Below are positions 1 through 64,000 of a DNA stretch of 64,000 nt, one piece after another (position 1 is the first letter of the stretch; the number at the start of each line of letters is the position of its first letter). Below the pieces are notes generated by a model, which saw only the letters and a program-made list of their open reading frames with translations, made no database searches and was not told where the DNA came from. A program made the position numbers and the translations under genes. Origin of the DNA: Candidatus Heimdallarchaeum aukensis (GTDB lineage: Archaea > Asgardarchaeota > Heimdallarchaeia > Heimdallarchaeales > Heimdallarchaeaceae); assembly GCA_021513695.1 (NCBI GenBank), contig CP084166.1:32001-96000 (forward strand), written 5' to 3'.

Positions 1-115
1 TTCTCCCTCTCTTACTTTCTCTCGGTTCCTCTTTCACCAGTTTCTTAAGGAAAGGTTCATTAATGCTTATGAATTCTCTTGCTTTGTGGGGGTCTATGAT
101 CTGAAAGTAAGCCAT
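1..115 (-). CDS. Partial CDS of unknown function. Only the N-terminal 38 codons are in the window; the gene runs off the left edge.
   Basis: Reverse complement gives an ATG at 115-113. The frame stays open to position 1 (MAYFQIIDPHKAREFISINEPFLKKLVKEEPRESKRGR...). No family recognised. Confidence 0.3.
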   Translation of the reverse strand, partial: MAYFQIIDPHKAREFISINEPFLKKLVKEEPRESKRGR

Positions 116-258
116 ACTTCCGACATAAACCCCCACATTAATAAAAATTAATTTTTGGGCATGCTTCTTAAGTTGATTAATGATCTATCTTAAAATTATT
201 CTTTTTAATTATCTAATTAATAGAAAATATTAATATATAAGGTGGAAATAAACTGAAT

Positions 259-3147
259 ATGGCTATCAAAACCAAAAAAAACTCCACAAAGAAGAATTTA
301 ATTACTGTTTTTGTAATTTTCTTGGTTTGTTTTAGTTTTATAAATTGTTTAACCTCTAACTTGTTAACTGTAGTAGCTTCAGGAAGCGGAGATTTTCCAC
401 CTCCAAGTAGTGGAGAATGGACAATATCTCAAGAAACAATAGTTAATTCTGAAGTTATTTATATTAATGATTCAGTTTCAATAGAAAGTGGAGGATCTTT
501 AGTATTAGAAAATTGTGTAATAGAAATGAATGGTAATGAAGATGACAAAGCTAATTTTATAGTTAATAATAATGGTAATCTTACAATAATTAATTCTAAA
601 ATAGAAGCTTTTTCTGATTATTCATGGTACATCGAAGCAGAAGAAGGAGCTTCACTTAAAATTACTGACTCAACCCTAATAAACTTCAAAGGAAGCCAAT
701 ATACATCAGTAATTACACTCTATAACAATTATTCTGAAATTACAAACAATAGTATCTCAAACTTCAAATATAAAGCCATTTTTGCTAGATTTACTAGTCA
801 TCATAATAATATTACAAAAAACAAAATAAGTGGAGGGCTTGTTGGTTTTGAAGTAGTCGATGGATGGTACAACGAGATAAATGATAATGAGTTTCACTTA
901 CTATCACAATTTGCGATTGCTATTAATAATGGTAGTTTTTCAAATATTCTTCGAAATAAAATATTTAATGTTTCTTCTATCGCAATCAATTTCCAAAAAT
1001 CAAAGAATGTTTTATGCAATAACAACAATATTTCTACGTCTAAAACTGCAATTGAGTGCTATTCAATCTATAATAGTAGTATCTCTAATAATATGTTCTC
1101 TAATATTCATGATTATTCAATTAGAGTATATACAGGGAATAATGTCACAATATCAAACAATTCAATTGATAATAGCGATTTAGCAAAAGGCATTATTAAT
1201 TCAGCTATTAGCCTGAGTGCGTGTAATAATTTTTCTATTAATGAAAATTCAATAATAAATACCCCAAGAACAGCTCTAGAAATTTTAAGTTCAACAAATT
1301 GTAGAATTTTTAACAATGTTTTTTCCATTAATAATTACTCTATCTTTATCTCTAGTTCTAATTATCTTGAAATTAAAAACAATTTACTATCTTATTCGAA
1401 TGATTATTCTATGTGGTTTATTAAATCAGATTTTTCATTGTTTGAAAACAACACAGTTAATTTTGGTCAATCTTGTGGAATTAGACTAAGTAGCTGTAAC
1501 AATAATTCTATATTAAGGAACATCATATTCAATAATAGTAAATATGGTATCGATATTTCTTCAAGTAATAATAATACGATACTGGAAAATGTTTTTGTTT
1601 TAAACAATAATGGTTCTATTCAAGCTTATGATAATGGATTAAATAATAGCTGGTATAGTAATTTAGAATCTGTTGGTAATTTTTGGAGTGATAATAATGG
1701 ATCATCTTTCTATTTAATAAATGGTGAATCAGGTTCTATGGATATTTTTGCGAATTATTCTGATTACGATAAAGATTTTATTCCTGATTATTATGAACTT
1801 GAAGTTGGTTTAGATATAACAATAAATGATGCTAATGACGACTTAGATGGGGATGGTTTGTCAAACTTCGAAGAATTTACTCTGGGTACTTTTCCTAATG
1901 ATCCTGATAGCGATGATGATGGTTTAATTGATTCAGTAGAAGTAGACTTGAAAACTGATCCTATGTCTAATGATACAGACAATGACAACCTTATTGATGG
2001 GTTAGAAATTCAATATGGATGTGACCCCTTTTCAAATGATACAGACATGGATGGACTAGATGACTGGTCAGAGATATTCTACTACTTCACTGACCCTTTA
2101 GATTATGACACTGATGGTGATGGGTTATCTGACTCTGATGAAGTTTATGCATATAATACAGACCCATTGGACGCTGACACTGATGATGATGGCTTAAATG
2201 ATGTAACTGAAGTACTAGGTTATGGTACTGATCCCAATGATGCAGATACAGATGGAGATGGATTAACAGATTACGAAGAAGTGATTGAATATTTTACTGA
2301 TCCTACGGATGTTGATACTGATGGTGATGGTTTAACAGATTATGAAGAGGTAAAATATTATGGAACAAATCCTAGGAAAGCTGACACTGATGGTGATGGA
2401 ATTTCTGACAATGATGAATTAATTCAAGGAAAAGATCCATTAGTCAATGAGAAACAAAGAAATGTAAGGATAATAATTATTGTATTTTCTGCTTTAGGTT
2501 CTGGTATACTGTTTATAGGATTAACTGTGCTGTTGATACTATTCCTGATAGAAAAGAACAAAAATAAAGAACAAGCATTGTTATCCCTTTTCAAGAAAAA
2601 AATTAGAGAACTAGAAAAGAAAATTAATATTATTGAAACAACAAAAATTGAAGAACTTATGTCTAAGACAGAAGAAAGAGCGAAAATTGATACTTTTTTC
2701 AATGAATTCCTTGAGGTTTTAGTGGACTTCGCAACATATTTTCTGGAAAATGAGGAATTAATTGAGAATAAAAAATGGTTACAAGCCAAAAAGAAGCTAA
2801 ATGAAGAATTAGATAAAGTGAGAGATTGGATTAATAAAAATCTACGTGCTCTAAAGGAATATGATATTTATGACAAACTAGTAAACCAGATAGATGGATT
2901 AGAAAATAAAGAAGAAATTAAGATTAGCAAGTTAGAAGCTTATAAGGAGATTGAAATTGCAAAAGGTATTTTGAGAGAATTCAAAAAAGTAGTAGAGAAA
3001 ACTTCTCCTTTTATCAACAAATTTTCCTATTCTACTTTAACTAAATATTGGGAGATTACAACTGAACTTATATTTGCTAATATGACACAGCTAGAAAAAA
3101 TTGAGGAAAAAATAAAAGATCTACTGGAAAGAGAGAAAACTCTATAA
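259..3147 (+). CDS. Type I membrane surface protein. It has an N-terminal signal/anchor, right-handed parallel beta-helix repeats, a thrombospondin type-3 (TSP3) Ca-binding repeat array, a TM helix and a roughly 195-aa cytoplasmic coiled-coil tail.
   Basis: - Hydrophobic N-terminus: [18 protein letters not shown].
- Many approximately 22-aa N/I/S-rich repeats (..I.NN.IS.....I....S.NN.I.NN) typical of PbH1/NosD-type beta-helices.
- At least 10 DxDxDGLxDxxE motifs at DNA 1830-2440.
- TM segment [27 protein letters not shown] (2466-2550).
- K/E-rich heptad-like tail (2551-3144).
- SD-like AGGTGG at 239-244. Confidence 0.8.
1830..2440 (+). repeat. In-frame TSP3-type Ca-binding repeat array within CDS 259..3147.
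   Basis: Reiterated DxDxDGLxDxxE codon blocks (gat..gat..gat gg. tta ..). Confidence 0.8.
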
Positions 3148-3497
3148 TCTTAATGTTGTTTTTTTCTATTTTTCTTCTTTTACTATTTCTTTTTTAGTTA
3201 AATATTAATTTTAAACTTTGTAACTAGTTTTTCTTGAGAAAGGACTCTTCTCCAGTGAAAAAAACCATCTTCTTGGAATTTGGTCATAATAAAAACATAC
3301 TACCTTTTCGGCAATGGAAATTACCTTTTTTTCCTCTGAAAAGTGGATGCAAATTTATTTATGTGAAGTACTCATTAACCGTCCTAAACGTTTTTTCAAT
3401 GTTCTACCTATGTTTACAAAATATCAGAAATATGTAAAAAGAATAATAAAAGCAAAATAAAAGTAAAAAGAACAAGAAAAAAAGATATAAAAAGATA

Positions 3498-6400
3498 TTA
3501 TTTTCTAGATCTATTTGTTTTTATTGCAAGAATGGTCAAGCCTAAGAGTCCTAGAACGAAATAGAGGAAACTGAATGGATTTTTGGTTGTAGTCTCTTCT
3601 GGATGACTGTTTGAGTCAATAGGGTTAAAACCATTAGACGCTTCGTATCCATCAGTCCAACCATCTCCATCAGTGTCATTATTATGAGGATCAGTATTCC
3701 AATAGAATTCATCTCTATTAGTTAAACCATCTTCATCAGGATCTTCATTAGCATCATCTACTAAAGGATCTAAGTTGTTGTCTACTTCCCAACCATCAGG
3801 CATACCATCATCGTCGGTATCACTGTCAGTAGGGTCGGTGTTATTTGTATATTCTCCTAGATTTGATAAACCATCACTGTCTTTATCATCAGACCCATCA
3901 TCTGTTAATGGGTTTAATTCATATTTTAGTTCCCATCCATCGTCCATTCCATCTCCATCAGTATCTGCGTCAGTGCTTTGAGTGCCTAAAACTACATCTT
4001 CAAGGATATCATCTAAACCGTCTCCATCTATATCAGTTCCACTTATTGGATAAAGATCGACTGAAGAAGCCGTTCCTTGAATATTGGTATAAGTTCCTGT
4101 TGTTCCATTGTAGTCTGACCAATAGTTACCTACTTTTATTTCATCATTATACCATAGATTATTTGACCCATCATCTATAGCTAAAGTAATTTGGTCAAAG
4201 AATAAATAAGAAGCTGAAACGAAATAATTTTGATAGATTAGAGCATTAGAAATCGTAGAAGATAGTGAGATTAAGCAATAAATTTGCCTAATTTCTCCAT
4301 TAATATCAATTATGTCGAATATTTTATTGTACGTAATAATTGCTCCATCAATATCTCCATCTAAACGAATCCCTGCATTAGATACCGTGTTTTCTATGAT
4401 ATTTATAACATTTCTAGTAATCTCGAGATTTTCCCATTGTCCACGAATGTATATTCCTATAGTTCCTCCAGAATTTATTTCATTGTTGTCTATAACAAAA
4501 TTATTTCCTCCATCATTGGCGAAATAAATACCACTGTAAGATGATCCTAGATTTGTTGTTATTTGGTTATATGAGATAGTTATATTGTTGAAGATATTAC
4601 CACTAGCAACATAAATTCCTTTATTACAGTTGCTTATTTGGCTATTAGTTATTATTACATTGTCTACTTTTCTAGCATAATCAGCATAAAGTTCAATTCC
4701 TGAATCTACATTGGAGATGATGGTGTTATTTATTATTAAGCCGTCTGCGGCATAGACATCAATAGCGATTTCTTCATAATTTGATATTATTACATTTTTT
4801 ATTGTAAGATTTTCACTATCAAAAATATATATTGCTTTTGTTGATGTACCATCATGTAAATTTAGGTCTTCAAGAAAAACATTTTTTGAAGTATCAATAC
4901 TTATACTTCCATGTTCAATCTCTGCATTTACAAAAGTAATATTGGTAACTTCGTAAAAGTTTGAGGTACCTGAAAGGGTGTTACTTGTTATTTCGAAATT
5001 ACTAGAATAAGAAATGTAAAACGAGGTATTGGATGACAATATAGCATTATTTGTTATTTCTGTGAACTTTTCTGGCAGATTTGCAATAGTAAAAGCTCTA
5101 TCTACATTTTCAATATAATTGTTGGTAATGTATGTATTTCCTTCCAAAGCGTTACCATAAGAGGAAGTTATTGTGAAAACTTTTTCTGAATCTGAAATAT
5201 CGTTATTATCAAAAGTGACATTACCCACGTAAATTAGATCAAAAGCGGTATTATTAGCGTCTACTATCTCATTATTCACTATTGTAATATTATCATTTAT
5301 TACATAATTTGTGTTATATTTTTTATTTATATCAAGACCGTAAGATACACCTTCTATTATGTTATCTTTAAAAGTCAGAGTAATATTTGCAGTAGTAGAA
5401 TAATCTAAACACATTCCTTTATTTGCTTCATTAATAGTATTTCCTGTCACATTTAATGATTTCGTGTCATATACTATAATTCCATTATAGGCGTTGATAA
5501 ACTCGTTAGAAATTATAATTATTTCTTCATCAGCATATTGATCAATAGGATTCATAATATAAATCGCATTATCGTAAATATTTTCGAAACCGTTACCGGA
5601 AACAGTAATACTTTTTGAATCTTTAATTAAAATTCCTAAATCTGTATTTGATATAGAAAGTGATTTAATGTTAATATTAGTACAATCAATTAGAAATATC
5701 TGACCATAAATGTTAGTGTCAATATTTTTCGTATCGTTGCTAACAAAATAACCTACTTCTTTATTATTTACTTTGTTTCCCTTTACTATTATTGTATTAG
5801 CTTTTTCTTTAAGTGGTGCTAAAAACATCCCATCATTTACTAAAGTATTATTAACAATCTCAATAGTATCTGTTGTTTCCTTAGCAAGATAGATTCCATA
5901 TCCTTTATTTGACTCTATTGAATTATTTGCTATTATTTCATCATTTGATCCACCATTAATTAACAATCCAATATCATCGTTATTATTTATTGAATTATTT
6001 GCAATAGTAATAAAGTCTCCAGTAATATCTATACCTTTATTGTTGAATGAACAGTTATTTCCAGTTATAATTACGTTGTTTGAACCAGTTGAATAAATCC
6101 CTGCGTTACTATTAGATGAACAGGTATTATTTGCAATTATTGCGTTATTAACACCGTAAATGTTTATTCCATTATTACTTCCTGTTATGGTATTATTTAT
6201 TATCTTCTGACTATTAGTCATATAAACATTAATTCCATCTTCATTTCCACTTACAGTGTTTGATTCAATAGTTGCGATTCCATCAGCCACAGATACAATA
6301 TATATTCCCTTTCTAGATGCTTCAATAGAACAATTGACTATCTTAAAGTAAGCTGTTACGCTTAAACTATGAATATAAATTCCATAGTCTGATGATGTCT

Positions 6401-6614
6401 GTATTTTTAAGTTACTGATTATGTAAGGATCGTCTACTGTACCTGCTCCATCAACAACACCATTAGCTGAAGTAAAATCACTATCTGAAGCAATTACTAT
6501 TGGGTCATGTGTTGTGTATATTTTCAGTTTAGACTGTACGTTATTTAAACTTACAATCAATCCACTGCTAATTACAAGCATTATTAAAAACAATGATTTA
6601 TAGTTTTTCATCAA
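3498..6614 (-). CDS. Surface protein with a signal peptide, a long parallel beta-helix repeat region, TSP3 repeats and a C-terminal TM anchor.
   Basis: - N-terminal signal: MMKNYKSLFLIMLVISSGLIVSL.
- Dozens of beta-helix repeats (NN.I..N..GI.....SNN.I.NN.).
- DxDxDGxxDxxE motifs near the C-terminus (DNA about 3640-4030).
- C-terminal FSFLYFVLGLLGLTILAIKTNRSRK anchor. Confidence 0.8.
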   Translation of the reverse strand: MMKNYKSLFLIMLVISSGLIVSLNNVQSKLKIYTTHDPIVIASDSDFTSANGVVDGAGTVDDPYIISNLKIQTSSDYGIYIHSLSVTAYFKIVNCSIEASRKGIYIVSVADGIATIESNTVSGNEDGINVYMTNSQKIINNTITGSNNGINIYGVNNAIIANNTCSSNSNAGIYSTGSNNVIITGNNCSFNNKGIDITGDFITIANNSINNNDDIGLLINGGSNDEIIANNSIESNKGYGIYLAKETTDTIEIVNNTLVNDGMFLAPLKEKANTIIVKGNKVNNKEVGYFVSNDTKNIDTNIYGQIFLIDCTNINIKSLSISNTDLGILIKDSKSITVSGNGFENIYDNAIYIMNPIDQYADEEIIIISNEFINAYNGIIVYDTKSLNVTGNTINEANKGMCLDYSTTANITLTFKDNIIEGVSYGLDINKKYNTNYVINDNITIVNNEIVDANNTAFDLIYVGNVTFDNNDISDSEKVFTITSSYGNALEGNTYITNNYIENVDRAFTIANLPEKFTEITNNAILSSNTSFYISYSSNFEITSNTLSGTSNFYEVTNITFVNAEIEHGSISIDTSKNVFLEDLNLHDGTSTKAIYIFDSENLTIKNVIISNYEEIAIDVYAADGLIINNTIISNVDSGIELYADYARKVDNVIITNSQISNCNKGIYVASGNIFNNITISYNQITTNLGSSYSGIYFANDGGNNFVIDNNEINSGGTIGIYIRGQWENLEITRNVINIIENTVSNAGIRLDGDIDGAIITYNKIFDIIDINGEIRQIYCLISLSSTISNALIYQNYFVSASYLFFDQITLAIDDGSNNLWYNDEIKVGNYWSDYNGTTGTYTNIQGTASSVDLYPISGTDIDGDGLDDILEDVVLGTQSTDADTDGDGMDDGWELKYELNPLTDDGSDDKDSDGLSNLGEYTNNTDPTDSDTDDDGMPDGWEVDNNLDPLVDDANEDPDEDGLTNRDEFYWNTDPHNNDTDGDGWTDGYEASNGFNPIDSNSHPEETTTKNPFSFLYFVLGLLGLTILAIKTNRSRK

Positions 6615-6770
6615 TATTCATAGAAGTTCCTTTAACGTATTTTATAAAGATATTTAAAAAACAAATATATGTTTAAAAATTTTAAGACATTATCAAACAA
6701 TTATAAACTTATAACAACAAAAAAAGGCATAAAAAAAAGTTTTAATCTTTTTTTAAATTAGGTGATGTGG

Positions 6771-6790
6771 AAATAACAAATTTGTTATTT
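6771..6790. promoter_or_regulatory. Perfect 20-nt palindrome in a divergent intergenic region; a candidate operator.
   Basis: AAATAACAAATTTGTTATTT lies between the divergent genes 3498..6614(-) and 6911..7594(+). Confidence 0.3.
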
Positions 6791-6910
6791 TTATTGAAAT
6801 TTTGAACCTTCTCCCTCTAGACTAAATTTGAAGGAAATAAAAAATGGTTAAATTTCACAAGGAACAATCTTTTGTACTAAAATTTTTATAGCAATGTTAA
6901 CATTTTTTCA

Positions 6911-7594
6911 ATGATAAAAATGAATATTGAGGGAATTGATTTTCACTGGTTAGGACACGATAGTTTTCTTATCCAAGCCAAAGGTAAGAATATCTATATT
7001 GATCCTTATAAATTAACAAAAAAAGATCTTCCAGAAGCTGATATAATAATCACAACACATGATCATTTTGATCATTGTAATCCAGAAGCTATCGAACAGA
7101 TATGTGGTGAAAAAACTATTTTAGTTGGTCCTAAAGTAACAATAGATAAACTCAATGATATCTCCAAAAAGAAAAAGGTAATTGAACTTAATCCTTATGA
7201 TGAAAAGGAAATTGATGGAATAAAAATTAGTGCAATTCCTGCTTATAACACTCACCGTTTCCGTGATCCAGAAACAAAAACACCTTTTCATCCCAAGGAA
7301 TCAGGACATATAGGACCTATTATTGATGTTGATGGTGTAAAAATTTATCACGCTGGAGATACAGATAAAATACCAGAAATGGAGGACTTAAAGCCACATA
7401 TTGCATTAATTCCAGTTAGTGGTACATACGTAATGGATGTTCCAGAAGCAGTTGAAGCTGCAAAAGTAATTAGTGCTAAAATAACTATCCCAATGCATGT
7501 TGGAAGGGGAATTGGAGAATTATCTTATAGAGAAGAATTTAAAGAAAAACTTGAAAACATGGAAGTAATCCTCTTAGATTTAGAAGAAAGTTAG
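6911..7594 (+). CDS. Metallo-beta-lactamase-fold hydrolase (UPF0173-like).
   Basis: ITTHDHFDH matches the HxHxDH zinc motif. Later YHAGDT and PMH motifs are present. The roughly 225-aa size is typical. Confidence 0.7.
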   Translation: MIKMNIEGIDFHWLGHDSFLIQAKGKNIYIDPYKLTKKDLPEADIIITTHDHFDHCNPEAIEQICGEKTILVGPKVTIDKLNDISKKKKVIELNPYDEKEIDGIKISAIPAYNTHRFRDPETKTPFHPKESGHIGPIIDVDGVKIYHAGDTDKIPEMEDLKPHIALIPVSGTYVMDVPEAVEAAKVISAKITIPMHVGRGIGELSYREEFKEKLENMEVILLDLEES

Positions 7595-7680
7595 CTTCTT
7601 TTTGCTTTCTTTTTTTCTCATTTTTTTCGTTTCAAATAATTGTTTATAAATAAGCTATTTTTTTTTAATCTCGAAGTCTT

Positions 7681-9105
7681 ATGGATGATTATGTGACAGT
7701 AGTAGATAAAAATGTTGAACCTACTAAAATTGAGGCTAAAAGAACTCATTTCGGTAATGTTTTTCTATGGTCTTCCTATGATGCTGCTGATACTCTTTTT
7801 TCTCAAGGAATAATTAGTATTGTTTTTCAACCCTTTGTTTTATTATTAGCTTATGAACAAGGTATAACTAATTATTGGACTGCTTTTGCTTTAATGTCAG
7901 CATTTATGGCTTTTTCAAACTTACTTGTAGCTATTTTTGGTCCAATAATTGGATCTATTAGTGATACGATAGGAAAACGAAAATCTGCCGTTCTTATTTC
8001 AGCATCATTAATGGTTATTTCGACACTAGCTTTCCTCATTTGGAGGAACTTTTGGTGGCTTTCAATAATGTTCGTTTTTGCTAACTTTGGTTATCAAGCA
8101 GGACGAATGTTTTACGATTCAATGATACCTTTCATTTCAAAAACAGATCAAAGAGGAATAACATCTGGTATTTCTGGTTCTCTTAGTTTTATTGGGACTT
8201 TTGCTGCCATTGGATTGGCTCAAGTAGCTTATTCAATATGGGGTAAGTTCTCAGAACCTGGAAAGGTATTTGAAGAAGGTGCATCAATAAGTTATACAAG
8301 CTTAGAATGGTTGACTGTTATAGTTATAGCAGGAATATTAGTTTTTACGATACCCTTTCTATTTTCAAAAGAAAAAGAGAATCCAAATTCATTTTCCTTC
8401 AAACAGAACTTAAAACAAGCTAGACTTGAATTTAAAGACACTTTGAAAGAGATTTTCAAGTACAAGAACGCTTTATTGTTTATTTTGGGTTGGTTTTTTG
8501 TAACTGATGCAAGTAATACTACAATTTTATACATGCAACTTGTAATGATTGATGGTGTAGGAGCTGATCCTGGTCAAGCATTAATGATTATTGCAATGGG
8601 TGGACTTTTATCAATGATTGGAGCAATTATTGTAGGTGTGCTTTTAGATAAACTTGGACCAAAGAAAAATTTCATTATCAACATATTCGCTTGGTTTATT
8701 GCAGTAAGTATAGCTATTATTGCATGTATTGAGGTAGATGGAAAACACATCGTTCCTTGGCAAATAATGTTCTTAGTTGGATTCTTTATTGGAATAGGAT
8801 TCGGAGGAATATGGCTTATCGGAAGACAATTTGTTTTTGAAGTTGCTCCTCCGAAGAAAGTTACTCAATATCAAGGATTTAAACAAATTGCAGGAAGAGT
8901 AAGCGCCATTATAAGCCCAATTATGTTCTTGTTGATGCTTGGTTTAGGTGCTAAACTTGGTTTGAGTATTTCCAATCAATATGCAATTGCTCTTGCTCCT
9001 CTCTTAATATTCTTTACAATTGGACTAATAATTGTTCTAAAATATGTTGATGTTCATAAAGAATATCTAGCTGGAGAAAGAGCTCCATATAAGAAATTAC
9101 AATAA
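7681..9105 (+). CDS. MFS transporter (UMF1/Atg22-like).
   Basis: About 12 hydrophobic helices. GPIIGSISDTIGKRK is an MFS loop 2-3 motif. A central hydrophilic loop is present. Confidence 0.6.
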   Translation: MDDYVTVVDKNVEPTKIEAKRTHFGNVFLWSSYDAADTLFSQGIISIVFQPFVLLLAYEQGITNYWTAFALMSAFMAFSNLLVAIFGPIIGSISDTIGKRKSAVLISASLMVISTLAFLIWRNFWWLSIMFVFANFGYQAGRMFYDSMIPFISKTDQRGITSGISGSLSFIGTFAAIGLAQVAYSIWGKFSEPGKVFEEGASISYTSLEWLTVIVIAGILVFTIPFLFSKEKENPNSFSFKQNLKQARLEFKDTLKEIFKYKNALLFILGWFFVTDASNTTILYMQLVMIDGVGADPGQALMIIAMGGLLSMIGAIIVGVLLDKLGPKKNFIINIFAWFIAVSIAIIACIEVDGKHIVPWQIMFLVGFFIGIGFGGIWLIGRQFVFEVAPPKKVTQYQGFKQIAGRVSAIISPIMFLLMLGLGAKLGLSISNQYAIALAPLLIFFTIGLIIVLKYVDVHKEYLAGERAPYKKLQ

Positions 9106-9233
9106 TAATCTAAACCCCTTCTTTTTTTCTTTAATTTTAATTACTTTTTTCTATAGTTAAAAGATTAGGATAAGAAAATAACGTAGATTGTTTACTATTT
9201 AAAATTAGAAAAAATATGTATTTTTAAATTAAA

Positions 9234-10496
9234 TTATTTATATTCACGAATAACTGGTAGAGTAACTACGCTTTCTATCCATGGTAATTTAGCTATAGAT
9301 TTCCTTATCAAGTTGTAAGCTTTTCCAATATTTCTTAATCTTATTGAAATTATTAAATCATAAACTCCTGAAGTATAAGCGACAGATTCTATACCCCTTA
9401 TTTGAGATAATTTTTCTAAATCGATTTTCTCTCCAATTTTTATTTTAGCAAAGATCAATCCTCTAGTTTCAGACATAGATAAGGTAACTACACCTATTAA
9501 AATAAGGATCGAACCTGATATTTTAAGGATTATACCTACTATATCATTTCCTCCTGAACTGAATATTGCTGGAAACCAAATTGCAAAAATAGCTGCCAAA
9601 GGATAAGTGGAGATAACGCTTATACTGTTTAAAGCTCTTACAATAGACATCTTCCCCATCGTAAGTGCTCTAGTGTAAGCAATTACACCAAGATAAACCA
9701 ATAACATTGAGCAAATTACAGGAACTAAAGAGGGTCTCCAATTTTCTTTTATCTCATTAAAACCTACTCTGTAGATACTAGGAAGCGATGCTATTACTTG
9801 CCCTGCTGTCATAATAAAAAGTGTCCATATTCTTAGACTTAGCGTATCTATCTTTCTTCCTTTATCATTTTTTGTTACTAAAGCTTTCTTTTGAAAAACA
9901 GTATATAATGCCGAAAATAAAGCAAATGGACCAAAGATAAGTAAAATACCTATAGCATCTAATTTTCCACCAGAAATTGTAGAAATCATTACTCCTACAG
10001 CTATCATTGTAATTGATTGGATTTCAATTGCAACAGGTTTTTCTCTTTCTGAAATAGAATCAGCAATAAGCAAGTAAACGAGAACAAATTGGCTAAATGG
10101 CATTATTAGAGATGCATCATACTTTTCTAAAAGAACAAAATAGAGTATAGTGTTTCCTGTAGCAAAAAGACCAGCAAGAAGGGTATATAGTAAAACTTTG
10201 CCTTTAGGAAACATTATTCCTTGAAAATTAGGGTCAAAATAGTAACCCAGAGTTTTCTTAAATTCTTTATCTTTGTTTGGTAGAGGAATAGAAAGAATAA
10301 GTATAAGAATTATTGACACTATTAAACCTACAACCATCTCATATGCTCCAAAAAGATAAGGATCAGTAATGAAACTGTTGCCAATTGCATCTAGTACTAC
10401 CCACAGGCTAGTGATTAAACCAGATCCCAAGGCTAGTAGATAAAACGTACTTTTTCTTCTAATTTTACTAAATTCTCTATGGGCTGCAATTGACAT
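9234..10496 (-). CDS. DMT/EamA-like 10-TM membrane protein fused to a C-terminal Lrp/AsnC-type ligand-binding (RAM) domain.
   Basis: The N-terminal roughly 340 aa are polytopic. The C-terminal roughly 75 aa (KIKIGEKIDLEKLSQIRGIESVAYTSGVYDLIISIRLRNIGKAYNLIRKSIAKLPWIESVVTLPVIREYK) follow the AsnC_trans_reg pattern (..V.....tG.yDl...v...d......l...l..l.gV..t.t..v). Confidence 0.6.
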   Translation of the reverse strand: MSIAAHREFSKIRRKSTFYLLALGSGLITSLWVVLDAIGNSFITDPYLFGAYEMVVGLIVSIILILILSIPLPNKDKEFKKTLGYYFDPNFQGIMFPKGKVLLYTLLAGLFATGNTILYFVLLEKYDASLIMPFSQFVLVYLLIADSISEREKPVAIEIQSITMIAVGVMISTISGGKLDAIGILLIFGPFALFSALYTVFQKKALVTKNDKGRKIDTLSLRIWTLFIMTAGQVIASLPSIYRVGFNEIKENWRPSLVPVICSMLLVYLGVIAYTRALTMGKMSIVRALNSISVISTYPLAAIFAIWFPAIFSSGGNDIVGIILKISGSILILIGVVTLSMSETRGLIFAKIKIGEKIDLEKLSQIRGIESVAYTSGVYDLIISIRLRNIGKAYNLIRKSIAKLPWIESVVTLPVIREYK

Positions 10497-10508
10497 ATAA
10501 AACTCTCC

Positions 10509-10760
10509 TTATTCTTCTCCAATTATTTCTTTCTCTACAATACAAGTTTGTGTACTTTCAAGACCTGGGATGAGATGTATGCACTCTGAAGTAATGTTGT
10601 AAAGTTCTTCTAAATCTTTAACTTTGATAGTAGCAACAATGTCCCACTCACCAGTAACAACAGCACAACTTGTTATCGCATGAATTTTTCTTAATTCATT
10701 GACCACTTCTTGAGTCTTACCTAATTTTACTGTCATAAGAATATATGCTGTGATTATCAT
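10509..10760 (-). CDS. Stand-alone Lrp/AsnC ligand-binding (RAM) domain protein with no HTH.
   Basis: The 83-aa protein contains AYILMTVKLGKTQEVVNELRKIHAITSCAVVTGEWDIVATIKVKDLEELYNITSECIHLIPGLESTQTCIV, which is the canonical RAM pattern. Confidence 0.7.
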   Translation of the reverse strand: MIITAYILMTVKLGKTQEVVNELRKIHAITSCAVVTGEWDIVATIKVKDLEELYNITSECIHLIPGLESTQTCIVEKEIIGEE

Positions 10761-10898
10761 TAAATTTTCAAAAGACTTTTTACCCTAAAAATCTTACTTT
10801 CATTTACGAAGATAAAAATATTTTAGCCTTTATTCTTCAGAAAAAGAGTCTTCGTTATACCAATAATTACAAATATATCTAATTCTGGAGTATTTCAT

Positions 10899-12053
10899 AT
10901 GATTAATAAAAGAAAAAAAATATTGATGCTTGTTTTGAGTACAGTTAACCCCGATGTCAGAGTAGAAAAAGAAGCAAGATATTTGGCATCAAAAAATTTT
11001 GATGTTTCTGTTATTGGAATAACAAGACCAAGTTTAGATTTACCAAAAAAAGAAGAAAGAGATGGTTATACTATATATAGAGTTGAAATCAAGAAAAAAT
11101 TATTTTTCAAGTATTTTGAATTTTATCGTAAAGTAAAGAAACTTGTTGGTTCTGAAGTATATGATTATATCCATTTCCATGACCTAAATGCTTTACCAGC
11201 TATTTCTAAATTAAAGAAAAATGGAAAAATATTTGTTTATGATTCTCATGAAAACTTCCCAGAACAAATGTCTGAAACTTTTGGTTTACCCGCTCAAATA
11301 GTTTATACTTGGGTAGAACGACATTTCATCAAAAAAGTTGATTATGTTTTTACACCAGGAAAGACTTATTCAAATTTACTTGAGAAAAAATACAAAGTTA
11401 AAGCTTCAGTTATTTCTAACTATCCTTCAAAAGAGGATGTAGATAAAGGCCATGAGATTGAAATTCCTAAAGAGTTAGAAAAAAAAGCCAGATTTCGAGT
11501 AGTCTATTTTGGAGTAATGTATGCAAATTTAGGATACGATGTTACAGTAGAAGTAGCAAAACTTATACGAGATCATTATAATTTGAAGCCTTCAGATATA
11601 GATTTTCTCATAATAGGTGACGGTTCTGCATATGAACCAATGAAAAAGATGATAGAAGAAGAAAAGCTCTCTCCTTATTTTATTCTAACAGGATGGATGG
11701 ATTATCATTTAGCACTTTCTGTGTTAAGAACAAGTGATGTAGGACTCATTCTCTTCCAACCAGGAAAAAACAATTTTAGGCGAATTCCTAATAGACTATA
11801 TGAGTATTTTTCAGCTGGGGTTCCTTTTATTGGTTCAGATTTTGAAGGATTAAGAGAAGGAGCAAAGTATGATAAACAACTAGGTTTCTTTGTTAATCCT
11901 CAGTCTCCAGAAAAAATAGCAGAGAGAATAATTAAATTGTTTAAAGATACAAAAACGTTAGAACAACTAAAGAAAAACGCTGAAGAAGCATACAAAACTA
12001 GATTTAATTGGGAAACTGAAATAAAGAAAATAGATAAAATCTATAAAAAGTAA
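10899..12053 (+). CDS. Glycosyltransferase (GT-B fold, GT4-like).
   Basis: Size and layout fit the family. A C-terminal EYFSAGVPFIGSDFEGLRE motif (E-x7-E-like) is present. The N-terminal Rossmann half has an HFHD motif. Confidence 0.65.
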   Translation: MINKRKKILMLVLSTVNPDVRVEKEARYLASKNFDVSVIGITRPSLDLPKKEERDGYTIYRVEIKKKLFFKYFEFYRKVKKLVGSEVYDYIHFHDLNALPAISKLKKNGKIFVYDSHENFPEQMSETFGLPAQIVYTWVERHFIKKVDYVFTPGKTYSNLLEKKYKVKASVISNYPSKEDVDKGHEIEIPKELEKKARFRVVYFGVMYANLGYDVTVEVAKLIRDHYNLKPSDIDFLIIGDGSAYEPMKKMIEEEKLSPYFILTGWMDYHLALSVLRTSDVGLILFQPGKNNFRRIPNRLYEYFSAGVPFIGSDFEGLREGAKYDKQLGFFVNPQSPEKIAERIIKLFKDTKTLEQLKKNAEEAYKTRFNWETEIKKIDKIYKK

Positions 12054-12073
12054 AAGTTAATCAAAATACTTGT

Positions 12074-12928
12074 TTAAAACCAACTTATTACATTGTATAT
12101 TTGTTCTTCTACATCTTTTACTTTATCACTTATTTCTGATACATCATTTATTGAATCGAAGAATTTGTTCAAAATGTTTCTTATTTTTTCTATACCATGT
12201 GCAATATCTTGATATTCAAAAGGATAAGCTAGAGCAACAATACAATAATCCTTACCTTCTAATCTCTTATCTAATTGATTTTTGTCTTTAACAATATATA
12301 GAAGACTTGTAGCATAATAGTCTCTCATTTTAGGGATTCTAACAGGCCCCGAGATTATGGATGAACTTTCAAGTTTATCTATCTCTCCCATTCCAAACAA
12401 AGTGTAAAGCATAACGCCCAAGGATAAAATGACTGTTTCTTTTATGTCTTCATATTCTTCTGGAATTCTGTTTACATATATAGGTTCAGTTCCAGAGGTT
12501 CCAAAACGATAAAAAGCTAAGAATATTTTGTTTTTATCATAACGAGATTTCTTTTTTTTGATGTTTTCAATAATTTCTGGTATTTTACTGAAAAATCTTC
12601 CTCTTTTCACAATATAATCTTGAGCGCCCATTTTCATAGCTTTGACAGCTACTTCTTCAGATCCTTGTCCTGTAATTATAAGGACAGGAATATCAGTTAT
12701 TTTTCTGATCTCTTCCAAAATGTCCAAACCTGTAATGTCTCCTAAAAGATAGTCTAGCAATATTATATCGAAGTCATATTTATATTCTTGAAGAATGTTT
12801 AATGCCTCTTCTTTTGTCTGAGTTATATGTACTTCTACATCATGAAAAGCCTTAATTATATTGATTTTGATAAGAAAGGCTATGTCACTGTCATCCTCCA
12901 CAAGTAGTACACGTAGATCATTAGACAT
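12074..12928 (-). CDS. Response regulator with a CheY-like receiver domain and a roughly 150-aa C-terminal alpha/beta domain of unknown family (longin/roadblock-like pattern).
   Basis: - Receiver motifs: LLVEDD, ILLDYLLGDITG (phospho-acceptor Asp), LIITGQG, KMGAQDYIVK.
- I prefer the ATG at 12928 (GAGGA 8-12 nt upstream) over the GTG at 12958.
- The C-terminal domain has no motif I can name. Confidence 0.75.
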   Translation of the reverse strand: MSNDLRVLLVEDDSDIAFLIKINIIKAFHDVEVHITQTKEEALNILQEYKYDFDIILLDYLLGDITGLDILEEIRKITDIPVLIITGQGSEEVAVKAMKMGAQDYIVKRGRFFSKIPEIIENIKKKKSRYDKNKIFLAFYRFGTSGTEPIYVNRIPEEYEDIKETVILSLGVMLYTLFGMGEIDKLESSSIISGPVRIPKMRDYYATSLLYIVKDKNQLDKRLEGKDYCIVALAYPFEYQDIAHGIEKIRNILNKFFDSINDVSEISDKVKDVEEQIYNVISWF

Positions 12929-13100
12929 TGTTTGTTCCTCGAAGTATAAGAAATACACTTTCTTTCCTTTATAATAAAATATAAATTATAAGTTTTAACA
13001 TTTGTGGAATTTCTCATGTATTATGATTCTTTTTTTTGTAGTATGCTTCTAATCTTATGCAAAAGTGAAAGTTTTAATACTTTTTTTATTAATGAAGGCT

Positions 13101-13164
13101 GATGGGTTGAGGATTGTCATGCACTACGTTGATATGTGATAGAAGCTTAGGGATGAAACCCATC
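13101..13164. other. GC-rich hairpin-closed element in the GTPase/response-regulator intergenic region. It could be a candidate small RNA or a 24-codon small ORF on the minus strand.
   Basis: GATGGGTT (13101-13108) pairs with AACCCATC (13157-13164). This is a local GC island inside AT-rich spacer. The minus strand reads ATG GGT TTC ... CAT TAA (MGFIPKLLSHINVVHDNPQPISLH). Confidence 0.3.
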
Positions 13165-13261
13165 TTTCTATTTTAATTAATAAAGAAACTGATTTTTTCT
13201 TGTTTTAAATTTTTATTTAAATTTAGCTAACTACTTTATTTAAATAAAAGTTATTATAGGC

Positions 13262-14227
13262 TTAATGTTCAATAAATTCTTTCTCGCTTATAACTTTACA
13301 TGTTAATGTTTTAGCAGCAAAAGGTATGAAACTTTTTTCTAGCTCCTTTTTAACCTTTTCAAAAATCAAATAGCGATTTTCTTCACTTGTTAGATCCAAA
13401 GTAATGATTTCAGTTAAATTTTCTATTAATGTAAGCAAAGGACCTTTTTCTATTAGTACATACTCTGTTGTTACTAATAAAGCAATGTTATGATAACTAA
13501 TAAACAGTAGTTTATATTCCTCAAAGTTAATTTCTTCCATTGAACTAAGTTGTTTTTTGTTTGTTGAATTTAGCCACTTATTCTCATAAGCACTAATTAT
13601 GTTCTTAACTTTTTCTCTGGTTCTTGTATTATCGTGTATATGAAGATTAACTCCGTCTTTTTTAATGAAAATATCTACCGATAAAATGTTTGGCATTAAT
13701 CCTGTTTTTTTACTAACCAACTTGCTTATTAACCAATTCATCGCATCGCTTATGTATTCGCCTGTTTTGACTGAAATGAAAAAGAATCGAAAACTCATCT
13801 GACTTTCAATTGAAATTAATTTGTTAAGTTCAAATCCTTTAACAATTTCTTCAATAACTCTTTCTTTTTCTGTAATTAAGTCCATCTTATTACCTAGAAA
13901 AAGCACTGGTATATCTTTGTTTTTTATCCATTCTAAAATAGTATAGAACCATTCTTTACTTTCTGGTAAACTTTCTAAATTTGAAGCGTCAAAAATGAAA
14001 ATTAAAGCAGAGGAAAGATTAATGTAATTTTTCCAAATGTGCTTTCTGAATGCTTGGTGTCCCCCCATATCCCAAATTTGAAGGGGAAAACCTTGGTACT
14101 CGGTAAATTCTACATCAACACCTAAAGTCGGAGGAGAAGAAACAAAGGTTCCCGATAGTAACCTTTGGGTAAAGCTAGATTTTCCGGCTTGTGGAAGGCC
14201 AGTTATAGCAATAGAGAATCTTGTCAT
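13262..14227 (-). CDS. Small GTPase of the Arf/Rag-like class with a roughly 140-aa C-terminal alpha/beta extension.
   Basis: - G1: GLPQAGKSS.
- G3: WDMGGHQ (compare Arf WDVGGQ and Rag WDCGGQ).
- G4: GNKMD.
- The ATG at 14227 is preferred over the GTG at 14251 because it places the P-loop about 10 aa from the N-terminus. Confidence 0.8.
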   Translation of the reverse strand: MTRFSIAITGLPQAGKSSFTQRLLSGTFVSSPPTLGVDVEFTEYQGFPLQIWDMGGHQAFRKHIWKNYINLSSALIFIFDASNLESLPESKEWFYTILEWIKNKDIPVLFLGNKMDLITEKERVIEEIVKGFELNKLISIESQMSFRFFFISVKTGEYISDAMNWLISKLVSKKTGLMPNILSVDIFIKKDGVNLHIHDNTRTREKVKNIISAYENKWLNSTNKKQLSSMEEINFEEYKLLFISYHNIALLVTTEYVLIEKGPLLTLIENLTEIITLDLTSEENRYLIFEKVKKELEKSFIPFAAKTLTCKVISEKEFIEH

Positions 14228-14376
14228 TTTTGAGTTCACTTCAATTAGCACTAAAAACTATCTTTAATTTGTTATAAAAGTTTAGTTATTTATAATAGTA
14301 GTTCAATTAATTCTTTAAAATTCTAAATTTATCATGTTAAAGAGAACATATAATTGAAAAATAAAAAATCATAATT

Positions 14377-14844
14377 CTATAATTTAGTCTTTTGTTCAAC
14401 TTTAACATCGATGGGTATTCCTTCTTCAATACTAGTTGAAGCTATACAATAGTTTCTAAAAATTTTCAAACACTGATCTAGTTTTTGCTTATCTTCTTCT
14501 GGAATATTTAAAACAGGATTAATTTCTACTTCTATCTTTTTAATTCTCCAAAAACCTTCTTCATTTCTTTGTCTTGTGAGCTTAACTTTTGTCTTTAAAT
14601 CTTTAATTTCTGCTCTTTTTTTCATCATACAGAAAGTTAAGGATGCAGATAAGCAATTACCGACTGCTGCTGCGATTAACATTGAAGCTGTTGGTCCAAG
14701 TTCTTCTCCTCCCGGAACAGATTTATCTTCGTCCATGAGTAAGTTAGGAATAGTTTCTTTTCCAAAATCAACAATGAATTTGAAATTGCTAATTCGACTC
14801 AAATTTAGTTCATATTCAAAACTTTTTTGCTTTTTTTCAGTCAT
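14377..14844 (-). CDS. OsmC/Ohr-family protein.
   Basis: GPTASMLIAAAVGNCLSASLTFCM is the OsmC signature with its Cys. A second Cys lies in NYCIAST. Size is about 155 aa. Confidence 0.7.
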   Translation of the reverse strand: MTEKKQKSFEYELNLSRISNFKFIVDFGKETIPNLLMDEDKSVPGGEELGPTASMLIAAAVGNCLSASLTFCMMKKRAEIKDLKTKVKLTRQRNEEGFWRIKKIEVEINPVLNIPEEDKQKLDQCLKIFRNYCIASTSIEEGIPIDVKVEQKTKL

Positions 14845-14966
14845 ATGTTTGTTTTGGACATACCTTTTTTATGCATTTTGAAATTTCAAATAATGATGCT
14901 TTGAGAAATTTTTTGTTCAAAATAAATATTAAAAAGGGAGTGTTTTAACAAAAACATGAAAAGAAA

Positions 14967-15227
14967 ATGTCATTAGTTCATCCTTTCGCTAAATCAATAA
15001 TTCAGAATTGTCAAAAAGATAATAGTTGGTTGATTATGCTTAAATGGTCAAAAATTGATGAAGTAAAGAAAATACTTGAAGACAGATGCGACTTTATAAG
15101 TAGTGTTGGCAGTTTTATATTAAAATACAAGTATAAAGGAGTTGACATTTCTTTTTACAAAAATGGTAAACTTATTTTCACTAATGTAGAAAATATTGAA
15201 ATTATTATAAAAGATCTATTAGGTTAA
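14967..15227 (+). CDS. Hypothetical small protein located 4 nt upstream of iscS.
   Basis: The ORF is tightly packed with iscS. The C-terminal YKNGKLIFTN is reminiscent of the TBP-like YxSGKvlfQG motif of the RNase HIII N-domain. This is a weak by-eye similarity only. Confidence 0.4.
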   Translation: MSLVHPFAKSIIQNCQKDNSWLIMLKWSKIDEVKKILEDRCDFISSVGSFILKYKYKGVDISFYKNGKLIFTNVENIEIIIKDLLG

Positions 15228-15231
15228 AAAA

Positions 15232-16443
15232 ATGAAGAAAGTAGATGGATTGTTAGAAGAACATGGGCGTTCTAAGATAGAAGTATATGTTGACTGGGAA
15301 AATGGAAATTATGTTCCAAAAGAAGTATTTGAAGCAATGAAACCTTTTTATCTAGAGCGAGGTTTTGCTAATCCTGCCATAACACATCGTTTAGGTTGGG
15401 AAACTTACGAACTTTATGTAGAAACAAAAGAAAAATTAGTTCAACCTTTGAATATTTCTCCTCAGGATTTCTATATTACACATGGTTTAACTGAATCCAA
15501 TAATATTGCTATTCGAGGGGTTGCCAAAGCAAATAAAAAGAGAAAGAAAATAATTACTTCTTCTGTAGAACATCTAAGTGTTATTCATTCTAGCAGATTC
15601 ATGGAAAGTCAAGGATATAAGATAGAAGAGATACCTGTATATAGTAATGGAATTATTGATTTAGACAGATTACAAGACATAATTGACGAAGAAACGCTTA
15701 TAGTAAGTGTGCAGTTAGCAAATCATGAAATTGGTTCAATTCAACCATTACGCGAAGTTATTGAAATCGTGAAGGACAAGAATAAGGATATTCTTGTTCA
15801 CTCTGATATGTCTGCAGCTTTTGGAAGAATGAAAATTGATCTAAACAAATTAGATATTGATTTAGCTACATTTGACAGTTCAAAGATTTTAGGTCCTAAA
15901 GGCGTTGGAGGTCTATTCGTAAAAGAAGGGGTACATGTTAAACCATTGCTTGAAGGTCAATTAAGTGTCGAAATTCTCTCTCCTGAAGTAGAAATTATGC
16001 CCTTGATTGCAGGTTTTGCAAAAGCAGTTGAATTACAATTTGAGAACTTTGATGAACATATTTCGAGTTTAACTAAATTAAGAAACAAACTTCTATATGG
16101 TCTTTATACAACTATTCCAAAAACATTAATTAATGGAGCAGAGGGTGAAAAGAGAATAGCTGATAATGTCAATTTAAGCTTCATAGGTTGTGAGGGCGAA
16201 GCTTTAACAGTAGAATGTAGCATGAATGGTATTTATACCTCAAGTGGAAGCGCGTGTTCTAGTAGAATTCTAATGCCAAGTCATATCTTAACAGCAATAG
16301 GTAGGCGACCAGAGGAAGCCCATGGTAGCCTTTTAATGAAGATAAGTCGTCTAAATACAGAAGCGCAAATTGAGTATATTTTAGAAACAATGCCTAAAGT
16401 AGTTACAAGACTTAGAAAAATTACAGGAAGTATTGAGCTATAG
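15232..16443 (+). CDS. iscS: Cysteine desulfurase (class V aminotransferase, IscS/NifS-like).
   Basis: FDSSKILGPKGVGGLFV aligns to SGHKIYGPKGIGALYV and retains the PLP lysine. SSGSACSS is the catalytic Cys loop. The adjacent gene is iscU. Confidence 0.85.
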   Translation: MKKVDGLLEEHGRSKIEVYVDWENGNYVPKEVFEAMKPFYLERGFANPAITHRLGWETYELYVETKEKLVQPLNISPQDFYITHGLTESNNIAIRGVAKANKKRKKIITSSVEHLSVIHSSRFMESQGYKIEEIPVYSNGIIDLDRLQDIIDEETLIVSVQLANHEIGSIQPLREVIEIVKDKNKDILVHSDMSAAFGRMKIDLNKLDIDLATFDSSKILGPKGVGGLFVKEGVHVKPLLEGQLSVEILSPEVEIMPLIAGFAKAVELQFENFDEHISSLTKLRNKLLYGLYTTIPKTLINGAEGEKRIADNVNLSFIGCEGEALTVECSMNGIYTSSGSACSSRILMPSHILTAIGRRPEEAHGSLLMKISRLNTEAQIEYILETMPKVVTRLRKITGSIEL

Positions 16444-16483
16444 AAAATAATAAAAAATTAAATTAAAAGAAAAGGTGAAAAAG

Positions 16484-16987
16484 ATGTCAAGTAGAATTCC
16501 TCTACCATATTCGCAAAGAGTGATAGAACTCTTTAAGAATCCAGTAAATTTAGGAAAAATGGATGATGCAACAGTATTTGCACAAGCAGGTTCTCCAGCA
16601 TGTGGAGATATGATTGCTTTTTATCTTAAAATAGATGAAAAAAAAGAAAAAATCACAAAATCCTCTTTTGAAAGCTTTGGTTGTGCATCAAATATCGCAG
16701 CAGCAAGTGAAGTAACTATAATGATCCATAATAAAACTTTGAAAGAAGCATGGAATATCAGTTGGAAAGACGTTTCTGATGCTCTTGGAGGGTTACCAAA
16801 AATAAAAAATCACTGTGGGACTCTTGCAGTTGGTGCATTACAAAGAGCTATTAGAAAATACTATACAACCATTAAGAAAGAAATACCCGATTGGTTACCC
16901 AAAGAATACACAAAAGATGAAAAACATGCTATGGAAGAAGAAGAGTTAGCAAAGAAACTTGCCAAAAAATATAACCTTTCAATCTAG
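16484..16987 (+). CDS. iscU: IscU/NifU-like Fe-S scaffold protein.
   Basis: Three conserved Cys motifs are present: GSPACGDM, FGCASNIAA and KNHCGTLA. AGGTGA lies 6 nt upstream of the ATG at 16484. The track start at 16475 is a GTG inside that SD. Confidence 0.85.
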   Translation: MSSRIPLPYSQRVIELFKNPVNLGKMDDATVFAQAGSPACGDMIAFYLKIDEKKEKITKSSFESFGCASNIAAASEVTIMIHNKTLKEAWNISWKDVSDALGGLPKIKNHCGTLAVGALQRAIRKYYTTIKKEIPDWLPKEYTKDEKHAMEEEELAKKLAKKYNLSI

Positions 16988-17053
16988 TGTAGTTTATTTT
17001 AGTATAATGTTTTTTTTCTACTTCCAAAATTTATTTTATCGTAAATTTAAAAA

Positions 17054-17983
17054 TTAAATTGAAAGTAAAATCGAACCACAGACAATACTAACTACACCTA
17101 ATAACTGAAGTTTAGATATTTTCTCTTTTAAGAAAACAGAACCTAATAATAAAACGAAGAAAGGAGATATTGAAGAAATTGGTGTGCTTCTAGCTGCGCC
17201 AATAAGAGTAACAGCAGTGAAGAATGATATTCCTCCTGCCCCCCAAGTTACAATTCCCCCTAGTATAAGAAATGACAAATCTTTTTTGCTTGTAAGTTTT
17301 TTATCTATTTTATTAAGTTTATTTCTTAAATATGAAATACTAATCCCGATTCCAGCAATTAAAATCATTATACCATTTCTTATTCCAAGCATCGGAATAA
17401 CATTAATTCCATCAAAACTGAGAAGTATTTTAGTAAAGACTATAGTGAAACCCCATGCTAAAGCTGCTAATATTGCGAATATCATCCCTTGTAAATTATT
17501 TCTCTTTTCTTCTTGAGATTTTTCTAAACCATTTTCATCTTTTCTGTTTGTTTGAAAAGAAATAATTCCTGCACCAATCACATTTAACAATGTACCAATT
17601 ATTATTTGTGTTGTGACTTTCTCAATTCCTCCAATTAAGAGTATTATATTTGTAAATAATGGATAAGTAGCAGAAATAGGTTGTGATATTGAAGCGTCTA
17701 GTTTTTTCATTGAGAAAAGAGAAAAAAAATCGCCTAATGTAATTGTAATTGCTGAGAGAATTAACCACAAGCTTGCTTCGCCTTTAAAGAAAACTGTTAA
17801 TGATTCAATTCCATAAAGTAGAACTGATATTGTTATGATTAATGGAATAGCCACTAGTCCTCTCAAGAATGTTGCAGTTAAAGGATCAGTACTTTTTACT
17901 CCTAGTTTATATGTGATAAATCCTATTCCCCAACCAAAGGCTGCTAAAAAGGATAAACCTATTCCTAAAGCGAAGGCTGTCAT
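17054..17983 (-). CDS. EamA/DMT-family transporter.
   Basis: Ten predicted TM helices arranged as two 5-TM halves. Size is about 309 aa. Confidence 0.65.
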   Translation of the reverse strand: MTAFALGIGLSFLAAFGWGIGFITYKLGVKSTDPLTATFLRGLVAIPLIITISVLLYGIESLTVFFKGEASLWLILSAITITLGDFFSLFSMKKLDASISQPISATYPLFTNIILLIGGIEKVTTQIIIGTLLNVIGAGIISFQTNRKDENGLEKSQEEKRNNLQGMIFAILAALAWGFTIVFTKILLSFDGINVIPMLGIRNGIMILIAGIGISISYLRNKLNKIDKKLTSKKDLSFLILGGIVTWGAGGISFFTAVTLIGAARSTPISSISPFFVLLLGSVFLKEKISKLQLLGVVSIVCGSILLSI

Positions 17984-18036
17984 TTTTCAAAAAAAGAAAA
18001 AACAATTCGTTAAAAAATGTTTTGAAATAGCAAATA

Positions 18037-18612
18037 TTAGATTTTTGAAATTGAGATTATCTTTTGAACGATGTCATCTAAATTGTTACCAACTGCTAAA
18101 ATACCATGATCACGAAGAATTACAAAATCATTGCTTCCTAAAGCTTTAGTAGCTTCTCTTGCTAATTCCCAAGTTCCATATGGATAAGATTCTTTTGTGA
18201 TTGGAAATCTATTAAGTAGTTGTAATTTTTCAAGATTTGGTAGATGTAAATGTAGACAATATCTTACATCTGGACGATTTTGATAAACTTGTAAATGCAT
18301 TGGTGTTTCACTACTTGGTATCTTGGAACCATAATACCTGATAATGTCTCCACCTAGAGTATTTTCTACAACTTTAGAAAGATCTTGGGGAACCATAAGA
18401 TTCTTTAATTTTGAGCGAGTTGCAGAAATTAAAATTCCATCACTTAATCTCGCAGAAATATTTCCTGTCACTCCTTCAAGAGTCTCAGGAGGTAATTCAG
18501 AAAGAGCTTTTTGAAGTTGTAATGCTATTTCATTTAATGAACTGTTGAACTCCAATTCTCCCTCTTTCACGTGCCTAAACTTGACACCTACATATTCTTC
18601 AGTATAACCCAT
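18037..18612 (-). CDS. Class II aldolase/adducin-domain protein.
   Basis: GNISARL, SSETPMHLQVYQNRPDVRYCLHLHLP (metal-binding His cluster) and LRDHGILAVG motifs are all present. Confidence 0.75.
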   Translation of the reverse strand: MGYTEEYVGVKFRHVKEGELEFNSSLNEIALQLQKALSELPPETLEGVTGNISARLSDGILISATRSKLKNLMVPQDLSKVVENTLGGDIIRYYGSKIPSSETPMHLQVYQNRPDVRYCLHLHLPNLEKLQLLNRFPITKESYPYGTWELAREATKALGSNDFVILRDHGILAVGNNLDDIVQKIISISKI

Positions 18613-18809
18613 GTTTTATTCACCTATTTCTTTAATACGTGTTATTAATACATATTAGTTTCGGTTTACATATTAACAGCTTATATAATAAATATAATAA
18701 TATTATGATTAAGAATCATATTTATAAATTAATCTAAATCATATTTAATAAAATATGTGTGATTGTAAAAGAGTTTTTAAAGAGTGATTTATAGCTTAGT
18801 GTGATATAA

Positions 18810-19148
18810 ATGAGTAGAAAAATTCCAATGAAAGTTGAAAGAAAGGAAGAAACTCCACAATATTATGCAGAAAGTGTTCAGGTAGTTTATAATATTAGCG
18901 GATTTAAGATGATAATTTTCAATGATATTGCTGAATATTCTTCAGATTCTAGCGTGGGCCCTGAAGCATTAGTTCCTAAAACAGTGATTAAAAGAATACA
19001 AGCAGAGATCGCTCTTTCTCCACAACAGATGAAAATACTCTCTTCAGTGATAAACAATCAATTGCAAGCATATGAAAAACAATTTGGTGAAATAAAAATT
19101 CCTAATATCCAAGCGAAACATGATAGTTCAAGCGCTTCATATGTTTAA
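18810..19148 (+). CDS. DUF3467-like small protein.
   Basis: YYAESVQVVYNISGFKMIIF ... VIKRIQAEIALSPQQMKILSSVINNQLQAYEKQFGEIK follows the DUF3467 pattern (yaN...v..s..eF.ldF ... v.msp..ak.l...L...l..YE..fGeI). Confidence 0.5.
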   Translation: MSRKIPMKVERKEETPQYYAESVQVVYNISGFKMIIFNDIAEYSSDSSVGPEALVPKTVIKRIQAEIALSPQQMKILSSVINNQLQAYEKQFGEIKIPNIQAKHDSSSASYV

Positions 19149-19165
19149 AATTAAATTGTTTTCAA

Positions 19166-19564
19166 TTATTTCTCCTTTTTTCGTTTTTCTATGATTTGGT
19201 TATAAACCCTTACCAATTCATCCAAAGAGAAAGGTTTTCTTAAGAAGTATTTAATACCTAGTTCATTTACATCTTGTCTTGTTAAAGCTTCATCTGCAGT
19301 TGCAATAATTATTTGATCTTTAAGATCTGGATTTATTTCTATTATTCTCTTTGCAACTTCAATACCGGAAGTTTCAGGAATCCTATTGTCAATCAAAAAT
19401 ACTTTTTCTGAGAGTTCATCTTCTGACTCTTCAATTTTTTCTATTGCTGTTTGACCATTGTATAGTATAGTATCGACTTTTACTCCCTCTCTTTCAAATA
19501 GTAATTTATATAGATTAGTTATATCTCCTTCGTCTTCGATTATTATTAAATCTAACTTCTTCAA
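19166..19564 (-). CDS. Stand-alone CheY-like response regulator receiver.
   Basis: LIIIEDEGD, FLIDNRIPETSG (acceptor Asp), IIATAD and LRKPF motifs are present. Size is 132 aa. Confidence 0.8.
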   Translation of the reverse strand: MKKLDLIIIEDEGDITNLYKLLFEREGVKVDTILYNGQTAIEKIEESEDELSEKVFLIDNRIPETSGIEVAKRIIEINPDLKDQIIIATADEALTRQDVNELGIKYFLRKPFSLDELVRVYNQIIEKRKKEK

Positions 19565-19727
19565 TAGACCACCAGCTTCTCTAATATCGTATTACCATAA
19601 ATAGGAATATAAGATTTTCCTTTTTTTTTAACCTAATTTTAGAAAATTTAAATTCCTTTATTGATATCTATTGGAGAAAAATTAAATACTAGTTGTTTTA
19701 TTCTTCTTTGAAGTCAAAAAACTATAA

Positions 19728-20999
19728 ATGGGTTTTGCATTGAAACAAAAAAAGATTCCCAGTTTTGTAATTATTCTACTTCTTTTTTCCTCTCTCATCG
19801 TTCTTGATGTTGTACGTCAAGGAAAATTTAGATCAGAGAAAAACGAGATTATTCTACGGATGTTATATACTAGCGAAAAAAAAGCTTGGATAAACACTGT
19901 CACTGTGGATTTTCCTGAGTGGTTTTCTTCTCGGAATCCAGACCTATCTGTTCATCTGGAGTTTGAAGTTTTAGGTACTAGATCCTCTATGATTTCAATT
20001 TTGTCAGGAGAGAGTAAACCTGTTATCTGGAGTCCAGCTTCTAGTGTTTGGGTTCCCCTTCTTGATTGGTCTTGGAAGAAAAAATTTGGTTTTTCTATCA
20101 TTGATGAAGAAAAAGTGAAATCACTTGTTTCTTCTCCTATAATTATTGGTGTTTGGAAGAGTTACGCTGAAAAACATAATTTAACATCATGGTCTGACCT
20201 ATATACTTTATCCTTTAAGGACCTTAAACTTGCACATACTTCTGCACAAGAATCAAATTCTGGTTATATGGCGGTTTTATTGGAAATCGCTGCTGCTAGT
20301 GGAAAACCTCCAAATGAAATAACTTTAGATGATCTAAAAAATTCGACTATCCAAAACTGGTTAAAACAAGTAGAATCTTCTGCAGTGTTATACGGCTCTT
20401 CTACTGGCTTCTTAGCAAAACAAGCTGTTCAGTTAGGTCCTGCAGGAATAAATGTTATGATATTATATGAGAATTTAATAATTGAAACTGCAAAAGATGG
20501 CGAAGCTTATGCAAAATGGAACGATAGTATCATTGCTGTTTATCCTTCTGAAGGAACATTATGGAGCGATCATCCAATTGTATTATTGAATGCTAGTTGG
20601 GTTTCTCCTGAAGAATATTTTGCTGCAACAGAATTTGAAAAATTTTTATTAAGTAAAGAAATACAGAAAAAAGCTATTCCTTTTGGTTTTAGACCTGGAA
20701 ATCAATCAATCATTAATGATATTGATGTGTTAGAGGAAATAAACTCTATCTTTAAAGAAGAGAACGGTGTAAAACCTACACTTTCCATTCCACTTTTTAA
20801 AACACCAACTGATGGAGAAGTTCTTGACAGAATTCCTGATTTATGGCTAAAAACAAGGGCAACATCACTTGAAAGCCCAGAAAATAACACGGATGTTCAA
20901 CTAGGTTTCTCTCCTTATTCAACCTATTTAGTTTTTCTAATCGCTTTTCTACTGTTAATTCCCATAAAAAATCGAAAAAATAGGCGGGTGAAAGACTAG
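19728..20999 (+). CDS. ABC transporter substrate-binding protein (SBP_bac_11-like, oxyanion type) with an N-terminal TM/signal and a C-terminal TM anchor.
   Basis: It is the first gene of a permease/ATPase operon. It has periplasmic-binding-protein-like length, a SAQESNSGY motif and a C-terminal hydrophobic segment (YLVFLIAFLLLIPI). Confidence 0.6.
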   Translation: MGFALKQKKIPSFVIILLLFSSLIVLDVVRQGKFRSEKNEIILRMLYTSEKKAWINTVTVDFPEWFSSRNPDLSVHLEFEVLGTRSSMISILSGESKPVIWSPASSVWVPLLDWSWKKKFGFSIIDEEKVKSLVSSPIIIGVWKSYAEKHNLTSWSDLYTLSFKDLKLAHTSAQESNSGYMAVLLEIAAASGKPPNEITLDDLKNSTIQNWLKQVESSAVLYGSSTGFLAKQAVQLGPAGINVMILYENLIIETAKDGEAYAKWNDSIIAVYPSEGTLWSDHPIVLLNASWVSPEEYFAATEFEKFLLSKEIQKKAIPFGFRPGNQSIINDIDVLEEINSIFKEENGVKPTLSIPLFKTPTDGEVLDRIPDLWLKTRATSLESPENNTDVQLGFSPYSTYLVFLIAFLLLIPIKNRKNRRVKD

Positions 21000-22717
21000 T
21001 GTTTAAAACTGATAAAGAAAATATTGAACTATTCTTCAGGAAAACAAGGTTAAAGATTGAAACTTTTCTTTCGCGAAATTCAGTCTTGCTAATTGGAAAA
21101 ATAATTACAATTTCTATTTTTATTCTAATAATTATTGGACCTATTTTTTACCTACTATTACAAATTTTCTTACATTGGGGCGAAATTTATTCTAAGGTAT
21201 TTAATGACCCAATTCTAGGGAACGAAGCTTTTCTAATGATGCTTCGTTCAATAGGTTTGTCATTAAAAGTTGCTGGAATTGTTACCTTTTTCGATTTAAT
21301 TGTAGGAATACCAATAGCTTGGGTATTGGCAAGATACAATTTTAAAGGAAAAAAGATTTTGGACACTCTTGTAGATATGCCTATGGCTGTACCAACAAGT
21401 GCGCTCGGTTTTTCTATCTATCTTTTTTGGGGAACAAATAATGGTATATCACGTTTATTAAATTCTAATGTCGGATTAGTTTCTCAAGGAACTCTTTTAA
21501 TTATACTTACTCACATAGCTTTTACATTTCCGTATGTTACGAGATCTATCAAGGGAATAATTGCAGATTTAGACATTAACATAGAGAAAGCTGCAAAAAC
21601 ATTAGGAGCTCCTCCTTTTACAATTGCAAGAATGATTTCTCTTCCTATGGTTAAAGAGTCTTTATTAGCAGGGACTGTTCTGGCCTTTACTCGTTCTTTA
21701 GGAGAAACAGGTGCAACATTAATTGTGAGTGGAGTTTACCAAACAGCTCCTGTTGTAATTGTTAGTTGGATGAAAGGATTAAAGATTCCCACCACTGCTT
21801 TTCTTTCTCTGATCTTAATAATTATCAGTTTACTGTTACTTACTGCTGTTAGGTTATTTGCTCGAAAGGTAGGTCTTCCTTGGAACAAAGTTTTTCCAAG
21901 ATTTGAAAGAAAAATTAGTTCAAAAAAAGTAGCGAGAACTAGAGATAGTTTATCTATTACTCTTTTCTTTATTTTTGTCTTTATACCCGCCCTCTTTGTT
22001 GTTATTTACTTGTTTCAATGGTGGAATAAATCTCCTTTTTCTGGAGACCATGAAGCTGGGATGATTTATCAAGTGTTTCAAGCTCCAGATAAAAAAATTG
22101 ATTCAATAGTTCATGCTTTCGTTACATCAGTAGAAGTAGCATTGATAGTTACAATTGTTAATCTGGTAATTGCTACACCTATGGCTCTACTTATTTCAAA
22201 AACTAAGAATGATAAACTTAAAGGACTTCTTGATACATTGATTGATATCCCTTTAATTATTCCTAGTTCTGCACTTGGTTTTAGCATATTCTTCCTCTGG
22301 GGATCAAATGGTCTGCATCTCCTTTCACCAGGATTTATGATGATTATTGTTTCTCATATCTCTTTCACCTATGCCTATTGTGTCAGACCTCTCGTTGGTG
22401 CTTTTGATGCAATCCCAACAATGTATGATGAAGCTGCTTTCGCCTTTGGTTCATCTAGACTTACAGCTTTTAGGACAGTCACCATGCCTTTCCTAAAAAG
22501 TGGATTAATTGCAGTTTCTATTATGACTTTTACTCGCTCTATGAGTGAAACTGGTGCAACAATAATCGTTCAAGGAGTAGAAAGAACAATCCCTGTTTTG
22601 CTGGTTGATTTCTTTGAAGCTTCTACTTTTCCTGCTGCAGCTTTTGCTGCTTCTTTGTTAATATTGATTTCATTCCTTTCATTGCTTCTGCTTCGATATG
22701 TTTCTAAGGAGAGATAG
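20999..22717 (+). CDS. ABC transporter permease with two fused BPD-type permease domains.
   Basis: Two EAA-type loops are present: FTRSLGETGATLIV and FTRSMSETGATIIV. About 12 TM helices. The GTG start shares 1 nt with the upstream stop (TAGTG). Confidence 0.8.
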   Translation: MFKTDKENIELFFRKTRLKIETFLSRNSVLLIGKIITISIFILIIIGPIFYLLLQIFLHWGEIYSKVFNDPILGNEAFLMMLRSIGLSLKVAGIVTFFDLIVGIPIAWVLARYNFKGKKILDTLVDMPMAVPTSALGFSIYLFWGTNNGISRLLNSNVGLVSQGTLLIILTHIAFTFPYVTRSIKGIIADLDINIEKAAKTLGAPPFTIARMISLPMVKESLLAGTVLAFTRSLGETGATLIVSGVYQTAPVVIVSWMKGLKIPTTAFLSLILIIISLLLLTAVRLFARKVGLPWNKVFPRFERKISSKKVARTRDSLSITLFFIFVFIPALFVVIYLFQWWNKSPFSGDHEAGMIYQVFQAPDKKIDSIVHAFVTSVEVALIVTIVNLVIATPMALLISKTKNDKLKGLLDTLIDIPLIIPSSALGFSIFFLWGSNGLHLLSPGFMMIIVSHISFTYAYCVRPLVGAFDAIPTMYDEAAFAFGSSRLTAFRTVTMPFLKSGLIAVSIMTFTRSMSETGATIIVQGVERTIPVLLVDFFEASTFPAAAFAASLLILISFLSLLLLRYVSKER

Positions 22718-22720
22718 ATA

Positions 22721-23821
22721 ATGACAGAGATACAATTTAAACATGTGACAAAAATTTTTGGAAGAAAAGTAGAAGCAGTTAAGGATTTATCTTTCATCAT
22801 AGAAGATGGAGAATATGTTTCGCTCATTGGACCTTCAGGTTGTGGGAAAACAACTACTCTTCGTCTTCTGGCTGGAACAGTTTTACCAACAAGAGGAAAG
22901 ATTTTCTTTGACAATAGAGAAGTAGAGAATCTTCCAATTCAAGAAAGGAATCTAGGGTTTGTTTTCCAACATTTTGCTATTTTTCCTCATATGAATGTAT
23001 GGGAAAATATAGCTTATGGTCCAACTGTAAAAGGAAAGAAAAAAAGTGAAATTGAAGAGTTAGTAGAACATTCTCTCTCTTCTGTTCAGATGAAAGAAAG
23101 AGCAGAATCTTTTCCTTCTGAATTGTCAGCACCAGAACTACAAAAAGTAGCTTTAGCAAGAGTAATAGCTGCTGAAGCAAAAATACTTCTCTTAGATGAA
23201 CCTTTAGGAGCATTAGATCAAAAAATAAGAGAAGAATTTCAATTTTTCTTACGTGATTTTGTTAAAAAGCAAGGCCTTACAGCGATACATGTTACACATG
23301 ATCAAGCAGAAGCTCTTTCAATCAGTGATAAAGTAATAGTGTTGAATAAAGGCCAATTAGTTCAGATGGGTACTCCTGATGATCTGATATTTTCTCCAAC
23401 AAACTTGTTTACTTCATTTTTTGTTGGAGAAAGCGATTTTATTGAAGGATATGTCCTTGACGATTCTTCTCGGTTTTCAAAAGTCAGAGTAGGTTTAGAA
23501 AGTATAAATGTACAAAATGCTGGAATACATAAGGGAGAACATGTAGTTATAGCAATTAGAAGAGAGTTCTTCGATGTTAGAAAAGCAGATCAAAATAATG
23601 AGAACTTTTTAACTGGAAAAGTAATTAGTGACCAATTTTTGGGACTGTTTCGAAGAGTCAAAGTTTTATTAAAAAATCAGCAGATAATTGAAGCTAAAAT
23701 TCATGCTAAAAGTCCTTTAAAATTTGAAGAAAATGAAACAGTTCATGTTATTATAGACCCAGCTAGAACTAGATGCTTTGAATTTCCGAAAGAAGGAATA
23801 AAAAAATCATTGGAGATGTAA
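22721..23821 (+). CDS. ABC transporter ATP-binding protein 1.
   Basis: Walker A GPSGCGKTT, a degenerate signature LSAPELQKV, Walker B LLLDEP, an H-loop VTHD, and a C-terminal TOBE-like domain. Confidence 0.85.
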   Translation: MTEIQFKHVTKIFGRKVEAVKDLSFIIEDGEYVSLIGPSGCGKTTTLRLLAGTVLPTRGKIFFDNREVENLPIQERNLGFVFQHFAIFPHMNVWENIAYGPTVKGKKKSEIEELVEHSLSSVQMKERAESFPSELSAPELQKVALARVIAAEAKILLLDEPLGALDQKIREEFQFFLRDFVKKQGLTAIHVTHDQAEALSISDKVIVLNKGQLVQMGTPDDLIFSPTNLFTSFFVGESDFIEGYVLDDSSRFSKVRVGLESINVQNAGIHKGEHVVIAIRREFFDVRKADQNNENFLTGKVISDQFLGLFRRVKVLLKNQQIIEAKIHAKSPLKFEENETVHVIIDPARTRCFEFPKEGIKKSLEM

Positions 23822-23824
23822 GAA

Positions 23825-24979
23825 ATGGTTTCTGTGCGAATGGAGAACGTTACTAAAAAATACGGAAAAGTTATTGGCATCAAAGATTTATCTCTGTCTA
23901 TAAATGATGGAGAATATGTTGCCATATTAGGCCCAACTGGAGCTGGGAAAACTACAACAATGTATATTCTTGCAGGATTAATTTCTCCTTCATCAGGGAA
24001 GGTTTTTTTTGATGATGTTGATGTTACGGATGTTCCTGCTGAAGATAGACAAATTGGTTTTGTTTTTGAAGAATATAATCTCTTCCCAAGAATGAACGTG
24101 GAGAAAAATATTTTATTTGGTCCAATTGTAAAAAATCTAGATCTTTCGGTATCAAGAAAGGTTGCACTTGAATTGTTGGACTTGTTAAATATTAAAGGAA
24201 AAGAAAAGAATTATCCTAATGAAATTAGTGGAGGACAAAAACAACGTGTAGCACTAGCTCGAGCAATAGTTTCAAATGCTAAACTATTAATTATGGACGA
24301 CCCTTTACGAGCTTTAGATGCAAAAATAAGAGATATTTTACAAGTTGAACTTAGAAAGTTAGTTAAGGATCTTGGTTTAACTTGTATTCACGCTACTCAT
24401 GATACTCATGAAGCCATGAGAGTTGCTGACCGTATTCTTGTTTTTAAGGATGGGCAAATAGTTCAAGATGGAACACCCGAGGAGATCTACAATAATCCAA
24501 ATTCCATTTATGTTGCAGATTTTCTTGGAGAAAATGTTTCATTTCGAGGAGAAATCTTTGAAGAGAAAGAAGAGAGATATCTTTTAACAGAAAACAACCT
24601 AAAATTAAAAGTTCAAACAAATTATCTCACTGGAACAAAAGTTGTAGCTTTAGTTCCTTTAGAGCTTATAGATGTATATCCTAAAGAAGAATCAAATAGT
24701 TTAAACTACGATAATATCATTTCTGGTAAATTAATTAAATCAAAACTAATAGGTGAATTTTTTGAATTAATTCTTGAAATTTCAGGAATGAAAATAAAAG
24801 CTTATGAGTTAATTGGAAAGAAAAACATTCCAACAACTCCTAATTCAGATATTGTAATTGCTATGGATAAAGATGATTTCAGAATTTTTGAATTAGAAAA
24901 TGAAAAAGTAATAAATAATGAAAAAAGTATAGAGAGTGAAGAAGATGAATCAAAAAGAACTAAAAAGCTGGTTGAGTAG
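23825..24979 (+). CDS. ABC transporter ATP-binding protein 2.
   Basis: Walker A GPTGAGKTT, signature ISGGQKQRV, Walker B LIMDDP, H-loop ATHD. Confidence 0.85.
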   Translation: MVSVRMENVTKKYGKVIGIKDLSLSINDGEYVAILGPTGAGKTTTMYILAGLISPSSGKVFFDDVDVTDVPAEDRQIGFVFEEYNLFPRMNVEKNILFGPIVKNLDLSVSRKVALELLDLLNIKGKEKNYPNEISGGQKQRVALARAIVSNAKLLIMDDPLRALDAKIRDILQVELRKLVKDLGLTCIHATHDTHEAMRVADRILVFKDGQIVQDGTPEEIYNNPNSIYVADFLGENVSFRGEIFEEKEERYLLTENNLKLKVQTNYLTGTKVVALVPLELIDVYPKEESNSLNYDNIISGKLIKSKLIGEFFELILEISGMKIKAYELIGKKNIPTTPNSDIVIAMDKDDFRIFELENEKVINNEKSIESEEDESKRTKKLVE

Positions 24980-25613
24980 AAGAAGAGAATCAAGGATTTT
25001 AGATAGAATTCGTGAGCATTTAGTTCATGTAAATAATACAATTCTAAAAGCTATGGATTTCTTTCAATTTTGGTTAAAAAAAGACGAATCTGCAGCTACT
25101 CACATTTTTGATTTAATACACCAAGAGGAAAAAACAGCAGATGCTATTGAAGCAGAAATAGTTCAAATGCTTTCAGAAGGAGAAACTCCTGATTATGTAC
25201 GAACAGATTTGCTAAACTTTATTCGTTTGGCAGATAAAGCAGCTGGTGGAATAAAGAGAGGATGTGATAATTTGCTATTGATTATTAACCATACTTACCC
25301 TGAAACTATTCAAAATGTTATAAAAGAAATCTTTGATAAGTTAACTAAAGAATCTGTTAGCTTTTTCGAAGCATTTGATAACATGTTTAAACTTTCTAAA
25401 GAGCAGCTTAAAGATAAAATAACTGAAGTAGACTTGATGGAATCAGAAATAGATAAGTTATACAAACAAATGAAATATGAAATAGCATACTCCACAGAAA
25501 ATGTTCCTGCAGGAGCATTAATAATTCTAGATCATGCTATTAGAGATATAGAGGAAGTATCAGACCTGTTAGAAGATTGTGCTGACTTAATTAGAAGTAT
25601 AGCGATACTTTAG
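24936..25613 (+). CDS. DUF47 / PhoU-related protein.
   Basis: About 220 aa and all-helical. The layout resembles TIGR00153/DUF47 proteins. It overlaps the preceding ATPase gene by 44 nt; an alternative ATG lies at 24945. Confidence 0.55.
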   Translation: MKKMNQKELKSWLSRRRESRILDRIREHLVHVNNTILKAMDFFQFWLKKDESAATHIFDLIHQEEKTADAIEAEIVQMLSEGETPDYVRTDLLNFIRLADKAAGGIKRGCDNLLLIINHTYPETIQNVIKEIFDKLTKESVSFFEAFDNMFKLSKEQLKDKITEVDLMESEIDKLYKQMKYEIAYSTENVPAGALIILDHAIRDIEEVSDLLEDCADLIRSIAIL

Positions 25614-25710
25614 GCAAAAGCTTTTTTTCTTTTCTTATTTCTTCTCTGCTTCTTTAATAAATAATGTTTAAATCTGATTAATTAATTTTGAATATAAGTA
25701 GGTGAAACTT

Positions 25711-26022
25711 ATGTTTGATGATGAGCATGAAGCTGTGAACTTCAGATATGATGTACAATGTATGATAAAAGGAGAAAATCTCTCTCGAAAAGATAAGAAT
25801 CTAATAAGAGACAGAATAATGAAAGAATGCGTAGGAGATTGTCTTTTAGTAATAGGAATGCCAGGTCATATTAAAGTTCATTTCCATACAGATCAACCAG
25901 AAGAACTTTTTAAGATTCTAGAAGAATATGGAACTTTTGAAATGAAAGCAATTGAAGATATGAAAGAACAATATGAAGCTTTTAAAGCAAAGAAACAACA
26001 AGAAAAAAAAGAAAAAAGCTGA
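25711..26022 (+). CDS. Stand-alone homolog of the C-terminal segment of the DAK2-fusion protein YloV.
   Basis: GDCLLVIGMPGHIKVHFHTDQPEELFKILEEYGTFEMKAIEDMKEQ resembles the YloV C-terminus (GDSLlVvg..d.vKVHvHTndPg.vl.....G.l...kieNM..Q). AGGTGA lies just upstream of the ATG at 25711. Confidence 0.5.
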   Translation: MFDDEHEAVNFRYDVQCMIKGENLSRKDKNLIRDRIMKECVGDCLLVIGMPGHIKVHFHTDQPEELFKILEEYGTFEMKAIEDMKEQYEAFKAKKQQEKKEKS

Positions 26023-26202
26023 ATATTGATAGTATTTCCTTTTTTTATTGAAATTGTTTAATTTTTTTATTAACAATTGTTTTTTTTTAATCAATATTTA
26101 ATTATCAATTTTCTAACTGTTTAACCCTATAATACTATTCTACAATTAAATATAAAAATAAGAAAAGAATATTGTTATTAAGAGGTTACTGGAGGCAACT
26201 AT

Positions 26203-28710
26203 GTGAAAAAAGTTAATTTAGCGAGACAATGGGTGTTGTCAACAATTTTGACTGTTTCTTTTTCACTCTTTATAATAATGGGTTCAAACACTTTAATTTT
26301 AGAGACACGAATTCAAGGATTGACTCAATCTACTTTTGATAAATATCTCGAATCAAAAATTGAAAGCATGGAGCTCTCCAGTTATCAATTTGCATCTTCA
26401 ATAGATTCACTCTTTGAAGGATATATAGTCTCTCTGAATAACACAGCAAAGTATATTTCTCATCAACTTTACTCTAATGAATCACTGGAAATTTATGAAA
26501 AAAACTATTTAGAATTCACAAATAGTGATGAAACCCTATATCTAAATGGTTTAATAAATGCTAGTGTAAGGCGAGAAGAAAAAATTGGTTACTTAGACTT
26601 CTATAATGATGGAACAAACATTATGGATACTCCAGGATTAGTTATCACTGGAAAAATTAAAAATACAATCTCAATACAAGGAATTATAACAGTTCAAACA
26701 AATGCTTCATTATCTGGAGAACTTGCATTAAATTCTTCTTTGCTTCTTTTTTACTCTGAACCTAATTCTAGTTTGTTCTCTGTTGATATTTCAGATTTAT
26801 TTCAAAGTTATTTCAACAACTCATTTAATGTTACTCTTCTTGGTTCATGGAATGAAGATCCAAATTTGATTCCTCAAGTAATAAAGTCTAGGATTAATTT
26901 TACAGAGTTTAGTTTCTTTAAAGAGTATTATGTTTTAAATTCGCCTAAAATGTCAAATATTACCTTAACAAAAGAATTAGAAATCTCAAAAATTGATGGC
27001 TGTATTGAGGGTTATATCTTAGGGCAGTATAAAGGTATATTAAAAGGAAACATTAATGGAGTTTTAAGTGGTTCAATTGATTTGCGTCCTAAATATATTT
27101 ATCAACATTTTCCTTCTCTACGTCAATCTTTTTTGCAATGGGTTTATTATGCAACACCAAATTATTTTATCATTTATCCATATTATCCTAACTATTTTGA
27201 CCCTGAGCATTTATTAGCTTTAACTATCGAATTTAATTGGTTAAAAAGACCTTGGTATAATGAAATATTGGCTCAAGAAATAAATGAAACAAGAAAGGGC
27301 GTAAAAGCACATTTTTCTAGTTTAGGAGTAGACTATGTGTTAAAAAATTTATTTATTAGTCTAGGGCAAGCAATTTATAATTCCACAGATTACCAAGGCC
27401 TTTTAGTACAAGATTTCAATTTAGATTTTTTGAAAAATGCTTTAGAACTTAGGATCACTCAAGAAGATTTTAATTGGCTTGTAGACAATTCAGGAAATAT
27501 TCTTTATTCTCCTGAATACTTTGAAAAAGAGAATGTATTCATTTTAACTCCCTATCCTACTTCTAATGTTTTTAAATTAAACAACAGTGCTCTCTCTAAT
27601 TCATTTCTAGCTGCTAAAGCAGGTGAATTGTCTCATATTGAGTTAACCTTCAACGAAACATCATACTTAGTTTTTTATAGAGAACTTGCTTCGCCAGATT
27701 GGTGGATGATTCACTTTTCACCCGTGGATTTAATTCTTGAAGAAATACAACCATTAATTAATGAAATGGAGAAAAACTTCAGAAATGTAGAAGTTATGCT
27801 CTTAGTTACATTGTTTGTTATACTATCTATTGTTGGGAGTATTGAAATATTCTTGACTAGAAATTATACAAAAAACTTAACTAAACTTAGAAACGCTATA
27901 GATCGGGTTTCTAGTGGAGATTATAGCGTTTCTTTTGACTTTAATAGAGAAAAATTAAATGAAATTACTGAAGTATTCTTCCTATTTGAAGAAATGGCTA
28001 TCAAATTAAACGATTCAATTGAAAAAGAAAAACAATCGACAATTTTAGCAAACCTTGCTCTTGACTTGTTTATTCATGATATAGGCAATTATTTGCATGC
28101 TCTAAATGGTTATTTGGAATTAGTTTCATTAAGGTCGGAAACTGAAGAAATGAAATCTCTTCTAGAGAAAATACGAAGAGTATTAGAAAAGACTGAACGG
28201 TTAAGGGATAGAATAATTGTTCTCCGTTCTTTAAGCAGTAAAAAAATGACTTATGCAAAAGTGAATCTAAAACAACAAATAGTAAAAGCACTAGAAAACG
28301 TAAAAATCTTTTATCCACAATTCATGATAGATTATGTTCAGCTTTTTGAAGATGATTTTTCAATTTATGTTTGTAATTACTTCACTGATTTACTAGAAAA
28401 CATATTTGAATTCTTTGTAAAACAATCTCAAACTAAAAAAGTTTCACTTCAGATAGATGCAATAGAAAAAGAAAAACATCTAGAATTAATAATTGAAGGA
28501 AAAGGAAAAGGTTTAAGCTATAGCAGAAAAATTCAGATACAAGAAGAGTTAGCTACAGGTAGAAGACTTTCTGATTTTAATTTAATTACAGCATATATGA
28601 TTGTTAAAAGATCTGGCGGAAGTATGGTTATTGAGGATATGGTTGAAGGAAAACCAGAAGAAGGTTCTAAGCTAATTCTTAAATTACCTAAAAATACACA
28701 GAAAATATGA
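26203..28710 (+). CDS. Sensor histidine kinase with a large Cache-like extracellular domain, a TM helix, a HAMP-like linker, and DHp and HATPase domains.
   Basis: - N-terminal TM followed by a roughly 500-aa ectodomain with LKRPWYNE (Cache-type motif).
- Second TM: MLLVTLFVILSIVGSIEIFL.
- H-box: FIHDIGNYLHAL.
- C-terminal ATPase-like region, with a degenerate G-box.
- GGAGG lies 10 nt upstream of the GTG start. Confidence 0.7.
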   Translation: MKKVNLARQWVLSTILTVSFSLFIIMGSNTLILETRIQGLTQSTFDKYLESKIESMELSSYQFASSIDSLFEGYIVSLNNTAKYISHQLYSNESLEIYEKNYLEFTNSDETLYLNGLINASVRREEKIGYLDFYNDGTNIMDTPGLVITGKIKNTISIQGIITVQTNASLSGELALNSSLLLFYSEPNSSLFSVDISDLFQSYFNNSFNVTLLGSWNEDPNLIPQVIKSRINFTEFSFFKEYYVLNSPKMSNITLTKELEISKIDGCIEGYILGQYKGILKGNINGVLSGSIDLRPKYIYQHFPSLRQSFLQWVYYATPNYFIIYPYYPNYFDPEHLLALTIEFNWLKRPWYNEILAQEINETRKGVKAHFSSLGVDYVLKNLFISLGQAIYNSTDYQGLLVQDFNLDFLKNALELRITQEDFNWLVDNSGNILYSPEYFEKENVFILTPYPTSNVFKLNNSALSNSFLAAKAGELSHIELTFNETSYLVFYRELASPDWWMIHFSPVDLILEEIQPLINEMEKNFRNVEVMLLVTLFVILSIVGSIEIFLTRNYTKNLTKLRNAIDRVSSGDYSVSFDFNREKLNEITEVFFLFEEMAIKLNDSIEKEKQSTILANLALDLFIHDIGNYLHALNGYLELVSLRSETEEMKSLLEKIRRVLEKTERLRDRIIVLRSLSSKKMTYAKVNLKQQIVKALENVKIFYPQFMIDYVQLFEDDFSIYVCNYFTDLLENIFEFFVKQSQTKKVSLQIDAIEKEKHLELIIEGKGKGLSYSRKIQIQEELATGRRLSDFNLITAYMIVKRSGGSMVIEDMVEGKPEEGSKLILKLPKNTQKI

Positions 28711-29495
28711 AAAAACTAGCGATAATAGGCCTTGGTTTTATTGGAGAAACTGTAATTGATGCAATAATTAGTCAGAAAATTGATTTTGAAATACAAGCTA
28801 TTTATGATATAAATGAAAAAGTGCTAAAAAAAGTACAAAGACACTTAAAAAATGTAAGAATAATGAAAAACTTAACTGATTTTTCTGATTGTGATGTAGT
28901 AATAGAATGCGCGGTTCAATCAGTTGTTGAAGAAATATTTGATAAAGTATTGGAAGATAATATCTATTTTATACCAATGAGTATTGGTGCATTTGTAACA
29001 AATGAATCTCTTTACTTGAAGTATCAAAATTTGGATGAAGAGAAGAAAAAACTTATTCTTCTTCCTTCTGGGGCAATAGGGGGTTTTGATAGCATTGATG
29101 CAATCGCTTTGGAAGGATTAAACAGTGTTTTGTTAGAAACAAGAAAACCCTATCATGTTTTCGAAAAAAGTGCATATGCAATAAAAAATGGTATTAAATT
29201 AGATAAAAATAAAGAGACAATAATTTTTGAAGGAAACGCAAAAGAAGCAGCGAAAGAATTTCCACGTAGTATAAATGTCGCAGCTAGACTCTCGTTAGCT
29301 ACACTCGGGAGAGAAAAAACAAGAGTAAGAATTCTTTCAGATCCTTTAATTAATCAAAACATTCATCGAGTTTTTATTGAATCAAATGTTGGTTTATATG
29401 AATTCACATTTAAAAATAAACCTTCTCCTTCCAATCCAAAAACTTCTTGGTTAGCTGCTCTTTCTCTTATATCATTTTTGAAAAAGATTCAGTAA
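28707..29495 (+). CDS. nadX: L-aspartate dehydrogenase.
   Basis: N-terminal Rossmann motif LAIIGLGFIGE. GAIGGFDSIDA and NVAARLSLAT motifs are present. Size is about 262 aa. The same window carries nadA and nadC. Confidence 0.75.
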   Translation: MKKLAIIGLGFIGETVIDAIISQKIDFEIQAIYDINEKVLKKVQRHLKNVRIMKNLTDFSDCDVVIECAVQSVVEEIFDKVLEDNIYFIPMSIGAFVTNESLYLKYQNLDEEKKKLILLPSGAIGGFDSIDAIALEGLNSVLLETRKPYHVFEKSAYAIKNGIKLDKNKETIIFEGNAKEAAKEFPRSINVAARLSLATLGREKTRVRILSDPLINQNIHRVFIESNVGLYEFTFKNKPSPSNPKTSWLAALSLISFLKKIQ

Positions 29496-29502
29496 TTTTA
29501 AA

Positions 29503-29805
29503 TTAATTTGTTTTTTCTTCTTTTTCTTTTTTGAGCTGTTCGATTTCTTGCTTTATATTTCTCCGTAATGGAATTATTACACTAAATATTAGTAGAATCG
29601 TAATTAGTAAAGTAAGGTAAGACCATAGAGATTGAAAATATCCAATTCCGTTATTCAAATCGATAATGTTGAAAATTGCTGAAACAACCCAAATTGTTAG
29701 AATACTTATTGAAAGAAGGATTTTTCTAATTAATGTTATTTTCATGTATTTTTTACTGTTTCTTATATCAGCTATATTTTCTTTCTCGTTTGTGTTTTCT
29801 GCCAT
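29503..29805 (-). CDS. Small membrane protein of unknown function with two TM helices.
   Basis: Two hydrophobic segments are flanked by charged termini. No family recognised. Confidence 0.4.
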   Translation of the reverse strand: MAENTNEKENIADIRNSKKYMKITLIRKILLSISILTIWVVSAIFNIIDLNNGIGYFQSLWSYLTLLITILLIFSVIIPLRRNIKQEIEQLKKEKEEKTN

Positions 29806-29975
29806 CTTAAATTCTCTGATTTGTTTGTTAATATATATTTTTCCTTTTTGTTACTTCTAAAATATAATTTCTAAAAAAAAATATATAATGAATTTAAGCT
29901 TCTAAATTAACTATTGATTGTCAATAACAAAACGTTAAAAATAAAATTGAAAAGAATATTTTTAGGTAGATAAAA

Positions 29976-31031
29976 ATGGTAAACGAAGAATTTTTAAAAA
30001 AACTTGTTATAACACCAAGGGCTACAGGATACGAGTTTGGAGCTCAACAAATAATTAAGGAATATCTTGAGAAAGATGTAGACGAGATTTATGCAGACAG
30101 AGTGGGAAATCTTTATGCTGTTATTAATCCAGAAAGTCCATTTAAAGTGATGTTAGCAGGGCATATAGATCAAATTGGTTTCCAAATTAGCTATATCGAT
30201 GATAATGGTTTCTTATGGTTTAAACCTCTAGGTGGTTTCGATACTTCTACTTTACCTGGAAAGAGAGTAAAAGTTATAGGGAAAGGAGGGACATTTTTAG
30301 GAGTAATAGGCAAGAAAGCCATTCACTTGATGAAACCAGATGAAAGGAAGAAAGCACCTGAAATGGAAAAACTCTTCATTGATATTGGATGTAAGGATAA
30401 AGAAGAAGCTTCAACTAAAGTTCAAGTGGGAGACTTTGCTGTTTTTGATTATGGCTATGATAGATTAGGAGAACACAACTATGCAGTTTCTGCTGGTTTT
30501 GATGACTCTATAGGCTCATTTATTGTAGCAGAGATAATGAAAGAACTTGCCAAAGACAAAAACTTTTACGCTGGCGTGTATGGTGTTTCTACTGTTCAAG
30601 AAGAGATAGGATTACGCGGAGCTATTGTTGCAGCAAAGAAAATCAGTCCTGATGTGGGAATAGCTTTTGATGTAGGCTTTGCTTCTGATGCACCAGAGAT
30701 TGATAAAAAAGATGTAGGAGAAGTTAAACTTGGTGAAGGACCTATTATCTCTATTGGACCAAACCTAAACCCTGTACTAGTTAAAAGAATAATAGAAATA
30801 GCCGAGAAAAATGAAATTCCCATTCAACCTCATGCTGCTAATAGAGGAACAGGGACAGATGCAAATGCTATACAGCTATCAGGAGCAGCTACAGCTTTAG
30901 TTGGTATTCCAAATAGGTATATGCATACAGCTTCTGAAGTAATCTCTCTTGATGATGTAAAAAATATTGTAAAATTAGTAGTAGAAGTAATTAAATCAAT
31001 AACTGAAGAAGATACATTTATTCCATTCTAA
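29976..31031 (+). CDS. M42-family (TET/FrvX-type) aminopeptidase.
   Basis: GHIDQIGFQISYIDDNGFLWFKPLGGFD, FDDSIGS and TVQEEIGLRGA motifs are present. Size is about 350 aa. Confidence 0.85.
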   Translation: MVNEEFLKKLVITPRATGYEFGAQQIIKEYLEKDVDEIYADRVGNLYAVINPESPFKVMLAGHIDQIGFQISYIDDNGFLWFKPLGGFDTSTLPGKRVKVIGKGGTFLGVIGKKAIHLMKPDERKKAPEMEKLFIDIGCKDKEEASTKVQVGDFAVFDYGYDRLGEHNYAVSAGFDDSIGSFIVAEIMKELAKDKNFYAGVYGVSTVQEEIGLRGAIVAAKKISPDVGIAFDVGFASDAPEIDKKDVGEVKLGEGPIISIGPNLNPVLVKRIIEIAEKNEIPIQPHAANRGTGTDANAIQLSGAATALVGIPNRYMHTASEVISLDDVKNIVKLVVEVIKSITEEDTFIPF

Positions 31032-31043
31032 TTTCCTTTTTTT

Positions 31044-31880
31044 TTATTCAATTAGCATTGAAAGATCAAAGTTTTTTACCGAATGAGTTAAGGAACCAGA
31101 AGAAATATGGTTAACATTCTCTAATTCAAAATCTTCAATGTTGTCAATTTTTATGTTACCACTTAATTCAATAAGTATATTTTGGTTTATTTCTCTAATC
31201 TTTTTAACAACATGTTTTGCTTGTATTGGTTTAAAGTTATCAAGCATAATTATATCTGCTCCAGCTTTTGCTGCTTCAATAGCTTCCTCTTCATTTTTTA
31301 CTTCTACTTCTATTTTTTTACTAAAACTTACAGTTTCTTTTGCTTTTGCTATAGCTTCTGTTATTGAACTAAAAAGAGATAAGTGATTCTCTTTTAACAA
31401 AACCATGTCAGAAAGATTAAATCGATGAGTATCTCCACCACCTATTGTAACAGCATATTTATCATATTTTGCTAAACCAGGAACAGTCTTTCTAGTGGCG
31501 CATATTTTAAGGTTTGGGTTAATTTTTCTCGTTTTTTCTATCATTTGAGCAGTAGTTGTTGCTATTCCAGACATTCTACCAAGTATATTCAAAGCGATTC
31601 TTTCTCCTTGAAGAAGACTCTTGATGTTACCTTTGATTTCTGCAATAACTTGTTTTTTACTAACTTTTTGCCCCTCTTGCACATTTGCGTTCCATTCTGC
31701 TCCAAGAAGAGTAAAGATTTTTTCTGCAACTGTTAAACCTGCAATAATACCTTCCTGTTTAGCGAAAATTTTTGCTTTTACTTTTTTATCTGGAAGAAGA
31801 TTAGTTGTAATATCCCAATAAGGGATATCCTCTTTTAACCATTCTTTGATATCTTCTTCAATAAGAATCTCTGGTATCAT
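31044..31880 (-). CDS. nadC: Nicotinate-nucleotide pyrophosphorylase (quinolinate phosphoribosyltransferase).
   Basis: ATRKTVPGLAKYDKYAVTIGGGDTHRFNLSDMVLLKENH is the family signature. MLDNF motif is present. Confidence 0.9.
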   Translation of the reverse strand: MIPEILIEEDIKEWLKEDIPYWDITTNLLPDKKVKAKIFAKQEGIIAGLTVAEKIFTLLGAEWNANVQEGQKVSKKQVIAEIKGNIKSLLQGERIALNILGRMSGIATTTAQMIEKTRKINPNLKICATRKTVPGLAKYDKYAVTIGGGDTHRFNLSDMVLLKENHLSLFSSITEAIAKAKETVSFSKKIEVEVKNEEEAIEAAKAGADIIMLDNFKPIQAKHVVKKIREINQNILIELSGNIKIDNIEDFELENVNHISSGSLTHSVKNFDLSMLIE

Positions 31881-31899
31881 TGTGAAAACCAGATTTTTT

Positions 31900-32931
31900 C
31901 TAGTATTTTAGCATATTGTTTACTGCGTTGAAAGCTCGTTTTCTGATTCCTTCTTCAATTTCTATTATATTTTCTTCCTTTGGATTTTCTAAACACTCTA
32001 AAATATTAATAAGATTACTTTGTTTCATCATAGGGCAAATCATATTACTGTCTACAAACTTCAGATGGGGATATTCTACTTTCATTCGATCAATGAAACC
32101 TTGTTCAGTAACAAACAACACTTCTTTCGATGTCTTACTTGATTTAGAAAATCTGTGCATATCTCCTGTTCCCCCTACTAAATCAGAAATCTCAACAACT
32201 TCAGGTTTACACTCAAAATGAGAAAAAACTAAAGTGTCTTCATTTTTCTTTAGTTGCTCTAGTTTTTCTTTTGTAATTCTATCATGTGTTCTGCAATGTC
32301 CTCTGTAAGTGATAATCTTCTTTCCTGTAACTTTAGCTAAGTTTACTCCCATATTGTAATCAGGGACGAAAATAATTGTATCACTATCTAATTTCTCAAT
32401 AATTTTTCTTGCATTTGCAGAGGTACAACAGACATCAGCTTCAGCTTTTACATCAGCAGTTGTATTGACATAGCAAACAACAGGAGCTCCAGGATATTTC
32501 TTTTTTAATTTTCTAACATCCTCCCCAGTTATTGAATCTGCTAAAGTGCAACCTATTCCTCTTTTTGGAACTAAAACAGTTTTTTCAGGATTAAGAATTT
32601 TGGCTGTCTCAGCCATGAATTCTACACCACAAAAGAGAATAATGTCTTCTTTAACTTCAGTTGCTTTCTTGGATAATCCTAAACTATCTCCTACATTATC
32701 TGCAATACCAAAAATAATATCTGGAGTCTGGTAAGAATGAGCTAGAATATGTACTCCTTTTTTCTTCTTGAGTTTGTTAATTCTTAAAGTTAAAGGAGCG
32801 ATATCTAAACAGTCATTTAACGTCCATCCTAAATGACCTAGCTTTGAATATAGTCTCTGTACTTCATTTTCTATTTCATCTTGTGTAAAGCCAAATGTAA
32901 TCTGTTCAATCTGATTTTCAATAACTACCAT
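31900..32931 (-). CDS. nadA: Quinolinate synthase.
   Basis: AHSYQTPDI..IADNVGDSLGLS....ILFCGVEFMAETAKILNPEKTVL matches the NadA core. Conserved Cys residues are present. Confidence 0.9.
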   Translation of the reverse strand: MVVIENQIEQITFGFTQDEIENEVQRLYSKLGHLGWTLNDCLDIAPLTLRINKLKKKKGVHILAHSYQTPDIIFGIADNVGDSLGLSKKATEVKEDIILFCGVEFMAETAKILNPEKTVLVPKRGIGCTLADSITGEDVRKLKKKYPGAPVVCYVNTTADVKAEADVCCTSANARKIIEKLDSDTIIFVPDYNMGVNLAKVTGKKIITYRGHCRTHDRITKEKLEQLKKNEDTLVFSHFECKPEVVEISDLVGGTGDMHRFSKSSKTSKEVLFVTEQGFIDRMKVEYPHLKFVDSNMICPMMKQSNLINILECLENPKEENIIEIEEGIRKRAFNAVNNMLKY

Positions 32932-33345
32932 TTTTTAGACCAAGTAACGCTTCAATGAAGGTATATAAAGGAAATATGCTTTAGGAAAATATTACAAGAT
33001 TTTTTTGAAAAGAACTAATGTAACATAGAAAATAAATGCATTTTTAGAAAAATACAAGCAAAAATTGCCTAAATATAATAAAAAGGTGTTTTTTATTTTA
33101 AGGCATATCTAAAGAACTCTTGAGAATACTACTAATCGTTAAATTATTTAAAAATTATATACTCCCATTAGTATAAATTATAATCTTTTATTATAGGGTT
33201 ACAATTCTATAGATTTGAAGCATTGTTATTTTTTGTTATTTCTAGCTATCATTCTATTAATAATTAAACACAAGATAAATAAATAAAATTACAAACAATA
33301 AAATGATTAACTAACATAATTGTAAGTAGATTATTTGGTGTGAAA

Positions 33346-34392
33346 ATGAACATATTAATGGTTATAGCTGAAGAAGAAGTTTTTAGAAACTTTGCTGATA
33401 CAATTAAAGAACAATTAACAAGTAATTCAGATAATATCTCCTTTTCAGAAATTACAGAAAGTGAACTCGACACAACTCTACAAAACTCTACCTATACAAG
33501 AAATATTAAAACAACAGATCTTGTCATTTCTGTTGGAGATACAGGGACATTCTTAAAATCTATCTTTTTGTCAAATGGAGAAAAACCCGTTATTGCAGCT
33601 TCTTCAGAAAAGATTAGTTTCTTTACTGAAATGACACCCAACAATCTTGAGGAAGCTGTAGCTTCAATATTATCTAAAAGTTACACAATAGATGAATATA
33701 ATAGAGTAGTTCTACAAGATGCAGTGTCAAATGAATACTTGCCCGCATTAAACGAAATAGCTATTTTTCCAAATCGGTCAGCACAGCTAATGAGCTATAC
33801 ACTAACATTAGATAATAATTATATATATAGAGGAAGAGCTGATGGTATTATTGTTTCAACTCCCTTAGGTTCTACAGGCTATGCACTCTCTGCCAATGGT
33901 CCAATTGCTTATGGAAATCCAGACATTACTCTAATTGTACCTGTAAATCCTTTGAATAAAGATCACCATCCTGTTGTTGCCCCTGCGGAGTCTATCATAT
34001 CAATAACTAATTTAAAAGCGAAAACCCAAATAGAAGTTATAATAGATGGTCAAATTAGGAAGAAAATAGATGGACAAACAATTAAAATATTGAAAGCTAG
34101 AAAGAAAGCAAAAATAGTAAGAATTAGCAAAAATATAAATATTGTATCTAGATTAAGAAATAGGTTAGTAGAACTTGACCTACAATCATTAGAAGGTGTT
34201 CCTCCTTCAGCAAAATACATTTTTAAGTTACTACATACAGAGGGAGAAATGACACAAAGTGAAATAATACAAAGTACAGGTTTACCTTCAAGAACAGTTA
34301 GAAATGCACTCAAAATACTTAGTGAAAAAGGGTTAATTGGAAAAAGGAGATATCTACATGATGCAAGACAATCTATTTACTTTTTAATATGA
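33346..34392 (+). CDS. nadK: NAD kinase fused to a C-terminal winged helix-turn-helix domain.
   Basis: - VISVGDTGTFL is a degenerate GGDGT motif.
- ADGIIVSTPLGSTGYALSANGPI is the NAD kinase signature.
- The last roughly 70 aa (AKYIFKLLHTEGEMTQSEIIQSTGLPSRTVRNALKILSEKGLIGKR) read as a MarR/TrmB-type wHTH.
- The ATG at 33346 is preceded by GGTG. Confidence 0.75.
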   Translation: MNILMVIAEEEVFRNFADTIKEQLTSNSDNISFSEITESELDTTLQNSTYTRNIKTTDLVISVGDTGTFLKSIFLSNGEKPVIAASSEKISFFTEMTPNNLEEAVASILSKSYTIDEYNRVVLQDAVSNEYLPALNEIAIFPNRSAQLMSYTLTLDNNYIYRGRADGIIVSTPLGSTGYALSANGPIAYGNPDITLIVPVNPLNKDHHPVVAPAESIISITNLKAKTQIEVIIDGQIRKKIDGQTIKILKARKKAKIVRISKNINIVSRLRNRLVELDLQSLEGVPPSAKYIFKLLHTEGEMTQSEIIQSTGLPSRTVRNALKILSEKGLIGKRRYLHDARQSIYFLI

Positions 34393-34520
34393 CAAGCATA
34401 TTTATTATAAGACACCTCTCTAGAACAACATACTTTTTATTGGTTTTTAAAAATATTGTTTGTATTACTATTATTACAAAAATTATTATTTGTTTATATA
34501 CTAACAATATACCTCGAAGA

Positions 34521-34543
34521 AAGGCAAAAGACTGTTTTGCCTT
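34521..34543 (+). terminator. Perfect 9-bp stem / 5-nt loop hairpin downstream of nadK-wHTH and upstream of the giant operon.
   Basis: AAGGCAAAA-GACTG-TTTTGCCTT, followed by a T-rich tract. Whether it acts as a terminator or a regulatory element is unknown. Confidence 0.3.
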
Positions 34544-34709
34544 ACATGATTTTTAAACTTTAAATTTGACTGCTAAAAATGCAACTTTTCAAGGCTTGTA
34601 GTACATTTTATATATTAATTATCGTATAGTACTCTTTAGAGTTCTGGGATTGGAATTGGGGCTATTATTTCCTGGAGTAAGTAATTGAAAATTGAAAAGA
34701 AGTGTAAAA

Positions 34710-37700
34710 ATGAAAAAAAGTAAAATTAAAGTTATTTCTATTATCGCTATTTTTCTTCTCATCTTGAACGTCTCGACGATATACGTTCAAGGTCAGATGG
34801 TAGGTAATGAAACTAAATTAATGATGACTGGAAATCCTACAGAAGTTTATGAAGATCAGATAGCGATTCTGTATGATCCATTTAATGATATGACAAGAGA
34901 ACTAGCAAATTCGATTTATGAGACTGTTCATATGTTTTATTCTAACGTGAAAATGGTCAAAGTTTTCAATTTAGATTCATTTAACAGAGCTTTTTATGAT
35001 GATGATTGGATTAAAATCTATGTTTTCGACTCTGACTTAAAAGGAATAAAATTTGCTGGTTGGACAATGTCATGGAGAAAACTAACTGGATACTACAATG
35101 TTTTCAAAGATACAAGGCACATTGGAGTTTATGGAAACTCATACAAGATGGGTCCATATCTTAAGACTGAAAACTGTTATATAGAAAATACAGAGATTCT
35201 AGATTATCGTATTGCTTACATTCATGTATTGTGGTCATTATATGATATTTTTACAGAAAAAGAAGATGAAATTCTTCAACAAATAGGAGAAAATTTCAAA
35301 TTAATAGCAATTAAATATTTTGGAGATTCATTTGAAGAAATAATGTCTGCCGAGTTTGATCCACAAGGATTAGGTGTTGTTGACCCAAAAAAGGCAGAAG
35401 AAAGATTACAAGATTCAATGGACCAATATCCAAAGAGATTAAATAAAGTTAATCCATATACGGGTGAGTTAGTTGATCCAACAGCAGAGATTGAAGGATT
35501 TAATCCTGTAATGGATATTAAACCCAAAGCAGCGATAGATGAAGATGACATTGTTTTAGGTGAGTTTCCGTTCTTATCTTCGATTCCTGGAGCTGCAGGT
35601 GACGTTATTAAAATAATTTTAGAGTTTATAGGTGTCGAGATACCAGAAGGTTTATTGACTGTAGGTAAAGAATATGGGGGGCAGATCGTCGCAATAATTA
35701 AAGAGATACCTAAAATTATTGGTTTCTTTAAGGATCCAAGTGCAAGTAGTGCTATTGAACTATTTTTTGATGTAGCAAAAGAAATGTTTCCCAGTATAGA
35801 AGAATATAAGCCCTACTTCGATATAGTAGTGAAAGCCCTATTTTCGATAAAAGATATTGCTTCAGGGGATCTTACTCCTTTAATTGATATATCAATGGAA
35901 CTTCTACGATTTATAATTCCTGATAGTGTAGGAGATTTTGTTGACGATGTTTTTGATGCTTTAAACATATCAAGTGCCCTTTCTGATATTATTAGTGGAG
36001 TTACTAATGTTGGTGATTATCTTAAGAGTTTTCTCAATAGGCAACTAATTACAAATTTAATGAAGAAATTTATTGAACAGACTTTAGATCTAGGGGGAGA
36101 ATCCCAAAAATGGATAGATACCATTTCAGAGATTATTATGATTGCTTATGAAATTGCCAGCACTCGAGATATGGATCACATAATAGCGGATGTCTTTCCA
36201 CGATTAGGAAAATTAGTTTACAAGAACATCTTAGATATGACCTATGATGAAAATGTAGAAAATACCTTCAAAGGAATTGCTGTTGCAATTAAGATGGGTT
36301 TTGGAGCTGCTGGAATCATTGATGTTAATCTTAAGGATTCATTTATGGATTTAATAGGCTTCTTCTTCCCTGACCTCGTTGAGACAGTTAATGATGTTAA
36401 ATTCTTTGTTTCAAGTATTAGGTCTCAAATTGATTCCTTTATGGATCTTGTTAAAGATGTTTCAGAAGGTAAAAATCTAGATGTAAACAACGTTCATGAC
36501 CAAATTATATCTTTAATTACTGAGCTTAGTTCATTATCAGGTCATTCTCTCGATGCAAATAAGATAAATGTACTCTCTCAAGCTGTTTTGATGGCTTTAG
36601 CTCTAATAAATGGTGATTTTGAAGCTTTAAGTGATACTAGCTGCCTAACAAGTCTAGTTGATGGATTTCTAGAACATTTTATTGGACTAGAAGAAGGTCC
36701 TAGAGAAATTGTACAAAAGGCAATAGAAGCTGGAGCAGCTATTTTACCTTTCATTACTGGGAAAAAGAGTTTGAAAAAATATATTATGGGAAGACTTGAA
36801 GATTTTGCTGACAAATTCAAGAATCCTGGAGAAATAATTGAAAAGGTTCTTTATTATTTCCTAAGCAAGTACAACGCAAGTACTCAACTTTACCAACTTA
36901 TTGGAAAAATTGTAGGAATAGTCATTGACATCTTTTCTGGAGGATTTGACTTTTCTGTTCAAAATGTTATTCAGACAATAATCTCAATGGCAGTTGTAGT
37001 TTTGAACATGTTAGATGTCAATATTCCGTTAGAAGCAATGTACAAGAGTTTTCAACTTCTATGGGAAGAGGGGCCAGAATTTTCCAATGTTGTAAAAGTA
37101 GTTCAAGATATTATGGGATTACTTGGAGGAAGCATTGACCCAACAATTAAAACTACTGTAGAAACAGTTCTTACTTTTCTAGGAGGAGCAAAGAATATCT
37201 TCAAAGATGGAATAAAATGGATAATGAACCAACTTGTAGGTTGGGCAGCAGGGCAGATTGCTAATTTATTAAATATGCTTACTGATAAATTAAATGAACT
37301 GTTCCAATCTCTTGGTGATTTGGTAAGTTATGATTCTGAATTCCCAATTGGTTTCGGAAGTTTTACTGCCTTCCAGATGCGAGTATTCTTCTCTTTAAGT
37401 CCTGGATTCGAAATTAACCCTGAACCAATTCAAGAGCTCATTATGAGTATGATTTTTGATGGGTCAAAGGTTTTTGATCTCGATAATATCGGAGAATTGT
37501 TTAAGCTTATCTTAAAATCAATTTCAATTATTCCTATTTTCAAAGCTGGACTTGAAATCAAAGCAGGAACGTCTGGAAAGAACGACTTAATGAAGATGCT
37601 CCTTGATTCTCTTGGTCTGGAACTTTCATTCTCTGGCTCTGCAGGACTAACACTGCAATTAATGAAGATTTCTAATGGTAAAATAAGTACTAGTGATTTC

Positions 37701-40700
37701 TTCAAAGTAATAGAATTCTTCTTTAAATTCCAGATATCAATAGCTAAAACATTCCCATTAGCAGAATTTCTAGGTCCAGGAGGAGCAGTTTTAGCTAAAG
37801 TTGCAGAATTCTTAGGTTTAGGTGGAATTTACCTAAAGATAGAGTTCTTTATAGCAATAGAAATTGTTAAACGATGTGAGACACCTACTCAGAAGGCTGC
37901 AGATATTTTAACAATTGTAATAGGAATAGGTGTTTCTGTAATTATTGATATCGACTTGGTAATTGTTGGAATAAAAATAACTATAGGTTTTGTAGTGACG
38001 CTGACGTTTATCCAGGACTTCTTGGCGGACGCACCGCTGCAAGTGATACTCGAGATAGAGTTCACTGTAGCGGTGAAACTGACGTTCTTGTTCGTCGACT
38101 GGACAGGAACAGCGTCATGGGGTCCAGATCCAATTTATCTGGCAGGAGGACCGGATGATGAAAGCACAAAAGACGAAATGAGCGGCTTGGACGCAGATGG
38201 GGATGGGTTACCTGATTCATATGAGTTAGGAGTTCCAGGAATGAAAGTAGACAGCGATGACAGTGATGGAGACGGTTTATCAGACCAATTCGAAGTGAAA
38301 ACGAGTAAAACAGACCCTATCACTGCAGATTCTGACGATGATGGTCTAGATGATTACATGGAATATGAAGTCTTAAAGACCAATCCTCTACAAGTAGATA
38401 GTGACTATGATGGTTTAACTGACTATGAAGAAGTTGTTATCTATGGAACTGATCCTAATGCACAAGATACAGATGGTGATCAATTAGATGACTATTACGA
38501 AGTAAATACTGCATGGAATATCACTGGAATAACTCCAAGTGTAAGATTTGTTACAATTGGGGGAGTAGAGTATAAAGATCATACTGATCCTCTTAATCCT
38601 GATACTGATGGTGATGGACTTCTAGATGGACAAGAAGGAGAATTTGGGGCTTATTATGGACCAGAATTGTATAACACTTCAGACCCAAGTTGGGATCCCT
38701 ATCCAATATTCTACAATCAAGGATATACTCATCCATTAGATAATGATACCGATGATGATTCTTATAAACAATTAGCAAATGGAACTATAGCTCCAGATCG
38801 TCAGTTCTTAATCTATATGTCTGATAAGGTAGAAATAGATGGACAATGGGTTATTTTCATTGAAGATGATGAATTAATGGGTAGAGTAGTTAGAACTAAC
38901 CCAATTAACCCTGATACTGATGGTGATTCAGCAGTAATGGATAAATCTTGGAGAGGTGATGGGGCTCCTCTTGACTTTTTCCTGAAGTCTGATGGTTACG
39001 AACTCTGGTTAGATCCGCCGACAGACCCGAATGACGCGGATATGGACGATGATGGATTAATTGACGGTTTAGAGGGTTGGGGTAATAAGATCAGTAATCA
39101 TACTGATCCTCGTAATCCTGATACTGATGGTGATGGACTTGGAGACCTGCAAGATATTCTACTCGGTTCGGATCCTTTGAACCCTGATAGTGATATGGAT
39201 GGAATTCTAGATGGTGAGGAGTTCTTCAAGTATGGAACTAACCCCGCTTATGAAGATACAGATCATGATGGGCTTTTGGATGGTGAGGAAGTTTATCTAT
39301 TCCACACAAACCCTCTGGCGGTAGATAGCGATGGAGATGGGATAGATGATGGAATGGAGGTATTAGTTTATGGTTCAGACCCGATGGATGAAGATATGGA
39401 TAACGACGGTCTAACAGACTGGGAAGAGATTTTCTACTACTTTACCAATCCTAGAGATTACGACTCAGATGATGATGGTCTAAGTGATGCTATGGAGGTT
39501 TTAGATGAATATGCTATATACACTGACCCATTGAATTGGGACTCTGATAATGATTCAATCACATATCCTAATGAAAACGGAAATTATACTTTCCCACTTT
39601 CTGATGGAGATGAAGTACTAATTTACGGAACTGACCCATTGACAAGCGATACTGATGGAGATGGATTGCACGATTCGTTTGAACTATATCTTGGTTCAGG
39701 TTTAATTTACAACTTTACTCCTGTACCTTTGGATCCGTTATCTAACGATACTGATGGAGATGGAATATATGATGCAAATGAATACCACATTGCAAATGTC
39801 TCTAACATCATTTATCCTTATGTTAGTTTTATCATCACCCAACCTTACAATACTTCTCCAGTAGATCCAGACTCTGATGATGACGGGATTATCGATGGAG
39901 ACGAAGTCTATGTATATGGAACTATGCCAGATATGAAAGATACAGATGGAGATGGACTAGACGATTGGAGTGAACTTAATATTATGTATACTAACCCTCT
40001 GAGTTCGGATACGGACAATGACTATCTGACAGATTGGGAAGAATGGTATGCGGGTTTTGAACATCCAGGATATCTACTTGATCCTAACGACCCTGATTAT
40101 GATAATGATATGCTGCCAGATGGGCCAGAGTTACTACTTTACGGTTCTAATCCTAATAATGCCTATGAGATTGATCCAAGTTCAGGAAAAGTCGATGGTC
40201 TGTTGATGGATTGGGACCATGATGGTCTAGAAGATGGTTTAGAGTTCTTTGTATACAACACTAGTTATGTAGCAGGAGGAGGAGTCACCCAGCCAGATAG
40301 TGATAGAGATGGTTTGATGGATGGTGCAGAAGTATATGTTCATGGTACAGTCCCCACGAATTGGGATACTGACAATGATACATATAGTGATGGATTAGAA
40401 GTGATGTTAGGACTAGATCCTCTTACATATACAACAGAAGAGGAATTTATAGCAGCTCTATCTGCAAATCAAGATATGCTAGAAGCAGGAGTACTAGTTA
40501 TCTCACCAATAGAAGGTGGAATTTACTCTCCTTCTAACTATACTTTCATCCTCTATAACGTGACAGAACTACTGGGCGTACAATATCAAATGAAGAAGAA
40601 CAAACAAGATTTCGGAGACAACATGAGTATGTACTATGATGATGTTTCAAGGACGTGGATAACTCAAGGAGATTATATTGGACCTGGAGATTATATCGTC

Positions 40701-40913
40701 AGATTTTATGTGACAAAACCTGATGGAAATGTTTCGTTTATAGAACGGACGTTTTATGTCGAAGGAAGTCCAGTTGTCTCTCTACCTTGGGTCTTTGCGG
40801 GAATAGGTGGGGGAGTAGCTATTGGTGTTGCTTCAACTTTGACCGTTTATGCAGGAAGAGCAGGAAAACTGCGATTCTTAAAGAATATCTTTAAAAGAGG
40901 AGGTGCTTCATAA
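34710..40913 (+). CDS. Giant surface protein (about 2,067 aa). Domains in order: signal peptide, orphan N-terminal module of about 1,130 aa (helical then beta-rich), long TSP3 repeat array, beta-sandwich-like domain, C-terminal TM anchor.
   Basis: - The ATG at 34710 gives MKKSKIKVISIIAIFLLILNVSTIYVQG. The track start at 34692 is a TTG.
- More than 25 DxDxDGxxDxxE motifs lie at DNA about 38180-40400.
- C-terminal anchor: VFAGIGGGVAIGVASTLTVYAG.
- The stop overlaps the next start (TAATG). Confidence 0.85.
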   Translation: MKKSKIKVISIIAIFLLILNVSTIYVQGQMVGNETKLMMTGNPTEVYEDQIAILYDPFNDMTRELANSIYETVHMFYSNVKMVKVFNLDSFNRAFYDDDWIKIYVFDSDLKGIKFAGWTMSWRKLTGYYNVFKDTRHIGVYGNSYKMGPYLKTENCYIENTEILDYRIAYIHVLWSLYDIFTEKEDEILQQIGENFKLIAIKYFGDSFEEIMSAEFDPQGLGVVDPKKAEERLQDSMDQYPKRLNKVNPYTGELVDPTAEIEGFNPVMDIKPKAAIDEDDIVLGEFPFLSSIPGAAGDVIKIILEFIGVEIPEGLLTVGKEYGGQIVAIIKEIPKIIGFFKDPSASSAIELFFDVAKEMFPSIEEYKPYFDIVVKALFSIKDIASGDLTPLIDISMELLRFIIPDSVGDFVDDVFDALNISSALSDIISGVTNVGDYLKSFLNRQLITNLMKKFIEQTLDLGGESQKWIDTISEIIMIAYEIASTRDMDHIIADVFPRLGKLVYKNILDMTYDENVENTFKGIAVAIKMGFGAAGIIDVNLKDSFMDLIGFFFPDLVETVNDVKFFVSSIRSQIDSFMDLVKDVSEGKNLDVNNVHDQIISLITELSSLSGHSLDANKINVLSQAVLMALALINGDFEALSDTSCLTSLVDGFLEHFIGLEEGPREIVQKAIEAGAAILPFITGKKSLKKYIMGRLEDFADKFKNPGEIIEKVLYYFLSKYNASTQLYQLIGKIVGIVIDIFSGGFDFSVQNVIQTIISMAVVVLNMLDVNIPLEAMYKSFQLLWEEGPEFSNVVKVVQDIMGLLGGSIDPTIKTTVETVLTFLGGAKNIFKDGIKWIMNQLVGWAAGQIANLLNMLTDKLNELFQSLGDLVSYDSEFPIGFGSFTAFQMRVFFSLSPGFEINPEPIQELIMSMIFDGSKVFDLDNIGELFKLILKSISIIPIFKAGLEIKAGTSGKNDLMKMLLDSLGLELSFSGSAGLTLQLMKISNGKISTSDFFKVIEFFFKFQISIAKTFPLAEFLGPGGAVLAKVAEFLGLGGIYLKIEFFIAIEIVKRCETPTQKAADILTIVIGIGVSVIIDIDLVIVGIKITIGFVVTLTFIQDFLADAPLQVILEIEFTVAVKLTFLFVDWTGTASWGPDPIYLAGGPDDESTKDEMSGLDADGDGLPDSYELGVPGMKVDSDDSDGDGLSDQFEVKTSKTDPITADSDDDGLDDYMEYEVLKTNPLQVDSDYDGLTDYEEVVIYGTDPNAQDTDGDQLDDYYEVNTAWNITGITPSVRFVTIGGVEYKDHTDPLNPDTDGDGLLDGQEGEFGAYYGPELYNTSDPSWDPYPIFYNQGYTHPLDNDTDDDSYKQLANGTIAPDRQFLIYMSDKVEIDGQWVIFIEDDELMGRVVRTNPINPDTDGDSAVMDKSWRGDGAPLDFFLKSDGYELWLDPPTDPNDADMDDDGLIDGLEGWGNKISNHTDPRNPDTDGDGLGDLQDILLGSDPLNPDSDMDGILDGEEFFKYGTNPAYEDTDHDGLLDGEEVYLFHTNPLAVDSDGDGIDDGMEVLVYGSDPMDEDMDNDGLTDWEEIFYYFTNPRDYDSDDDGLSDAMEVLDEYAIYTDPLNWDSDNDSITYPNENGNYTFPLSDGDEVLIYGTDPLTSDTDGDGLHDSFELYLGSGLIYNFTPVPLDPLSNDTDGDGIYDANEYHIANVSNIIYPYVSFIITQPYNTSPVDPDSDDDGIIDGDEVYVYGTMPDMKDTDGDGLDDWSELNIMYTNPLSSDTDNDYLTDWEEWYAGFEHPGYLLDPNDPDYDNDMLPDGPELLLYGSNPNNAYEIDPSSGKVDGLLMDWDHDGLEDGLEFFVYNTSYVAGGGVTQPDSDRDGLMDGAEVYVHGTVPTNWDTDNDTYSDGLEVMLGLDPLTYTTEEEFIAALSANQDMLEAGVLVISPIEGGIYSPSNYTFILYNVTELLGVQYQMKKNKQDFGDNMSMYYDDVSRTWITQGDYIGPGDYIVRFYVTKPDGNVSFIERTFYVEGSPVVSLPWVFAGIGGGVAIGVASTLTVYAGRAGKLRFLKNIFKRGGAS
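38180..40400 (+). repeat. In-frame TSP3-type Ca-binding repeat array within the giant CDS 34710..40913.
   Basis: More than 25 DxDxDGxxDxxE units, interrupted by short non-repeat inserts. Confidence 0.8.
40897..40905 (+). promoter_or_regulatory. Shine-Dalgarno sequence for the second giant gene. It lies inside the 3' end of the first gene, and the stop and start overlap (TAATG).
   Basis: GAGGAGGTG lies 7 nt upstream of the ATG at 40913. The TAA at 40911-40913 shares its last A with the ATG. Confidence 0.7.
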
Positions 40914-43900
40914 TGCACGTAAAAAATAATTTAATTTGGAAGAAAGTATTAATCCTTTCTTTATTAGCTATAATGATTAGTTCACTAGTAGTAGGAATGC
41001 CCAATGCTCCGTTTGTTAATGCAGAAACTAATTCTGCACAATCTTTGCCTGATACAATAAGTTTAGAGGAAGCTAAACAACTAATGCAACAAATAAATGA
41101 AGGCAATGGTGGGGGCAACTTTGCTTCTGTTGAGCAACAAATCATTGATCCTGATTTAGATTTAAGTAGGTTATTAGCTGATAATCCTAATGAATATCAA
41201 CAAACATATCAACCTTGGAAATCTCAAGCTGCTGTTAGAAGTATAACCATCTCTGATGATTATGAATTTATGGCAGTAGGGGGAGGATATCTCTTTGACA
41301 ACGAAGTACAAGTATATCGATGGAACCCTGATATTAATCAATATGCTAAAGTTTGGGTGAGTGGAGATTCAGTTATTAAAGGCGATGTAATAGATGTCGA
41401 TTTTGGAGATACTGATAATAATGATTTCTTAGAAATTATTGCCACATCTTCTGACGGGTATTTCTACGTCTTTGAACAAGAACATATTTTTGACCCTGTA
41501 ACAAATACAGAAAATAGATTTGATCTTGTTTACACTAGTCCTTATTTAGGTCAAGTGTGGGGTGTAGAAGTTAATGATACAGATTTAGATCATCTAGACG
41601 ATATAATTGTCGTAAGTTGGGATCACAAAGTACATGTTTATGAATATTGGTTACACTCTGGTTATCCATTCAATTCAGAACATTGGATTACATATAGAGA
41701 AAAATGGCAAAGTCATGATACAGGTTATCATTTGTCTTCTTTAGTTGTTGGAGATACAAACTATAATGGTCTTCCAGACTTTGTTGTGGGAACGAGAGAA
41801 GGAGCTATTCTAGTTTTCGAAAATAATGGAACTATTTTAGATATCCAAGGACAACCTTATCCTCTTGCCCAAGATAATAGTTACAAATTAATTTATGCTG
41901 ATAATGAGTCAATTTGGAGACCAATTTACTCTATGGATATAGGTAATCTAGATAACTCTCCAGGAGATGAAGTAGTAATAGCTTCCTTTGCTTTTAATGG
42001 ATACATTCTAAGGTATGATGATTATAAAGGATATTACTTACAGAAGCTGATAAAAGACTTTGAATCTTGGACTTTGAAAGACTTTTATCCTGCAGATCAT
42101 TATGTAGATAATGGAACAGCAGGACAAAATGTATATTTCCAAGATCCAAATTATACAGGAACAACAGTTGAAGAGCCTATTTTGCAAAGTAATCCTGCAT
42201 TTATAAAAGGAAACTATCCCTATAATACTGGAGCTGCGCAAAATAATGATACATGTTATACTCATTTCGAATCTAATAGTACTCATGCTGCATGGGAAGT
42301 ATATGATTTTGGAGCAGATGAAGAGGGAACAGGAAATGGGAATGATGCTGCAGACATATTATTAAAATTCAAAACTTTACTATTTGATTACATATATAGA
42401 GATGATTTTATTATTTCTATCTCTCCAGACTATGAACATTGGGTAACTGTTGATCCTTCTCTTATTAATACATTTAATGTTGCCGCATCAACAAAATATC
42501 TCAGAATTAATGTAGATCCAATTTTAATTGAAAATAAATGGAATTACTTCAGATACATCAATGTAACAGTAATTTCTAATTCTACCAAAGATTATAACTT
42601 GTTATCTATAGAATTGCCTTATGTTTACCAAACTGTTTCAACAGCTTTAAGTGCTGAAGTGGGAACTTTAATGACCAGTACAGATACTAATGAAGAAGTT
42701 ATCCATGCAATTTTAGGAACAGTTGATGGCCGTCTTGTAGCTTTTAAATATGATGCCACTTCAGACTCGTTTGTTTTATCTTGGGATAGCTGGGTAGATG
42801 ATAGATTTACTGTTGGAATAAACATATGGGATATAGAACAAGTTAAGAATCTAGGCTCTATGCCTATGATATACGGAGTTACTGATTTGGAAACAGGTTA
42901 TCAACTTAGGATAAGTCCCTCTCCAGGAAGCCAAATTTCACAAGTGATTTTTGATTATACATTGTTCAATATTGATGGAGATTCTCCAGTTACAGGCGAA
43001 TTTGCAATTGTGGGTGGTAATGGAGATGTGTATTACTTTGATAATGGATTTGATTATGATGCTGCACAAACAACCCAATACTTCTCTTCGATCAACGATT
43101 ATGCAACTTATACAGGAAATATATCAATAGGTGCAGTAGAAATTGATACAGACTATTCCCAAGAAGAATTACTTATCGGTCATTACGATCCAAGTCTTTC
43201 TAATCAATACGATGACTTTGAAGATGATTCTTCAGATGTACTTCCAGCAGATATAAAAATATGGACACAAGTATCTTCAAAATATGAGTTAAATATATCA
43301 CTTTATAGTTTGGAAACAACTGGTCAACTTCGTGAAATATTAAAAAGTGCTCAATCAATTCCTTCAGCAGAAGGAGAGGATATTGATGGGGACGGAGATG
43401 TTGATATTGTTGTTTGTATTGAGAATCTATATCTACTTTGGAACATAGGAACACCAAGTAATCCAGAATTTATTTTGGATTCTGATTACTTTAAAGATAT
43501 AAATGAAGTAAAAGGAAGAAGACAATTCCTACATCCTCAATTTGTGGAATTTGAAATGGATGGAATTTATGATCTATCGATTGGCTACTCAAATAGAGTG
43601 GGAGCAACATATTTTGATAATTATGGAACTGCTCTTGCTCCTAAATGGGAAGAAAGAAAAGAGTTAGTTAACAACTTTGATGAAGAAGCTACAATAAATG
43701 TCTATAACTTTACTAGACCTCTCTGGATAAAATATTCAGAATTTGATGAATATTCTACTTTGTTATTAGAACATAATACAGGAAAGAGCTACTATGACAA
43801 GTACTACATATATACAATGCTAGATGATAGAAATGGTGACATGGTTTACTTCATGATTTCAAATAAAATACAAACTAGCTTCATGGTAGCATCTAATCCT

Positions 43901-46900
43901 ACTGTATCTAGAATCGAAGTTAACACCTTCAAATCTGAAGAATATGGAGGGATCTATAAGTGGAGGAATTTTGGATTTAGGGCAATTATAAGCTGGACGA
44001 CAGCAATAGATCTCTATAATTGGACTTTGACTGTAGATTCTGGAGATTTAGACCAAGATGGGAAAGGAGAAATTATAGTAGGAGACTATGATAGTAATGT
44101 ATACATCTTTGAGCATATGACTAATAATACTTACAAACGTGCATTCAGGTCTCCTGATATGCTCCAGTATGTTCCAACTGATGAAACACCTTATAGTTGG
44201 GACAAATTTGGAGGATATGAAGGAGAGTTTAATCAGACAATTTGGAACCATGTGAGCTATTTGCTTGTGAATGCTGATAGTGATGGAGACGGTTATCTTG
44301 AGTTAGCTGCTCTTGCAGGAACAGTTCTGTATGTATTTGAAGACACGGGAATAGATGATACATACTCATACATGTATAGACTAGATGTTTTAAGGAGTTC
44401 AGCAGGAGAATACTTGAAAGAAAATGGTTTTCTTACACCTTCTGGTTTAACATGGGCTCAAGATTTAGATTTAGATGGTTATGGAGAGTTCATAATAGCC
44501 TTTGAAAAACAAGTATTTGTTTATGAACCTTATTCTGGAACACTCTATGAACTGTTTGGTAATGTTGCATCTGATGACCCTGAAACAGGACACTATAATA
44601 TTTTAGGAAATGCTAGGGTATTTGATAATATTACAATAAATGGAATGTTATGTTCTGACATTAATGAAAATGGAAGAGAAGAACTTTTCATTTATGGTTC
44701 TGTAGATGTTGATCTTCTTGATTATGAAGAAGGATTTATTGTAATGATTGAAAGCATCGATCTAGGCTATAAGATAATCTGGCAAGGACCAACAGAGTTA
44801 GTTAGTAGAAATATTATTACAGACCTTGAAATTGCTGACCAGGACTATGATGGTTTCAAAGAATTGATCATTGGTGGAAGTAAAGGTGTAAGTATTTACG
44901 AATTTGTTGGAGGAACAACTGCTAGCTTTACTCAAGAGGGACTAATTACAGGACACATGAATTATCCCCAAATGGCAGCTCATTCACTATTTGGAAAATA
45001 TAGTTACAATGATGATTATGACTATAGAAAACAGAGGTCTCATGATATAAGACAGATAGTTTACAGTGGAGGTTCAAATAATCATTCATATATTTCTGCT
45101 TTTAGTGAGTATAACGATACAATGGGTGCATATGCTATATATCAAAAAGTAAGTCATGACGGAGTAAATTGGTTATCGAGCAAACTTATAGCTTATTGGT
45201 ATTCTGGTGGTTACATAAGTTTATACTTCCCCTCACTTACACAGACAAGTAATTACTCTCTCTGGTTAGCAGTTACTTGTAAATTTTATAGCGTAGGTTT
45301 AGGTTCCGTATATGGCGTTCTTCTATATCGTTCAGATGATTATGGGGCAAATTGGGTATTCGTAGATGGATTGGCTTCAGAATATATAGAAGAAGGTTCA
45401 ACAAATCCGATATATTCACCCACAATATTCCCAACAGGACCTAATTCAATAGGTTTAGTGTATATTTTCAGACCAAATAACACTTATTCAGAATTATACT
45501 ATGGAGGGTTATTTGATAATGGAACAGTAATACCTCAAACAAAAATCGAGGGTTTTGATGATTTCATGTTCAACGGTGTTGATGTTGATTCAAAACCTGA
45601 TAATAGTGGAGTATATGCTGCTGCTTTTAGTGCTAAAAAGTATATTGAAGAAAAAGATGATTACGATATCTGGTACTGTGAATTTAATTCAACCTATGGA
45701 TTAATACTTGAACCAAGAAGACTATTTACTTCATTCTCTGTTGAGCATACTCCTAGTATTACTTATGTCCACAATGATGCCTATTCTAGACTTCTAACAT
45801 TTGATTCTTCTGGATTACAAAAGGCGATGACTTTATCATATGGAATGGTTTCTGATGATGGAATACATTGGTCTGACCCAGATATACTTGCTGAATATCC
45901 AGAGTATATTATTCCTCCAACTAAGTCAAACCCCTATCCAAAGATATCTGGTTTCTCTAACAGTTGGAGTATATATGATCTAGGTTTCAGAGCTCCAAAA
46001 GTTGCTCCAACCTACGATGGTAAATTCATATTACTTACAAAATTTGATGCAACTATTGTCTACTTCTCATTCCCAATCTTCTATATATATTATTATAATG
46101 ACTACGTAAGCCAAATTTATCCATTGAACTTTACAAGTTTTGTAGGGTTAAACACTGTAACAGATCTTGCTGTTGGAGACTCGGATAGAGATGGTAGAAA
46201 AGAGATAATGATAGCTGATGGATATCGAGCAGAAATGTTTGAGTTACTTAACACAAAAAATAGGAAGCAACTTTATACAAGCAAATGGTATAGTCCTGAG
46301 CATGATAATCCTGTTTCCGATGTAACTATGTTTGACACAAATGGTAACGGTTTTCCTGAACTAATTTACAGCGTTCAAGGCGAAGACATTTATGTATATG
46401 ATGTTGTAAATATTCATTTACCAAAGGCAGATTTACATAAATTACAATCAACTACTTTAGACTTATCTGGTGCTGGAAAGGTTATAACTAGAATTAAATC
46501 AGATCTAAATGATGACGGAATAAATGACATGGTGGTTTATTGCGAAGGAGGAAAAATGTATGGAATCTTAGGTAATAACCTGTCAATTTTATGGACTTTG
46601 GAAGATTCATTAGTTTCTCCAAATTGGTTCCTCGAAGAATCAATTTATCATGGTAATAGTGCTCTAATTTTTGTAAATAGTAATGGAACAACTTTGTGGA
46701 TAGACAAGAAAACAGGACAAGTTATAACCTCTCTTGATTTAGGTGAAGGAAGTTATACCTTAAATCCAATAGCAACAATGCTTAACTATACAAAGGATAA
46801 CACCATGGACATTGCCATTAAAGGTGATGCTCCTGGACATATTTATCTCTTTGACGGGAATAATGGTTCGCTTCTAAAGGATCTCACTTTCGACACTGAA

Positions 46901-48922
46901 AGATATGTGCAAGAAATTGAAGTAGCACATGAGCAAGGAGAGGATTATCTCATAGTTTCTTATTATTGGATAGAATATAAAGACCTAGGTGGCGGTATTA
47001 TTGTATGGATATTCCATGGAAAGATTACTGCTTACAACTTATCTTCGTCCTCACTAGATCAAATATGGGAAGTTAACTCTTACTATGCTGGAGGATTTAG
47101 AGGGGCAAATTTAATAGTAGATGATATTAATGGAGATGGAGATTCAGAAATATATGCATTTGGTGGTGGAATAAAATTACTTGATGCTAATGGTACTGAA
47201 TATTGGCGGGCTTACAACTATTTCTACTCTTATGATGCTGTTATATTTGATATAAATGATGATGGAATTAAAGATATAATTACTTCTTCAGGACAGAATA
47301 GTAAAGTTACAGCTCTTGATGGAAAAGATGGAAATGTTACTTGGAGTAATATACCCACCCAGAATATCTATGACTTAGAGATTAGTGACCCAGAAGGAGA
47401 AGATCCAATCCTTTATCTAGCTAACTCTAGAACAGATTATCAAGGAATAATTTTCTTAAACATTAGGAATGGTGGGTTCTTAGGTTACTATTACGACACA
47501 AGTAGTGATTTTCTAAATGATAACGCATTGGTACCAACCACTGTGGATTCAAAACCTGCAGTCTTAGCAGTTGATTATGACGCAGAGAAAATTTATCAAG
47601 TTCAAATAAATGAAACAGAACAAGTTTATGAGCATGATATTATACCTAAACTCTCCTTTGATCAAATACTTAAAACTGGAAAGAATGTTAACCCCGATAC
47701 TGTTATTTATGACAATCTAAACGACGATGAGTATGTAGAAATTTTCTATATACAAAATGGAAATGAGTCATTCATCTATAATCCAATCAAAGGTGAGTAT
47801 ATTGAAGAATATACTATCCCTACAAATGGGAGTGTTCTTTATGCTTTCAAAGCTAATTTATCTGACACTTCATTCTATGATTCTATTTTTATAATTACCT
47901 CTGAATACAAGGTAGGTGTTTTAGATCTCACTTCAATGAGTTATAAAAAGATATTGGACTTATCAGGTTATGTAGATGAAATTGCTTCATATGCTTACTT
48001 GGATATTACTGAAGATGTATTTATTTTAGGTTTCTTTGACTATACAAAGAAAGCATGGTACGTAGGCGCATGGAATATTAAAGGAGAAGAGGTATTCTCA
48101 CCTATTTACCAAGGTTCTCATAAACCAGATCAAATAAATGCAGGTAAATTACTTGATAAAGCCACGTATGAAGAAGGAGCAGCTTTTGTAATAACAAGCT
48201 TTGGTGCATACATATATGCTTATGATCTTAAGGGAACACAACTAGCTATGATTAAACAAGATGGACCTGCAGGTTTCACAGCTTTAGGAGAACTGAAAAA
48301 AGGATTAGGTTTTGAGTTTGTTTACTATAGGTTTGGAGATAAATTCTACTGTTATAACCTTAATACCATGACTGATGAATGGTCATCTACTTTAAGAAAT
48401 GACAATGAACTATTATCTATTGCTGTAGGATATATTGATAGCTCTACTAATCCTGATTATGCTAAAGTATTTGTTTCGCAGAGCGGTACAGGAATTTATG
48501 CATTTGATGATGTAGATAAAGAGTTATGGTATCACAGACATAATTCTTTTGTTGCTAAATTCCTTCATGTGATCAATGATGAAGCTTTAGGCAAGGTTCT
48601 TCAAGTTACAGATTATCATAGAACATTCTACATCAATGGAACAACTGCTGAAGTTTTATATGCTACAAGTACCTTGATGAAACAAGTTCTTTGGGTAGGA
48701 ACATGGTCTTCTCCAGACTCTGCATATGACTCAATAGCATTCTTTGATGGAAACTCATTCTATAGTCGAGGAATAGATGTTTCTTCTTCAGGAGCTTCAA
48801 CAGTGCAAGATCATATGGAAATCTCTGCAGAAAGGTTAACAAGACTTAGTACTCCAATAATTATAATGATGAGTGTAATGGTAACCATAATCACTCTTGT
48901 CTTCAGAAAAAATAAAAGTTAA
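40913..48922 (+). CDS. Giant surface protein (2,669 aa). Domains: signal peptide, multiple FG-GAP/VCBS-type propeller repeats, an Asp-box (BNR) region, PQQ/BamB-like repeats, C-terminal TM anchor.
   Basis: - Strong SD GAGGAGGTG at 40897-40905.
- FG-GAP-like units: LVVGDTNYNGLPDFVVGTREGAILVFEN, DSGDLDQDGKGEIIVGDYDSNVYIFE, LAVGDSDRDGRKEIMIADGY, VDDINGDGDSEIYAFGGG.
- Asp-box-like motifs: SHDGVNW, SDDYGANW, SDDGIHW (DNA about 45150-45875).
- PQQ-like unit: ALDGKDGNVTWS.
- C-terminal anchor: IIIMMSVMVTIITLVF. Confidence 0.85.
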   Translation: MHVKNNLIWKKVLILSLLAIMISSLVVGMPNAPFVNAETNSAQSLPDTISLEEAKQLMQQINEGNGGGNFASVEQQIIDPDLDLSRLLADNPNEYQQTYQPWKSQAAVRSITISDDYEFMAVGGGYLFDNEVQVYRWNPDINQYAKVWVSGDSVIKGDVIDVDFGDTDNNDFLEIIATSSDGYFYVFEQEHIFDPVTNTENRFDLVYTSPYLGQVWGVEVNDTDLDHLDDIIVVSWDHKVHVYEYWLHSGYPFNSEHWITYREKWQSHDTGYHLSSLVVGDTNYNGLPDFVVGTREGAILVFENNGTILDIQGQPYPLAQDNSYKLIYADNESIWRPIYSMDIGNLDNSPGDEVVIASFAFNGYILRYDDYKGYYLQKLIKDFESWTLKDFYPADHYVDNGTAGQNVYFQDPNYTGTTVEEPILQSNPAFIKGNYPYNTGAAQNNDTCYTHFESNSTHAAWEVYDFGADEEGTGNGNDAADILLKFKTLLFDYIYRDDFIISISPDYEHWVTVDPSLINTFNVAASTKYLRINVDPILIENKWNYFRYINVTVISNSTKDYNLLSIELPYVYQTVSTALSAEVGTLMTSTDTNEEVIHAILGTVDGRLVAFKYDATSDSFVLSWDSWVDDRFTVGINIWDIEQVKNLGSMPMIYGVTDLETGYQLRISPSPGSQISQVIFDYTLFNIDGDSPVTGEFAIVGGNGDVYYFDNGFDYDAAQTTQYFSSINDYATYTGNISIGAVEIDTDYSQEELLIGHYDPSLSNQYDDFEDDSSDVLPADIKIWTQVSSKYELNISLYSLETTGQLREILKSAQSIPSAEGEDIDGDGDVDIVVCIENLYLLWNIGTPSNPEFILDSDYFKDINEVKGRRQFLHPQFVEFEMDGIYDLSIGYSNRVGATYFDNYGTALAPKWEERKELVNNFDEEATINVYNFTRPLWIKYSEFDEYSTLLLEHNTGKSYYDKYYIYTMLDDRNGDMVYFMISNKIQTSFMVASNPTVSRIEVNTFKSEEYGGIYKWRNFGFRAIISWTTAIDLYNWTLTVDSGDLDQDGKGEIIVGDYDSNVYIFEHMTNNTYKRAFRSPDMLQYVPTDETPYSWDKFGGYEGEFNQTIWNHVSYLLVNADSDGDGYLELAALAGTVLYVFEDTGIDDTYSYMYRLDVLRSSAGEYLKENGFLTPSGLTWAQDLDLDGYGEFIIAFEKQVFVYEPYSGTLYELFGNVASDDPETGHYNILGNARVFDNITINGMLCSDINENGREELFIYGSVDVDLLDYEEGFIVMIESIDLGYKIIWQGPTELVSRNIITDLEIADQDYDGFKELIIGGSKGVSIYEFVGGTTASFTQEGLITGHMNYPQMAAHSLFGKYSYNDDYDYRKQRSHDIRQIVYSGGSNNHSYISAFSEYNDTMGAYAIYQKVSHDGVNWLSSKLIAYWYSGGYISLYFPSLTQTSNYSLWLAVTCKFYSVGLGSVYGVLLYRSDDYGANWVFVDGLASEYIEEGSTNPIYSPTIFPTGPNSIGLVYIFRPNNTYSELYYGGLFDNGTVIPQTKIEGFDDFMFNGVDVDSKPDNSGVYAAAFSAKKYIEEKDDYDIWYCEFNSTYGLILEPRRLFTSFSVEHTPSITYVHNDAYSRLLTFDSSGLQKAMTLSYGMVSDDGIHWSDPDILAEYPEYIIPPTKSNPYPKISGFSNSWSIYDLGFRAPKVAPTYDGKFILLTKFDATIVYFSFPIFYIYYYNDYVSQIYPLNFTSFVGLNTVTDLAVGDSDRDGRKEIMIADGYRAEMFELLNTKNRKQLYTSKWYSPEHDNPVSDVTMFDTNGNGFPELIYSVQGEDIYVYDVVNIHLPKADLHKLQSTTLDLSGAGKVITRIKSDLNDDGINDMVVYCEGGKMYGILGNNLSILWTLEDSLVSPNWFLEESIYHGNSALIFVNSNGTTLWIDKKTGQVITSLDLGEGSYTLNPIATMLNYTKDNTMDIAIKGDAPGHIYLFDGNNGSLLKDLTFDTERYVQEIEVAHEQGEDYLIVSYYWIEYKDLGGGIIVWIFHGKITAYNLSSSSLDQIWEVNSYYAGGFRGANLIVDDINGDGDSEIYAFGGGIKLLDANGTEYWRAYNYFYSYDAVIFDINDDGIKDIITSSGQNSKVTALDGKDGNVTWSNIPTQNIYDLEISDPEGEDPILYLANSRTDYQGIIFLNIRNGGFLGYYYDTSSDFLNDNALVPTTVDSKPAVLAVDYDAEKIYQVQINETEQVYEHDIIPKLSFDQILKTGKNVNPDTVIYDNLNDDEYVEIFYIQNGNESFIYNPIKGEYIEEYTIPTNGSVLYAFKANLSDTSFYDSIFIITSEYKVGVLDLTSMSYKKILDLSGYVDEIASYAYLDITEDVFILGFFDYTKKAWYVGAWNIKGEEVFSPIYQGSHKPDQINAGKLLDKATYEEGAAFVITSFGAYIYAYDLKGTQLAMIKQDGPAGFTALGELKKGLGFEFVYYRFGDKFYCYNLNTMTDEWSSTLRNDNELLSIAVGYIDSSTNPDYAKVFVSQSGTGIYAFDDVDKELWYHRHNSFVAKFLHVINDEALGKVLQVTDYHRTFYINGTTAEVLYATSTLMKQVLWVGTWSSPDSAYDSIAFFDGNSFYSRGIDVSSSGASTVQDHMEISAERLTRLSTPIIIMMSVMVTIITLVFRKNKS

Positions 48923-48980
48923 ACATTTTTTTCCTTTTTTTATTTTTTAAAATAGTAAATTTAAAATTTTATAAATTCAA

Positions 48981-49025
48981 TTTTCTTCATTTTTGTCGGC
49001 TAATTATTCATTTTCTTCATTTTTG
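48981..49025. repeat. Direct repeat of the 15-mer TTTTCTTCATTTTTG, spaced exactly 30 nt apart, upstream of the Rab-like GTPase gene.
   Basis: Identical 15-mers lie at 48981-48995 and 49011-49025. Their flanks are similar (..TTCA[A] / [T]CGG). Confidence 0.7.
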
Positions 49026-49113
49026 CGGATAGAATTACCAATTATCTTATAAAAAGCCATGCGACAGTTAGAATGATAGACCACTAAAAGGTCATAAACT
49101 TGGGGGTTTAAGA

Positions 49114-49791
49114 ATGTTGATGGTACCTACTCAGATGAAAAAAATAACCATACTAGGGACAACTGGTAGTGGAAAGACCACCTTTTTAGAAGCTTTATTT
49201 GGTGATTTTGAAAAAAATGATGTTAAAAGAGATTTGAGTAAAGAAAAAAGTTCAAATTGTGATTTTATTCCTTTGAAAAATAATACATTCAAAGAAAGTA
49301 CAACAACAATAAGTTTGAATGTCATTAATTCATTGCTTTATTTGACTACATTTAATCGATTAGGTTTAGAAAAGTTCGAAAATAGAGACAATATTGACTT
49401 TGAAAATGTTGAAGAGATTTATCAAATAGTTTTCAATGATCCTGCAGGACAAGAAAGATTTGATTTCATGCAAGAGATAGCAGTAAGAGGAGCAAACCTA
49501 GTAATTATAATGGCTGATGGCACAAATATCTCGAGTTTAGAAAAAGTAGTTCATTATATTTCGTTGGTAAAAATTGAAGAAAATCTATCTAAAAAGAAAA
49601 TACCGACTATTATTTTCATCAACAAATCTGATTTAAAGGAAAAGGGTGTTTATTTAGGAAAAAATGTAGCTGAGCAGATTATTTATTCAAGCATTCTTGA
49701 TGAGAAATTACTTATTTATGAAACTTCTAACCTTAAGAGAGAAACATATGATGAACCTTTGAGGATTATTTTTAACTATCTTTCATACTAA
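49114..49791 (+). CDS. Small GTPase (Rab/Ras-like) with an extended switch-I region.
   Basis: - G1: GTTGSGKTT.
- G3: DPAGQERF (Rab/Ras-type DxxGQE).
- G4: NKSD.
- About 75 aa separate G1 and G3, which is longer than in canonical Ras-family proteins.
- GGGGGT lies 7 nt upstream of the start. Confidence 0.8.
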   Translation: MLMVPTQMKKITILGTTGSGKTTFLEALFGDFEKNDVKRDLSKEKSSNCDFIPLKNNTFKESTTTISLNVINSLLYLTTFNRLGLEKFENRDNIDFENVEEIYQIVFNDPAGQERFDFMQEIAVRGANLVIIMADGTNISSLEKVVHYISLVKIEENLSKKKIPTIIFINKSDLKEKGVYLGKNVAEQIIYSSILDEKLLIYETSNLKRETYDEPLRIIFNYLSY

Positions 49792-49843
49792 ATATTTTTT
49801 GTTGATGAAAAAACCTTTTATTTTATAAATCTATTTCTAAGTT

Positions 49844-50818
49844 ATGAGCGTAAAAATAACCTCAGAATATATAGAGCTGCTGAATAAAGCAGTTGCAAGA
49901 GAATTACAAGTTTCTGTTCAATATTTTCTACAACACGCTAAAATTGAAAAAATAATGAGAAAAGTTAAAGCTGAAAATATTTTACTTGATTCCACAACTT
50001 ACGACCAGATAGGTCAGATTTTAAAGAAACTAGCAATAGAAGAAATGAAACATGCAGGATCAATCGTTGAGAGAATTTATTATTTGGGAGGCAAGGCAAC
50101 AACTAAAGCTTTTAAACCTAAAATAGGAGAAAATATGCAAGAATTTATGAAATATGGCTTTGAAGCTGAAGAAGAAGCTTTAGAATTATATCGTGAAATA
50201 ATCCGCGAGGCAGGTAAATTAGGAGATTATGATACTAAAGAACTCTTTAGGAAAATCTATAGAGAGGAAGAAGAACATCTTTATACGTTTCAAGAATATT
50301 TAACAATTAATATTAGTGAACCTGGAGAGACAGCACCAAAGTCCGAATGGAGAAAAGTTTTTGACGACGAATACTTTGCTCTATTAAACAAAGCCTTAGC
50401 TTCAGAACTGTCTGCTATTATTCAGTACATAACCCAACATGAAAAAGCGAGTGCAATCAATCTTAGGAAAAAAGAAACGCCTTTAGAAGTAATTACCAAT
50501 ACAAACAAAGCGCAAGTTATTAGTAACATGTTAAAGAAAATCTTTATGCAAGAAATGGAACATTACGAAAAGATTTCTGAAAGAATATACATGTTGGATG
50601 GAGAATGTACATTGGATCCTGATCCTTTGCCAAAAGTTGGTGAGAGCGTAGAAGATTTCTTGAAACTGGGTCATCAAGCTGAAGATGAAGCTATTGTTCT
50701 TTATCGTAAAATCATAGAAGAAGCTACTAAGAAGGGAGATATAACTACTAAGAAGATGTTTGAAGAAATATTGATGGAAGAAGAAGAACATTACTGGATG
50801 TTTGATGACTACTTGTAA
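49844..50818 (+). CDS. Tandem ferritin-like (bacterioferritin/rubrerythrin-type) di-iron protein with two four-helix-bundle halves in one chain.
   Basis: - First half: ELQVSVQY, EEMKHAGS, EAEEEALE, EEEEHLYTF.
- Second half: ELSAIIQY, QEMEHYEK, AEDEAIV, EEEEHYWMF.
- Together this gives two complete E..ExxH..E..ExxH ligand sets. Confidence 0.75.
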   Translation: MSVKITSEYIELLNKAVARELQVSVQYFLQHAKIEKIMRKVKAENILLDSTTYDQIGQILKKLAIEEMKHAGSIVERIYYLGGKATTKAFKPKIGENMQEFMKYGFEAEEEALELYREIIREAGKLGDYDTKELFRKIYREEEEHLYTFQEYLTINISEPGETAPKSEWRKVFDDEYFALLNKALASELSAIIQYITQHEKASAINLRKKETPLEVITNTNKAQVISNMLKKIFMQEMEHYEKISERIYMLDGECTLDPDPLPKVGESVEDFLKLGHQAEDEAIVLYRKIIEEATKKGDITTKKMFEEILMEEEEHYWMFDDYL

Positions 50819-50888
50819 TCTAAAACTAAAATATTTTTTCTCTTTTTTGGAAAAGGATTATAAGCTGTAAGGTTGAAGTAATTTAAGA

Positions 50889-51254
50889 ATGAGTAATATA
50901 AAGAAACTCACTTTTTCTGTAAATCAAAGTAGAAGAGTGATTCGTGCAGCAGAAAACAAGAAAATTGAACCTAAAGAATTGCTTAAAGGTTATGAGCTTA
51001 TGGTAAATACCCTCTTTAAGCATTGGAAAGAAGAATATGCTGAAACTATGGAAATTGACTTTCAAACATTTTTTTATGAAATAATGAAATATGCTGAAGT
51101 TAAATATAGATTAGAAAAGACCAAGTCTGATCTAAAAAAAATAAAAGAAATGTCAGAGTTGTTAAACGAAGCCATTGAAGAATATAAAGAAGATTATACA
51201 ATTTTGAAGGCTATAGAAGATAGTTTGAGAAATATGGGTGTTGAGTGGGTTTAA
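50889..51254 (+). CDS. Hypothetical helical protein, first gene of the recombinase islet.
   Basis: The ORF has K/E-rich coiled-coil character. The next ATG starts immediately after its stop codon (TAA 51252-51254, ATG 51255-51257), so the genes abut with no overlap. No family recognised. Confidence 0.4.
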   Translation: MSNIKKLTFSVNQSRRVIRAAENKKIEPKELLKGYELMVNTLFKHWKEEYAETMEIDFQTFFYEIMKYAEVKYRLEKTKSDLKKIKEMSELLNEAIEEYKEDYTILKAIEDSLRNMGVEWV

Positions 51255-51704
51255 ATGAAATTGAATATTACCCAATTTAAGATTAAATTCAAGGATAAAA
51301 TAGAAATTGAAAATGAAGAGAAATTTGCAGATAATATAATCTATTATTATCCGTTTTTTCAATCTTTAGATAAAAATGAGTTAGAGAAGTCTCTTCAATC
51401 AATAAGAGAAGAAAAAAAAGTCTTGGAGAAAAAATTCAAAAAAATAAAAGAAGAGTTCTCAGATATACTGGGAGAGATAGCAAAAATACGTTTCACAGCT
51501 AATGAATTATATAATCAAAATAGGGTTATAGCTCTGACTACAGGGTTATTAAGACATAAGCTGATAGATTTACATAATAATAATGTTGAACTTCCTTTTG
51601 ATTATGAGGAAACACTTAAGTTTGTAGAACATTTTATTTATAGATATTTAACTAAAAAAGAAGATAAAAGACTTGTTGCCCAGCTACCTTTTAAAGAGAT
51701 TTGA
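51255..51704 (+). CDS. Hypothetical helical protein.
   Basis: The ORF is contiguous with the previous gene and is coiled-coil-like. No family recognised. Confidence 0.4.
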   Translation: MKLNITQFKIKFKDKIEIENEEKFADNIIYYYPFFQSLDKNELEKSLQSIREEKKVLEKKFKKIKEEFSDILGEIAKIRFTANELYNQNRVIALTTGLLRHKLIDLHNNNVELPFDYEETLKFVEHFIYRYLTKKEDKRLVAQLPFKEI

Positions 51705-51783
51705 GAAAATTCACACTTTTTCTATTTGGAATAGTAATACTAAGTTTTATATTAAAAATAGAGAACCTTATTGCAAGGTCAAA

Positions 51784-52506
51784 ATGATTCGTTGTGTTAT
51801 TTATGCTCGTACATCTACAGCTGATCAAACTAGTGGGTTAGAAACACAGATTGAAGATGTAACGGCTAAGATATATCAAGCTGGAGATAGAGCAATAGTA
51901 AGAATAATTAAAGATCAAGATATTGCAGGCGATAGTGACCCTGAATATAGACCCGGATTTAAAGAAATCCTAGAAATGGCAAAGAATAATCAATTTGATG
52001 AGTTATGGTCTCAATCAAGAGACAGATTGTCAAGAGACGTTGATATTTTGGGTTATATTCGCATTCTTCTAAAAAAGAATAATGTTTCTATAGTTTGTTT
52101 AGATGATGAAGAAAACAAGGTTATTTCTAGAGTTAAAGACCTATTTGGTGAAATGGAACTTCAAAAATATAGAGAAAAAAGATACAAAGGAATGATGAGA
52201 AGACTAAAGGAACAAAAAGTAATGTCAAGACCTCCTTTTGGTTATAAAGTGAATGAGGAAGGAAAATTAGTTGTAGATGAGGAAAAAGCAGCAATAATTA
52301 GAAGGCTCTTTTCTGAATTTGACAACCCTTTGGCTTCTTTGAAAAGTTTAAGTTTGAAATATAATTTATCTGTCTCTACACTGCGAAATATTCGTTCAAA
52401 CCCAATTTATCGAACTGGTGAAGTACGTTGGGCAGGAAAAATTGCTTATTATGTTGATCCTATTGTCCCTGAAAATAAAGATCAAAAACTTAAGTTAGAC
52501 GACTAA
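51784..52506 (+). CDS. Serine recombinase: a resolvase-type catalytic domain plus a partial 'recombinase' domain. It is short, about 240 aa.
   Basis: - MIRCVIYARTSTADQ matches the YxRxSTxxQ catalytic-serine motif right after the ATG at 51784.
- RDRLSRD motif is present.
- RPPFGYKVNEEGKLVVDEEKAAIIRRLF resembles the large-serine-recombinase domain.
- A TATA-like TTTATATTAAAAAT lies about 35 nt upstream. Confidence 0.8.
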   Translation: MIRCVIYARTSTADQTSGLETQIEDVTAKIYQAGDRAIVRIIKDQDIAGDSDPEYRPGFKEILEMAKNNQFDELWSQSRDRLSRDVDILGYIRILLKKNNVSIVCLDDEENKVISRVKDLFGEMELQKYREKRYKGMMRRLKEQKVMSRPPFGYKVNEEGKLVVDEEKAAIIRRLFSEFDNPLASLKSLSLKYNLSVSTLRNIRSNPIYRTGEVRWAGKIAYYVDPIVPENKDQKLKLDD

Positions 52507-52520
52507 TTTTAGTATTTAGA

Positions 52521-53429
52521 TTAACTATACACCTTTTTTATGATATTTTCAGAAAGAGTATACTTTTCTCCTATAGGTTTTTTGTTAAGTCCTTTCTCAC
52601 TTATGTATCCACTTATTAGCTCTCGAGGGATTTTCTCAAAATGAACATCAACTACTTCCAAATTGGGATCATACTCTGTATTCCACAAATCAGTGCTTTC
52701 TGAAGGCATTATTTTGCCTATTACATCTATTTCTTTGAGCATAACCTTTTTCGCTGTTGCACCCACAATGAAAGGAATACTGTATTCTTCAGCTAACTTT
52801 GCCAAAATGTAACTCCCCGCCTTGTTAACTACTTCTCCTTGAGGAAAGATACTGTCTGCTCCAATAATTGCTAAAGTAGGTTTATATTTGTCAAACATAA
52901 CCTTCATTGCTGCATCAAAACTATAACGAACTTTATGTCCTATTTTCAGTAGTTCCTCTGCTAATGTTTTGCCTTCTTTCTTTGGACTAGATTCAAATAT
53001 AATAACTTCTAGTGGCTGTTTATAGAGTTCTTTTCCTACTCTTAACGATTCAAGTACAGTGCTTGCTCTGGAAAAAGTAATTATTGTCTTCTCTTCGAAG
53101 ATATGTTTAGAAATGTTTTGAGCGAGTATTTTCTTACTATTGTTTAATTTTTCAAGTTGTATAGACGGTATTTTCTCTAATTCTACTCCATTTTCCAGAA
53201 GTGACAAAAATTCTAGAACCAAATTTCGGAGGATAATCATATTTTTATTAATGTTAATGATCGGTAATAACTGATCAATTTTCTCATTTGTTGAATAATT
53301 ATCCCAAAGAGTAAAGTTTTTTTCAATTTCTTCTTTTAATATGAGTAAAACTTTTTCTGTTATTTCCATTGCTCCACTTGTTTTATCATCTCTTAAACTT
53401 TCAATCTCTTTGAAAAAGAATCCACTCAT
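52521..53429 (-). CDS. eIF-2B alpha/beta/delta-family protein (sugar-phosphate isomerase type, for example ribose-1,5-bisphosphate or MTR-1-P isomerase-like).
   Basis: AIIGADSIFPQGEVVNKAGSYILAKLAEEYSIPFIV matches the family core (GAD.i..nG.v.NKiGT..lAl.Ak....Pf.V). Confidence 0.7.
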   Translation of the reverse strand: MSGFFFKEIESLRDDKTSGAMEITEKVLLILKEEIEKNFTLWDNYSTNEKIDQLLPIININKNMIILRNLVLEFLSLLENGVELEKIPSIQLEKLNNSKKILAQNISKHIFEEKTIITFSRASTVLESLRVGKELYKQPLEVIIFESSPKKEGKTLAEELLKIGHKVRYSFDAAMKVMFDKYKPTLAIIGADSIFPQGEVVNKAGSYILAKLAEEYSIPFIVGATAKKVMLKEIDVIGKIMPSESTDLWNTEYDPNLEVVDVHFEKIPRELISGYISEKGLNKKPIGEKYTLSENIIKKVYS

Positions 53430-53562
53430 ATAAAGATTAGATTAAGATAAAATAAAAAAGGTTACTAATTTTTTTTCTTATTTTTTAAATTGTCCAGATT
53501 TTTTGAGTGAACGTTTTAAATAAAAATTTAAAAGTAAGCGTTAATGAACGAACTCTAGAAAA

Positions 53563-54327
53563 ATGAAACAAGAAAACTCTGTTCCTTTCTTCACTGTTGC
53601 TGCAGGATTTAGCAATTATACTCGAGAATATCCTGCATATGTTGAAAAATTTGGAAAAGAAAATGTAGAATGGGCTTGTTATGCTGATAAATATACAACT
53701 GAAGAGCATATTGAGGAAATAAAGACACATTTTCCAAATGGTCGTCCATTTATTTTAATTGGTCATTCCTTAGGTGGATCATTAATTATTGAGATGTTGG
53801 CTAGAGAAAAGATGCCATCTGAGTGTAAAGGTATTGTTTTAGTAGGTGCAAGTAGAAGATTGTATCCTCACCCTGCTTTGAATTTTGCCTTCAGGTTGCC
53901 TGTTCCTCTCATTTATGCTTTCTCAGCTTTTCTTATGTTGATTTTTCCAATATTTTTAGTTGCTTACAAGTTCAACTTGCATAAAGCTTTTCATGCATCT
54001 TTTGAGGGATTTTGGAGATTAGTTGAAAATGGAGCAAAAAGGATGAAGAAAGAGTTTAACTATTGTTTGAGAGATATAGGAAAAAATGTTAGCGATATTC
54101 TTGAAGAAAATAAACACATTCCTGTACTTTTCATCAGATTAAAAAAAGACATAATGATAAGAGAAGAGGACGTTGAAGAAACAAAAAGCTTTTTCCACAA
54201 GCACAAAGAAAGAATTATTCCAATTGACACTATACATCTAAACCACGAGTTTGATAGTGTTGTAGCTGACATAATCAATGAAGAATTACCCTTTTTTGGT
54301 TTTGAAAGTTTCCAAAAAGGGAACTAA
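53563..54327 (+). CDS. Alpha/beta-fold hydrolase.
   Basis: ILIGHSLGG nucleophile elbow (GxSxG). A C-terminal H in IDTIHLNHEF. Size is about 254 aa. Confidence 0.65.
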   Translation: MKQENSVPFFTVAAGFSNYTREYPAYVEKFGKENVEWACYADKYTTEEHIEEIKTHFPNGRPFILIGHSLGGSLIIEMLAREKMPSECKGIVLVGASRRLYPHPALNFAFRLPVPLIYAFSAFLMLIFPIFLVAYKFNLHKAFHASFEGFWRLVENGAKRMKKEFNYCLRDIGKNVSDILEENKHIPVLFIRLKKDIMIREEDVEETKSFFHKHKERIIPIDTIHLNHEFDSVVADIINEELPFFGFESFQKGN

Positions 54328-54480
54328 ATAATAATCAGGTTAAAAGAAACTCAACCCCTTAAATTGAAAATTAAATATAATTACAAATTCCATTTCTTTT
54401 TTTTAAATTTGAAAATCAATATTTAGTTACCGCTTTACTCTTTCAGAAAAAGTAAAAAAGCCCATCGAAATTTGAATTTA

Positions 54481-55401
54481 ATGGTTTCTATAACTTTCAT
54501 ACTTGCAATAATTTTTGGACTGATCTCTTATGCAGCTTATAACTTAGGTTTTGCATTGGAAAAAGAAGTTGTTGATAAAATAGATGAAAAAGATAAGAAA
54601 CCATTTTCAAAATACTTACTGCGTTTATTGAAAGAAAAAAGATGGCTAGCTGGCCTTTTCTTGACTTTCTTAAGTGTTCCATTTTATTATATTGCTTTGA
54701 TTTGGGTTCCTTTAGTAGCTATCTCCCCCTTATCTGGTTTTGGACTGGTTGTGTTAGCTATATATGCTCATGTTAAAGTTAAAGAAAAAATTAGTGTAGT
54801 TGAATTAAGTGCAATAGTTTCTGCTATAATAGGTATAAGCTTATCTTCTATTATTACAAGTAAGTATTCGATTACAATTACCCACGATGAATGGACAAAT
54901 TCTGTAATATCGCTTAAAGGTTTATTTTTAGGAATAAGCGTTTTAATATCTTTTCTGCTTTGCGCTCTTGTTTCGATATTTTCTAAAAAAAATAACTTAA
55001 AATTAATTTCTTTAGCACTGATTTCTGGATTATCTGCTGGAATTCAAGCAATAATTGTTAAAGGCATAGGTTCTTTAATTTATGATTATGGATTGACTAA
55101 TGTTTTTCTGTTATTTGTTTATTTAGCTCTATTAATTATTACTGCAGCTATTTCTACTTTAGTTCTTCAAATAGCTTTTAAATATGGAAAGGTTTCCACT
55201 TCTATGGCAATTTATAATGGACTAGTAACTATTTTACCAATCTGTTTTGCAGGTATTTTGTTAAACGAATGGCGACCAATTCCTTTGCTTTCTAAATTTA
55301 TTCTGGCTATTGCAATTTCTTTGACTGTCTTTGCTATCGTCTTATTAAGTTTAAGCCACTTAAAACACAATAATAGTGAAGAAAAAACCAAAAAAAAATG
55401 A
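54481..55401 (+). CDS. DMT-superfamily membrane protein (NIPA/EamA-like).
   Basis: About 9-10 TM helices. KRWLAGLFLTFLSVPFYYIALIWVPLVAISPLSG resembles the NIPA pattern (Ww.G....g...nf.Ay.fAP..lV.PLg). The ATG at 54481 is preferred to the TTG at 54472. Confidence 0.5.
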   Translation: MVSITFILAIIFGLISYAAYNLGFALEKEVVDKIDEKDKKPFSKYLLRLLKEKRWLAGLFLTFLSVPFYYIALIWVPLVAISPLSGFGLVVLAIYAHVKVKEKISVVELSAIVSAIIGISLSSIITSKYSITITHDEWTNSVISLKGLFLGISVLISFLLCALVSIFSKKNNLKLISLALISGLSAGIQAIIVKGIGSLIYDYGLTNVFLLFVYLALLIITAAISTLVLQIAFKYGKVSTSMAIYNGLVTILPICFAGILLNEWRPIPLLSKFILAIAISLTVFAIVLLSLSHLKHNNSEEKTKKK

Positions 55402-55417
55402 TTGAATTAAAAAAGAA

Positions 55418-56776
55418 CTAGTCATCTTCTTTTTTTAGCAATCTTAATGTTTTTTTCTCTACCTCTTCTAGCACTTTTTCAATAATAATGGAATCAAAGT
55501 CATAATTCTTAATGACTATTTTTCCATTAACAATTACGTTTTTTATTTCTGAACCATTCATTGAATAAGCAAAATGACTCAATAATGAATCAGAAGAGAT
55601 AGCAGGAGTTAAATGTGGTTTTTTAAGATCAATTGTAACAATATCTGCGAGTGAATCTTGTTCTAAACTTCCTATACCCTTCCATCTTAAAGCTTTTGCT
55701 CCTCCAATCGTAGCTAACCAAAATGTATCCTTTGCTTTTATTACTTCTGGGTCAGAAAGTAATCCCTTATAAAATAAAGCTAAATACCTTACAGTATCAA
55801 AAATATTTAATGTATTGTTACTTGCTGGTCCATCAGTCCCTAATCCCAAATTTTCTATTTTTCTTATCATCTTATCCAATGGAGGCATATGATTTCCAAG
55901 TTTTGAGTTAGATAAAGGATTTACAATAACTCTAACTTTGTTTTTTCGAAGTTTAACGATATCTTCTCTTGAAACATGAATACAGTGGGCAGTTAACAGG
56001 TATTCATGTAATAATCCTATTTTTTCCATTAATTCTACTGAAGAATTGACATCAGGAAAATCTTCATTTTTATTGAGGTTAAACTTTTTAGCTTGAGTTA
56101 ATTCATCTTCTGGTTCTGCTAAATGGGTATGGATGAGTAATTTGTCTACATCTTCGCATTCTTGATTTCTGTTTAGTATATATTCATTTGCTTCAACAAA
56201 GTCAGAAATTGTTACTGTATAAGGAGAATGCAAAGATAAAGCAGCTCGGACTCTTCCTTTCTCTGAATTATGAAGTTTAGTTGCAAGAGAAAGAGAATTT
56301 TTCAGATTATTCATCCCAGAAATAACAGGAGGACCAACCATTCCTCTTATTAGAGTATCTTTAATTGCCTTTGCTTCTTCTTCAGGATACCAATACATTG
56401 AATTGATTGTAGTTACTCCAGCAAGTAAAGATTCTATAGCTCCTAATTTGGCACCATAATAAACATCTTCTGCTGTCAATTTTCTTTCCATTGGCCAAAT
56501 ATGATCTTGAAGCCAGATATTAAGAGGTAAGTCATCAGCTATTCCTCTAAACAAAGTCATTGCCAAATGGGTATGGCCATTAATTAACCCAGGGATAAGT
56601 AATTGATTTTCATCTCCTACTTTGTCATGTCCTACAACATCTTTTTTGACTTCAGAATATTTTCCTATATTTACAATCCTTTCTTGTTCAACCACTATTC
56701 CAGGATCTTCAATAAAATGGAGTTTTAAATCTGAAGAAAAGTAGAGAGCATATTTTCCTCTTATTACTAGTTCCAT
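55418..56776 (-). CDS. mtaD: 5-methylthioadenosine/S-adenosylhomocysteine deaminase-type amidohydrolase.
   Basis: PGLINGHTHLAMTLFRGIADDLPLNIWLQDHIWPME is the classic MtaD/TRZ-ATZ N-terminal motif. HTHLAE, LGTDG and downstream His/Asp ligands are present. Confidence 0.8.
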   Translation of the reverse strand: MELVIRGKYALYFSSDLKLHFIEDPGIVVEQERIVNIGKYSEVKKDVVGHDKVGDENQLLIPGLINGHTHLAMTLFRGIADDLPLNIWLQDHIWPMERKLTAEDVYYGAKLGAIESLLAGVTTINSMYWYPEEEAKAIKDTLIRGMVGPPVISGMNNLKNSLSLATKLHNSEKGRVRAALSLHSPYTVTISDFVEANEYILNRNQECEDVDKLLIHTHLAEPEDELTQAKKFNLNKNEDFPDVNSSVELMEKIGLLHEYLLTAHCIHVSREDIVKLRKNKVRVIVNPLSNSKLGNHMPPLDKMIRKIENLGLGTDGPASNNTLNIFDTVRYLALFYKGLLSDPEVIKAKDTFWLATIGGAKALRWKGIGSLEQDSLADIVTIDLKKPHLTPAISSDSLLSHFAYSMNGSEIKNVIVNGKIVIKNYDFDSIIIEKVLEEVEKKTLRLLKKEDD

Positions 56777-56912
56777 AAATTCTATTTATTCTACTTTTTT
56801 CAAAAATTTTTGGGTAAAAAATATTTAAGTTGTATAACATTCGGTTGCCTTTGAACAAATAATTAAATATGTTTTAACTATAATACTATATAGAAATTTC
56901 AGAGATGATTTT

Positions 56913-58769
56913 ATGAATAAAATAAATATTATATTAACCTATTTAGTGGTTTCTAGTTTTCTTATCCTCTCTGGATCTGTTTATGCTGCCGATGTTTCTG
57001 GTTCAACAATTGAAGCTTCACCTTCTGATATTTATGAGTATCAGATAACTAGTATTACTGTTACTTCAAAGAATGGAGTAGGTACTGCACTTGGAGGAGT
57101 AACTGTAAATATCTCTGCTCAAGAAGGTTCCTTTGTTGAAAATGAGATGAAGTACATAATCTTAACTACAAATGACAATGGTATTGCTTCCGCTGATTGG
57201 AAAGCTCCTGAAGCTAAGAGTGCAGTAGAAGCTAAAGAAGTTACAATAACTGCTGTATTCACTTCTGGTAGTGATACAGCTACAAAAGAATTAAATGTAA
57301 CTGTTCATCCTCTTTCTTTTGATACAAGTACTATAACTATAAGCCCAGATCCAGTTTACGAGACACAGAATTCAACTATTGAGATAACTGCAAAAGGTAC
57401 ATACGGAACCATTGCAGAAGCAAATGTTCATCTAACTTGTGACGATGGAGTGTTTCCAGATTCTGATACTTTCGAGATAGATGTCCAAACAGATTCAGAT
57501 GGAAAAGTTCAAGTTATCTGGAATGCTGATTTAACTACATTAGTTTCTGAACTAAACTATGTTAACTTTACTGCTACAGTAACTTATAGCGGTTCTACAG
57601 CCACTAAAGACTTGACTGGAACTATTTATGTTAATGAACTAGATTTGAGTAGTTCAACAATGGTTGCGTCAAGTACGGATGTAGGAGGAGGGACACATGT
57701 TTCTATTGTTGTTACTGCAGAGGGAGCTTTAGGAGTGATTTCTAACGCAAGAGTAGAGTTAGACGCTCTTGATGGTAAATTCTCCAATAACGAACAAGAT
57801 ATTACAGGATATACTAACTCTTCAGGAATGTATGAGACAGAATGGATAGCTCCTGATGTTTCAAATGCTATTGACATTATAATCTCAGGAACAGTTTCTG
57901 TTGATAACACTCTCGCAACTAAGGATCTAGATGATATAACAATTACTGTTAATCCTATAGTTCACAACTTCACAATAAGTTTAGATGCAAATGCTACAGA
58001 AATAACAGCTGGAGAACCTGTAGAATTAACTGTAACTTTGACTAATGAATTAGGTTATACTGTAGAAGATGCAGAGATTACTTTCAATGCTATGGAAGGA
58101 GAATTTGTAGGTTTTGATGCTCTAACTGCTAAGATTAACAGTTCATCTGAAGGAATTGCTTCTGTAGTATGGAATACAACTGATTTATCTCCACCAATAC
58201 CTAATGGACAGGATTATCCTATAACTATTAATATAGTTAAAGAATTCTATAATTCTGAAGAAGATTCAATAGATATACATGTTAATCCTATTATCCTTAA
58301 ACTAAGCTCTAGCACTACTCCAGATAAGACAACTATAACTCAAGGAGAAAATGTTACATTTACTGTTTTTGTTAGTGCTGGAGAACAAGGAGTAGAAGGA
58401 GCAACTGTAACTATAACCGCTCTAGCAGGTACTTTTGCCAGCAGTGGGAATCAAATTACTTCACTAGAAACAAATTCCACTGGATATGTTACTTTTGTAT
58501 GGATAACAGAAGATATGACAGTAACAACTGCAAAGAACTATACATTTACTATCGATGCAGCCCTTCCAGGATATGATTCATCAGAACAAGAAACAGTTAC
58601 TATATTAGTTAATCCAGTTGATACAGGAGGAGCAGAACCTACACAAACTACTACTCCTACAGGAGGATTGTCTACAATGACTAAACTAGGTATCCTTCTT
58701 GGAGCACTTGGAGGAGTGGTTCTATTAGGAGGTTTAGGTTACTTCTTAATTAGTAGACGAGGTATATAA
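56913..58769 (+). CDS. Secreted surface protein made of about six Ig-like (Big_1/invasin-type) domains, with a Thr/Pro linker and a C-terminal TM anchor.
   Basis: - Signal peptide: ILTYLVVSSFLILSGSVYA.
- Repeating units of about 100 aa: S.i.asp..v...q.s.I.vta....G..v.gA.V.l....G.f.......TdsdG.a...W.AP....
- C-terminus: PTQTTTPTGG + LGILLGALGGVVLLGGLGYFLI. Confidence 0.7.
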   Translation: MNKINIILTYLVVSSFLILSGSVYAADVSGSTIEASPSDIYEYQITSITVTSKNGVGTALGGVTVNISAQEGSFVENEMKYIILTTNDNGIASADWKAPEAKSAVEAKEVTITAVFTSGSDTATKELNVTVHPLSFDTSTITISPDPVYETQNSTIEITAKGTYGTIAEANVHLTCDDGVFPDSDTFEIDVQTDSDGKVQVIWNADLTTLVSELNYVNFTATVTYSGSTATKDLTGTIYVNELDLSSSTMVASSTDVGGGTHVSIVVTAEGALGVISNARVELDALDGKFSNNEQDITGYTNSSGMYETEWIAPDVSNAIDIIISGTVSVDNTLATKDLDDITITVNPIVHNFTISLDANATEITAGEPVELTVTLTNELGYTVEDAEITFNAMEGEFVGFDALTAKINSSSEGIASVVWNTTDLSPPIPNGQDYPITINIVKEFYNSEEDSIDIHVNPIILKLSSSTTPDKTTITQGENVTFTVFVSAGEQGVEGATVTITALAGTFASSGNQITSLETNSTGYVTFVWITEDMTVTTAKNYTFTIDAALPGYDSSEQETVTILVNPVDTGGAEPTQTTTPTGGLSTMTKLGILLGALGGVVLLGGLGYFLISRRGI

Positions 58770-58770
58770 T

Positions 58771-61494
58771 ATGTTTAGGAAGAAGAGAGGAGTTTCTCCT
58801 GTAATTGCAGTTGTTCTGATACTTGGTCTTACCTTAGCTGCAACTGCAATTGTTTTTCTAGTTGTACTTCCAATGGTAAATCAAAGAAATGCTCCTGAGT
58901 TATACATTGATGAGACTTCAGCACCTTTGTTTATGGATTACGATAATGATGGAAAATGTGACTATATAACTGTCCAAGTTGGAAATATCGGTGGGAGTGC
59001 GTTTAATGTTACTAATATAACGATCGTAGCTTCCAAAGATAGTTCGTCCAACTTCTACACTTGGGAGTTAATGGATAATGTAAATGGGACAATAGGTGTA
59101 AATGATCGTGTTCTATTAAAGATGAGGGCTGCTGTAGATGATACTGATGAAATAGATGATGGTTCAAGTCTAATTTTAACACTAATAAATGACCAATATA
59201 TTGTAGGTCTAGAACTTGGGACAATTACTGTTGAACAAGGAGAACCACTATCTATTGAATTTACTGATTCTTCAGGAGATCCTGTTGTTGGTTCTAATAT
59301 TTATTTCTACTATTCCACAGGAGAATTTGCTTACACAGGGGAACCAACATCTGTTAGTGGTGTTTCAAACACTTATCTATTTCCAGGGACTTACTATGCA
59401 AAAGCTCAATCTGGAATGCAATTCTACACCACAGATGTTTTTATTCATCCAGGAACACCCCAATTACATTTAGAGATGTCTGGAGGAACTTTAACTGTTA
59501 AAGTTAAATCAGGTACAACACCTTTAAGTGGTGTAAGAACTTATTTGTATGATACCTATAGCCATTATTTGAATAAATACTCTGATACTAATGTTGATGG
59601 ACTAGCTACTTATTCTCTTGATGATGGAGTGTATAAGATCAGAGCAGATGTTTCTGGAATAGTCTATTATTCAGAAAATATAAACTTCCCAAATACAACT
59701 TATATAGAAATTGACACAGGAGGAGGTACTGTTTATGCTCACGTAATTGATGGAGGAAATAATCCAATAGTCAACACTCGTGTCTATCTTTTCACCTCAA
59801 GTGGAAGCTACACTGGTAAATACGGTAACACCAATGCTACAGGGTATGCTGAATTTGCTGCAGTTTCAGGAGGAACTAATTATAAGTTTAGAGTAGATTA
59901 CTTGGCTTATAGAATCTGGAGTCAAACCTTTGGAGCTTCAGATGGGGCAGTTATTGATGTTAATGTAGGAGGAGGAACAATATATGTCAATGTAACTGAT
60001 GGTGACGGCAATCCAATAAAGAACACTCGTACATATCTCTTTACTTCAAGCGGAAGTTATACTGGTAAATACTCGAATACAAATACAAGTGGAATAGCCA
60101 CTTACAGCTCTATAGCTGCTGGAGATTACAAGATTAGAATTGACTATCTTGCTCAAAGATTCTGGAGCCCAGTTTTCACTGCTTCAAATGGATTAATAGT
60201 TAATGCATCTATAGGAGGAGGAACACTTTATGGAAATATTACTGTGGCTGGAAATGCTTTAGTTAACACTCGTGTTTATCTTTTCACTTCAAGTGGAAGT
60301 TATACCGGTAAATATGGAAATACAAATGCTTCTGGAATAGTAACATTTGTTGGAATAGGCACTTCTAACTATAAGTTAAGGGTAGATTACCAAGCAGATC
60401 GTCATTGGTCAGATGTTTTCTATTTCAATGAAACAATGGTTTATCACTTTGAACTAGGTGGAGGAACAGTTTATGCCAATGTCACTGCTGGAGGGGTACC
60501 AGTTGTCAATACTAGAGTCTATGTATTCACTGATAGCGGAAGTTATACAGGAACTTATGCAAACACTAATGCTTCAGGAATAGCAACATTCAACACATTA
60601 AGCAGTGGAGACTACAAATTCAGAGTTGACTACCTCGCAAAAAGATTCTGGAGTGATGTATTCACTGCCAGTGATGGTTTAGTTGTAGATGTTGATTTAG
60701 GTGGAGGAACAATATATGTCCATTTGACTAATACCTATGGTGTAGATATTGCTAATGTACGTCTCTATCTCTTCACTTCAAGTGGAAGCTACACAGGTAA
60801 GTATACAAACACAAATGCTACGGGTTGGGGAGTTTTTGCAGGAATAGGAGAATCAGACTATAAAGTACGTGCAGACTATCTAGCAAAAAGATACTGGTCA
60901 AACGTATTTACTGCAACCGACGGATTAAATGTAGATTTCAATATAGGTGGAGGAATAGTTTGGTTACATGTGTTTGACGGAAGTGGGACAAATATAAGCG
61001 GACCAAGAGCTTATCTCTTTACTGAGAGCGGAAGTTATACTGGAATCTACAGAAACCTGGATGCTAATGGATATCTGAACTTTACTGGAATAGGTGATGG
61101 TAACTTCAAATGGAGAGTCGACTATCTTGCAAAAAGATTCTGGTCTGATGTTTTCTCTGCGACAAACGGTACAACTTTAGAATTCAACATCGGTGGAGGA
61201 ACAATATACGTTCATCTAACAGTTAATGGTGCTGATGTTAATAACGGAAGAATATACTTGTTTACAGATACTGGTAGTTATACTGGAAAATATGCAAATA
61301 CAAACTCTACAGGTTGGGCAGTGTTCTATGGAATTGGAGCAGGAGATTATAAGTTGAGATATGATTATGATGGAACACGTTATTGGAAGAATTTCTCCGC
61401 AGATGCAGATTTACAGGTAGGGTTTGCTATTGTAACCACAATGACCCTTTCTGTATTAACAGTTCAACCTTCTAAGTCAAAAGAAAATTATTAA
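58771..61494 (+). CDS. Protein with an archaeal class III (type IV pilin-like) signal peptide, followed by about nine tandem 81-83-aa beta-sandwich (CarboxypepD_reg/Cna-B-like) repeats.
   Basis: - MFRKKRGVSPVIAVVLILGLTLAATAIVFLVV matches the archaeal pilin/DUF1628 N-terminus ([KR]G-[VA]SPVIA..L).
- Repeat consensus: GGGTIYV.VTDG.GNPI.NTRVYLFTSSGSYTGKY.NTNATG.A.F..I..GDYK.RVDYLAKRFWSDVFTASDGL.VD..
- The ATG lies 1 nt after the upstream stop. Confidence 0.8.
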   Translation: MFRKKRGVSPVIAVVLILGLTLAATAIVFLVVLPMVNQRNAPELYIDETSAPLFMDYDNDGKCDYITVQVGNIGGSAFNVTNITIVASKDSSSNFYTWELMDNVNGTIGVNDRVLLKMRAAVDDTDEIDDGSSLILTLINDQYIVGLELGTITVEQGEPLSIEFTDSSGDPVVGSNIYFYYSTGEFAYTGEPTSVSGVSNTYLFPGTYYAKAQSGMQFYTTDVFIHPGTPQLHLEMSGGTLTVKVKSGTTPLSGVRTYLYDTYSHYLNKYSDTNVDGLATYSLDDGVYKIRADVSGIVYYSENINFPNTTYIEIDTGGGTVYAHVIDGGNNPIVNTRVYLFTSSGSYTGKYGNTNATGYAEFAAVSGGTNYKFRVDYLAYRIWSQTFGASDGAVIDVNVGGGTIYVNVTDGDGNPIKNTRTYLFTSSGSYTGKYSNTNTSGIATYSSIAAGDYKIRIDYLAQRFWSPVFTASNGLIVNASIGGGTLYGNITVAGNALVNTRVYLFTSSGSYTGKYGNTNASGIVTFVGIGTSNYKLRVDYQADRHWSDVFYFNETMVYHFELGGGTVYANVTAGGVPVVNTRVYVFTDSGSYTGTYANTNASGIATFNTLSSGDYKFRVDYLAKRFWSDVFTASDGLVVDVDLGGGTIYVHLTNTYGVDIANVRLYLFTSSGSYTGKYTNTNATGWGVFAGIGESDYKVRADYLAKRYWSNVFTATDGLNVDFNIGGGIVWLHVFDGSGTNISGPRAYLFTESGSYTGIYRNLDANGYLNFTGIGDGNFKWRVDYLAKRFWSDVFSATNGTTLEFNIGGGTIYVHLTVNGADVNNGRIYLFTDTGSYTGKYANTNSTGWAVFYGIGAGDYKLRYDYDGTRYWKNFSADADLQVGFAIVTTMTLSVLTVQPSKSKENY
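59479..61440 (+). repeat. Tandem coding repeats with a period of 240-249 nt: one diverged copy starting at 59479, then seven well-conserved copies.
   Basis: GG(A/T)GGAGG(A/T)AC(A/T) repeat starts fall at 59479, 59719, 59968, 60214, 60457, 60700, 60946 and 61192 (hand-indexed). Confidence 0.85.
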
Positions 61495-61570
61495 TTATCT
61501 CTTTCTTTTTTCTTTTTTCCTTTTGCAATTCTATTTATAAGAAATTGTTTGTTATAAATTCTCTTAAAAA

Positions 61571-62638
61571 TTAATTTTTGTTTTTGATTTCGTTTACTCT
61601 TCTATAGGGGTAAATAGGTATTTCTTCTAAACAGTTAGGACATTTTAAATCTACTGTCATATTGGTATAAGTTACTGACATTAGATCTCTCTTTACTAAA
61701 AGTTCAGAGCAAATAGGACAAAAAGTATTCTGTAGAGGATGACCAGGAACATTTCCGAGATAAACATACTTCAATCCTTCATTTTTTGCAATAGAATGAA
61801 CTTTTTGAAGAGTATCTATTGGAGTTGCAGGTATTTCAAACAAATAATGTGGAAAATATCTAATAAAATGAACTGGTGTATAAATTGAAAGATTTTGTTT
61901 TATTTTTTCTACAAATTCTATAATTTGTTCTTCTTCATCGTTAAATTCTGGAATAACTAGATATACAATCTCTATATGGACGCCAGATTGATAGGCTGAT
62001 TTAACATTTTTCCAGATTTTTTCAAATTTAACATCAAGATTATGTTCTATTTTTTCACTAATTCCCTTAAAAGAGACCGTCATTCCGTTCATTCCAGCAT
62101 CTATGAGTAAATCTAAAGCATAAGGTGACATATATCCATTTGTCACATAGTGTTTGTAATAGGTAGGATCAATATTCTTGAAAACATCAACAGTATATTC
62201 TAATGAGAGCGTAGGCTCATTGAAAGAAAAAGAAATTCCTTGAATACTAGGGTTTGTTCTAATAGTTTCAATGACTCTCTCAATAGAAAGAAGACTAGAA
62301 TTAAGAAAATCTTGCGGAGGAGGACGTTTTGAAATTTCAAAATTCTGGCAAAATTCACAAGGAAAATTACATCCCCAAGAACCAAGAGTAAGAGCTGTGG
62401 ACGTTGGATAGTAATGATAAGCAGGTTTTTTTTCTATTGGATTTAAGTTATAGCTTGAAATATCTGAATATTCAATACTATATAGCTTTCCTTCATAATT
62501 TGCTCTTACCTTGCAGTAACCTAGTTCTCCTTTTTCTATAATGCAAAATCTGTTACAAGTTAGACACTGTACTTTAGAATCATCGAGTTTTTTGTATAAG
62601 TAAGCTTCTTTAATTCTTGGGTCAGTCATAGAGTTCAT
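61571..62638 (-). CDS. Radical SAM enzyme of the AmmeMemoRadiSam / PFL-activase-like type.
   Basis: The CNFPCEFCQN (CxxxCxxC) cluster is present. The N-terminus (YKKLDDSKVQCLTCNRFCIIEKGELGYCKVRANYEGKLYS) is typical of the AmmeMemoRadiSam radical SAM family. Confidence 0.75.
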   Translation of the reverse strand: MNSMTDPRIKEAYLYKKLDDSKVQCLTCNRFCIIEKGELGYCKVRANYEGKLYSIEYSDISSYNLNPIEKKPAYHYYPTSTALTLGSWGCNFPCEFCQNFEISKRPPPQDFLNSSLLSIERVIETIRTNPSIQGISFSFNEPTLSLEYTVDVFKNIDPTYYKHYVTNGYMSPYALDLLIDAGMNGMTVSFKGISEKIEHNLDVKFEKIWKNVKSAYQSGVHIEIVYLVIPEFNDEEEQIIEFVEKIKQNLSIYTPVHFIRYFPHYLFEIPATPIDTLQKVHSIAKNEGLKYVYLGNVPGHPLQNTFCPICSELLVKRDLMSVTYTNMTVDLKCPNCLEEIPIYPYRRVNEIKNKN

Positions 62639-62786
62639 TCAAATAAACAGTAAAGAAAAATGATATTTAAATCAATTGTTCAACTTTGTTTTCTAAAAAA
62701 TCCATTAACTTTTTCTTTATAGAAAGAAGTAAAAACAGCAAGCTCTATTCTGAGTAACAAAAGAAAAAAAGTGTTAATTAGTAAGA

Positions 62787-63404
62787 TTATCTGGCTTTTC
62801 TAATCATTCCCCATACTTGAACATTTGAATTAGGAATCTTTTCAGAAATAGCAACCTCGAAACCAAAATGCTCGTAGAGTGAAATGTTTTCCTCGTTTTC
62901 TGTTTCTAAATAACAAATCTCCTTTTGGGAATCAAAGAAATCTAATGCAGGTCTTAGCAACTTTGAAGCGAATCCTTTGTTCTGGTGCGGAGGATCTACA
63001 GCAATTGAATTTAAATACCAGTGTGGACTATCTATTGCTCTTTCATGTATTTCATCAATAAACTTTTGCATTTTCATTGGTTTTCTCCAATTCATAATAA
63101 AAGGGATGATATATCCTTTACTCTTTAATAAAGCCAAAATGTTGTCTTTCTCTTTTTTTGGAGGAGTTAGAACCATTAAACCTTCAATTTTTTTGGATGT
63201 AGCCACAATATAACCATAATTCATCGCGTAATTTAAGCTGACGTAAAACATGTAGTACATTTTTTTTCTTTTTTTAATGTTAGGAAATAGGTACTTAAAT
63301 AAAGGATCTTCAAAAAAAGCCCTTGTTAGAACGGTACAAGCTTTTTTAATATCTTTTTTTTTGACCGTGTATAGAGAGTCAAAAAATAATGAATTATTTT
63401 TCAT
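62787..63404 (-). CDS. GNAT-family N-acetyltransferase.
   Basis: VDPPHQNKGFASKLL is the acetyl-CoA-binding Q/RxxGxG/A motif. The YLETENEENISLYEHFGF tail is present. Confidence 0.7.
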   Translation of the reverse strand: MKNNSLFFDSLYTVKKKDIKKACTVLTRAFFEDPLFKYLFPNIKKRKKMYYMFYVSLNYAMNYGYIVATSKKIEGLMVLTPPKKEKDNILALLKSKGYIIPFIMNWRKPMKMQKFIDEIHERAIDSPHWYLNSIAVDPPHQNKGFASKLLRPALDFFDSQKEICYLETENEENISLYEHFGFEVAISEKIPNSNVQVWGMIRKAR

Positions 63405-63488
63405 TAATTTAATTTCTCTTCTTAAAATAATAAACTGTTCCTTGAAATGAAATTATTTAAATCAAAAATAAAAAAAAGAAAAGTGTTA

Positions 63489-64000
63489 TTAGTTCAGATA
63501 GAAGTAAGCACCTGTGTTTCCGTCAAATTGTTGGGGTGTGTCTCCACCGCTGTAAGGATAAGCGTTGAGGGCATAGTTGAATATTGTTTCTAATGCTGTA
63601 GAAGAAGATCCTCCGTAGTAGTTAATCCAGGAGTATTCCAAGAAGTAATATGTCCATGCTCCATTTTGATGTGTAGAATCATCATATCCATAACCGTTTT
63701 CTGTACAAGTTGTTGTTAAGTAAACGTTGCTTTTATTGGGCATGTTCATTAAGTTATCTCCAAAACCGCCACTGAAACAATGATCCAAGAAAACGAATAT
63801 TTTCTCAGCTACTGCATCATCTAGTATTACAGCTAGTTCGGTATCATAAAGGCTACCATCTTCTCCGTTTTCTCCAGAGTTGCAGTCCCACATGCATAAG
63901 TAAGAGCTTCCAGAACCATCTCCAGAACCATGTCCTGAGCTTATGTAAGCAATAACATCATCTGCATCAGCGGTGCCAACTAGCCAGTTTAGAGCTTGTT
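63489..64000 (-). CDS. Clan CD (caspase/legumain/gingipain-fold) cysteine peptidase-like protein. The CDS is partial; its N-terminus lies beyond the window.
   Basis: My hand translation shows the frame stays open upstream of the track's Met to position 64000 (...QALNWLVGTADADDVIAYISSGHGSGDGSGSSYLCMWDC...). YISSGHG (His) and FLDHCFSGGF (Cys) lie about 51 aa apart, which resembles the His-Cys dyad. Confidence 0.5.
   Translation of the reverse strand, partial: QALNWLVGTADADDVIAYISSGHGSGDGSGSSYLCMWDCNSGENGEDGSLYDTELAVILDDAVAEKIFVFLDHCFSGGFGDNLMNMPNKSNVYLTTTCTENGYGYDDSTHQNGAWTYYFLEYSWINYYGGSSSTALETIFNYALNAYPYSGGDTPQQFDGNTGAYFYLN

Follow-up and report, generated by a model that had tools for sequence, protein, structure and literature searches.

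The 64,000-nucleotide stretch of “Ca. Heimdallarchaeum aukensis” DNA analysed here (the window) contains two convergent genes for large surface proteins, here called P1 and P2, one of which continues for about two hundred residues beyond its membrane helix. This raises the question of what kind of proteins they are, and what the extension of P1 may do inside the cell. P1 (259..3147, forward strand) has 962 amino acids, arranged as a signal peptide, a beta-helix, 10 TSP3 (thrombospondin type 3-like) repeats, a transmembrane (TM) helix and a 198-aa cytoplasmic tail. P2 was called at 3498..6614 on the reverse strand (1038 aa). Both an ATG at 6611 and a TTG at 6614 are open as start codons, but the ATG is the more probable one; with this start the gene spans 3498..6611 and encodes 1037 amino acids with a signal peptide, a long beta-helix, 6 TSP3 repeats, a TM anchor and a 7-aa basic tail. 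The intact P2 orthologue in “Ca. Heimdallarchaeum endolithica” PR6 (1038 aa) begins with MKNYKSL, and a TATA-like tttataaaa motif is located ~30 nt upstream of the P2 start. The ATG of P1 has a GGTGG motif 13 nt upstream, and its stop codon is followed by a T-rich tract. To judge from their sequences, the two proteins are convergent paralogues (28% identity over 555 aligned residues, E=6e-12). Each gene would be transcribed on its own, and both products would be envelope proteins of an Asgard archaeon of the Heimdallarchaeum lineage. The neighbouring genes encode an MBL-fold protein, MFS, EamA, AsnC, GT4 and a response regulator. A protein identical to P1 was called on contig 468 of Logan SRR15988954, an intact copy of P1 with 98% identity is present on the JGI contigs L003/L004, and the window DNA is 92-93% identical to PR6. 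The window matches the same Logan contig, and the Asgard origin assumed in the first-pass annotation is right.

The N-terminal segment of P1 (259..384, aa 1-42) combines a basic n-region, KTKKNSTKK, with a hydrophobic core that gives a Kyte-Doolittle peak at aa 10-40. It is a predicted signal peptide or signal anchor, with a candidate cleavage site, read by eye, between VVA and SG. The right-handed parallel beta-helix that follows (421..1692, ~aa 55-478) ends in the cap motif VGNFWSD and is matched in Pfam by Beta_helix in three stretches (2.1e-30, 105.9 bits) and by NosD (1.4e-20). In P2, the beta-helix (4113..6494, reverse strand, ~aa 40-833) has the cap motif VGNYWSD at its end, and the matches are to Beta_helix in five stretches (4.5e-45, 153.5 bits) and to NosD in six (8.1e-36). 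The cap motif is also shared by a protein called P0005 and by a 677-aa protein (L008). The TSP3 array of P1, a predicted Ca-binding region (1762..2439), contains 10 DxDxDxxxD cores and is matched by TSP3_bac (PF18884) in seven stretches (4e-36, 122.9 bits), while the array of P2 (3621..4034, reverse strand, aa 860-997) contains six cores and is matched in two stretches (1.8e-06, 28.1 bits). The cores are spaced by 22-23 residues in both proteins, and a 69-bp tandem period is present at 2245-2400 inside the P1 array. Since both proteins exceed the Pfam gathering thresholds of TSP3_bac (25 bits) and Beta_helix (25.9 bits), they are assigned on these matches to the TSP3_bac and right-handed parallel beta-helix (PF13229) families. 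The TM helix of P1 (2470..2550, aa 738-764) has a Kyte-Doolittle peak of 2.72, and hydropathy places the C-terminal TM helix of P2 at aa 1013-1030, which together with the short tail covers 3501..3575 on the reverse strand. Open reading frames, Pfam matches and hydropathy thus bear out the initial description of the locus as a convergent pair of beta-helix and TSP3 proteins with one TM helix each, and the short tail ascribed to P2 is also present, with seven residues (KTNRSRK) rather than six. The TSP3 repeats had been described as paralogous to those of a giant protein further along, and such repeats are indeed present in the protein encoded at 34692-40913 of the window; the protein at 40913-48922 contains FG-GAP.

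The best NCBIfam matches were CglD and MtsD, which function in gliding and cohesion in Myxococcus. Like P1 and P2, these are exported acidic surface proteins with DxDxDGxxDxxE calcium-binding arrays, but the two proteins studied here are archaeal, TM-anchored and contain a beta-helix, and the cytoplasmic tail of P1 is absent from known TSP3-repeat surface proteins. Neither protein can be identified with these families, as the matches were confined to the TSP3 region and scored far below the cut-offs (CglD, 55.4 bits for P1 and 25.1 bits for P2 versus 400; MtsD, 42.6 and 32.6 bits versus 800). Proteins with beta-helix or NosD-like domains (PF13229, PF05048, TIGR03804) share with P1 and P2 the PbH1-type repeats over 430-800 residues, the export and the C-terminal membrane anchor. 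The parallel beta-helix repeat model TIGR03804 scored 28.7 bits in P1 and 20.0 bits in P2 (cut-off 19.45). However, P1 and P2 differ from these families in having a TSP3 stalk, and P1 also in its conserved cytoplasmic domain. The adhesin-like surface proteins of methanogens are a related known kind of beta-helix protein. NosD itself (TIGR04247) was rejected, with 27.7 bits for P2 versus a cut-off of 300, no match for P1 and no nos genes nearby.

Pectate lyases, polygalacturonases and tailspike depolymerases also fold as a parallel beta-helix. The long Beta_helix and NosD matches in P1 and P2 are consistent with ectodomains that are surface enzymes, such as polysaccharide lyases, hydrolases or depolymerases, feeding on extracellular polymers, in which case the tail would only stabilise the membrane insertion. 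The multispecies biofilms from which Heimdallarchaeum was enriched contain extracellular matrix (PMC8813620), which would suit such enzymes. However, the Pfam matches at E<=0.1 were limited to Beta_helix, NosD, TSP3_bac and Binary_toxB, to the exclusion of catalytic beta-helix families such as pectate lyases and GH28, so that the beta-helix is recognised by generic models only, and the ectodomains had no relatives among PDB sequences at E<=0.01. Moreover, enzymatic ectodomains would leave the conserved cytoplasmic domain, which is common to FG-GAP proteins, without an explanation. We consider this reading possible, but unlikely.

The tail of P1 covers aa 765-962, and its coordinates, 2551-3144, are exactly those given in the first-pass annotation, which had put its length at about 195 residues rather than 198. 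No relatives of the tail were found in Pfam, NCBIfam or PDB sequences. The first-pass annotation had also proposed a search for the tail in other Asgard proteins, and relatives in Heimdallarchaeaceae were recovered by both phmmer and tblastn. With the tail alone as the query, without TSP3 or TM segments, phmmer was run exhaustively against 1.84 billion representatives and identified four proteins, all from Heimdallarchaeaceae. Three of these are distant matches (E 4e-5 to 2.5e-4, 24-31% identity), namely P0003 and P0005, which are full-length proteins with the same succession of TSP3 repeats, TM helix and tail, and P0004, a 252-aa tail fragment. A tblastn scan of the PR6 genome revealed two further paralogues, L006 (1e-17) and L007 (8e-11), in which FG-GAP, TSP3 repeats, a TM helix and the tail follow each other. 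In every full-length match the tail is preceded by TSP3 repeats and a TM helix, and in paralogues with this layout the tail is conserved at 24-35% identity. At least four surface proteins carry the module, two of which are FG-GAP-propeller giants (2071 and 2162 aa) and two of which are beta-helix proteins; the tail paralogues of P1 are the two giants and a second beta-helix protein. A second gene for a protein with a beta-helix, TSP3 repeats, a TM helix and a long tail is located on contigs from the JGI sample series to which L003/L004 also belong.

An alignment of eight tail sequences contains 16 invariant columns, including the aromatic motif F-I-x-x-F-x-x-S-x-L-x-x-Y-W (invariant residues F154, I155, F158, S161, L163, Y166 and W167). 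The family consensus, F-I-[DN]-[EK]-F-[TS]-[FY]-S-x-L-x-x-Y-W, is present in P1, where this most conserved stretch of 14 residues is encoded at 3010..3051, and in a local hmmsearch the family profile matched P1 with 226 bits over profile positions 1-199. The tail DNA is free of tandem repeats and has a mean local entropy of 3.1 bits. Comparative analysis thus indicates that the tail is a real domain rather than low-complexity filler, and that it belongs to a small, undescribed family restricted to the Heimdallarchaeaceae. All tail paralogues except P1 also contain a C-terminal module of ~100 amino acids that ends in AIDSLLxxYDEWxKxxxGKK, and P1, which ends where the helical core ends, represents the short form of the family. 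The same module terminates a 291-aa protein that has neither TSP3 repeats nor an ectodomain (hhalign 93.8%).

The absence of this module from P1, when all other members have it, may mean that the tail is a decaying remnant of a long-tail paralogue, with no function of its own and in a gene that is leaving the lineage. In PR6, P1 is a pseudogene with a nonsense mutation, a 1-nt deletion that shifts the frame and an IS insertion, and since it has been inactivated three times over it is dispensable there. Also in line with decay, the dN/dS of the whole tail is 0.35, as compared to 0.05-0.13 for the housekeeping neighbours, and that of the juxtamembrane part, in which no constraint was detected, is ~0.9, although this value comes from only five changes. 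However, with a dN/dS of 0.31 the tail core falls significantly below the neutral value of 1 (p=0.004) and does no worse than the ectodomains (0.19-0.24; 0.23 for the P2 gene). It is under purifying selection, similar to that on the ectodomains. P1 furthermore retains all invariant residues of the family, its reading frame is intact both in the window and in L003/L004 and closes at a clean domain boundary ahead of the T-rich tract, and the 350-bp spacer downstream contains no trace of the lost module. Decay of the tail is therefore improbable in our view. The family membership of the tail, the short form seen in P1 and the pseudogene in PR6 had all been overlooked in the first-pass annotation.

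The tail was originally described as a coiled coil, K/E-rich and heptad-like, and this holds in part. The composition is rich in K, E, L and I, and the segment quoted in support of the heptads does have this character for some 3-4 heptads. It lies in a juxtamembrane K/E-rich helix (2551..2682, aa 765-808) with a register score of 0.55-0.6, which is variable among the paralogues and aligns poorly. These first ~45 residues are the only heptad-like part of the tail. The remainder (2683..3144, aa 809-962) is the conserved all-alpha core, the short form of the cytoplasmic domain that is restricted to Heimdallarchaeaceae. One long two- or three-stranded coiled-coil rod, tethering the membrane to a cytoskeletal filament, would agree with the K/E-rich composition, with the heptad-like register that is constant at aa ~767-790 and with a mean best-register score of 0.38, above that of shuffled sequences (0.28 +/- 0.035). 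However, the Fourier power of the hydrophobicity is 63 at a period of 3.6 and only 0.5 at 3.5, and outside that segment the best register shifts about every 2-4 heptads. A canonical long coiled coil was rejected on the basis of these frequent shifts and the lack of a continuous 3.5-residue periodicity. The helical propensity is also interrupted at G880, G903 and P917, and conservation falls on aromatic residues (F, Y, W), a pattern typical of the core of a packed bundle. AlphaFold2 predicted an all-helical tail with eight loop-separated helices of 5-39 residues (pLDDT 63), although the tail models, with pLDDT 63 and 66 and input alignments of 5-6 sequences, are of moderate confidence. A rod is thus very unlikely. 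The STAT coiled-coil domain, the exocyst Sec6 C-terminal domain, the MukF middle domain and syntaxin Habc have 6-15% sequence identity to the tail, and the likeness of the models to these domains indicates an elongated helical bundle but says nothing about family membership.

The hydropathy profile of P1 has a signal-like segment at the N-terminus and a single TM helix after it. The ectodomain contains 116 D/E versus 31 K/R residues and 23 N-X-S/T sequons, whereas the tail is charge-balanced (40 K/R versus 41 D/E) and has a single sequon. For the four tail paralogues, the net charge next to the TM helix is +6 to +9 on the C-side and -1 to +1 on the N-side, and the strongly basic poly-K/R stop-transfer segments on the C-side imply that the tail is inside the cell. 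Since the flanks of P1 itself are charge-symmetric over 15 residues (+2/+2), its orientation is deduced from the signal peptide, the contrast in composition and the paralogues, and on these grounds P1 is probably bitopic with its tail inside, as first proposed. That the topology is inverted, as the symmetric flanks might allow, or that the hydrophobic segment is a cleaved sorting signal is hardly credible, given that one TM helix after an N-terminal signal sequence forces the C-terminus inside, that the 25-aa C-side flank of P1 is +9/-4, that paralogues, sequons and acidic bias all point the same way, and that no archaeosortase-type signal was detected, although only the C-terminus of P2 was searched directly (its last 60 residues versus NCBIfam at E<=10 matched no PGF-CTERM, PEF-CTERM or other sorting-signal model, a weak negative as short models are hard to match). 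The first-pass annotation had held that an extracellular tail, or one of low complexity and poor conservation, would speak against its reading; the identity among paralogues and the purifying selection on the core suggest the opposite.

On balance, the account that we favour, with some reservation, is that P1 and P2 are TM-anchored surface paralogues with adhesin-like ectodomains, and that the tail of P1 is a conserved cytoplasmic docking or oligomerisation domain. Both proteins would be exported through their N-terminal signal sequences and anchored in the cytoplasmic membrane by a single C-terminal TM helix, and their Ca-binding TSP3 repeats would form an acidic stalk on which the right-handed parallel beta-helix is displayed. 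Their ectodomains may bind glycan or matrix rather than act as enzymes. Inside the cell, P1 would continue with the charged, locally heptad-like helix of ~45 residues and then the all-alpha core of ~150 residues, which may gather copies of the surface protein into clusters or link the protein to a partner in the cytoplasm, and the juxtamembrane heptads may aid self-association. A function of P1 as a receptor or tether is what we infer from this layout. Because it has been lost in the reference species, P1 would be an accessory protein.

A passage in PMC9258230 cites Liu et al. 2021 for integrin-alpha-like FG-GAP repeat proteins in Asgard archaea. Like integrins and these Asgard proteins, P1 has a large ectodomain predicted to bind Ca and is probably a single-pass type I protein with its tail in the cytoplasm, and the tail of P1 is homologous to those of the two FG-GAP-propeller giants of “Ca. 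H. endolithica”. However, the head of P1 is a beta-helix rather than an FG-GAP propeller, its family has a predicted helical bundle of ~200-310 aa in place of the short NPxY-type integrin tail, and sequence similarity to integrin tails or adaptors is absent. P1 and P2 have no FG-GAP match in Pfam, while L006 and L007 do, and on this basis neither P1 nor P2 was classified as an integrin-like receptor. We know of no heterodimer partner for P1. More speculatively, and quite doubtfully, Heimdallarchaeia may have an integrin-like system for adhesion and signalling in which different surface receptors share the tail domain as their cytoplasmic adaptor. Such modular, Ca-dependent receptors, with an FG-GAP propeller or a beta-helix as the head on a TSP3 stalk, would then pass binding or force across the membrane via the helical domain to a partner in the cytoplasm, for example the cytoskeleton, a small GTPase or the 291-aa protein with the C-terminal module. 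In the long forms this unassigned module might, once released, bind nucleic acid or protein. If this were true, the closest archaeal relatives of eukaryotes would have a prokaryotic analogue of eukaryotic outside-in adhesion signalling, and perhaps its forerunner.

Two convergent genes at the start of the window encode large surface proteins, here called P1 (259-3147 on the forward strand, 962 amino acids) and P2 (3498-6614 on the reverse strand, 1038 amino acids counted from TTG). The ATG at 6611, one codon after the TTG, is the more likely start of P2, because its orthologue in PR6, the reference genome of “Ca. Heimdallarchaeum endolithica” (CP084167.1, family Heimdallarchaeaceae), starts with MKNYKSL and a TATA-like tttataaaa is located about 30 nt upstream. 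Both proteins contain Beta_helix/NosD and TSP3_bac domains that score above the curated Pfam cut-offs, and the parallel beta-helix repeat was also detected with NCBIfam. The beta-helix ends in a common cap motif, VGN[FY]WSD, and the DxDxDxxxD cores, ten in P1 and six in P2, are spaced 22-23 residues apart. Hydropathy indicates that each protein starts with a signal-like segment and has a single other transmembrane (TM) helix, which in P1 covers residues 738-764 and is followed by 198 residues (DNA 2551-3144), and which in P2 covers residues 1013-1030 and is followed by KTNRSRK. Judging from 28% identity over 555 residues, P1 and P2 are distant paralogues. The open reading frames, the Pfam matches and the hydropathy bear out the convergent pair of single-TM proteins with beta-helix and TSP3 repeats proposed in the first-pass annotation, with only trivial numerical corrections. 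Both are predicted to be exported and membrane-anchored, and to display a beta-helix on a calcium-binding TSP3 stalk. An archaeosortase signal at the C-terminus of P2 was considered but is unsupported. The neighboring genes, which code for an MBL-fold protein, MFS, EamA, AsnC, GT4 and a response regulator, give no clue to function, and scans for bacterial promoters and terminators were no better than shuffles and are uninformative for an archaeon.

P1 and P2 belong to the TSP3_bac family and to that of the parallel beta-helix repeats. Scores far under the respective cut-offs exclude them from NosD, CglD and MtsD, and the sub-threshold NCBIfam matches to CglD and MtsD are confined to the TSP3 stretch. 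Searches of the PDB sequences with the two ectodomains identified no relative. Since there is no such relative and no match to a catalytic family in Pfam, the heads would bind glycan or matrix rather than act as enzymes. Surface proteins with beta-helices or TSP3 repeats are common, and the layout of the two ectodomains is not unusual; what deserves attention is the tail of P1 (residues 765-962). Three of the four large surface proteins of the window end in a TM anchor and a few basic residues, and to our knowledge a conserved cytoplasmic domain of 200-310 residues is not the usual pattern in single-pass surface proteins.

P1 starts with a basic n-region and a hydrophobic core and has one further TM helix, and its C-terminus is therefore expected inside the cell. 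The ectodomain is strongly acidic (116 D/E vs 31 K/R) and contains 23 N-X-S/T sequons, while the tail is charge-balanced (40 vs 41) and contains one. The opposite orientation, with the tail outside, would be compatible with the symmetric charges that flank the TM helix of P1 over 15 residues (+2/+2). Over 25 residues, the C-terminal side has charges of +9/-4, and the TM flanks of four paralogous tails have net charges of +6 to +9 on this side and -1 to +1 on the outside. Taken together, signal sequence, composition and flank charges make a cytoplasmic location of the P1 tail well supported, although not proven.

The first-pass annotation had taken the tail to be a coiled coil of 195 residues, and a true coiled-coil tether is one alternative for its structure. 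The mean best-heptad-register score of the tail is higher than in shuffled sequences, and the stretch originally quoted, at about residues 767-790, indeed holds a single heptad register. However, it is the only part that does so. Elsewhere the register shifts about every 2-4 heptads, and the hydrophobicity spectrum has a power of 63 at 3.6 residues but 0.5 at 3.5 residues. AlphaFold2, run with a shallow family alignment, predicted an all-helical tail of eight helices (pLDDT 63), which argues against a rod; for the tail of the paralogue P0005, the pLDDT was 70-90 over residues 1-220 and below 50 beyond. The tail is thus predicted to start with a short heptad segment next to the membrane and to continue as an elongated helical bundle, for which no specific fold family can be named, rather than to form a coiled-coil rod of 195 residues.

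To identify relatives of the tail, we searched several protein collections. A word-indexed search of 5.8 billion proteins matched only two near-identical copies. When 1.84 billion cluster representatives were searched exhaustively with phmmer, four proteins were retrieved, namely the orthologue and the distant matches P0003, P0004 and P0005 (E-values of 4e-5 to 2.5e-4 for the whole library, 24-31% identity). P0003 and P0005 contain TSP3 repeats, one TM helix and a poly-K/R stop-transfer segment, followed by the matched region. As the query included neither TSP3 repeats nor a TM helix, this common layout provides independent support for homology. When one genome was scanned for each GTDB species, the tail domain was found only in PR6, which contains the orthologue and two further loci (tblastn, 1e-17 and 8e-11). 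These encode the C-terminal ends of two proteins, 2162 and 2071 residues long, in which a beta-propeller of the FG-GAP/PQQ type at the N-terminus is followed by a very long array of TSP3 repeats, one TM helix and the tail. P0005 is named as a protein of Heimdallarchaeaceae and is located on JGI contigs that belong to one sample series with the contigs carrying P1 (L003 and L004). Its frame is broken at a T10 run and extends upstream into a beta-helix ORF, and it therefore represents a second gene for a protein with beta-helix, TSP3 repeats, TM helix and tail.

Within one Asgard family, the tail domain thus recurs on four or more surface proteins with different heads, among them the integrin-alpha-like FG-GAP giants, and P1 shares it with other TSP3 surface proteins of the Heimdallarchaeaceae. 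The restriction to this family rests on one exhaustive search by single-sequence phmmer, which may miss distant relatives of a fast-evolving K/E-rich domain. With the tail alignment as profile, a word-indexed search gave near-identical copies and P0004 only, and the tail-family profile had no significant match among the PDB sequences. Searches of Pfam and NCBIfam with the tail alone and with all eight family members at E<=10 produced scattered chance matches but nothing consistent. Two scans of metagenome_contigs did not match the gene, although the JGI contigs carry it, and this null result is weak.

The break in P0005 splits the gene into ORFs of 292 and 716 residues at a coding homopolymer (L008 1171-1180) and is identical in contigs L008, L009 and L010; either a surface protein undergoes phase variation here by strand slippage, or the homopolymer was assembled incorrectly. 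Adjoining this long-tail paralogue, a third beta-helix and TSP3 protein of 677 residues with a C-terminal TM helix and a short tail is encoded at L008 4502-6535, and such genes therefore cluster at more than one place in the genome. In the window, the giant TSP3 protein (34692-40913) was ruled out as a carrier of a tail paralogue, since both it and the next protein have short tails. The two abutting genes (34692-40913 and 40913-48922) encode 2073 and 2669 residues. The former has a long N-terminal half with many hydrophobic stretches and no Pfam match, followed by TSP3 repeats, and the latter contains FG-GAP_3 repeats. At the C-terminus, both have a TM helix and a short basic tail that is not of the P1 type.

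All tail paralogues continue for about 100 residues past the end of P1 and finish with AIDSLLxxYDEWxKxxxGKK. P1 stops where the last long helix ends, and the PR6 copy is two residues longer. A T-rich tract follows the P1 stop codon, and the idea that a lost C-terminal module is hidden in the 350-bp spacer between P1 and P2 was rejected, as no remnant was found there. The module also ends a 291-residue protein without TSP3 repeats or ectodomain (hhalign 93.8%), which terminates in AIDSLLEDYEKWIKQGIGKKV and is encoded on the reverse strand (L007 9657-10532), convergent with and just downstream of the gene for the 2071-residue PR6 protein. This protein is a candidate cytoplasmic partner or paralogue. 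Beside it, directly downstream of the FG-GAP/TSP3/tail gene, a 132-residue ORF on the forward strand (L007 9227-9625) looks, from its sequence, like a CheY-type receiver. The sequence pattern of the module itself would allow a guess at a winged-helix-like fold, which we do not claim, given a pLDDT below 50 in AlphaFold2 and no match in Pfam, NCBIfam or PDB; the module profile found nothing significant among the PDB sequences, and a word-indexed profile search returned zero matches, an unreliable null as known members were also missed.

An identical P1 protein is encoded on a Logan contig of SRR15988954, and P1 is intact in the JGI contigs L003 and L004 (962 residues, 98% identity). The P1/P2 region is 92-93% identical in DNA sequence to PR6, where P2 is intact but the P1 orthologue is a pseudogene with three independent lesions (L002 6138-10873): a stop at about codon 268 (window ~1062), a 1-nt deletion (window 1290) and an 1820-bp insertion sequence of the TnpB type (Cas12f1-like_TNB) in the TSP3 region (window ~2046), which has imperfect terminal inverted repeats of ~15 bp and a duplicated CATG. 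Surface genes of the P1/P2 type turn over quickly. The spacer in PR6 contains a second insertion sequence with a 312-residue rve-family integrase (L002 11078-12089; window ~3335-3348), with a direct repeat of about 16 bp, C[AC]TCTGAAAAGTGGAT, on both sides. In L003, P2 is split by a gap of ~52 bp (L003 12323; window 4842-4893), exactly where identity to the window drops from 97.7% to 90.0%, which points to an assembly that is chimeric between strains or to a breakpoint of recombination. Between P1 and the upstream sequence at window 1-206, PR6 (L002 3375-6096) and the JGI contigs (L003 5374-7640) contain ~2.5 kb that is missing from the window and encodes an aminotransferase and a protein of 276-302 residues with a C-terminal TM anchor. 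Synonymous divergence between the window and PR6 is ~0.15 for P1/P2 (window 259-6611), compared to 0.45 for the MBL-fold gene and 0.33 for the MFS gene (6911-9105; vs L002), which could be due to codon constraints or to a segment with the surface-protein genes that lineages exchanged recently.

The truncation relative to the paralogues and the pseudogene in PR6 would fit a tail that is a mere relic, but its core (residues 811-962) shows a dN/dS of 0.31 between the window and PR6 (13 synonymous and 19 non-synonymous changes; p=0.004 against neutrality), compared to 0.19-0.24 for the ectodomains and 0.05-0.13 for two housekeeping neighbors; in the first 46 residues of the tail, changes are too few for a judgement. 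The alignment of eight tails contains 16 invariant columns, including F-I-x-x-F-x-x-S-x-L-x-x-Y-W (residues 918-931 of P1), the tail DNA has no tandem repeats and its local sequence entropy is ordinary. The concern that the tail might be low-complexity and poorly conserved can thus be set aside, given also its paralogues.

We found no description in the literature searched of Asgard beta-helix/TSP3 membrane proteins or of a tail of the P1 type. Closest in concept are Asgard proteins termed “integrin repeat-containing” (Liu et al. 2021), as mentioned in PMC9258230, to which P1 is related only via its tail paralogues. An integrin-like signalling role of the tail family seems improbable. The tail of P1 is better described as the short version of a helical, probably cytoplasmic domain behind a TSP3 array and a TM helix, a domain that is undescribed and restricted to the Heimdallarchaeaceae. 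It may serve to associate P1 molecules with each other or to dock them to a partner in the cytoplasm. P1 is dispensable in the reference genome PR6, where it has been lost, which lowers the importance of the finding, and if the tail is a membrane-proximal oligomerisation domain only, it would be a modest addition to the catalog of lineage-specific domains. Asgard archaea are the closest archaeal relatives of eukaryotes. Should the tail link the surface with machinery in the cytoplasm, it would offer a concrete handle on how these relatives sense or hold partners and matrix, which bears on syntrophy models of eukaryogenesis.

Follow-up and report, generated by a model that had tools for sequence, protein, structure and literature searches.

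A conserved archaeal gene pair encoding a predicted DMT-fold transporter fused to a RAM domain and a stand-alone RAM protein

Organization of the locus and domain architecture of its products

The 64,000-nucleotide stretch of the Candidatus Heimdallarchaeum aukensis genome analyzed here (the window; contig CP084166.1, positions 32,001 to 96,000) contains two adjacent genes on the reverse strand, which encode an 83-residue RAM-only protein and a 420-residue membrane protein that ends in a second RAM domain. The features of the locus, with the sources of each assignment in parentheses, are as follows:

9234..9236, reverse strand: stop codon TAA of the fusion gene (sequence reading)
9234..10496, reverse strand: fusion gene, 420 aa (ORF list)
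9237..9473, reverse strand: fused RAM domain, aa 342-420 (PF01037, AF2, Foldseek, hhalign)
9474..10496, reverse strand: predicted DMT/EamA-fold membrane domain, aa 1-341 (PF00892, TM segments, AF2 helices, Foldseek)
10497..10508, reverse strand: intercistronic spacer, 12 nt (sequence reading)
10509..10760, reverse strand: RAM-only gene, 83 aa (ORF list, PF01037 match)
10761..10898, no strand assigned: AT-rich intergenic region, 138 nt (ORF map, sequence)
10899..12053, forward strand: divergently transcribed glycosyltransferase gene, on the other side of the AT-rich region (ORF map, Pfam)

An earlier note on this DNA had placed the RAM-only gene 12 nt upstream of the fusion gene in the same orientation, and the gap is indeed exactly 12 nt (10497-10508; TAAGGAGAGTTTTATATG comprises the stop, the gap and the start). 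The spacer contains a Shine-Dalgarno-like GGAG, an arrangement which indicates that the two genes probably form a single operon with translational coupling. The region at 10761..10898 is presumed to hold the promoter of this operon, and an AT-rich stretch with an oligo-T run at approximately 9201-9233, just after the fusion-gene stop, is a candidate archaeal terminator picked out by inspection. No further RAM or DMT paralogues were found within the 64-kb window.

The 420-aa protein matches EamA (PF00892) in two stretches with 44.9 bits (Pfam cut-off 28.2), and its hydropathy profile reveals ten TM segments, in agreement with the AF2 helices. The AF2 model, which is of moderate quality (pLDDT 76), gave 5y78, 7paf, 9i20, 6oh3, 5oge, 5i20 and 6ukj as top Foldseek matches (E 4e-6 to 3e-4). 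Its structural relatives include TPT (5y78), LicB (7paf), SLC35B1, CST, Vrg4, YddG (5i20) and PfCRT, with target-normalised TM-scores of ~0.57-0.80 across the DMT entries. Taken together, these results agree with the 10-TM EamA-like protein proposed earlier, and the membrane part is, by its predicted fold, a 10-TMS DMT/EamA-type transporter. A sequence profile search found no solved DMT structure for the 420-aa protein, and many of its homologues fall below the Pfam EamA threshold; we regard the DMT part as a very divergent clade.

The N-terminal side of the membrane domain carries 20 Lys and Arg residues vs. 5 on the opposite side, and the corresponding family means are 15.8 inside and 2.1 outside. 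Thus, an N-in/C-in topology is predicted: the positive-inside rule places both termini, and hence the RAM domain, in the cytoplasm, as the earlier note had assumed, with no sign of an extracellular placement. TM10 runs straight into the RAM domain without a linker.

The C-terminal segment gives the AsnC_trans_reg match that had been anticipated (PF01037, 30.0 bits, aa 361-418, cut-off 25), beginning at profile position 16. Despite this partial match, the domain is a complete RAM, since profile comparison with the small RAM by hhalign aligns 76 columns at 98.6% probability (with an identity of only 26%) and, in the AF2 model, aa 342-416 form an entire beta-alpha-beta-beta-alpha-beta unit (strands 342-352, 369-374, 381-389 and 407-416; helices 360-364 and 393-402). 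The position first suggested for it, approximately 9237-9470, is accurate to within 3 nt. In Foldseek, the fused domain matches FL11 (2znz_C, 81 columns, rmsd 2.7), as well as 2cyy, 2djw and 2gqq. Residues S342-E343, R388, G391 and E418 are specific to its clade.

The 83-aa protein scores higher against PF01037 (58 bits, aa 8-75, cut-off 25) and aligns over its full length to solved RAMs, the closest being the RAM domain of FL11/PH1519 (E 6e-10), 2cvi, 2e1a, 2djw and 2zbc. On this basis, it can be classed as a stand-alone RAM of the DM1/STS042 type (75-90 aa, single RAM). Neither protein has a Pfam HTH match, and the NCBIfam Lrp models match through their C-terminal halves only, from about position 61 onward. 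In addition, the 83-aa ORF opens at the first start codon after a stop, and thus leaves no room for an HTH. The earlier statement that no HTH is involved therefore applies to both proteins; because the N-terminal winged-HTH is absent, neither could bind DNA in the manner of Lrp, and we rejected their membership among the Lrp/AsnC regulators.

Distribution and conservation of the gene pair

When 1.84 billion representatives were searched with a profile, only 175 matches were obtained in all. These include ~28 full-length fusion clusters (at 50% identity), all with E <= 1e-51, and two shorter fusions of 378-381 aa with E of about 1e-30 to 1e-36. DMT-only relatives start at E ~1e-21 and end 1-29 aa past TM10, and no full-length match without the RAM domain was found within the score range of the fusion clade. 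A profile search with the fused RAM domains, aimed at other architectures that join RAM to membrane proteins, gave 5 short matches only. Judged by these profile scores, the transporter-RAM fusion is a discrete family, and its named members are exclusively archaeal, being distributed among many Asgard lineages, Thermoplasmatota, Thermoproteota and DPANN. The architecture is found in independent assemblies, complete genomes among them.

The small RAM gene lies immediately upstream of the fusion gene in every locus for which upstream DNA is available: on the same strand in all 33 Asgard-type loci, and in 37 of 37 loci from several archaeal phyla, in a genome scan that is biased towards Asgard by the narrower alignment used. 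The spacing between the two genes varies from -4 to +38 nt across homologous loci, with an overlap of 4 nt in Thermoplasmatota and Woesearchaeota. The pair is kept even in the reduced genomes of DPANN.

Genes outside the pair are not conserved. They include AstE/AspA-family or MacB/FtsX genes in other Heimdall loci, an M29 aminopeptidase gene in Thermoplasmatota and a methyltransferase gene in Woesearchaeota. Several of these neighbours hint at amino-acid or peptide metabolism; since they are not conserved, they offer no independent clue to the substrate. At the H. aukensis locus, an MFS/Atg22-like carrier gene is a neighbour of the operon. At the single informative locus for the nearest DMT-only relatives (L041), an ancestral neighbourhood of DMT with RAM or Lrp genes was absent.

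Ligand-contact residues and a model for transport regulation

In the Grp-Gln complex, two elements hold the backbone of the ligand: D102 in the G-x-x-D loop, and T132/T134, which a neighbouring subunit contributes (PMC2504300). The alignment shows that all canonical ligand-contact positions are present in the small RAM (G37, D40, T70 and T72). Its signature is TGE[YFW]D plus T-x-T, and D40 and T70/T72 are kept from Asgard to Thermoplasmatota; Woesearchaeota alone have T-E-S in place of T-x-T. Such residues do not by themselves establish that a ligand is bound. The proposed functional link between the transporter and the small RAM is strengthened by this retention, together with the pairing in 37/37 loci. 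The fused RAM keeps G377 and D380, while its T-x-T is degenerate (V410-V411-T412), with the first Thr gone. Across the family, the fused RAMs retain G-x-x-D, and [VI][VIT][TS] or W/V-x-S replaces T-x-T. Such complementary degeneracy of the two motif sets is what one would expect of a fixed heteromer, although the conservation of G-x-x-D may be structural alone, as part of a hairpin turn.

In the membrane domain, D36 and D217 are common to the fusion clade and its DMT-only relatives, whereas E158, R222 and K282, which lie on the cytoplasmic face, show little or no variation within the fusion clade but no conservation at the corresponding DMT-only positions. R276 and K282-M-S284, on the same face, are likewise invariant in the fusion clade only. 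The best-conserved segment of the fusion protein is cytoplasmic loop 8-9. Since cytoplasmic loops of transporters are in general more conserved than external ones, this is only suggestive of coupling.

With the architecture, topology, fold, gene-pair conservation and motif-retention pattern established, we propose, at a probability of about 0.55, that the operon encodes a ligand-regulated secondary transporter whose transport is gated by a heteromer of fused and free RAM; the RAM-RAM pairing, ligand binding, transport coupling, substrate class and direction in this reading are what we infer. The 420-aa protein would act as a 10-TM DMT-fold carrier, with TM10 continuous with the cytoplasmic RAM, and the 83-aa RAM is proposed to be its soluble partner subunit. 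RAM domains are obligate dimers, and thus the free RAM most likely heterodimerises with the tethered one; such heterodimers may assemble into a higher order. An amino-acid-like metabolite would bind at the RAM interfaces through G-x-x-D and T-x-T, the complete set coming from the small subunit. Binding would alter the RAM assembly and bias the alternating-access cycle through the rigid TM10 junction, with E158, R222, R276 and K282 of the membrane domain and E343, R388 and E418 of the RAM as putative coupling residues. We favour feed-forward activation of an exporter once its substrate accumulates, which would transfer the control of amino-acid exporters by Lrp to the post-translational level; we rate an importer under trans-inhibition as almost equally likely.

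A 1:1 heterodimer is the minimal form of this proposal, and a hetero-oligomeric RAM ring is also possible. In Lrp octamers, the canonical ligand site is located between dimers, and it may therefore be missing from an isolated 1:1 heterodimer. We consider it rather doubtful that the RAMs assemble as four dimers into a classical Lrp-type ring, flat against the membrane, or that the free RAM shuttles to cytoplasmic Lrp regulators. In the ring, four tethered RAMs would be membrane-proximal and four free RAMs distal, joining four DMT carriers into a cooperative, metabolite-gated assembly. With shuttling, the free RAM would move between the ring and Lrp regulators, such that the transporter would also act as a receptor with control over transcription. 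Each of the two would be a mode of transporter regulation or signalling not described before, and would give stand-alone RAMs a function.

Other explanations of the gene pair were weighed against the gating heteromer. It is scarcely conceivable that the fusion is a mis-assembly or read-through beside an unrelated small RAM gene: coincidence is favoured only by how common stand-alone RAM genes are in archaea generally, and we rejected an artefact because the same full-length architecture recurs in the ~28 clusters from independent assemblies and the pair in all 37 informative loci. The RAM pair might instead be a ligand-independent module for assembly or stability that sets the oligomeric state or protects from degradation and senses no metabolite. 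In its favour, RAM domains serve first of all for oligomerisation, for several Lrp-type proteins a lack of amino-acid binding is predicted (PMC2995911), and the T-x-T of the fused RAM is degenerate; however, the retention of D40 and T70/T72 in the small RAM over such phylogenetic distance is hard to explain without ligand binding, and we judge such a scaffold unlikely.

We also hold it improbable that the RAM of the transporter captures and releases free RAM or full-length Lrp according to transport state or ligand, thereby shifting the make-up of cytoplasmic Lrp hetero-oligomers, in a manner resembling the sequestration of GlnK by AmtB. The stand-alone RAM DM1 and full-length FL11 do form hetero-octamers in vitro (PMC2995911), the holding of GlnK at the membrane by AmtB is established (PMC10710835), and the small RAM and the fusion are strictly co-encoded. 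However, an HTH protein is found neither in the conserved module nor nearby in the window, the pair persists in the reduced DPANN genomes, and the divergence of the two RAMs, of which the fused one departs from the typical form, speaks more for a dedicated partner than for promiscuous mixing. Non-allosteric transfer, in which the RAM pair binds the cytoplasmic substrate and passes it to the carrier as a receptor or chaperone, is distinctly improbable, even though ligand residues are retained and the RAM is joined through TM10 at the cytoplasmic mouth of the AF2 model. We know of no RAM domain that delivers ligands. The CTD of YiiP does resemble metallochaperones in its fold (PMC10710835). In known structures, RAM ligands are enclosed at the interfaces between subunits (PMC2504300).

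Relation to known sensor domains and transporters

RAM domains are, to our knowledge, almost exclusively effector modules of Lrp/AsnC transcription factors, and a transporter that carries this sensing domain suggests direct switching by a metabolite of the cell. The Lrp/AsnC (feast/famine) regulators, e.g. Pyrococcus FL11/PH1519 and S. tokodaii Grp, share with the operon the RAM effector/oligomerisation domain and the G-x-x-D and T-x-T ligand elements (T-x-T being degenerate in the fused copy). Unlike these regulators, the proteins described here have no HTH, and one of the two RAM copies forms a single chain with a membrane carrier. Known stand-alone RAMs, namely P. horikoshii DM1 (2e1a/2z4p) and 2cvi, S. 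tokodaii STS042 (2zbc) and T. thermophilus TTHA0845 (2djw), resemble the 83-aa protein in size and fold class. Stand-alone RAMs are numerous in archaea; their physiological role is described as unclear and has been so ever since the first structures, and DM1 with FL11 provides the in vitro precedent for RAM hetero-oligomers (PMC2995911). In contrast to them, the 83-aa RAM is, in several phyla, consistently encoded in one operon with a transporter that itself bears a RAM. This conserved operon gives stand-alone RAM proteins a possible role, as soluble subunits in RAM sensors that are tethered to the membrane.

The DMT superfamily is huge and includes the eukaryotic SLC35 family. We are aware of essentially no characterised post-translational regulation of its carriers. 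The membrane domain has its ten helices and 5+5 inverted repeat in common with 10-TMS DMT/EamA carriers such as YddG (5i20), LicB (7paf), TPT (5y78) and the SLC35 nucleotide-sugar transporters, but the solved DMT chains matched by Foldseek all leave the RAM region uncovered. A 2023 review of post-translational transporter regulation does not mention DMT (PMC10710835), and the literature searched held no characterised transporter-RAM fusion, in line with the earlier note. Transporters with a plug-on allosteric domain are already known as a kind; new is the combination of DMT with RAM, for which no characterised precedent was found. If our proposal is correct, it would be the first natural plug-on allosteric domain in the DMT superfamily.

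The C2 domain of MetNI, ModC and the CTD of YiiP are fused cytoplasmic sensor domains that gate transporters, restricting the transport cycle in MetNI and ModC and activating it in YiiP (PMC10710835). Like the RAM domain of the fusion, the sensors of MetNI, ModC and YiiP/CzcD are small, C-terminal and cytoplasmic; theirs dimerise and bind the cytoplasmic substrate at the interface. They belong to other transporter families and other sensor folds or families, and homodimerise between identical transporter subunits, whereas the operon described here encodes a soluble paralogue as a separate protein. AmtB-GlnK likewise combines, in a conserved gene pair, a membrane transporter with a small metabolite-sensing protein of the cytoplasm, in which GlnK docks on AmtB (PMC10710835). 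GlnK, however, blocks the pore as a PII trimer and has no PII counterpart fused to AmtB, while in the present pair both partners carry a RAM.

Genetic pairing of a RAM sensor with an amino-acid or DMT-type transporter is also found in C. glutamicum, where Lrp controls the exporter BrnFE (PMC8140960), and in P. aeruginosa, where the Lrp-type PA2577 regulates the gene of the EamA-like PA2576 (PMC8707732). These systems act on transcription through an HTH, whereas the proteins described here lack an HTH and the sensor is physically joined to the transporter. If the gating heteromer is real, the scheme in which Lrp senses and an exporter responds would be carried out without transcription, and such control may suit slow-growing archaea such as Asgards.

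Dozens of database entries named 'Lrp/AsnC family transcriptional regulator' are membrane transporters by architecture. This label is wrong for both the fusion and the small RAM.

The gene pair and the architecture of the fusion protein

The earlier note had described a DMT/EamA-type transporter fused to a RAM domain (AsnC_trans_reg, the ligand-sensing and oligomerising module of Lrp/AsnC regulators), next to a stand-alone RAM gene. The ORF map and the sequence reproduce its coordinates, sizes, spacing and orientation for the pair:

10509..10760, minus strand: small RAM gene, 83 aa (ORF map)
9234..10496, minus strand: DMT-RAM fusion gene, 420 aa (ORF map)

The 12-nt spacer between the two genes has GGAG inside (TAAGGAGAGTTTTATATG), in a window of roughly 30% GC. 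Both Pfam families named in the note score above their cut-offs in the fusion, namely: EamA (PF00892; 44.9 bits, cut-off 28.2, two stretches) and AsnC_trans_reg (PF01037; 30.0 bits, cut-off 25, aa 361-418). The small RAM matches PF01037 with 58 bits and has no other substantial match in Pfam. Since its ORF starts at the first start codon past a stop, an HTH would not fit into either protein, in agreement with the note; the NCBIfam Lrp and AsnC models likewise align to the small RAM by their C-terminal halves only. The fusion is 98% identical to its homologue (locus L004) on the completely sequenced chromosome of Ca. Heimdallarchaeum endolithica PR6 (CP084167.1), and the small RAM shares 100% identity with a protein assigned to Ca. 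Heimdallarchaeum aukensis. The window is thus a piece of a Heimdallarchaeum chromosome, with which its GC content and an Arf-family GTPase gene agree.

Hydropathy analysis places ten TM segments in the fusion, at residues 18-38, 50-72, 100-123, 128-148, 156-175, 181-201, 222-241, 256-276, 290-312 and 319-342. Lys and Arg are concentrated in the N-terminus and in loops 2-3, 4-5, 6-7 and 8-9 (20 vs. 5 on the other side). The family means in a 29-member alignment are 15.8 inside and 2.1 outside, with an excess inside of at least 6 in 29/29 members. By the positive-inside rule, both termini and the RAM domain are thus predicted to be cytoplasmic, which bears out the location proposed for the RAM domain in the note.

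An AF2 monomer model of moderate confidence (27-sequence alignment, pLDDT 76.4, pTM 0.71) shows TM10 as a helix (319-340) that leads directly, with no linker, into the first RAM strand (342-352). This is followed by helix 360-364, strands 369-374 and 381-389, helix 393-402 and strand 407-416, so that the modelled fused RAM is a complete beta-alpha-beta-beta-alpha-beta unit. In Foldseek searches of the PDB, residues 1 to ~340 match DMT carriers, including TPT (5y78), LicB (7paf/7b0k), SLC35B1, the CMP-sialic acid transporter, Vrg4, YddG (5i20) and PfCRT (E 4e-6 to 3e-4, target-normalised TM-score ~0.57-0.80), while the tail matches the RAM domains of FL11 (2znz_C, 81 columns, rmsd 2.7), TTHA0845 and E. 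coli Lrp. No solved chain spanning both parts was found in the same search. The Pfam alignment of the fused RAM begins only at profile position 16; truncation is rejected because the profile of the small RAM and that of 16 fused RAMs align over 76 columns (98.6% probability, 26% identity), so that the fused RAM is divergent rather than shortened.

Distribution of the fusion and of its partner gene

A word-indexed search retrieved 37 homologues, 37/37 from Heimdallarchaeia. A profile built from them and run exhaustively against 1.84 billion cluster representatives gave only 175 matches at E ≤1e-3, in three groups. The first comprises ~28 full-length proteins of 396-469 aa that cover the whole profile including the RAM domain (E ≤1e-51); two shorter fusions (378 and 381 aa) match at E ~1e-30 to 1e-36. 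Past a score gap, the second group consists of DMT-only proteins of ~330-350 aa (from E ~1e-21), and the remaining matches are short RAM-only proteins or fragments. By their source names, the fusion clusters come from Heimdallarchaeota, Hodarchaeales, Thor-, Hermod-, Odin-, Baldr- and Njordarchaeota and Asgardarchaeia, and outside Asgard from Thermoplasmatota (a 56-member cluster), a ‘Thermoprotei archaeon’, Woesearchaeota and Nanohaloarchaea; a few fusion-carrying MAGs are labelled Bathyarchaeia or Nitrososphaerota. All named members are archaeal.

These proteins are entered as ‘EamA family transporter’, ‘Lrp/AsnC ligand binding domain-containing protein’, ‘hypothetical protein’ or ‘(DNA-binding) Lrp family transcriptional regulator’. 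The last name is incorrect and amounts to systematic misannotation: P0020, P0032, P0046, P0072, P0195-P0199 and P0238 were all named Lrp (or Lrp/AsnC) family transcriptional regulators by NCBI or JGI, and all are without an HTH. A Heimdall subgroup of 460-466 aa (P0027-P0036; loci L003, L020-L026) carries a Lys/Arg/Ser-rich insertion of 30-35 aa in cytoplasmic loop 2-3 (aa 76-80 of the window protein), together with paired changes to Cys in the RAM domain (I358 to C with W406 to C, window numbering), which may reflect swapped packing, a disulfide or a metal site.

The genome scan for fusion loci was based on the Heimdall-centred alignment. When the 83-aa protein was searched by tblastn against the 36 fetched loci, each of the 33 with upstream DNA had a small RAM ORF directly before the fusion gene, in the same orientation; the other three loci are cut off within the transporter gene. 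The small RAM gene is likewise upstream in Thermoplasmatota (L037/L038) and Woesearchaeota (L039/L040), with a 4-nt start/stop overlap, and spacers across loci range from -4 to +38 nt. The transporters of pair-bearing lineages are down to about 26% identical, and the genes outside the RAM genes are unconserved. Because the small RAM is upstream in every locus with upstream DNA and other neighbours vary, the unit of selection is the RAM + DMT-RAM pair, retained across phylum-level divergence. These distribution data exclude an artefact or coincidental neighbours. In three loci, a second small RAM ORF lies directly downstream of the fusion:

Second small RAM ORFs downstream of the fusion
L027: 4266-4508
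L030: 4248-4427
L033: 1944-2186

In these three, more distant Heimdall or Asgard loci, the downstream RAM (~80 aa) overlaps the fusion or lies within a few nt of it, giving a RAM / DMT-RAM / RAM triplet.

Among the variable neighbours, an MFS transporter gene with a further match to the Atg22 vacuolar amino-acid effluxer family (7681-9105, plus strand; 80.8 bits) is convergent with the fusion in the window, and is adjoined by a metallo-beta-lactamase-fold gene (6911-7594, plus strand). Locus L001 retains the latter, with an AstE/AspA-family gene in the MFS position, and in Thermoplasmatota an M29 aminopeptidase gene follows the fusion. The Atg22-like, AstE/AspA and M29 neighbours are weak hints of amino-acid or peptide metabolism. 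A receiver-domain gene is also found near the pair in L001; in the window, one (12074-12958, minus strand; C-terminal ~170 aa unassigned) adjoins the gene of an Arf-family small GTPase (13262-14251, minus strand; 99 bits) that has a C-terminal extension of ~150 aa without a Pfam match.

Ligand-site residues and a candidate coupling surface

In the Grp-glutamine structure, the amino group of the ligand is bound by Asp102 in the loop G99-x-N101-D102, and a subunit of the neighbouring dimer contributes Thr132 and Thr134, from its last strand, to hold the carboxylate (PMC2504300). All small and fused RAMs were aligned with FL11 and a DM1-type protein. The corresponding motifs, TGE[YFW]D and T-x-T, are nearly universal in the upstream small RAMs (G37, D40, T70 and T72 in the window); the Woesearchaeota protein has T-E-S in place of T-x-T. 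The fused RAMs retain TG-x-[YH]-D, with G377 and D380 invariant within the Heimdall alignment, and the first Thr of T-x-T is replaced (V410-V411-T412 in the window, W/V-x-S in distant fusions). Where a downstream RAM is present, it is half-degenerate too (M-R-T). A complete subunit with a half-degenerate one is what would be expected if the two formed a fixed heteromer and only one of its classes of composite site stayed functional. Conserved features specific to the fused RAMs and absent from canonical ones are the S342-E343 junction, the R388-x-[IL]-G391-[KR] loop and a terminal K-E418-[YWF].

When conservation is scored region by region along the topology, cytoplasmic loop 8-9 (aa 277-289, ALTMGKMSIVRAL) ranks above every other segment of the fusion (top-residue frequency 0.88 among Heimdall sequences and 0.69 across phyla; in the latter alignment cytoplasmic loops score 0.48 vs. 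0.30 for external loops). We compared 14 fusions with 26 of their nearest DMT-only relatives, which end 1-29 aa past TM10. D36 (TM1) and D217 are common to both groups and thus likely belong to transport chemistry that the wider clade shares. Conserved only in the RAM-bearing proteins are E[KR]150-151...P154...E158, where TM5 begins on the cytoplasmic side, R222, where TM7 begins, and R276-A-L...G-K282-M-S284. We read these charged, clade-specific residues facing the cytoplasm as a likely network by which the RAM module docks or transmits its state.

Proposed mechanism, rival readings and other features of the window

RAM domains are obligate dimers, formed by strand pairing of two subunits, that often assemble further (PMC2995911). 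A RAM domain fixed to TM10 without a linker would pair poorly with another equally fixed copy, and a co-translated free RAM would supply the partner, which would explain the invariant operon. We therefore propose a fused-RAM/free-RAM heteromer at the cytoplasmic face; an amino-acid-like metabolite would bind at its RAM interfaces, and the change would be relayed to the carrier via TM10 and the conserved cytoplasmic residues. Since Lrp octamers have D4 symmetry with upper and lower subunit layers (LrpA and FL11 structures), the geometry would conceivably allow four dimers to close into a full ring, with the tethered RAMs as the membrane-proximal layer and the free RAMs as the distal one.

Among bacterial DMT/EamA-type carriers that have been characterised, many export metabolites. 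Lrp-type sensors typically switch exporters on at substrate build-up, e.g. Lrp-brnFE (PMC8140960) and the Lrp/AsnC regulator PA2577 with EamA-like PA2576 (PMC8707732); the latter paper also notes that this carrier family is linked to amino-acid metabolism. On these analogies substrate-activated export is slightly favoured, resembling the logic of the YiiP CTD (PMC10710835); it would be a transcription-free version of the Lrp-exporter circuit. Almost as plausible is an importer under trans-inhibition, as with the MetNI C2 domain or ModC (PMC10710835).

Three other roles of the pair are less likely. A ligand-independent scaffold would agree with the degenerate fused site but not with the D40 and T70/T72 kept in the small RAM. 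Capture of free RAM or full-length Lrps at the membrane, as a transceptor or by sequestration, has precedents in the DM1-FL11 hetero-octamers and in AmtB-GlnK; however, the module has no linked HTH gene, the 64-kb window encodes none, and the pair persists in DPANN genomes. Handing of substrate to the carrier in the cytoplasm by the RAM pair would be a role without precedent for RAM domains.

Full-text literature searches found no description of a RAM-transporter fusion, and a 2023 review of post-translational transporter regulation (PMC10710835) mentions neither AsnC nor DMT. DME-family proteins are treated as uncharacterised in an Asgard transportome survey. As its sequences are public under automatic names, the fusion family is catalogued in public databases but uncharacterised. 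Conceptually it belongs among transporters with plug-on allosteric domains, and differs from the others in its RAM domain, its DMT carrier and its obligate free paralogue.

Elsewhere in the window, two abutting giant ORFs encode 2073 aa with TSP3 repeats (34692-40913, plus strand) and 2669 aa with FG-GAP repeats (40913-48922, plus strand), and two proteins of ~1000 aa match beta-helix, NosD and TSP3 models (259-3147, plus strand; 3498-6614, minus strand). All four are probably surface or adhesion proteins. GC is ~0.40 inside the first giant ORF vs. ~0.30 elsewhere in the window.

Follow-up and report, generated by a model that had tools for sequence, protein, structure and literature searches.

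Cryo-ET has shown that S-layer-less Asgard cells bear a coat of unidentified surface proteins; cultured Loki- and Heimdall-type cells display no regular lattice, and a 2026 review describes the Asgard coat as "of so far unknown composition." Archaeal S-layer proteins build such two-dimensional lattices and rank among a cell's most abundant proteins. One envelope component, KTGHC1_P6247, has been proposed as an S-layer protein of many Asgard lineages and is predicted to form a homotetramer with a central pore (Imachi/Nobu preprint, 10.1101/2025.02.26.640444). Long DxDxDG TSP3 arrays are found in two secreted surface proteins of Myxococcus, CglD (a gliding-motility adhesin) and MtsD (cell-cell cohesion), and the TSP type-3 Ca-binding repeat also occurs in metazoan thrombospondin/COMP. 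FG-GAP blades with DxDxDG Ca loops characterize integrin alpha, a type-I protein that pairs with a further type-I subunit. In Heimdallarchaeum, mobile elements termed aloposons contain two giant genes in tandem, Otus and Ephialtes (Wu et al. 2022, PMC8813620); these genes encode 3,000 to 6,000 aa, lie upstream of the tRNA gene at which the element integrates, and are preceded by four genes, one of them for a MinD/ParA ATPase. Here, we compare these systems with a pair of giant genes in a 64-kb stretch of archaeal DNA from the same genus, the whole of which is hereafter called the window.

Two coupled giant genes and the architecture of p1

The first gene (p1) runs from 34710 (ATG) to 40913 on the + strand and encodes 2,067 aa counted from the ATG, with an alternative TTG start at 34692; the second (p2) occupies 40913..48922 on the same strand and encodes 2,669 aa. 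Because such lengths are uninterrupted in DNA of 30 to 40% GC, these ORFs are not chance products. The p1 stop codon TAA (40911-40913) and the p2 ATG (40913-40915) overlap by 1 nt, and the SD GAGGAGGTG is located at 40897-40905 within the final codons of p1, 7 nt from the p2 ATG. The coordinates of this coupling junction (40897..40915, +) confirm the two coupled ORFs, the TAATG overlap, and the strong embedded SD reported in the first-pass annotation. According to hydropathy, both proteins also contain the signal peptide and single C-terminal anchor assigned there, i.e., an N-terminal hydrophobic segment and one TM-like segment followed by a short basic tail, which are kept in homologues. Both are acidic and Lys/Arg-poor with a moderate density of N-glycosylation sequons, a composition resembling that of the window's other secreted proteins. 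Further TSP3/beta-helix surface proteins are encoded elsewhere in the window.

p1 is a type-I surface protein composed of a signal peptide, a novel head of ~1,100 aa, a TSP3 Ca-binding array, a putative Ig-like domain, and a TM anchor. The signal peptide (aa 1-29, MKKSKIKVISIIAIFLLILNVSTIYVQGQ; 34710..34796, +) has a hydropathy peak of 2.55 at aa 8-26 and a putative cleavage site at its end. The head begins with an alpha/beta domain (aa ~50-230; 34857..35399, +) that has no match in a Pfam profile search and that AF2 models as a three-layer flavodoxin-like sandwich (pLDDT 80-90); since its alignment consensus lacks a conserved Cys, we draw no peptidase assignment from it. It is followed by a region of about 25 amphipathic helices with a high alpha-helical hydrophobic moment (aa ~295-866; 35592..37307, +), modeled with a pLDDT of 70 to 85 over aa 440-740 and matching only designed helical bundles in the PDB. 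An amphipathic beta module (aa ~872-1140; 37323..38129, +) exceeds the rest of the head in both conservation and hydrophobicity, combining the lowest column entropy with the highest beta moment in the alignment, and includes one extra, very hydrophobic stretch at aa 1069-1087. AF2 gives long beta hairpins for this module at low confidence, and no sequence relative was found in the PDB or Pfam. The architecture of the head is tentative because its AF2 model is poor (pLDDT 53.7). As a whole, the first ~1,150 aa returned no sequence match in Pfam or the PDB, and a search of 1.84 billion representative proteins gave 82 matches at an E value of ≤0.001.

The TSP3 array (aa 1161-1900; 38190..40409, +) contains 25 distinct putative Ca-binding DxDxD(G) motifs and belongs to the bacterial TSP3 family (TSP3_bac, PF18884; E value of 3.4e-23, 81.6 bits versus a cut-off of 25). 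TSP3 repeats had been proposed from the outset, but the suggested number of more than 25 is better given as about 25 sites, and residues 1-1150, more than half of p1, contain none. The C-terminal part (40482..40847, +) comprises a membrane-proximal region (aa ~1925-2020) predicted from sequence to adopt a beta-sandwich fold, a TM helix (aa 2022-2046), and a 21-aa basic tail. The TM and tail are kept in homologues P0087-P0092.

Matches of p1 to the NCBIfam models of CglD (E value of 1.2e-45, 155.8 versus an equivalog cut-off of 400) and MtsD (E value of 3.3e-13, 48.7 versus an equivalog cut-off of 800) cover the repeat region only. p1 differs from them in lacking a VWA domain, in being anchored by a TM helix rather than through a lipobox, in its obligatory propeller partner, and in a 1,150-aa N-terminal head without counterpart. 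Metazoan thrombospondin/COMP shares with p1 only the repeat motif: TSP3_bac is the sole Pfam match, and the lectin-like TSP C-terminal domain, the EGF repeats, and the coiled coil for oligomerization are all absent. An orthology of p1 with thrombospondin was thus rejected, as only TSP3_bac was found and the N-terminal 1,150 aa had no Pfam match.

The propeller chain of p2

p2, likewise a type-I surface protein, consists of consecutive beta-propellers. Its signal peptide (aa 1-37, with VNA/ET at the boundary; 40913..41023, +) was recognized by hydropathy, and an N-terminal hydrophobic segment is present in 69/75 full-length homologues. The N-terminal FG-GAP propeller region (aa ~95-800; 41195..43312, +; FG-GAP_3, 29.4 bits) is the most conserved part of p2, with invariant columns most crowded at aa 88-330; AF2 models it as almost all beta (pLDDT 76.8), and Foldseek matches it to multi-propeller scaffolds and ITFG2. 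A domain of about 180 aa, mostly beta-strand, is inserted in this first propeller (aa ~398-573; 42104-42631, +). In the second FG-GAP propeller region (aa 800-1345; 43310..44947, +), which carries DxDxDG motifs, FG-GAP_3 (34.6 bits) and FG-GAP (23.7 bits) both exceed their cut-offs. The middle region (aa 1345-1750; 44945..46162, +) is possibly a BNR/sialidase-like propeller, and the C-terminal propeller regions (aa 1750-2640; 46160..48832, +) consist of a further FG-GAP_3 segment (34.8 bits) and then a PQQ-like beta region without a confident family, with PDB profile matches to ITFG2, CRTAC1, integrin alpha-V, and PL11 lyase (E values of 4e-5 to 1e-2). A TM anchor (aa 2645-2663; 48845..48901, +; hydropathy 2.27) and the 6-aa tail FRKNKS complete the protein, and 64 of the 75 full-length homologues likewise end in a TM and basic tail.

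Three separate segments therefore exceed the FG-GAP_3 gathering score (26.9), in line with the three or more FG-GAP clusters predicted for p2, and the AF2 model and fold matches also correspond to propellers of the FG-GAP/VCBS type. The Asp-box propeller and PQQ-like repeats of the first-pass annotation fared less well: the former corresponds to weak Pfam matches in the middle region (BNR_6, E value of 0.014; Beta-prop_BT_1020, E value of 0.003), with PF13088 in some homologues, and the latter to PQQ_2 at an E value of about 1e-3, below the cut-off.

With integrin alpha, p2 shares FG-GAP blades with Ca loops, type-I topology, and a second type-I subunit. However, integrin alpha has a single 7-bladed propeller where p2 has several propeller regions, the p2 tail lacks the GFFKR motif, and Pfam detected neither Integrin_alpha2 nor thigh/calf domains in p2. 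Pfam also gave no VWA or integrin-beta match for p1, which is thus without the beta-I domain of the integrin beta partner. In the PDB profile search, integrin alpha-V is matched only marginally (E value of about 1e-3), and ITFG2, CRTAC1, and PL11 lyases score at least as well. In fold comparisons, generic multi-propeller scaffolds such as SF3B3/DDB1 and Elp2 rank best, ITFG2 has 14 to 15% identity, and weak profile and fold matches extend to the wider VCBS/FG-GAP superfamily (ITFG2, CRTAC1, BBS2/7, and FAM234). Given the multiple propellers, the missing thigh/calf domains and GFFKR motif, and the partner without beta-I/VWA, p2 was rejected as an integrin orthologue. The parallel previously drawn with the thrombospondin/integrin pair consequently holds for the shared repeats, but neither family's diagnostic domains were found beyond them.

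Some of these propellers are reminiscent of carbohydrate-active proteins, raising the question of whether p1 and p2 form a surface-bound machine that binds or degrades glycans. PL11 lyases and lambda-carrageenase contain FG-GAP/VCBS propellers, and sialidases contain BNR ones. p2 itself has profile matches to PL11 rhamnogalacturonan lyases (YesW, 4cag) and a secreted esterase, its homologues give faint matches to PF25292 (carrageenase propeller) and PF13088 (BNR_2), and the beta-rich domain inserted in propeller 1 could fit such a role. Nonetheless, we consider this reading unlikely, since all enzyme-related matches are weak, at or under family cut-offs, and no catalytic family was matched. 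In addition, the pair is conserved across Asgard lineages in loci with varying flanks, and its copy number is one or two in the nine genomes that have a second locus, which fits a structural component better than an enzyme specific to one substrate.

Conservation of the pair and a proposed surface complex

A locus scan with two peptide patterns, which does not bear on whether Odin-, Baldr-, Wukong-, and other lineages lack the pair, retrieved 72 p1/p2 loci under seven named Asgard labels (Heimdall-, Hod-, Kari-, Njord-, Thor-, Hermod-, and Loki-type). Adjacent p1 and p2 genes were found in the order p1 then p2 at 54 loci and reversed at 3, and a single fused ORF at 7; one locus is an exception and 7 are uninformative. 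The two are thus adjacent or fused in 64/65 informative loci, the co-occurrence that a neighborhood analysis had been suggested to look for. Most of the 54 measured junctions carry GGAGG in the last p1 codons, with a gap of -4 to +4 nt. The same p1-p2 pair is present in Lokiarchaeum ossiferum, where p1 (2,078 aa) adjoins the p2 orthologue and is 36% identical to the window's p1 over its full length, N-terminal 1,150 aa included. Three loci carry non-Asgard record labels (two Nitrososphaerota and one Bathyarchaeota UBA233). All taxon-specifying source names among the 83 p2 homologues, mostly 2,600 to 3,300 aa in length, are Asgard, and the pair was found to be restricted to Asgard-type archaea in the collections searched; no description of it was found in searchable literature. 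It is a two-gene unit, adjacent or fused in most of the named Asgard lineages sampled. These features, conserved over many lineages, point to the obligatory co-expression as a surface pair that had been proposed from the window.

The fused loci are labeled mostly Thorarchaeota, and two fusion proteins are also found in a protein database (4,350 aa). The fused ORFs consist of the p1 ectodomain, the p1 membrane-proximal/TM region, a K/S/E-rich loop of ~65 aa, the former p2 signal, the p2 ectodomain, and a final TM. The similarity matrix of p1 is correlated with that of p2 (r = 0.84; Mantel, 0 of 2000), a value confounded by species phylogeny, and no third neighbor is conserved, with no downstream family common to more than 6/72 loci. 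The topology-preserving fusions, the matrix correlation, and the absence of a third conserved neighbor support a joint function. Alternatively, p1 and p2 could be independent adhesins that share an operon without forming a physical complex, as repeat-rich surface proteins often cluster and this window encodes others. Yet seven independent loci and the two database proteins join them in one ORF with topology preserved, the genes remain adjacent even when reversed, and the coupling junction is conserved, making this alternative quite unlikely.

We therefore favor the reading that p1 and p2 probably assemble into a single cell-surface complex, conserved and anchored in the membrane, with a structural or adhesive role in the envelope; in the collections searched, its genes occur only in Asgard-type archaea, and it is best read as stoichiometric, two-subunit, and Ca-binding. 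An N-terminal signal would direct the export of each protein, and a C-terminal TM helix bearing a very short basic tail would anchor it, while the GGAGG in the last p1 codons and the stop/start overlap would yield equimolar amounts of both at one membrane site. p1 would present its head (alpha/beta domain, helical region, and amphipathic beta module) on the ~750-aa Ca-binding TSP3 array, and four to five beta-propellers would follow one another along p2, with DxDxDG motifs in their FG-GAP loops that may also bind Ca. In the group of fused loci, pairing would be hard-wired, the K/S/E-rich loop being presumably cytoplasmic and the former p2 signal serving as a second TM.

Such a complex might be among the "complex surface proteins" on S-layer-less Asgard cells, and on sequence grounds the pair is a concrete candidate for part of the surface structures on eukaryotes' closest archaeal relatives. 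It is doubtful that it constitutes the main building block of the Asgard "complex surface densities" or amorphous coat; if it did, it would represent an Asgard-specific cell-cell contact machine relevant to an archaeal host engaging a bacterial partner. The pair need not be the main coat because KTGHC1_P6247, likewise a candidate envelope protein and, by its description alone, a different, single-gene entity, has already been proposed as an S-layer protein of many Asgard lineages.

A toxin function was also considered, given that the L. ossiferum supplementary tables label a PQQ_2/TSP3_bac/FG-GAP_3 orthogroup as arCOG07561/arCOG10338, category V. That p1 and p2 are polymorphic-toxin or toxin-delivery proteins is nevertheless very unlikely: instead of a variable C-terminal domain, 64/75 p2 homologues and the p1 homologues examined have a conserved TM and basic tail, no downstream family recurs often enough to be an immunity gene, and, unlike in polymorphic toxins, length and domain order are conserved across lineages.

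The downstream small GTPase and other flanking genes

A gene for a 225-aa Ras-superfamily small GTPase (49114..49791, +) starts 191 nt past the p2 stop codon. The motifs GTTGSGKT, DPAGQE, NKSD, and ETS are present, and the protein matches TIGR00231 (47.9 bits versus 42.5) and Pfam Ras (E value of 3.8e-11). The first-pass annotation was correct in placing a GTPase of this superfamily downstream on the same strand, but its "Rab-like" designation finds no specific support, since the C-terminus (...IIFNYLSY) has no Cys prenylation motif and the match covers only Ras model positions 45-151 of 162, with an insert of ~50 aa between G1 and G3. Four nucleotides past the p2 stop, a T-rich run (TTTTTTTCCTTTTTTTATTTTTT; 48926..48948, +) resembles an archaeal oligo-T terminator and may act as one. 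A TATA-like TTATAAAAA is located about 60 nt upstream of the GTPase ATG, so that both elements lie between p2 and the GTPase gene.

The same-strand adjacency in the window, which recurs at related loci, had led to the suggestion that p1 and p2 act as a surface receptor signaling through this GTPase. At least 1.5 kb of downstream sequence is present in 44/72 loci, and a homologue within 6 kb downstream was found at only three (L010, L011, and L014), all Heimdallarchaeaceae. None was found within that distance at the other loci, including L012 and L013, whose p2 is as similar to the query (43 to 44% identity) as that of L011 and L014; in L. ossiferum, the pair is followed by LSM and L37e. The GTPase is thus a neighbor and not a conserved part of the module, the very outcome that the first-pass annotation had named as refuting the signaling link. 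With the intervening T-run and TATA-like box, cytoplasmic tails of 6 (p2) and 21 (p1) aa, and the sheer number of small GTPases that Asgard archaea encode (291 across 8 MAGs; Wu et al. 2022, PMC8813620), the signaling link is most improbable. A second small GTPase is encoded elsewhere in the window.

Finally, a mobile element of the aloposon type, brought to mind by the tandem giants of the same genus and by a serine recombinase gene 2.7 kb downstream of the pair (51673..52506), is an extremely unlikely identity for p1 and p2, which differ from Otus and Ephialtes, as described, by their smaller size class, by the absence of a tRNA in the window according to ARAGORN, by NAD kinase, NadA, QPRT, and M42 peptidase genes upstream in place of the ParA cassette, and by vertical conservation over many Asgard lineages, in which the flanks vary, with no relatives found in IMG/VR. 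NAD kinase, NadA, and QPRT lie upstream of the pair in conserved synteny. In Candidatus Heimdallarchaeum endolithica, synteny is identical, the p2 orthologue is 88% identical, and the p1 orthologue is also 2,067 aa long; judging by p2 identity and synteny, the window's organism is a close relative.

Anatomy of the two giant proteins

An ORF scan found two very long open reading frames on the same strand of the window, p1 and p2. p1 extends from 34692 (TTG) or 34710 (ATG) to 40913, and its length of 2,067 residues is counted from the ATG since the called orthologue in Candidatus Heimdallarchaeum endolithica has an equal length; p2, with 2,669 residues, spans 40913 to 48922. At the junction (...AAAAGAGGAGGTGCTTCATAATGCAC), a Shine-Dalgarno sequence, GAGGAGGTG, is located at 40897-40905, and the p1 stop codon TAA (40911-40913) overlaps the p2 start codon ATG (40913-40915). 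According to hydropathy analysis, both proteins carry an N-terminal hydrophobic signal-like segment and a single C-terminal transmembrane (TM)-like segment; the short basic tail behind the latter measures 21 residues in p1 and 6 residues in p2. A unit of both proteins amounts to ~530 kDa. The ORFs, the junction, hydropathy, and Pfam searches thus bore out the giant pair proposed in the first-pass annotation. Of its predicted domain content, TSP3 and FG-GAP repeats were recovered by Pfam, while the Asp-box and PQQ-like repeats were weakly supported, and the announced “more than 25” TSP3 repeats correspond to 25 distinct DxDxD sites counted at aa 1161-1900 of p1. An important omission was the first ~1,150 residues of p1, which contain neither TSP3 repeats nor a Pfam family.

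In p1, a signal (aa 1-29) precedes an alpha/beta three-layer sandwich (aa ~50-230, AF2 pLDDT 80-90), for which no conserved catalytic dyad was found in alignment A2. Amphipathic helices follow at aa ~295-866 (pLDDT 70-85 over aa 440-740), and then long amphipathic beta hairpins at aa ~872-1140, a stretch modeled by AF2 at low confidence that shows the highest conservation and the highest hydrophobicity within the head. The TSP3 array (aa 1161-1900), matched by TSP3_bac with an E value of 3.4e-23, leads to a membrane-proximal region predicted from its sequence to adopt a beta-sandwich fold, and then to the TM segment and the tail. Profile searches returned no Pfam match and no PDB sequence relative for the head, which is, as judged from sequence, a new domain of ~1,100 residues. 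Searched exhaustively with phmmer, 1.84 billion representative proteins yielded 82 matches to it (E ≤ 0.001). Where a protein is of sufficient length to tell, its match nearly always begins close to the N-terminus and the protein measures ~2,050 to 2,300 residues; the remaining matches are shorter, probably partial, proteins. An apparent rarity of the head (3 and then 9 proteins by word-indexed search) was an artefact, because that search scores just the 8,000 top word-sharing candidates. Its true spread was established from direct comparison with the gene next to p2 in Lokiarchaeum ossiferum, the translation of loci, and exhaustive phmmer.

The structure model of the head is weak. Its top Foldseek matches were MTP (6i7s, E = 4e-4) and lipovitellin, with a TM score of ~0.1 for a low-confidence model, and Pfam and PDB profile searches gave no sequence-level match to a lipid-transfer protein; a large lipid-transfer protein was kept as speculation only. 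A pore-forming role for the beta module was unsupported, with gasdermin and MAC matches at E > 0.2 (Foldseek).

FG-GAP_3 matched p2 as a whole with an E value of 2.3e-16 and scored above its gathering threshold in three separate segments when the protein was scanned piecewise. The model of aa 39-820 (AF2 pLDDT 76.8) is almost entirely beta-strand, including most of an insertion of ~180 residues, and the structures it matches best are those of multi-propeller scaffolds and of ITFG2, an FG-GAP protein. Conservation peaks at aa 88-330, and public genes of this type are annotated as hypothetical or as VCBS/PQQ repeat proteins. Matches to PDB profiles are weak and scattered over ITFG2, CRTAC1, BBS2, integrin alpha-V, and PL11 lyases. 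Reading the pair as a glycan-active machine could likewise draw on profile matches of p2, all of which fall below threshold.

Conservation and fusion of the pair

The host had been guessed, correctly, to be Asgard-like: p2 shows 88% identity to K9W46_01380 of H. endolithica, with exact synteny with that complete genome from the M42 peptidase to the alpha/beta hydrolase. A p2 search gathered 83 proteins, most of them of 2,600 to 3,300 residues, and the taxon-bearing source names were all Asgard (Heimdall, Loki, Thor, Hod, Kari, and Hermod). In L. ossiferum (locus L009, genes at 3761-9997 and 10001-17890), a TSP3 protein of 2,078 residues is encoded 3 nt upstream of the p2 orthologue and shares 36% identity with p1 over its full length, the N-terminal 1,150 residues included.

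A scan with two peptide patterns of one genome per species, followed by translation and searching, provided 72 loci. The p1 gene lies directly upstream of p2 in 54 of them, both form one ORF in seven (~4,700 to 4,900 residues where complete), and they are adjacent in the order p2 to p1 in three; another seven are truncated by a contig end, and one, L067, has no p1 in its 2.4 kb of upstream sequence. The proposal of a co-expressed pair is consistent with this neighborhood check: of 65 informative loci, 64 have the two genes adjacent, translationally coupled, or fused, and these represent at least seven named Asgard lineages. The pair was also found by the scan in one Promethearchaeum sp. MAG and in several Hodarchaeota MAGs. 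At most of the 54 measured junctions, GGAGG is present in the last p1 codons and the p2 start, GTG in some cases, lies between -4 and +4 nt from the stop. The similarity matrices of p1 and p2 correlate across 47 loci (r = 0.84, with none of 2,000 permutations as high), a value to which shared phylogeny contributes. Searches of the 6-kb flanks found no third conserved gene, no other family occurring in more than six loci, and IMG/VR contained no relatives of p1 or p2.

Nine genomes carry two or three loci, indicating that a second pair is common. The reversed order occurs in loci L063, L079, and L080, with a 4-nt gene overlap in L079, and genome DZ2M.341 holds the pair in each orientation (L057 and L079), suggesting that it was duplicated long ago and rearranged. 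Named relatives in the searched collections were all Asgard except for three loci, L040, L041, and L058, from MAG records labeled Nitrososphaerota (two) and Bathyarchaeota UBA233; these labels reflect either mislabeling, mis-binning, or the presence of the pair outside Asgard archaea.

The fused loci contain no Ns, and their records are labeled Thorarchaeota, Promethearchaeota, or “uncultured archaeon”; the same fusion is found in two database proteins of ~4,350 residues. The fused ORFs keep the p1 TM segment, which is followed by a Lys/Ser/Glu-rich linker of ~65 residues, a hydrophobic segment corresponding to the p2 signal, the p2 ectodomain, and a final TM segment. Such a layout would hold both ectodomains outside the cell, with the base of p1 beside the p2 N-terminus, so that p1 and p2 would act as one unit of fixed stoichiometry. 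Predicted as it is from sequence, this topology makes the fusions the strongest available argument for such a unit. That p1 and p2 are independent adhesins is contradicted by the fusions and by the conserved junction.

A candidate surface complex of Asgard archaea

Most likely, the pair constitutes a two-subunit, membrane-anchored, Ca-binding surface complex specific to Asgard archaea, a function that we infer only from architecture and context. Translational coupling or fusion would deliver p1 and p2 in equimolar amounts. Existing arCOG labels suggest a toxin for multidomain proteins of this kind; however, a polymorphic toxin is at odds with C-termini that are TM-anchored and conserved and with the absence of a conserved downstream gene. 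Reading the pair as aloposon “twin giants” (Otus and Ephialtes), tandem giant genes described from the same genus (PMC8813620), is likewise at odds with gene size, tRNA targeting, and upstream cassette as described there, and with the wide vertical distribution of the pair.

A surface complex of this type would be of a kind already known, namely repeat-rich Ca-binding surface proteins, and the genes are public. Bacterial TSP3 adhesins have the TSP3 repeat type in common with the pair, CglD and MtsD matching below the cut-offs and through the repeats only, and the VCBS/FG-GAP propeller superfamily also shares its repeat types. The parallel initially drawn with thrombospondin and integrin holds for the repeat types, whereas the defining non-repeat domains and motifs of both were tested and are absent; the pair is like a heterodimeric type-I adhesion receptor by architectural analogy only. 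The undescribed features are the obligate pairing across many Asgard lineages, the recurrent fusion, and the novel ~1,100-residue head. In the searchable literature, no paper joining “Asgard” with FG-GAP was found, none of those in which “Asgard” occurs together with thrombospondin, integrin, or propeller terms describes the pair, and no paper found names its L. ossiferum locus tags; other publications credit Liu et al. 2021 with noting “integrin repeats” in Asgard genomes. No report of expression or localization of the orthologues was found in the literature searched.

The envelope role rests on published descriptions. Cultured Loki- and Heimdall-type Asgard archaea have no regular S-layer and display a coat of protein along with elaborate structures on the surface, the composition of which is stated as unknown, in a 2026 review as well for the coat; for L. 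ossiferum and one cultured Heimdallarchaeon, the surface proteins are unidentified. A Hodarchaeales preprint reports S-layer-like lattices and proposes as S-layer protein a different single protein, KTGHC1_P6247, conserved in many Asgard lineages (10.1101/2025.02.26.640444). Hence the protruding “complex” structures, and not necessarily the coat itself, are what the pair is a candidate for. Models of eukaryogenesis invoke Asgard surface structures in the contact between partners, and being adjacent, coupled, or fused in 64 of 65 informative loci, with named relatives all Asgard but for the three loci above, makes the pair a concrete, testable molecular candidate. Cultures, public proteome data, and cryo-ET data exist, at the group level, for Loki-, Promethearchaeum-, and Hodarchaeota-type organisms. 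Were the pair an ordinary adhesin, it would still be a useful signature marker of Asgard archaea.

The downstream GTPase and the surrounding genes

Profile searches and sequence motifs identified the gene at 49114..49791 (+) as a Ras-superfamily small GTPase. Calling it Rab-like is not justified, because the protein has canonical G motifs yet lacks a prenylation Cys and matches the Ras model only partially. Its adjacency to p2 had raised the possibility of surface receptor signaling through the GTPase, which fails the neighborhood test: a homologue follows the pair in 3 of 72 loci (44 of which have at least 1.5 kb of downstream sequence), namely L010, L011, and L014, all close relatives. No GTPase homologue is found in loci L012 and L013, though their p2 proteins match the query as closely as those of L011 and L014 do, and in L. 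ossiferum the genes that come next are LSM and ribosomal protein L37e. A T-rich run of 23 nt starts four nucleotides past the p2 stop, and a TTATAAAAA box lies ~60 nt 5′ of the GTPase ATG, two features that, from what is generally known of transcription in archaea, would mean termination after p2 and an independent GTPase promoter. The spacer also contains a direct repeat, TTCATTTTCTTCATTTTTG(T/C)GG, twice at ~48985..49027, a possible binding site for a regulator. Asgard genomes hold very many small GTPase genes (PMC8813620), and a second one in the window, of the Arf family (13262..14251, -; 329 aa; Pfam Arf E = 2.2e-28), bears a C-terminal extension of ~150 residues.

Ordinary archaeal housekeeping genes (NadA, QPRT, NAD kinase, M42 peptidase, and an IF-2B family protein) flank the pair, along with an archaeal type IV pilin-like protein, and no RNA or tRNA genes were detected in the window by Rfam and ARAGORN. 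A 324-residue protein with two ferritin domains (49844..50818, +) has Hend-dFTN (K9W46_01370) as its orthologue in H. endolithica, encoded there two genes 3′ of the p2 orthologue; a dodecameric cryo-EM structure of Hend-dFTN has been described (bioRxiv 10.64898/2026.08.25.747088). Beyond it, 50889..52506 (+) comprises two small ORFs (121 and 149 aa, no Pfam match) and, after them, a serine recombinase with a Resolvase domain, and may be a small integrated element. Three related loci, L010 and L011 among them, also have the small ORFs 3′ of the pair, and three loci, one of them L013, have the recombinase.

Several other probable surface or secreted proteins are encoded in the window. Those of 962 and 1,038 residues (259..3147, +, and 3498..6614, -) contain 12 to 14% Asn, are sequon-rich, and combine right-handed beta-helix (NosD/Beta_helix) domains with TSP3_bac repeats, so that this genome has TSP3 arrays in further probable surface proteins as well. 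Another tightly spaced pair (56913..58769 and 58771..61494, +) encodes probable secreted proteins, the first (618 aa) Lys/Arg-poor and sequon-rich, and the second (907 aa) with CarboxypepD_reg and Big_1 Ig-like domains behind an N-terminus of the archaeal type IV pilin kind. Elsewhere in the window, an 835-residue ORF with no Pfam match (26203..28710, +) has a high sequon density, 2.0 per 100 residues, and shares 4 nt with the start of the aspartate dehydrogenase gene.
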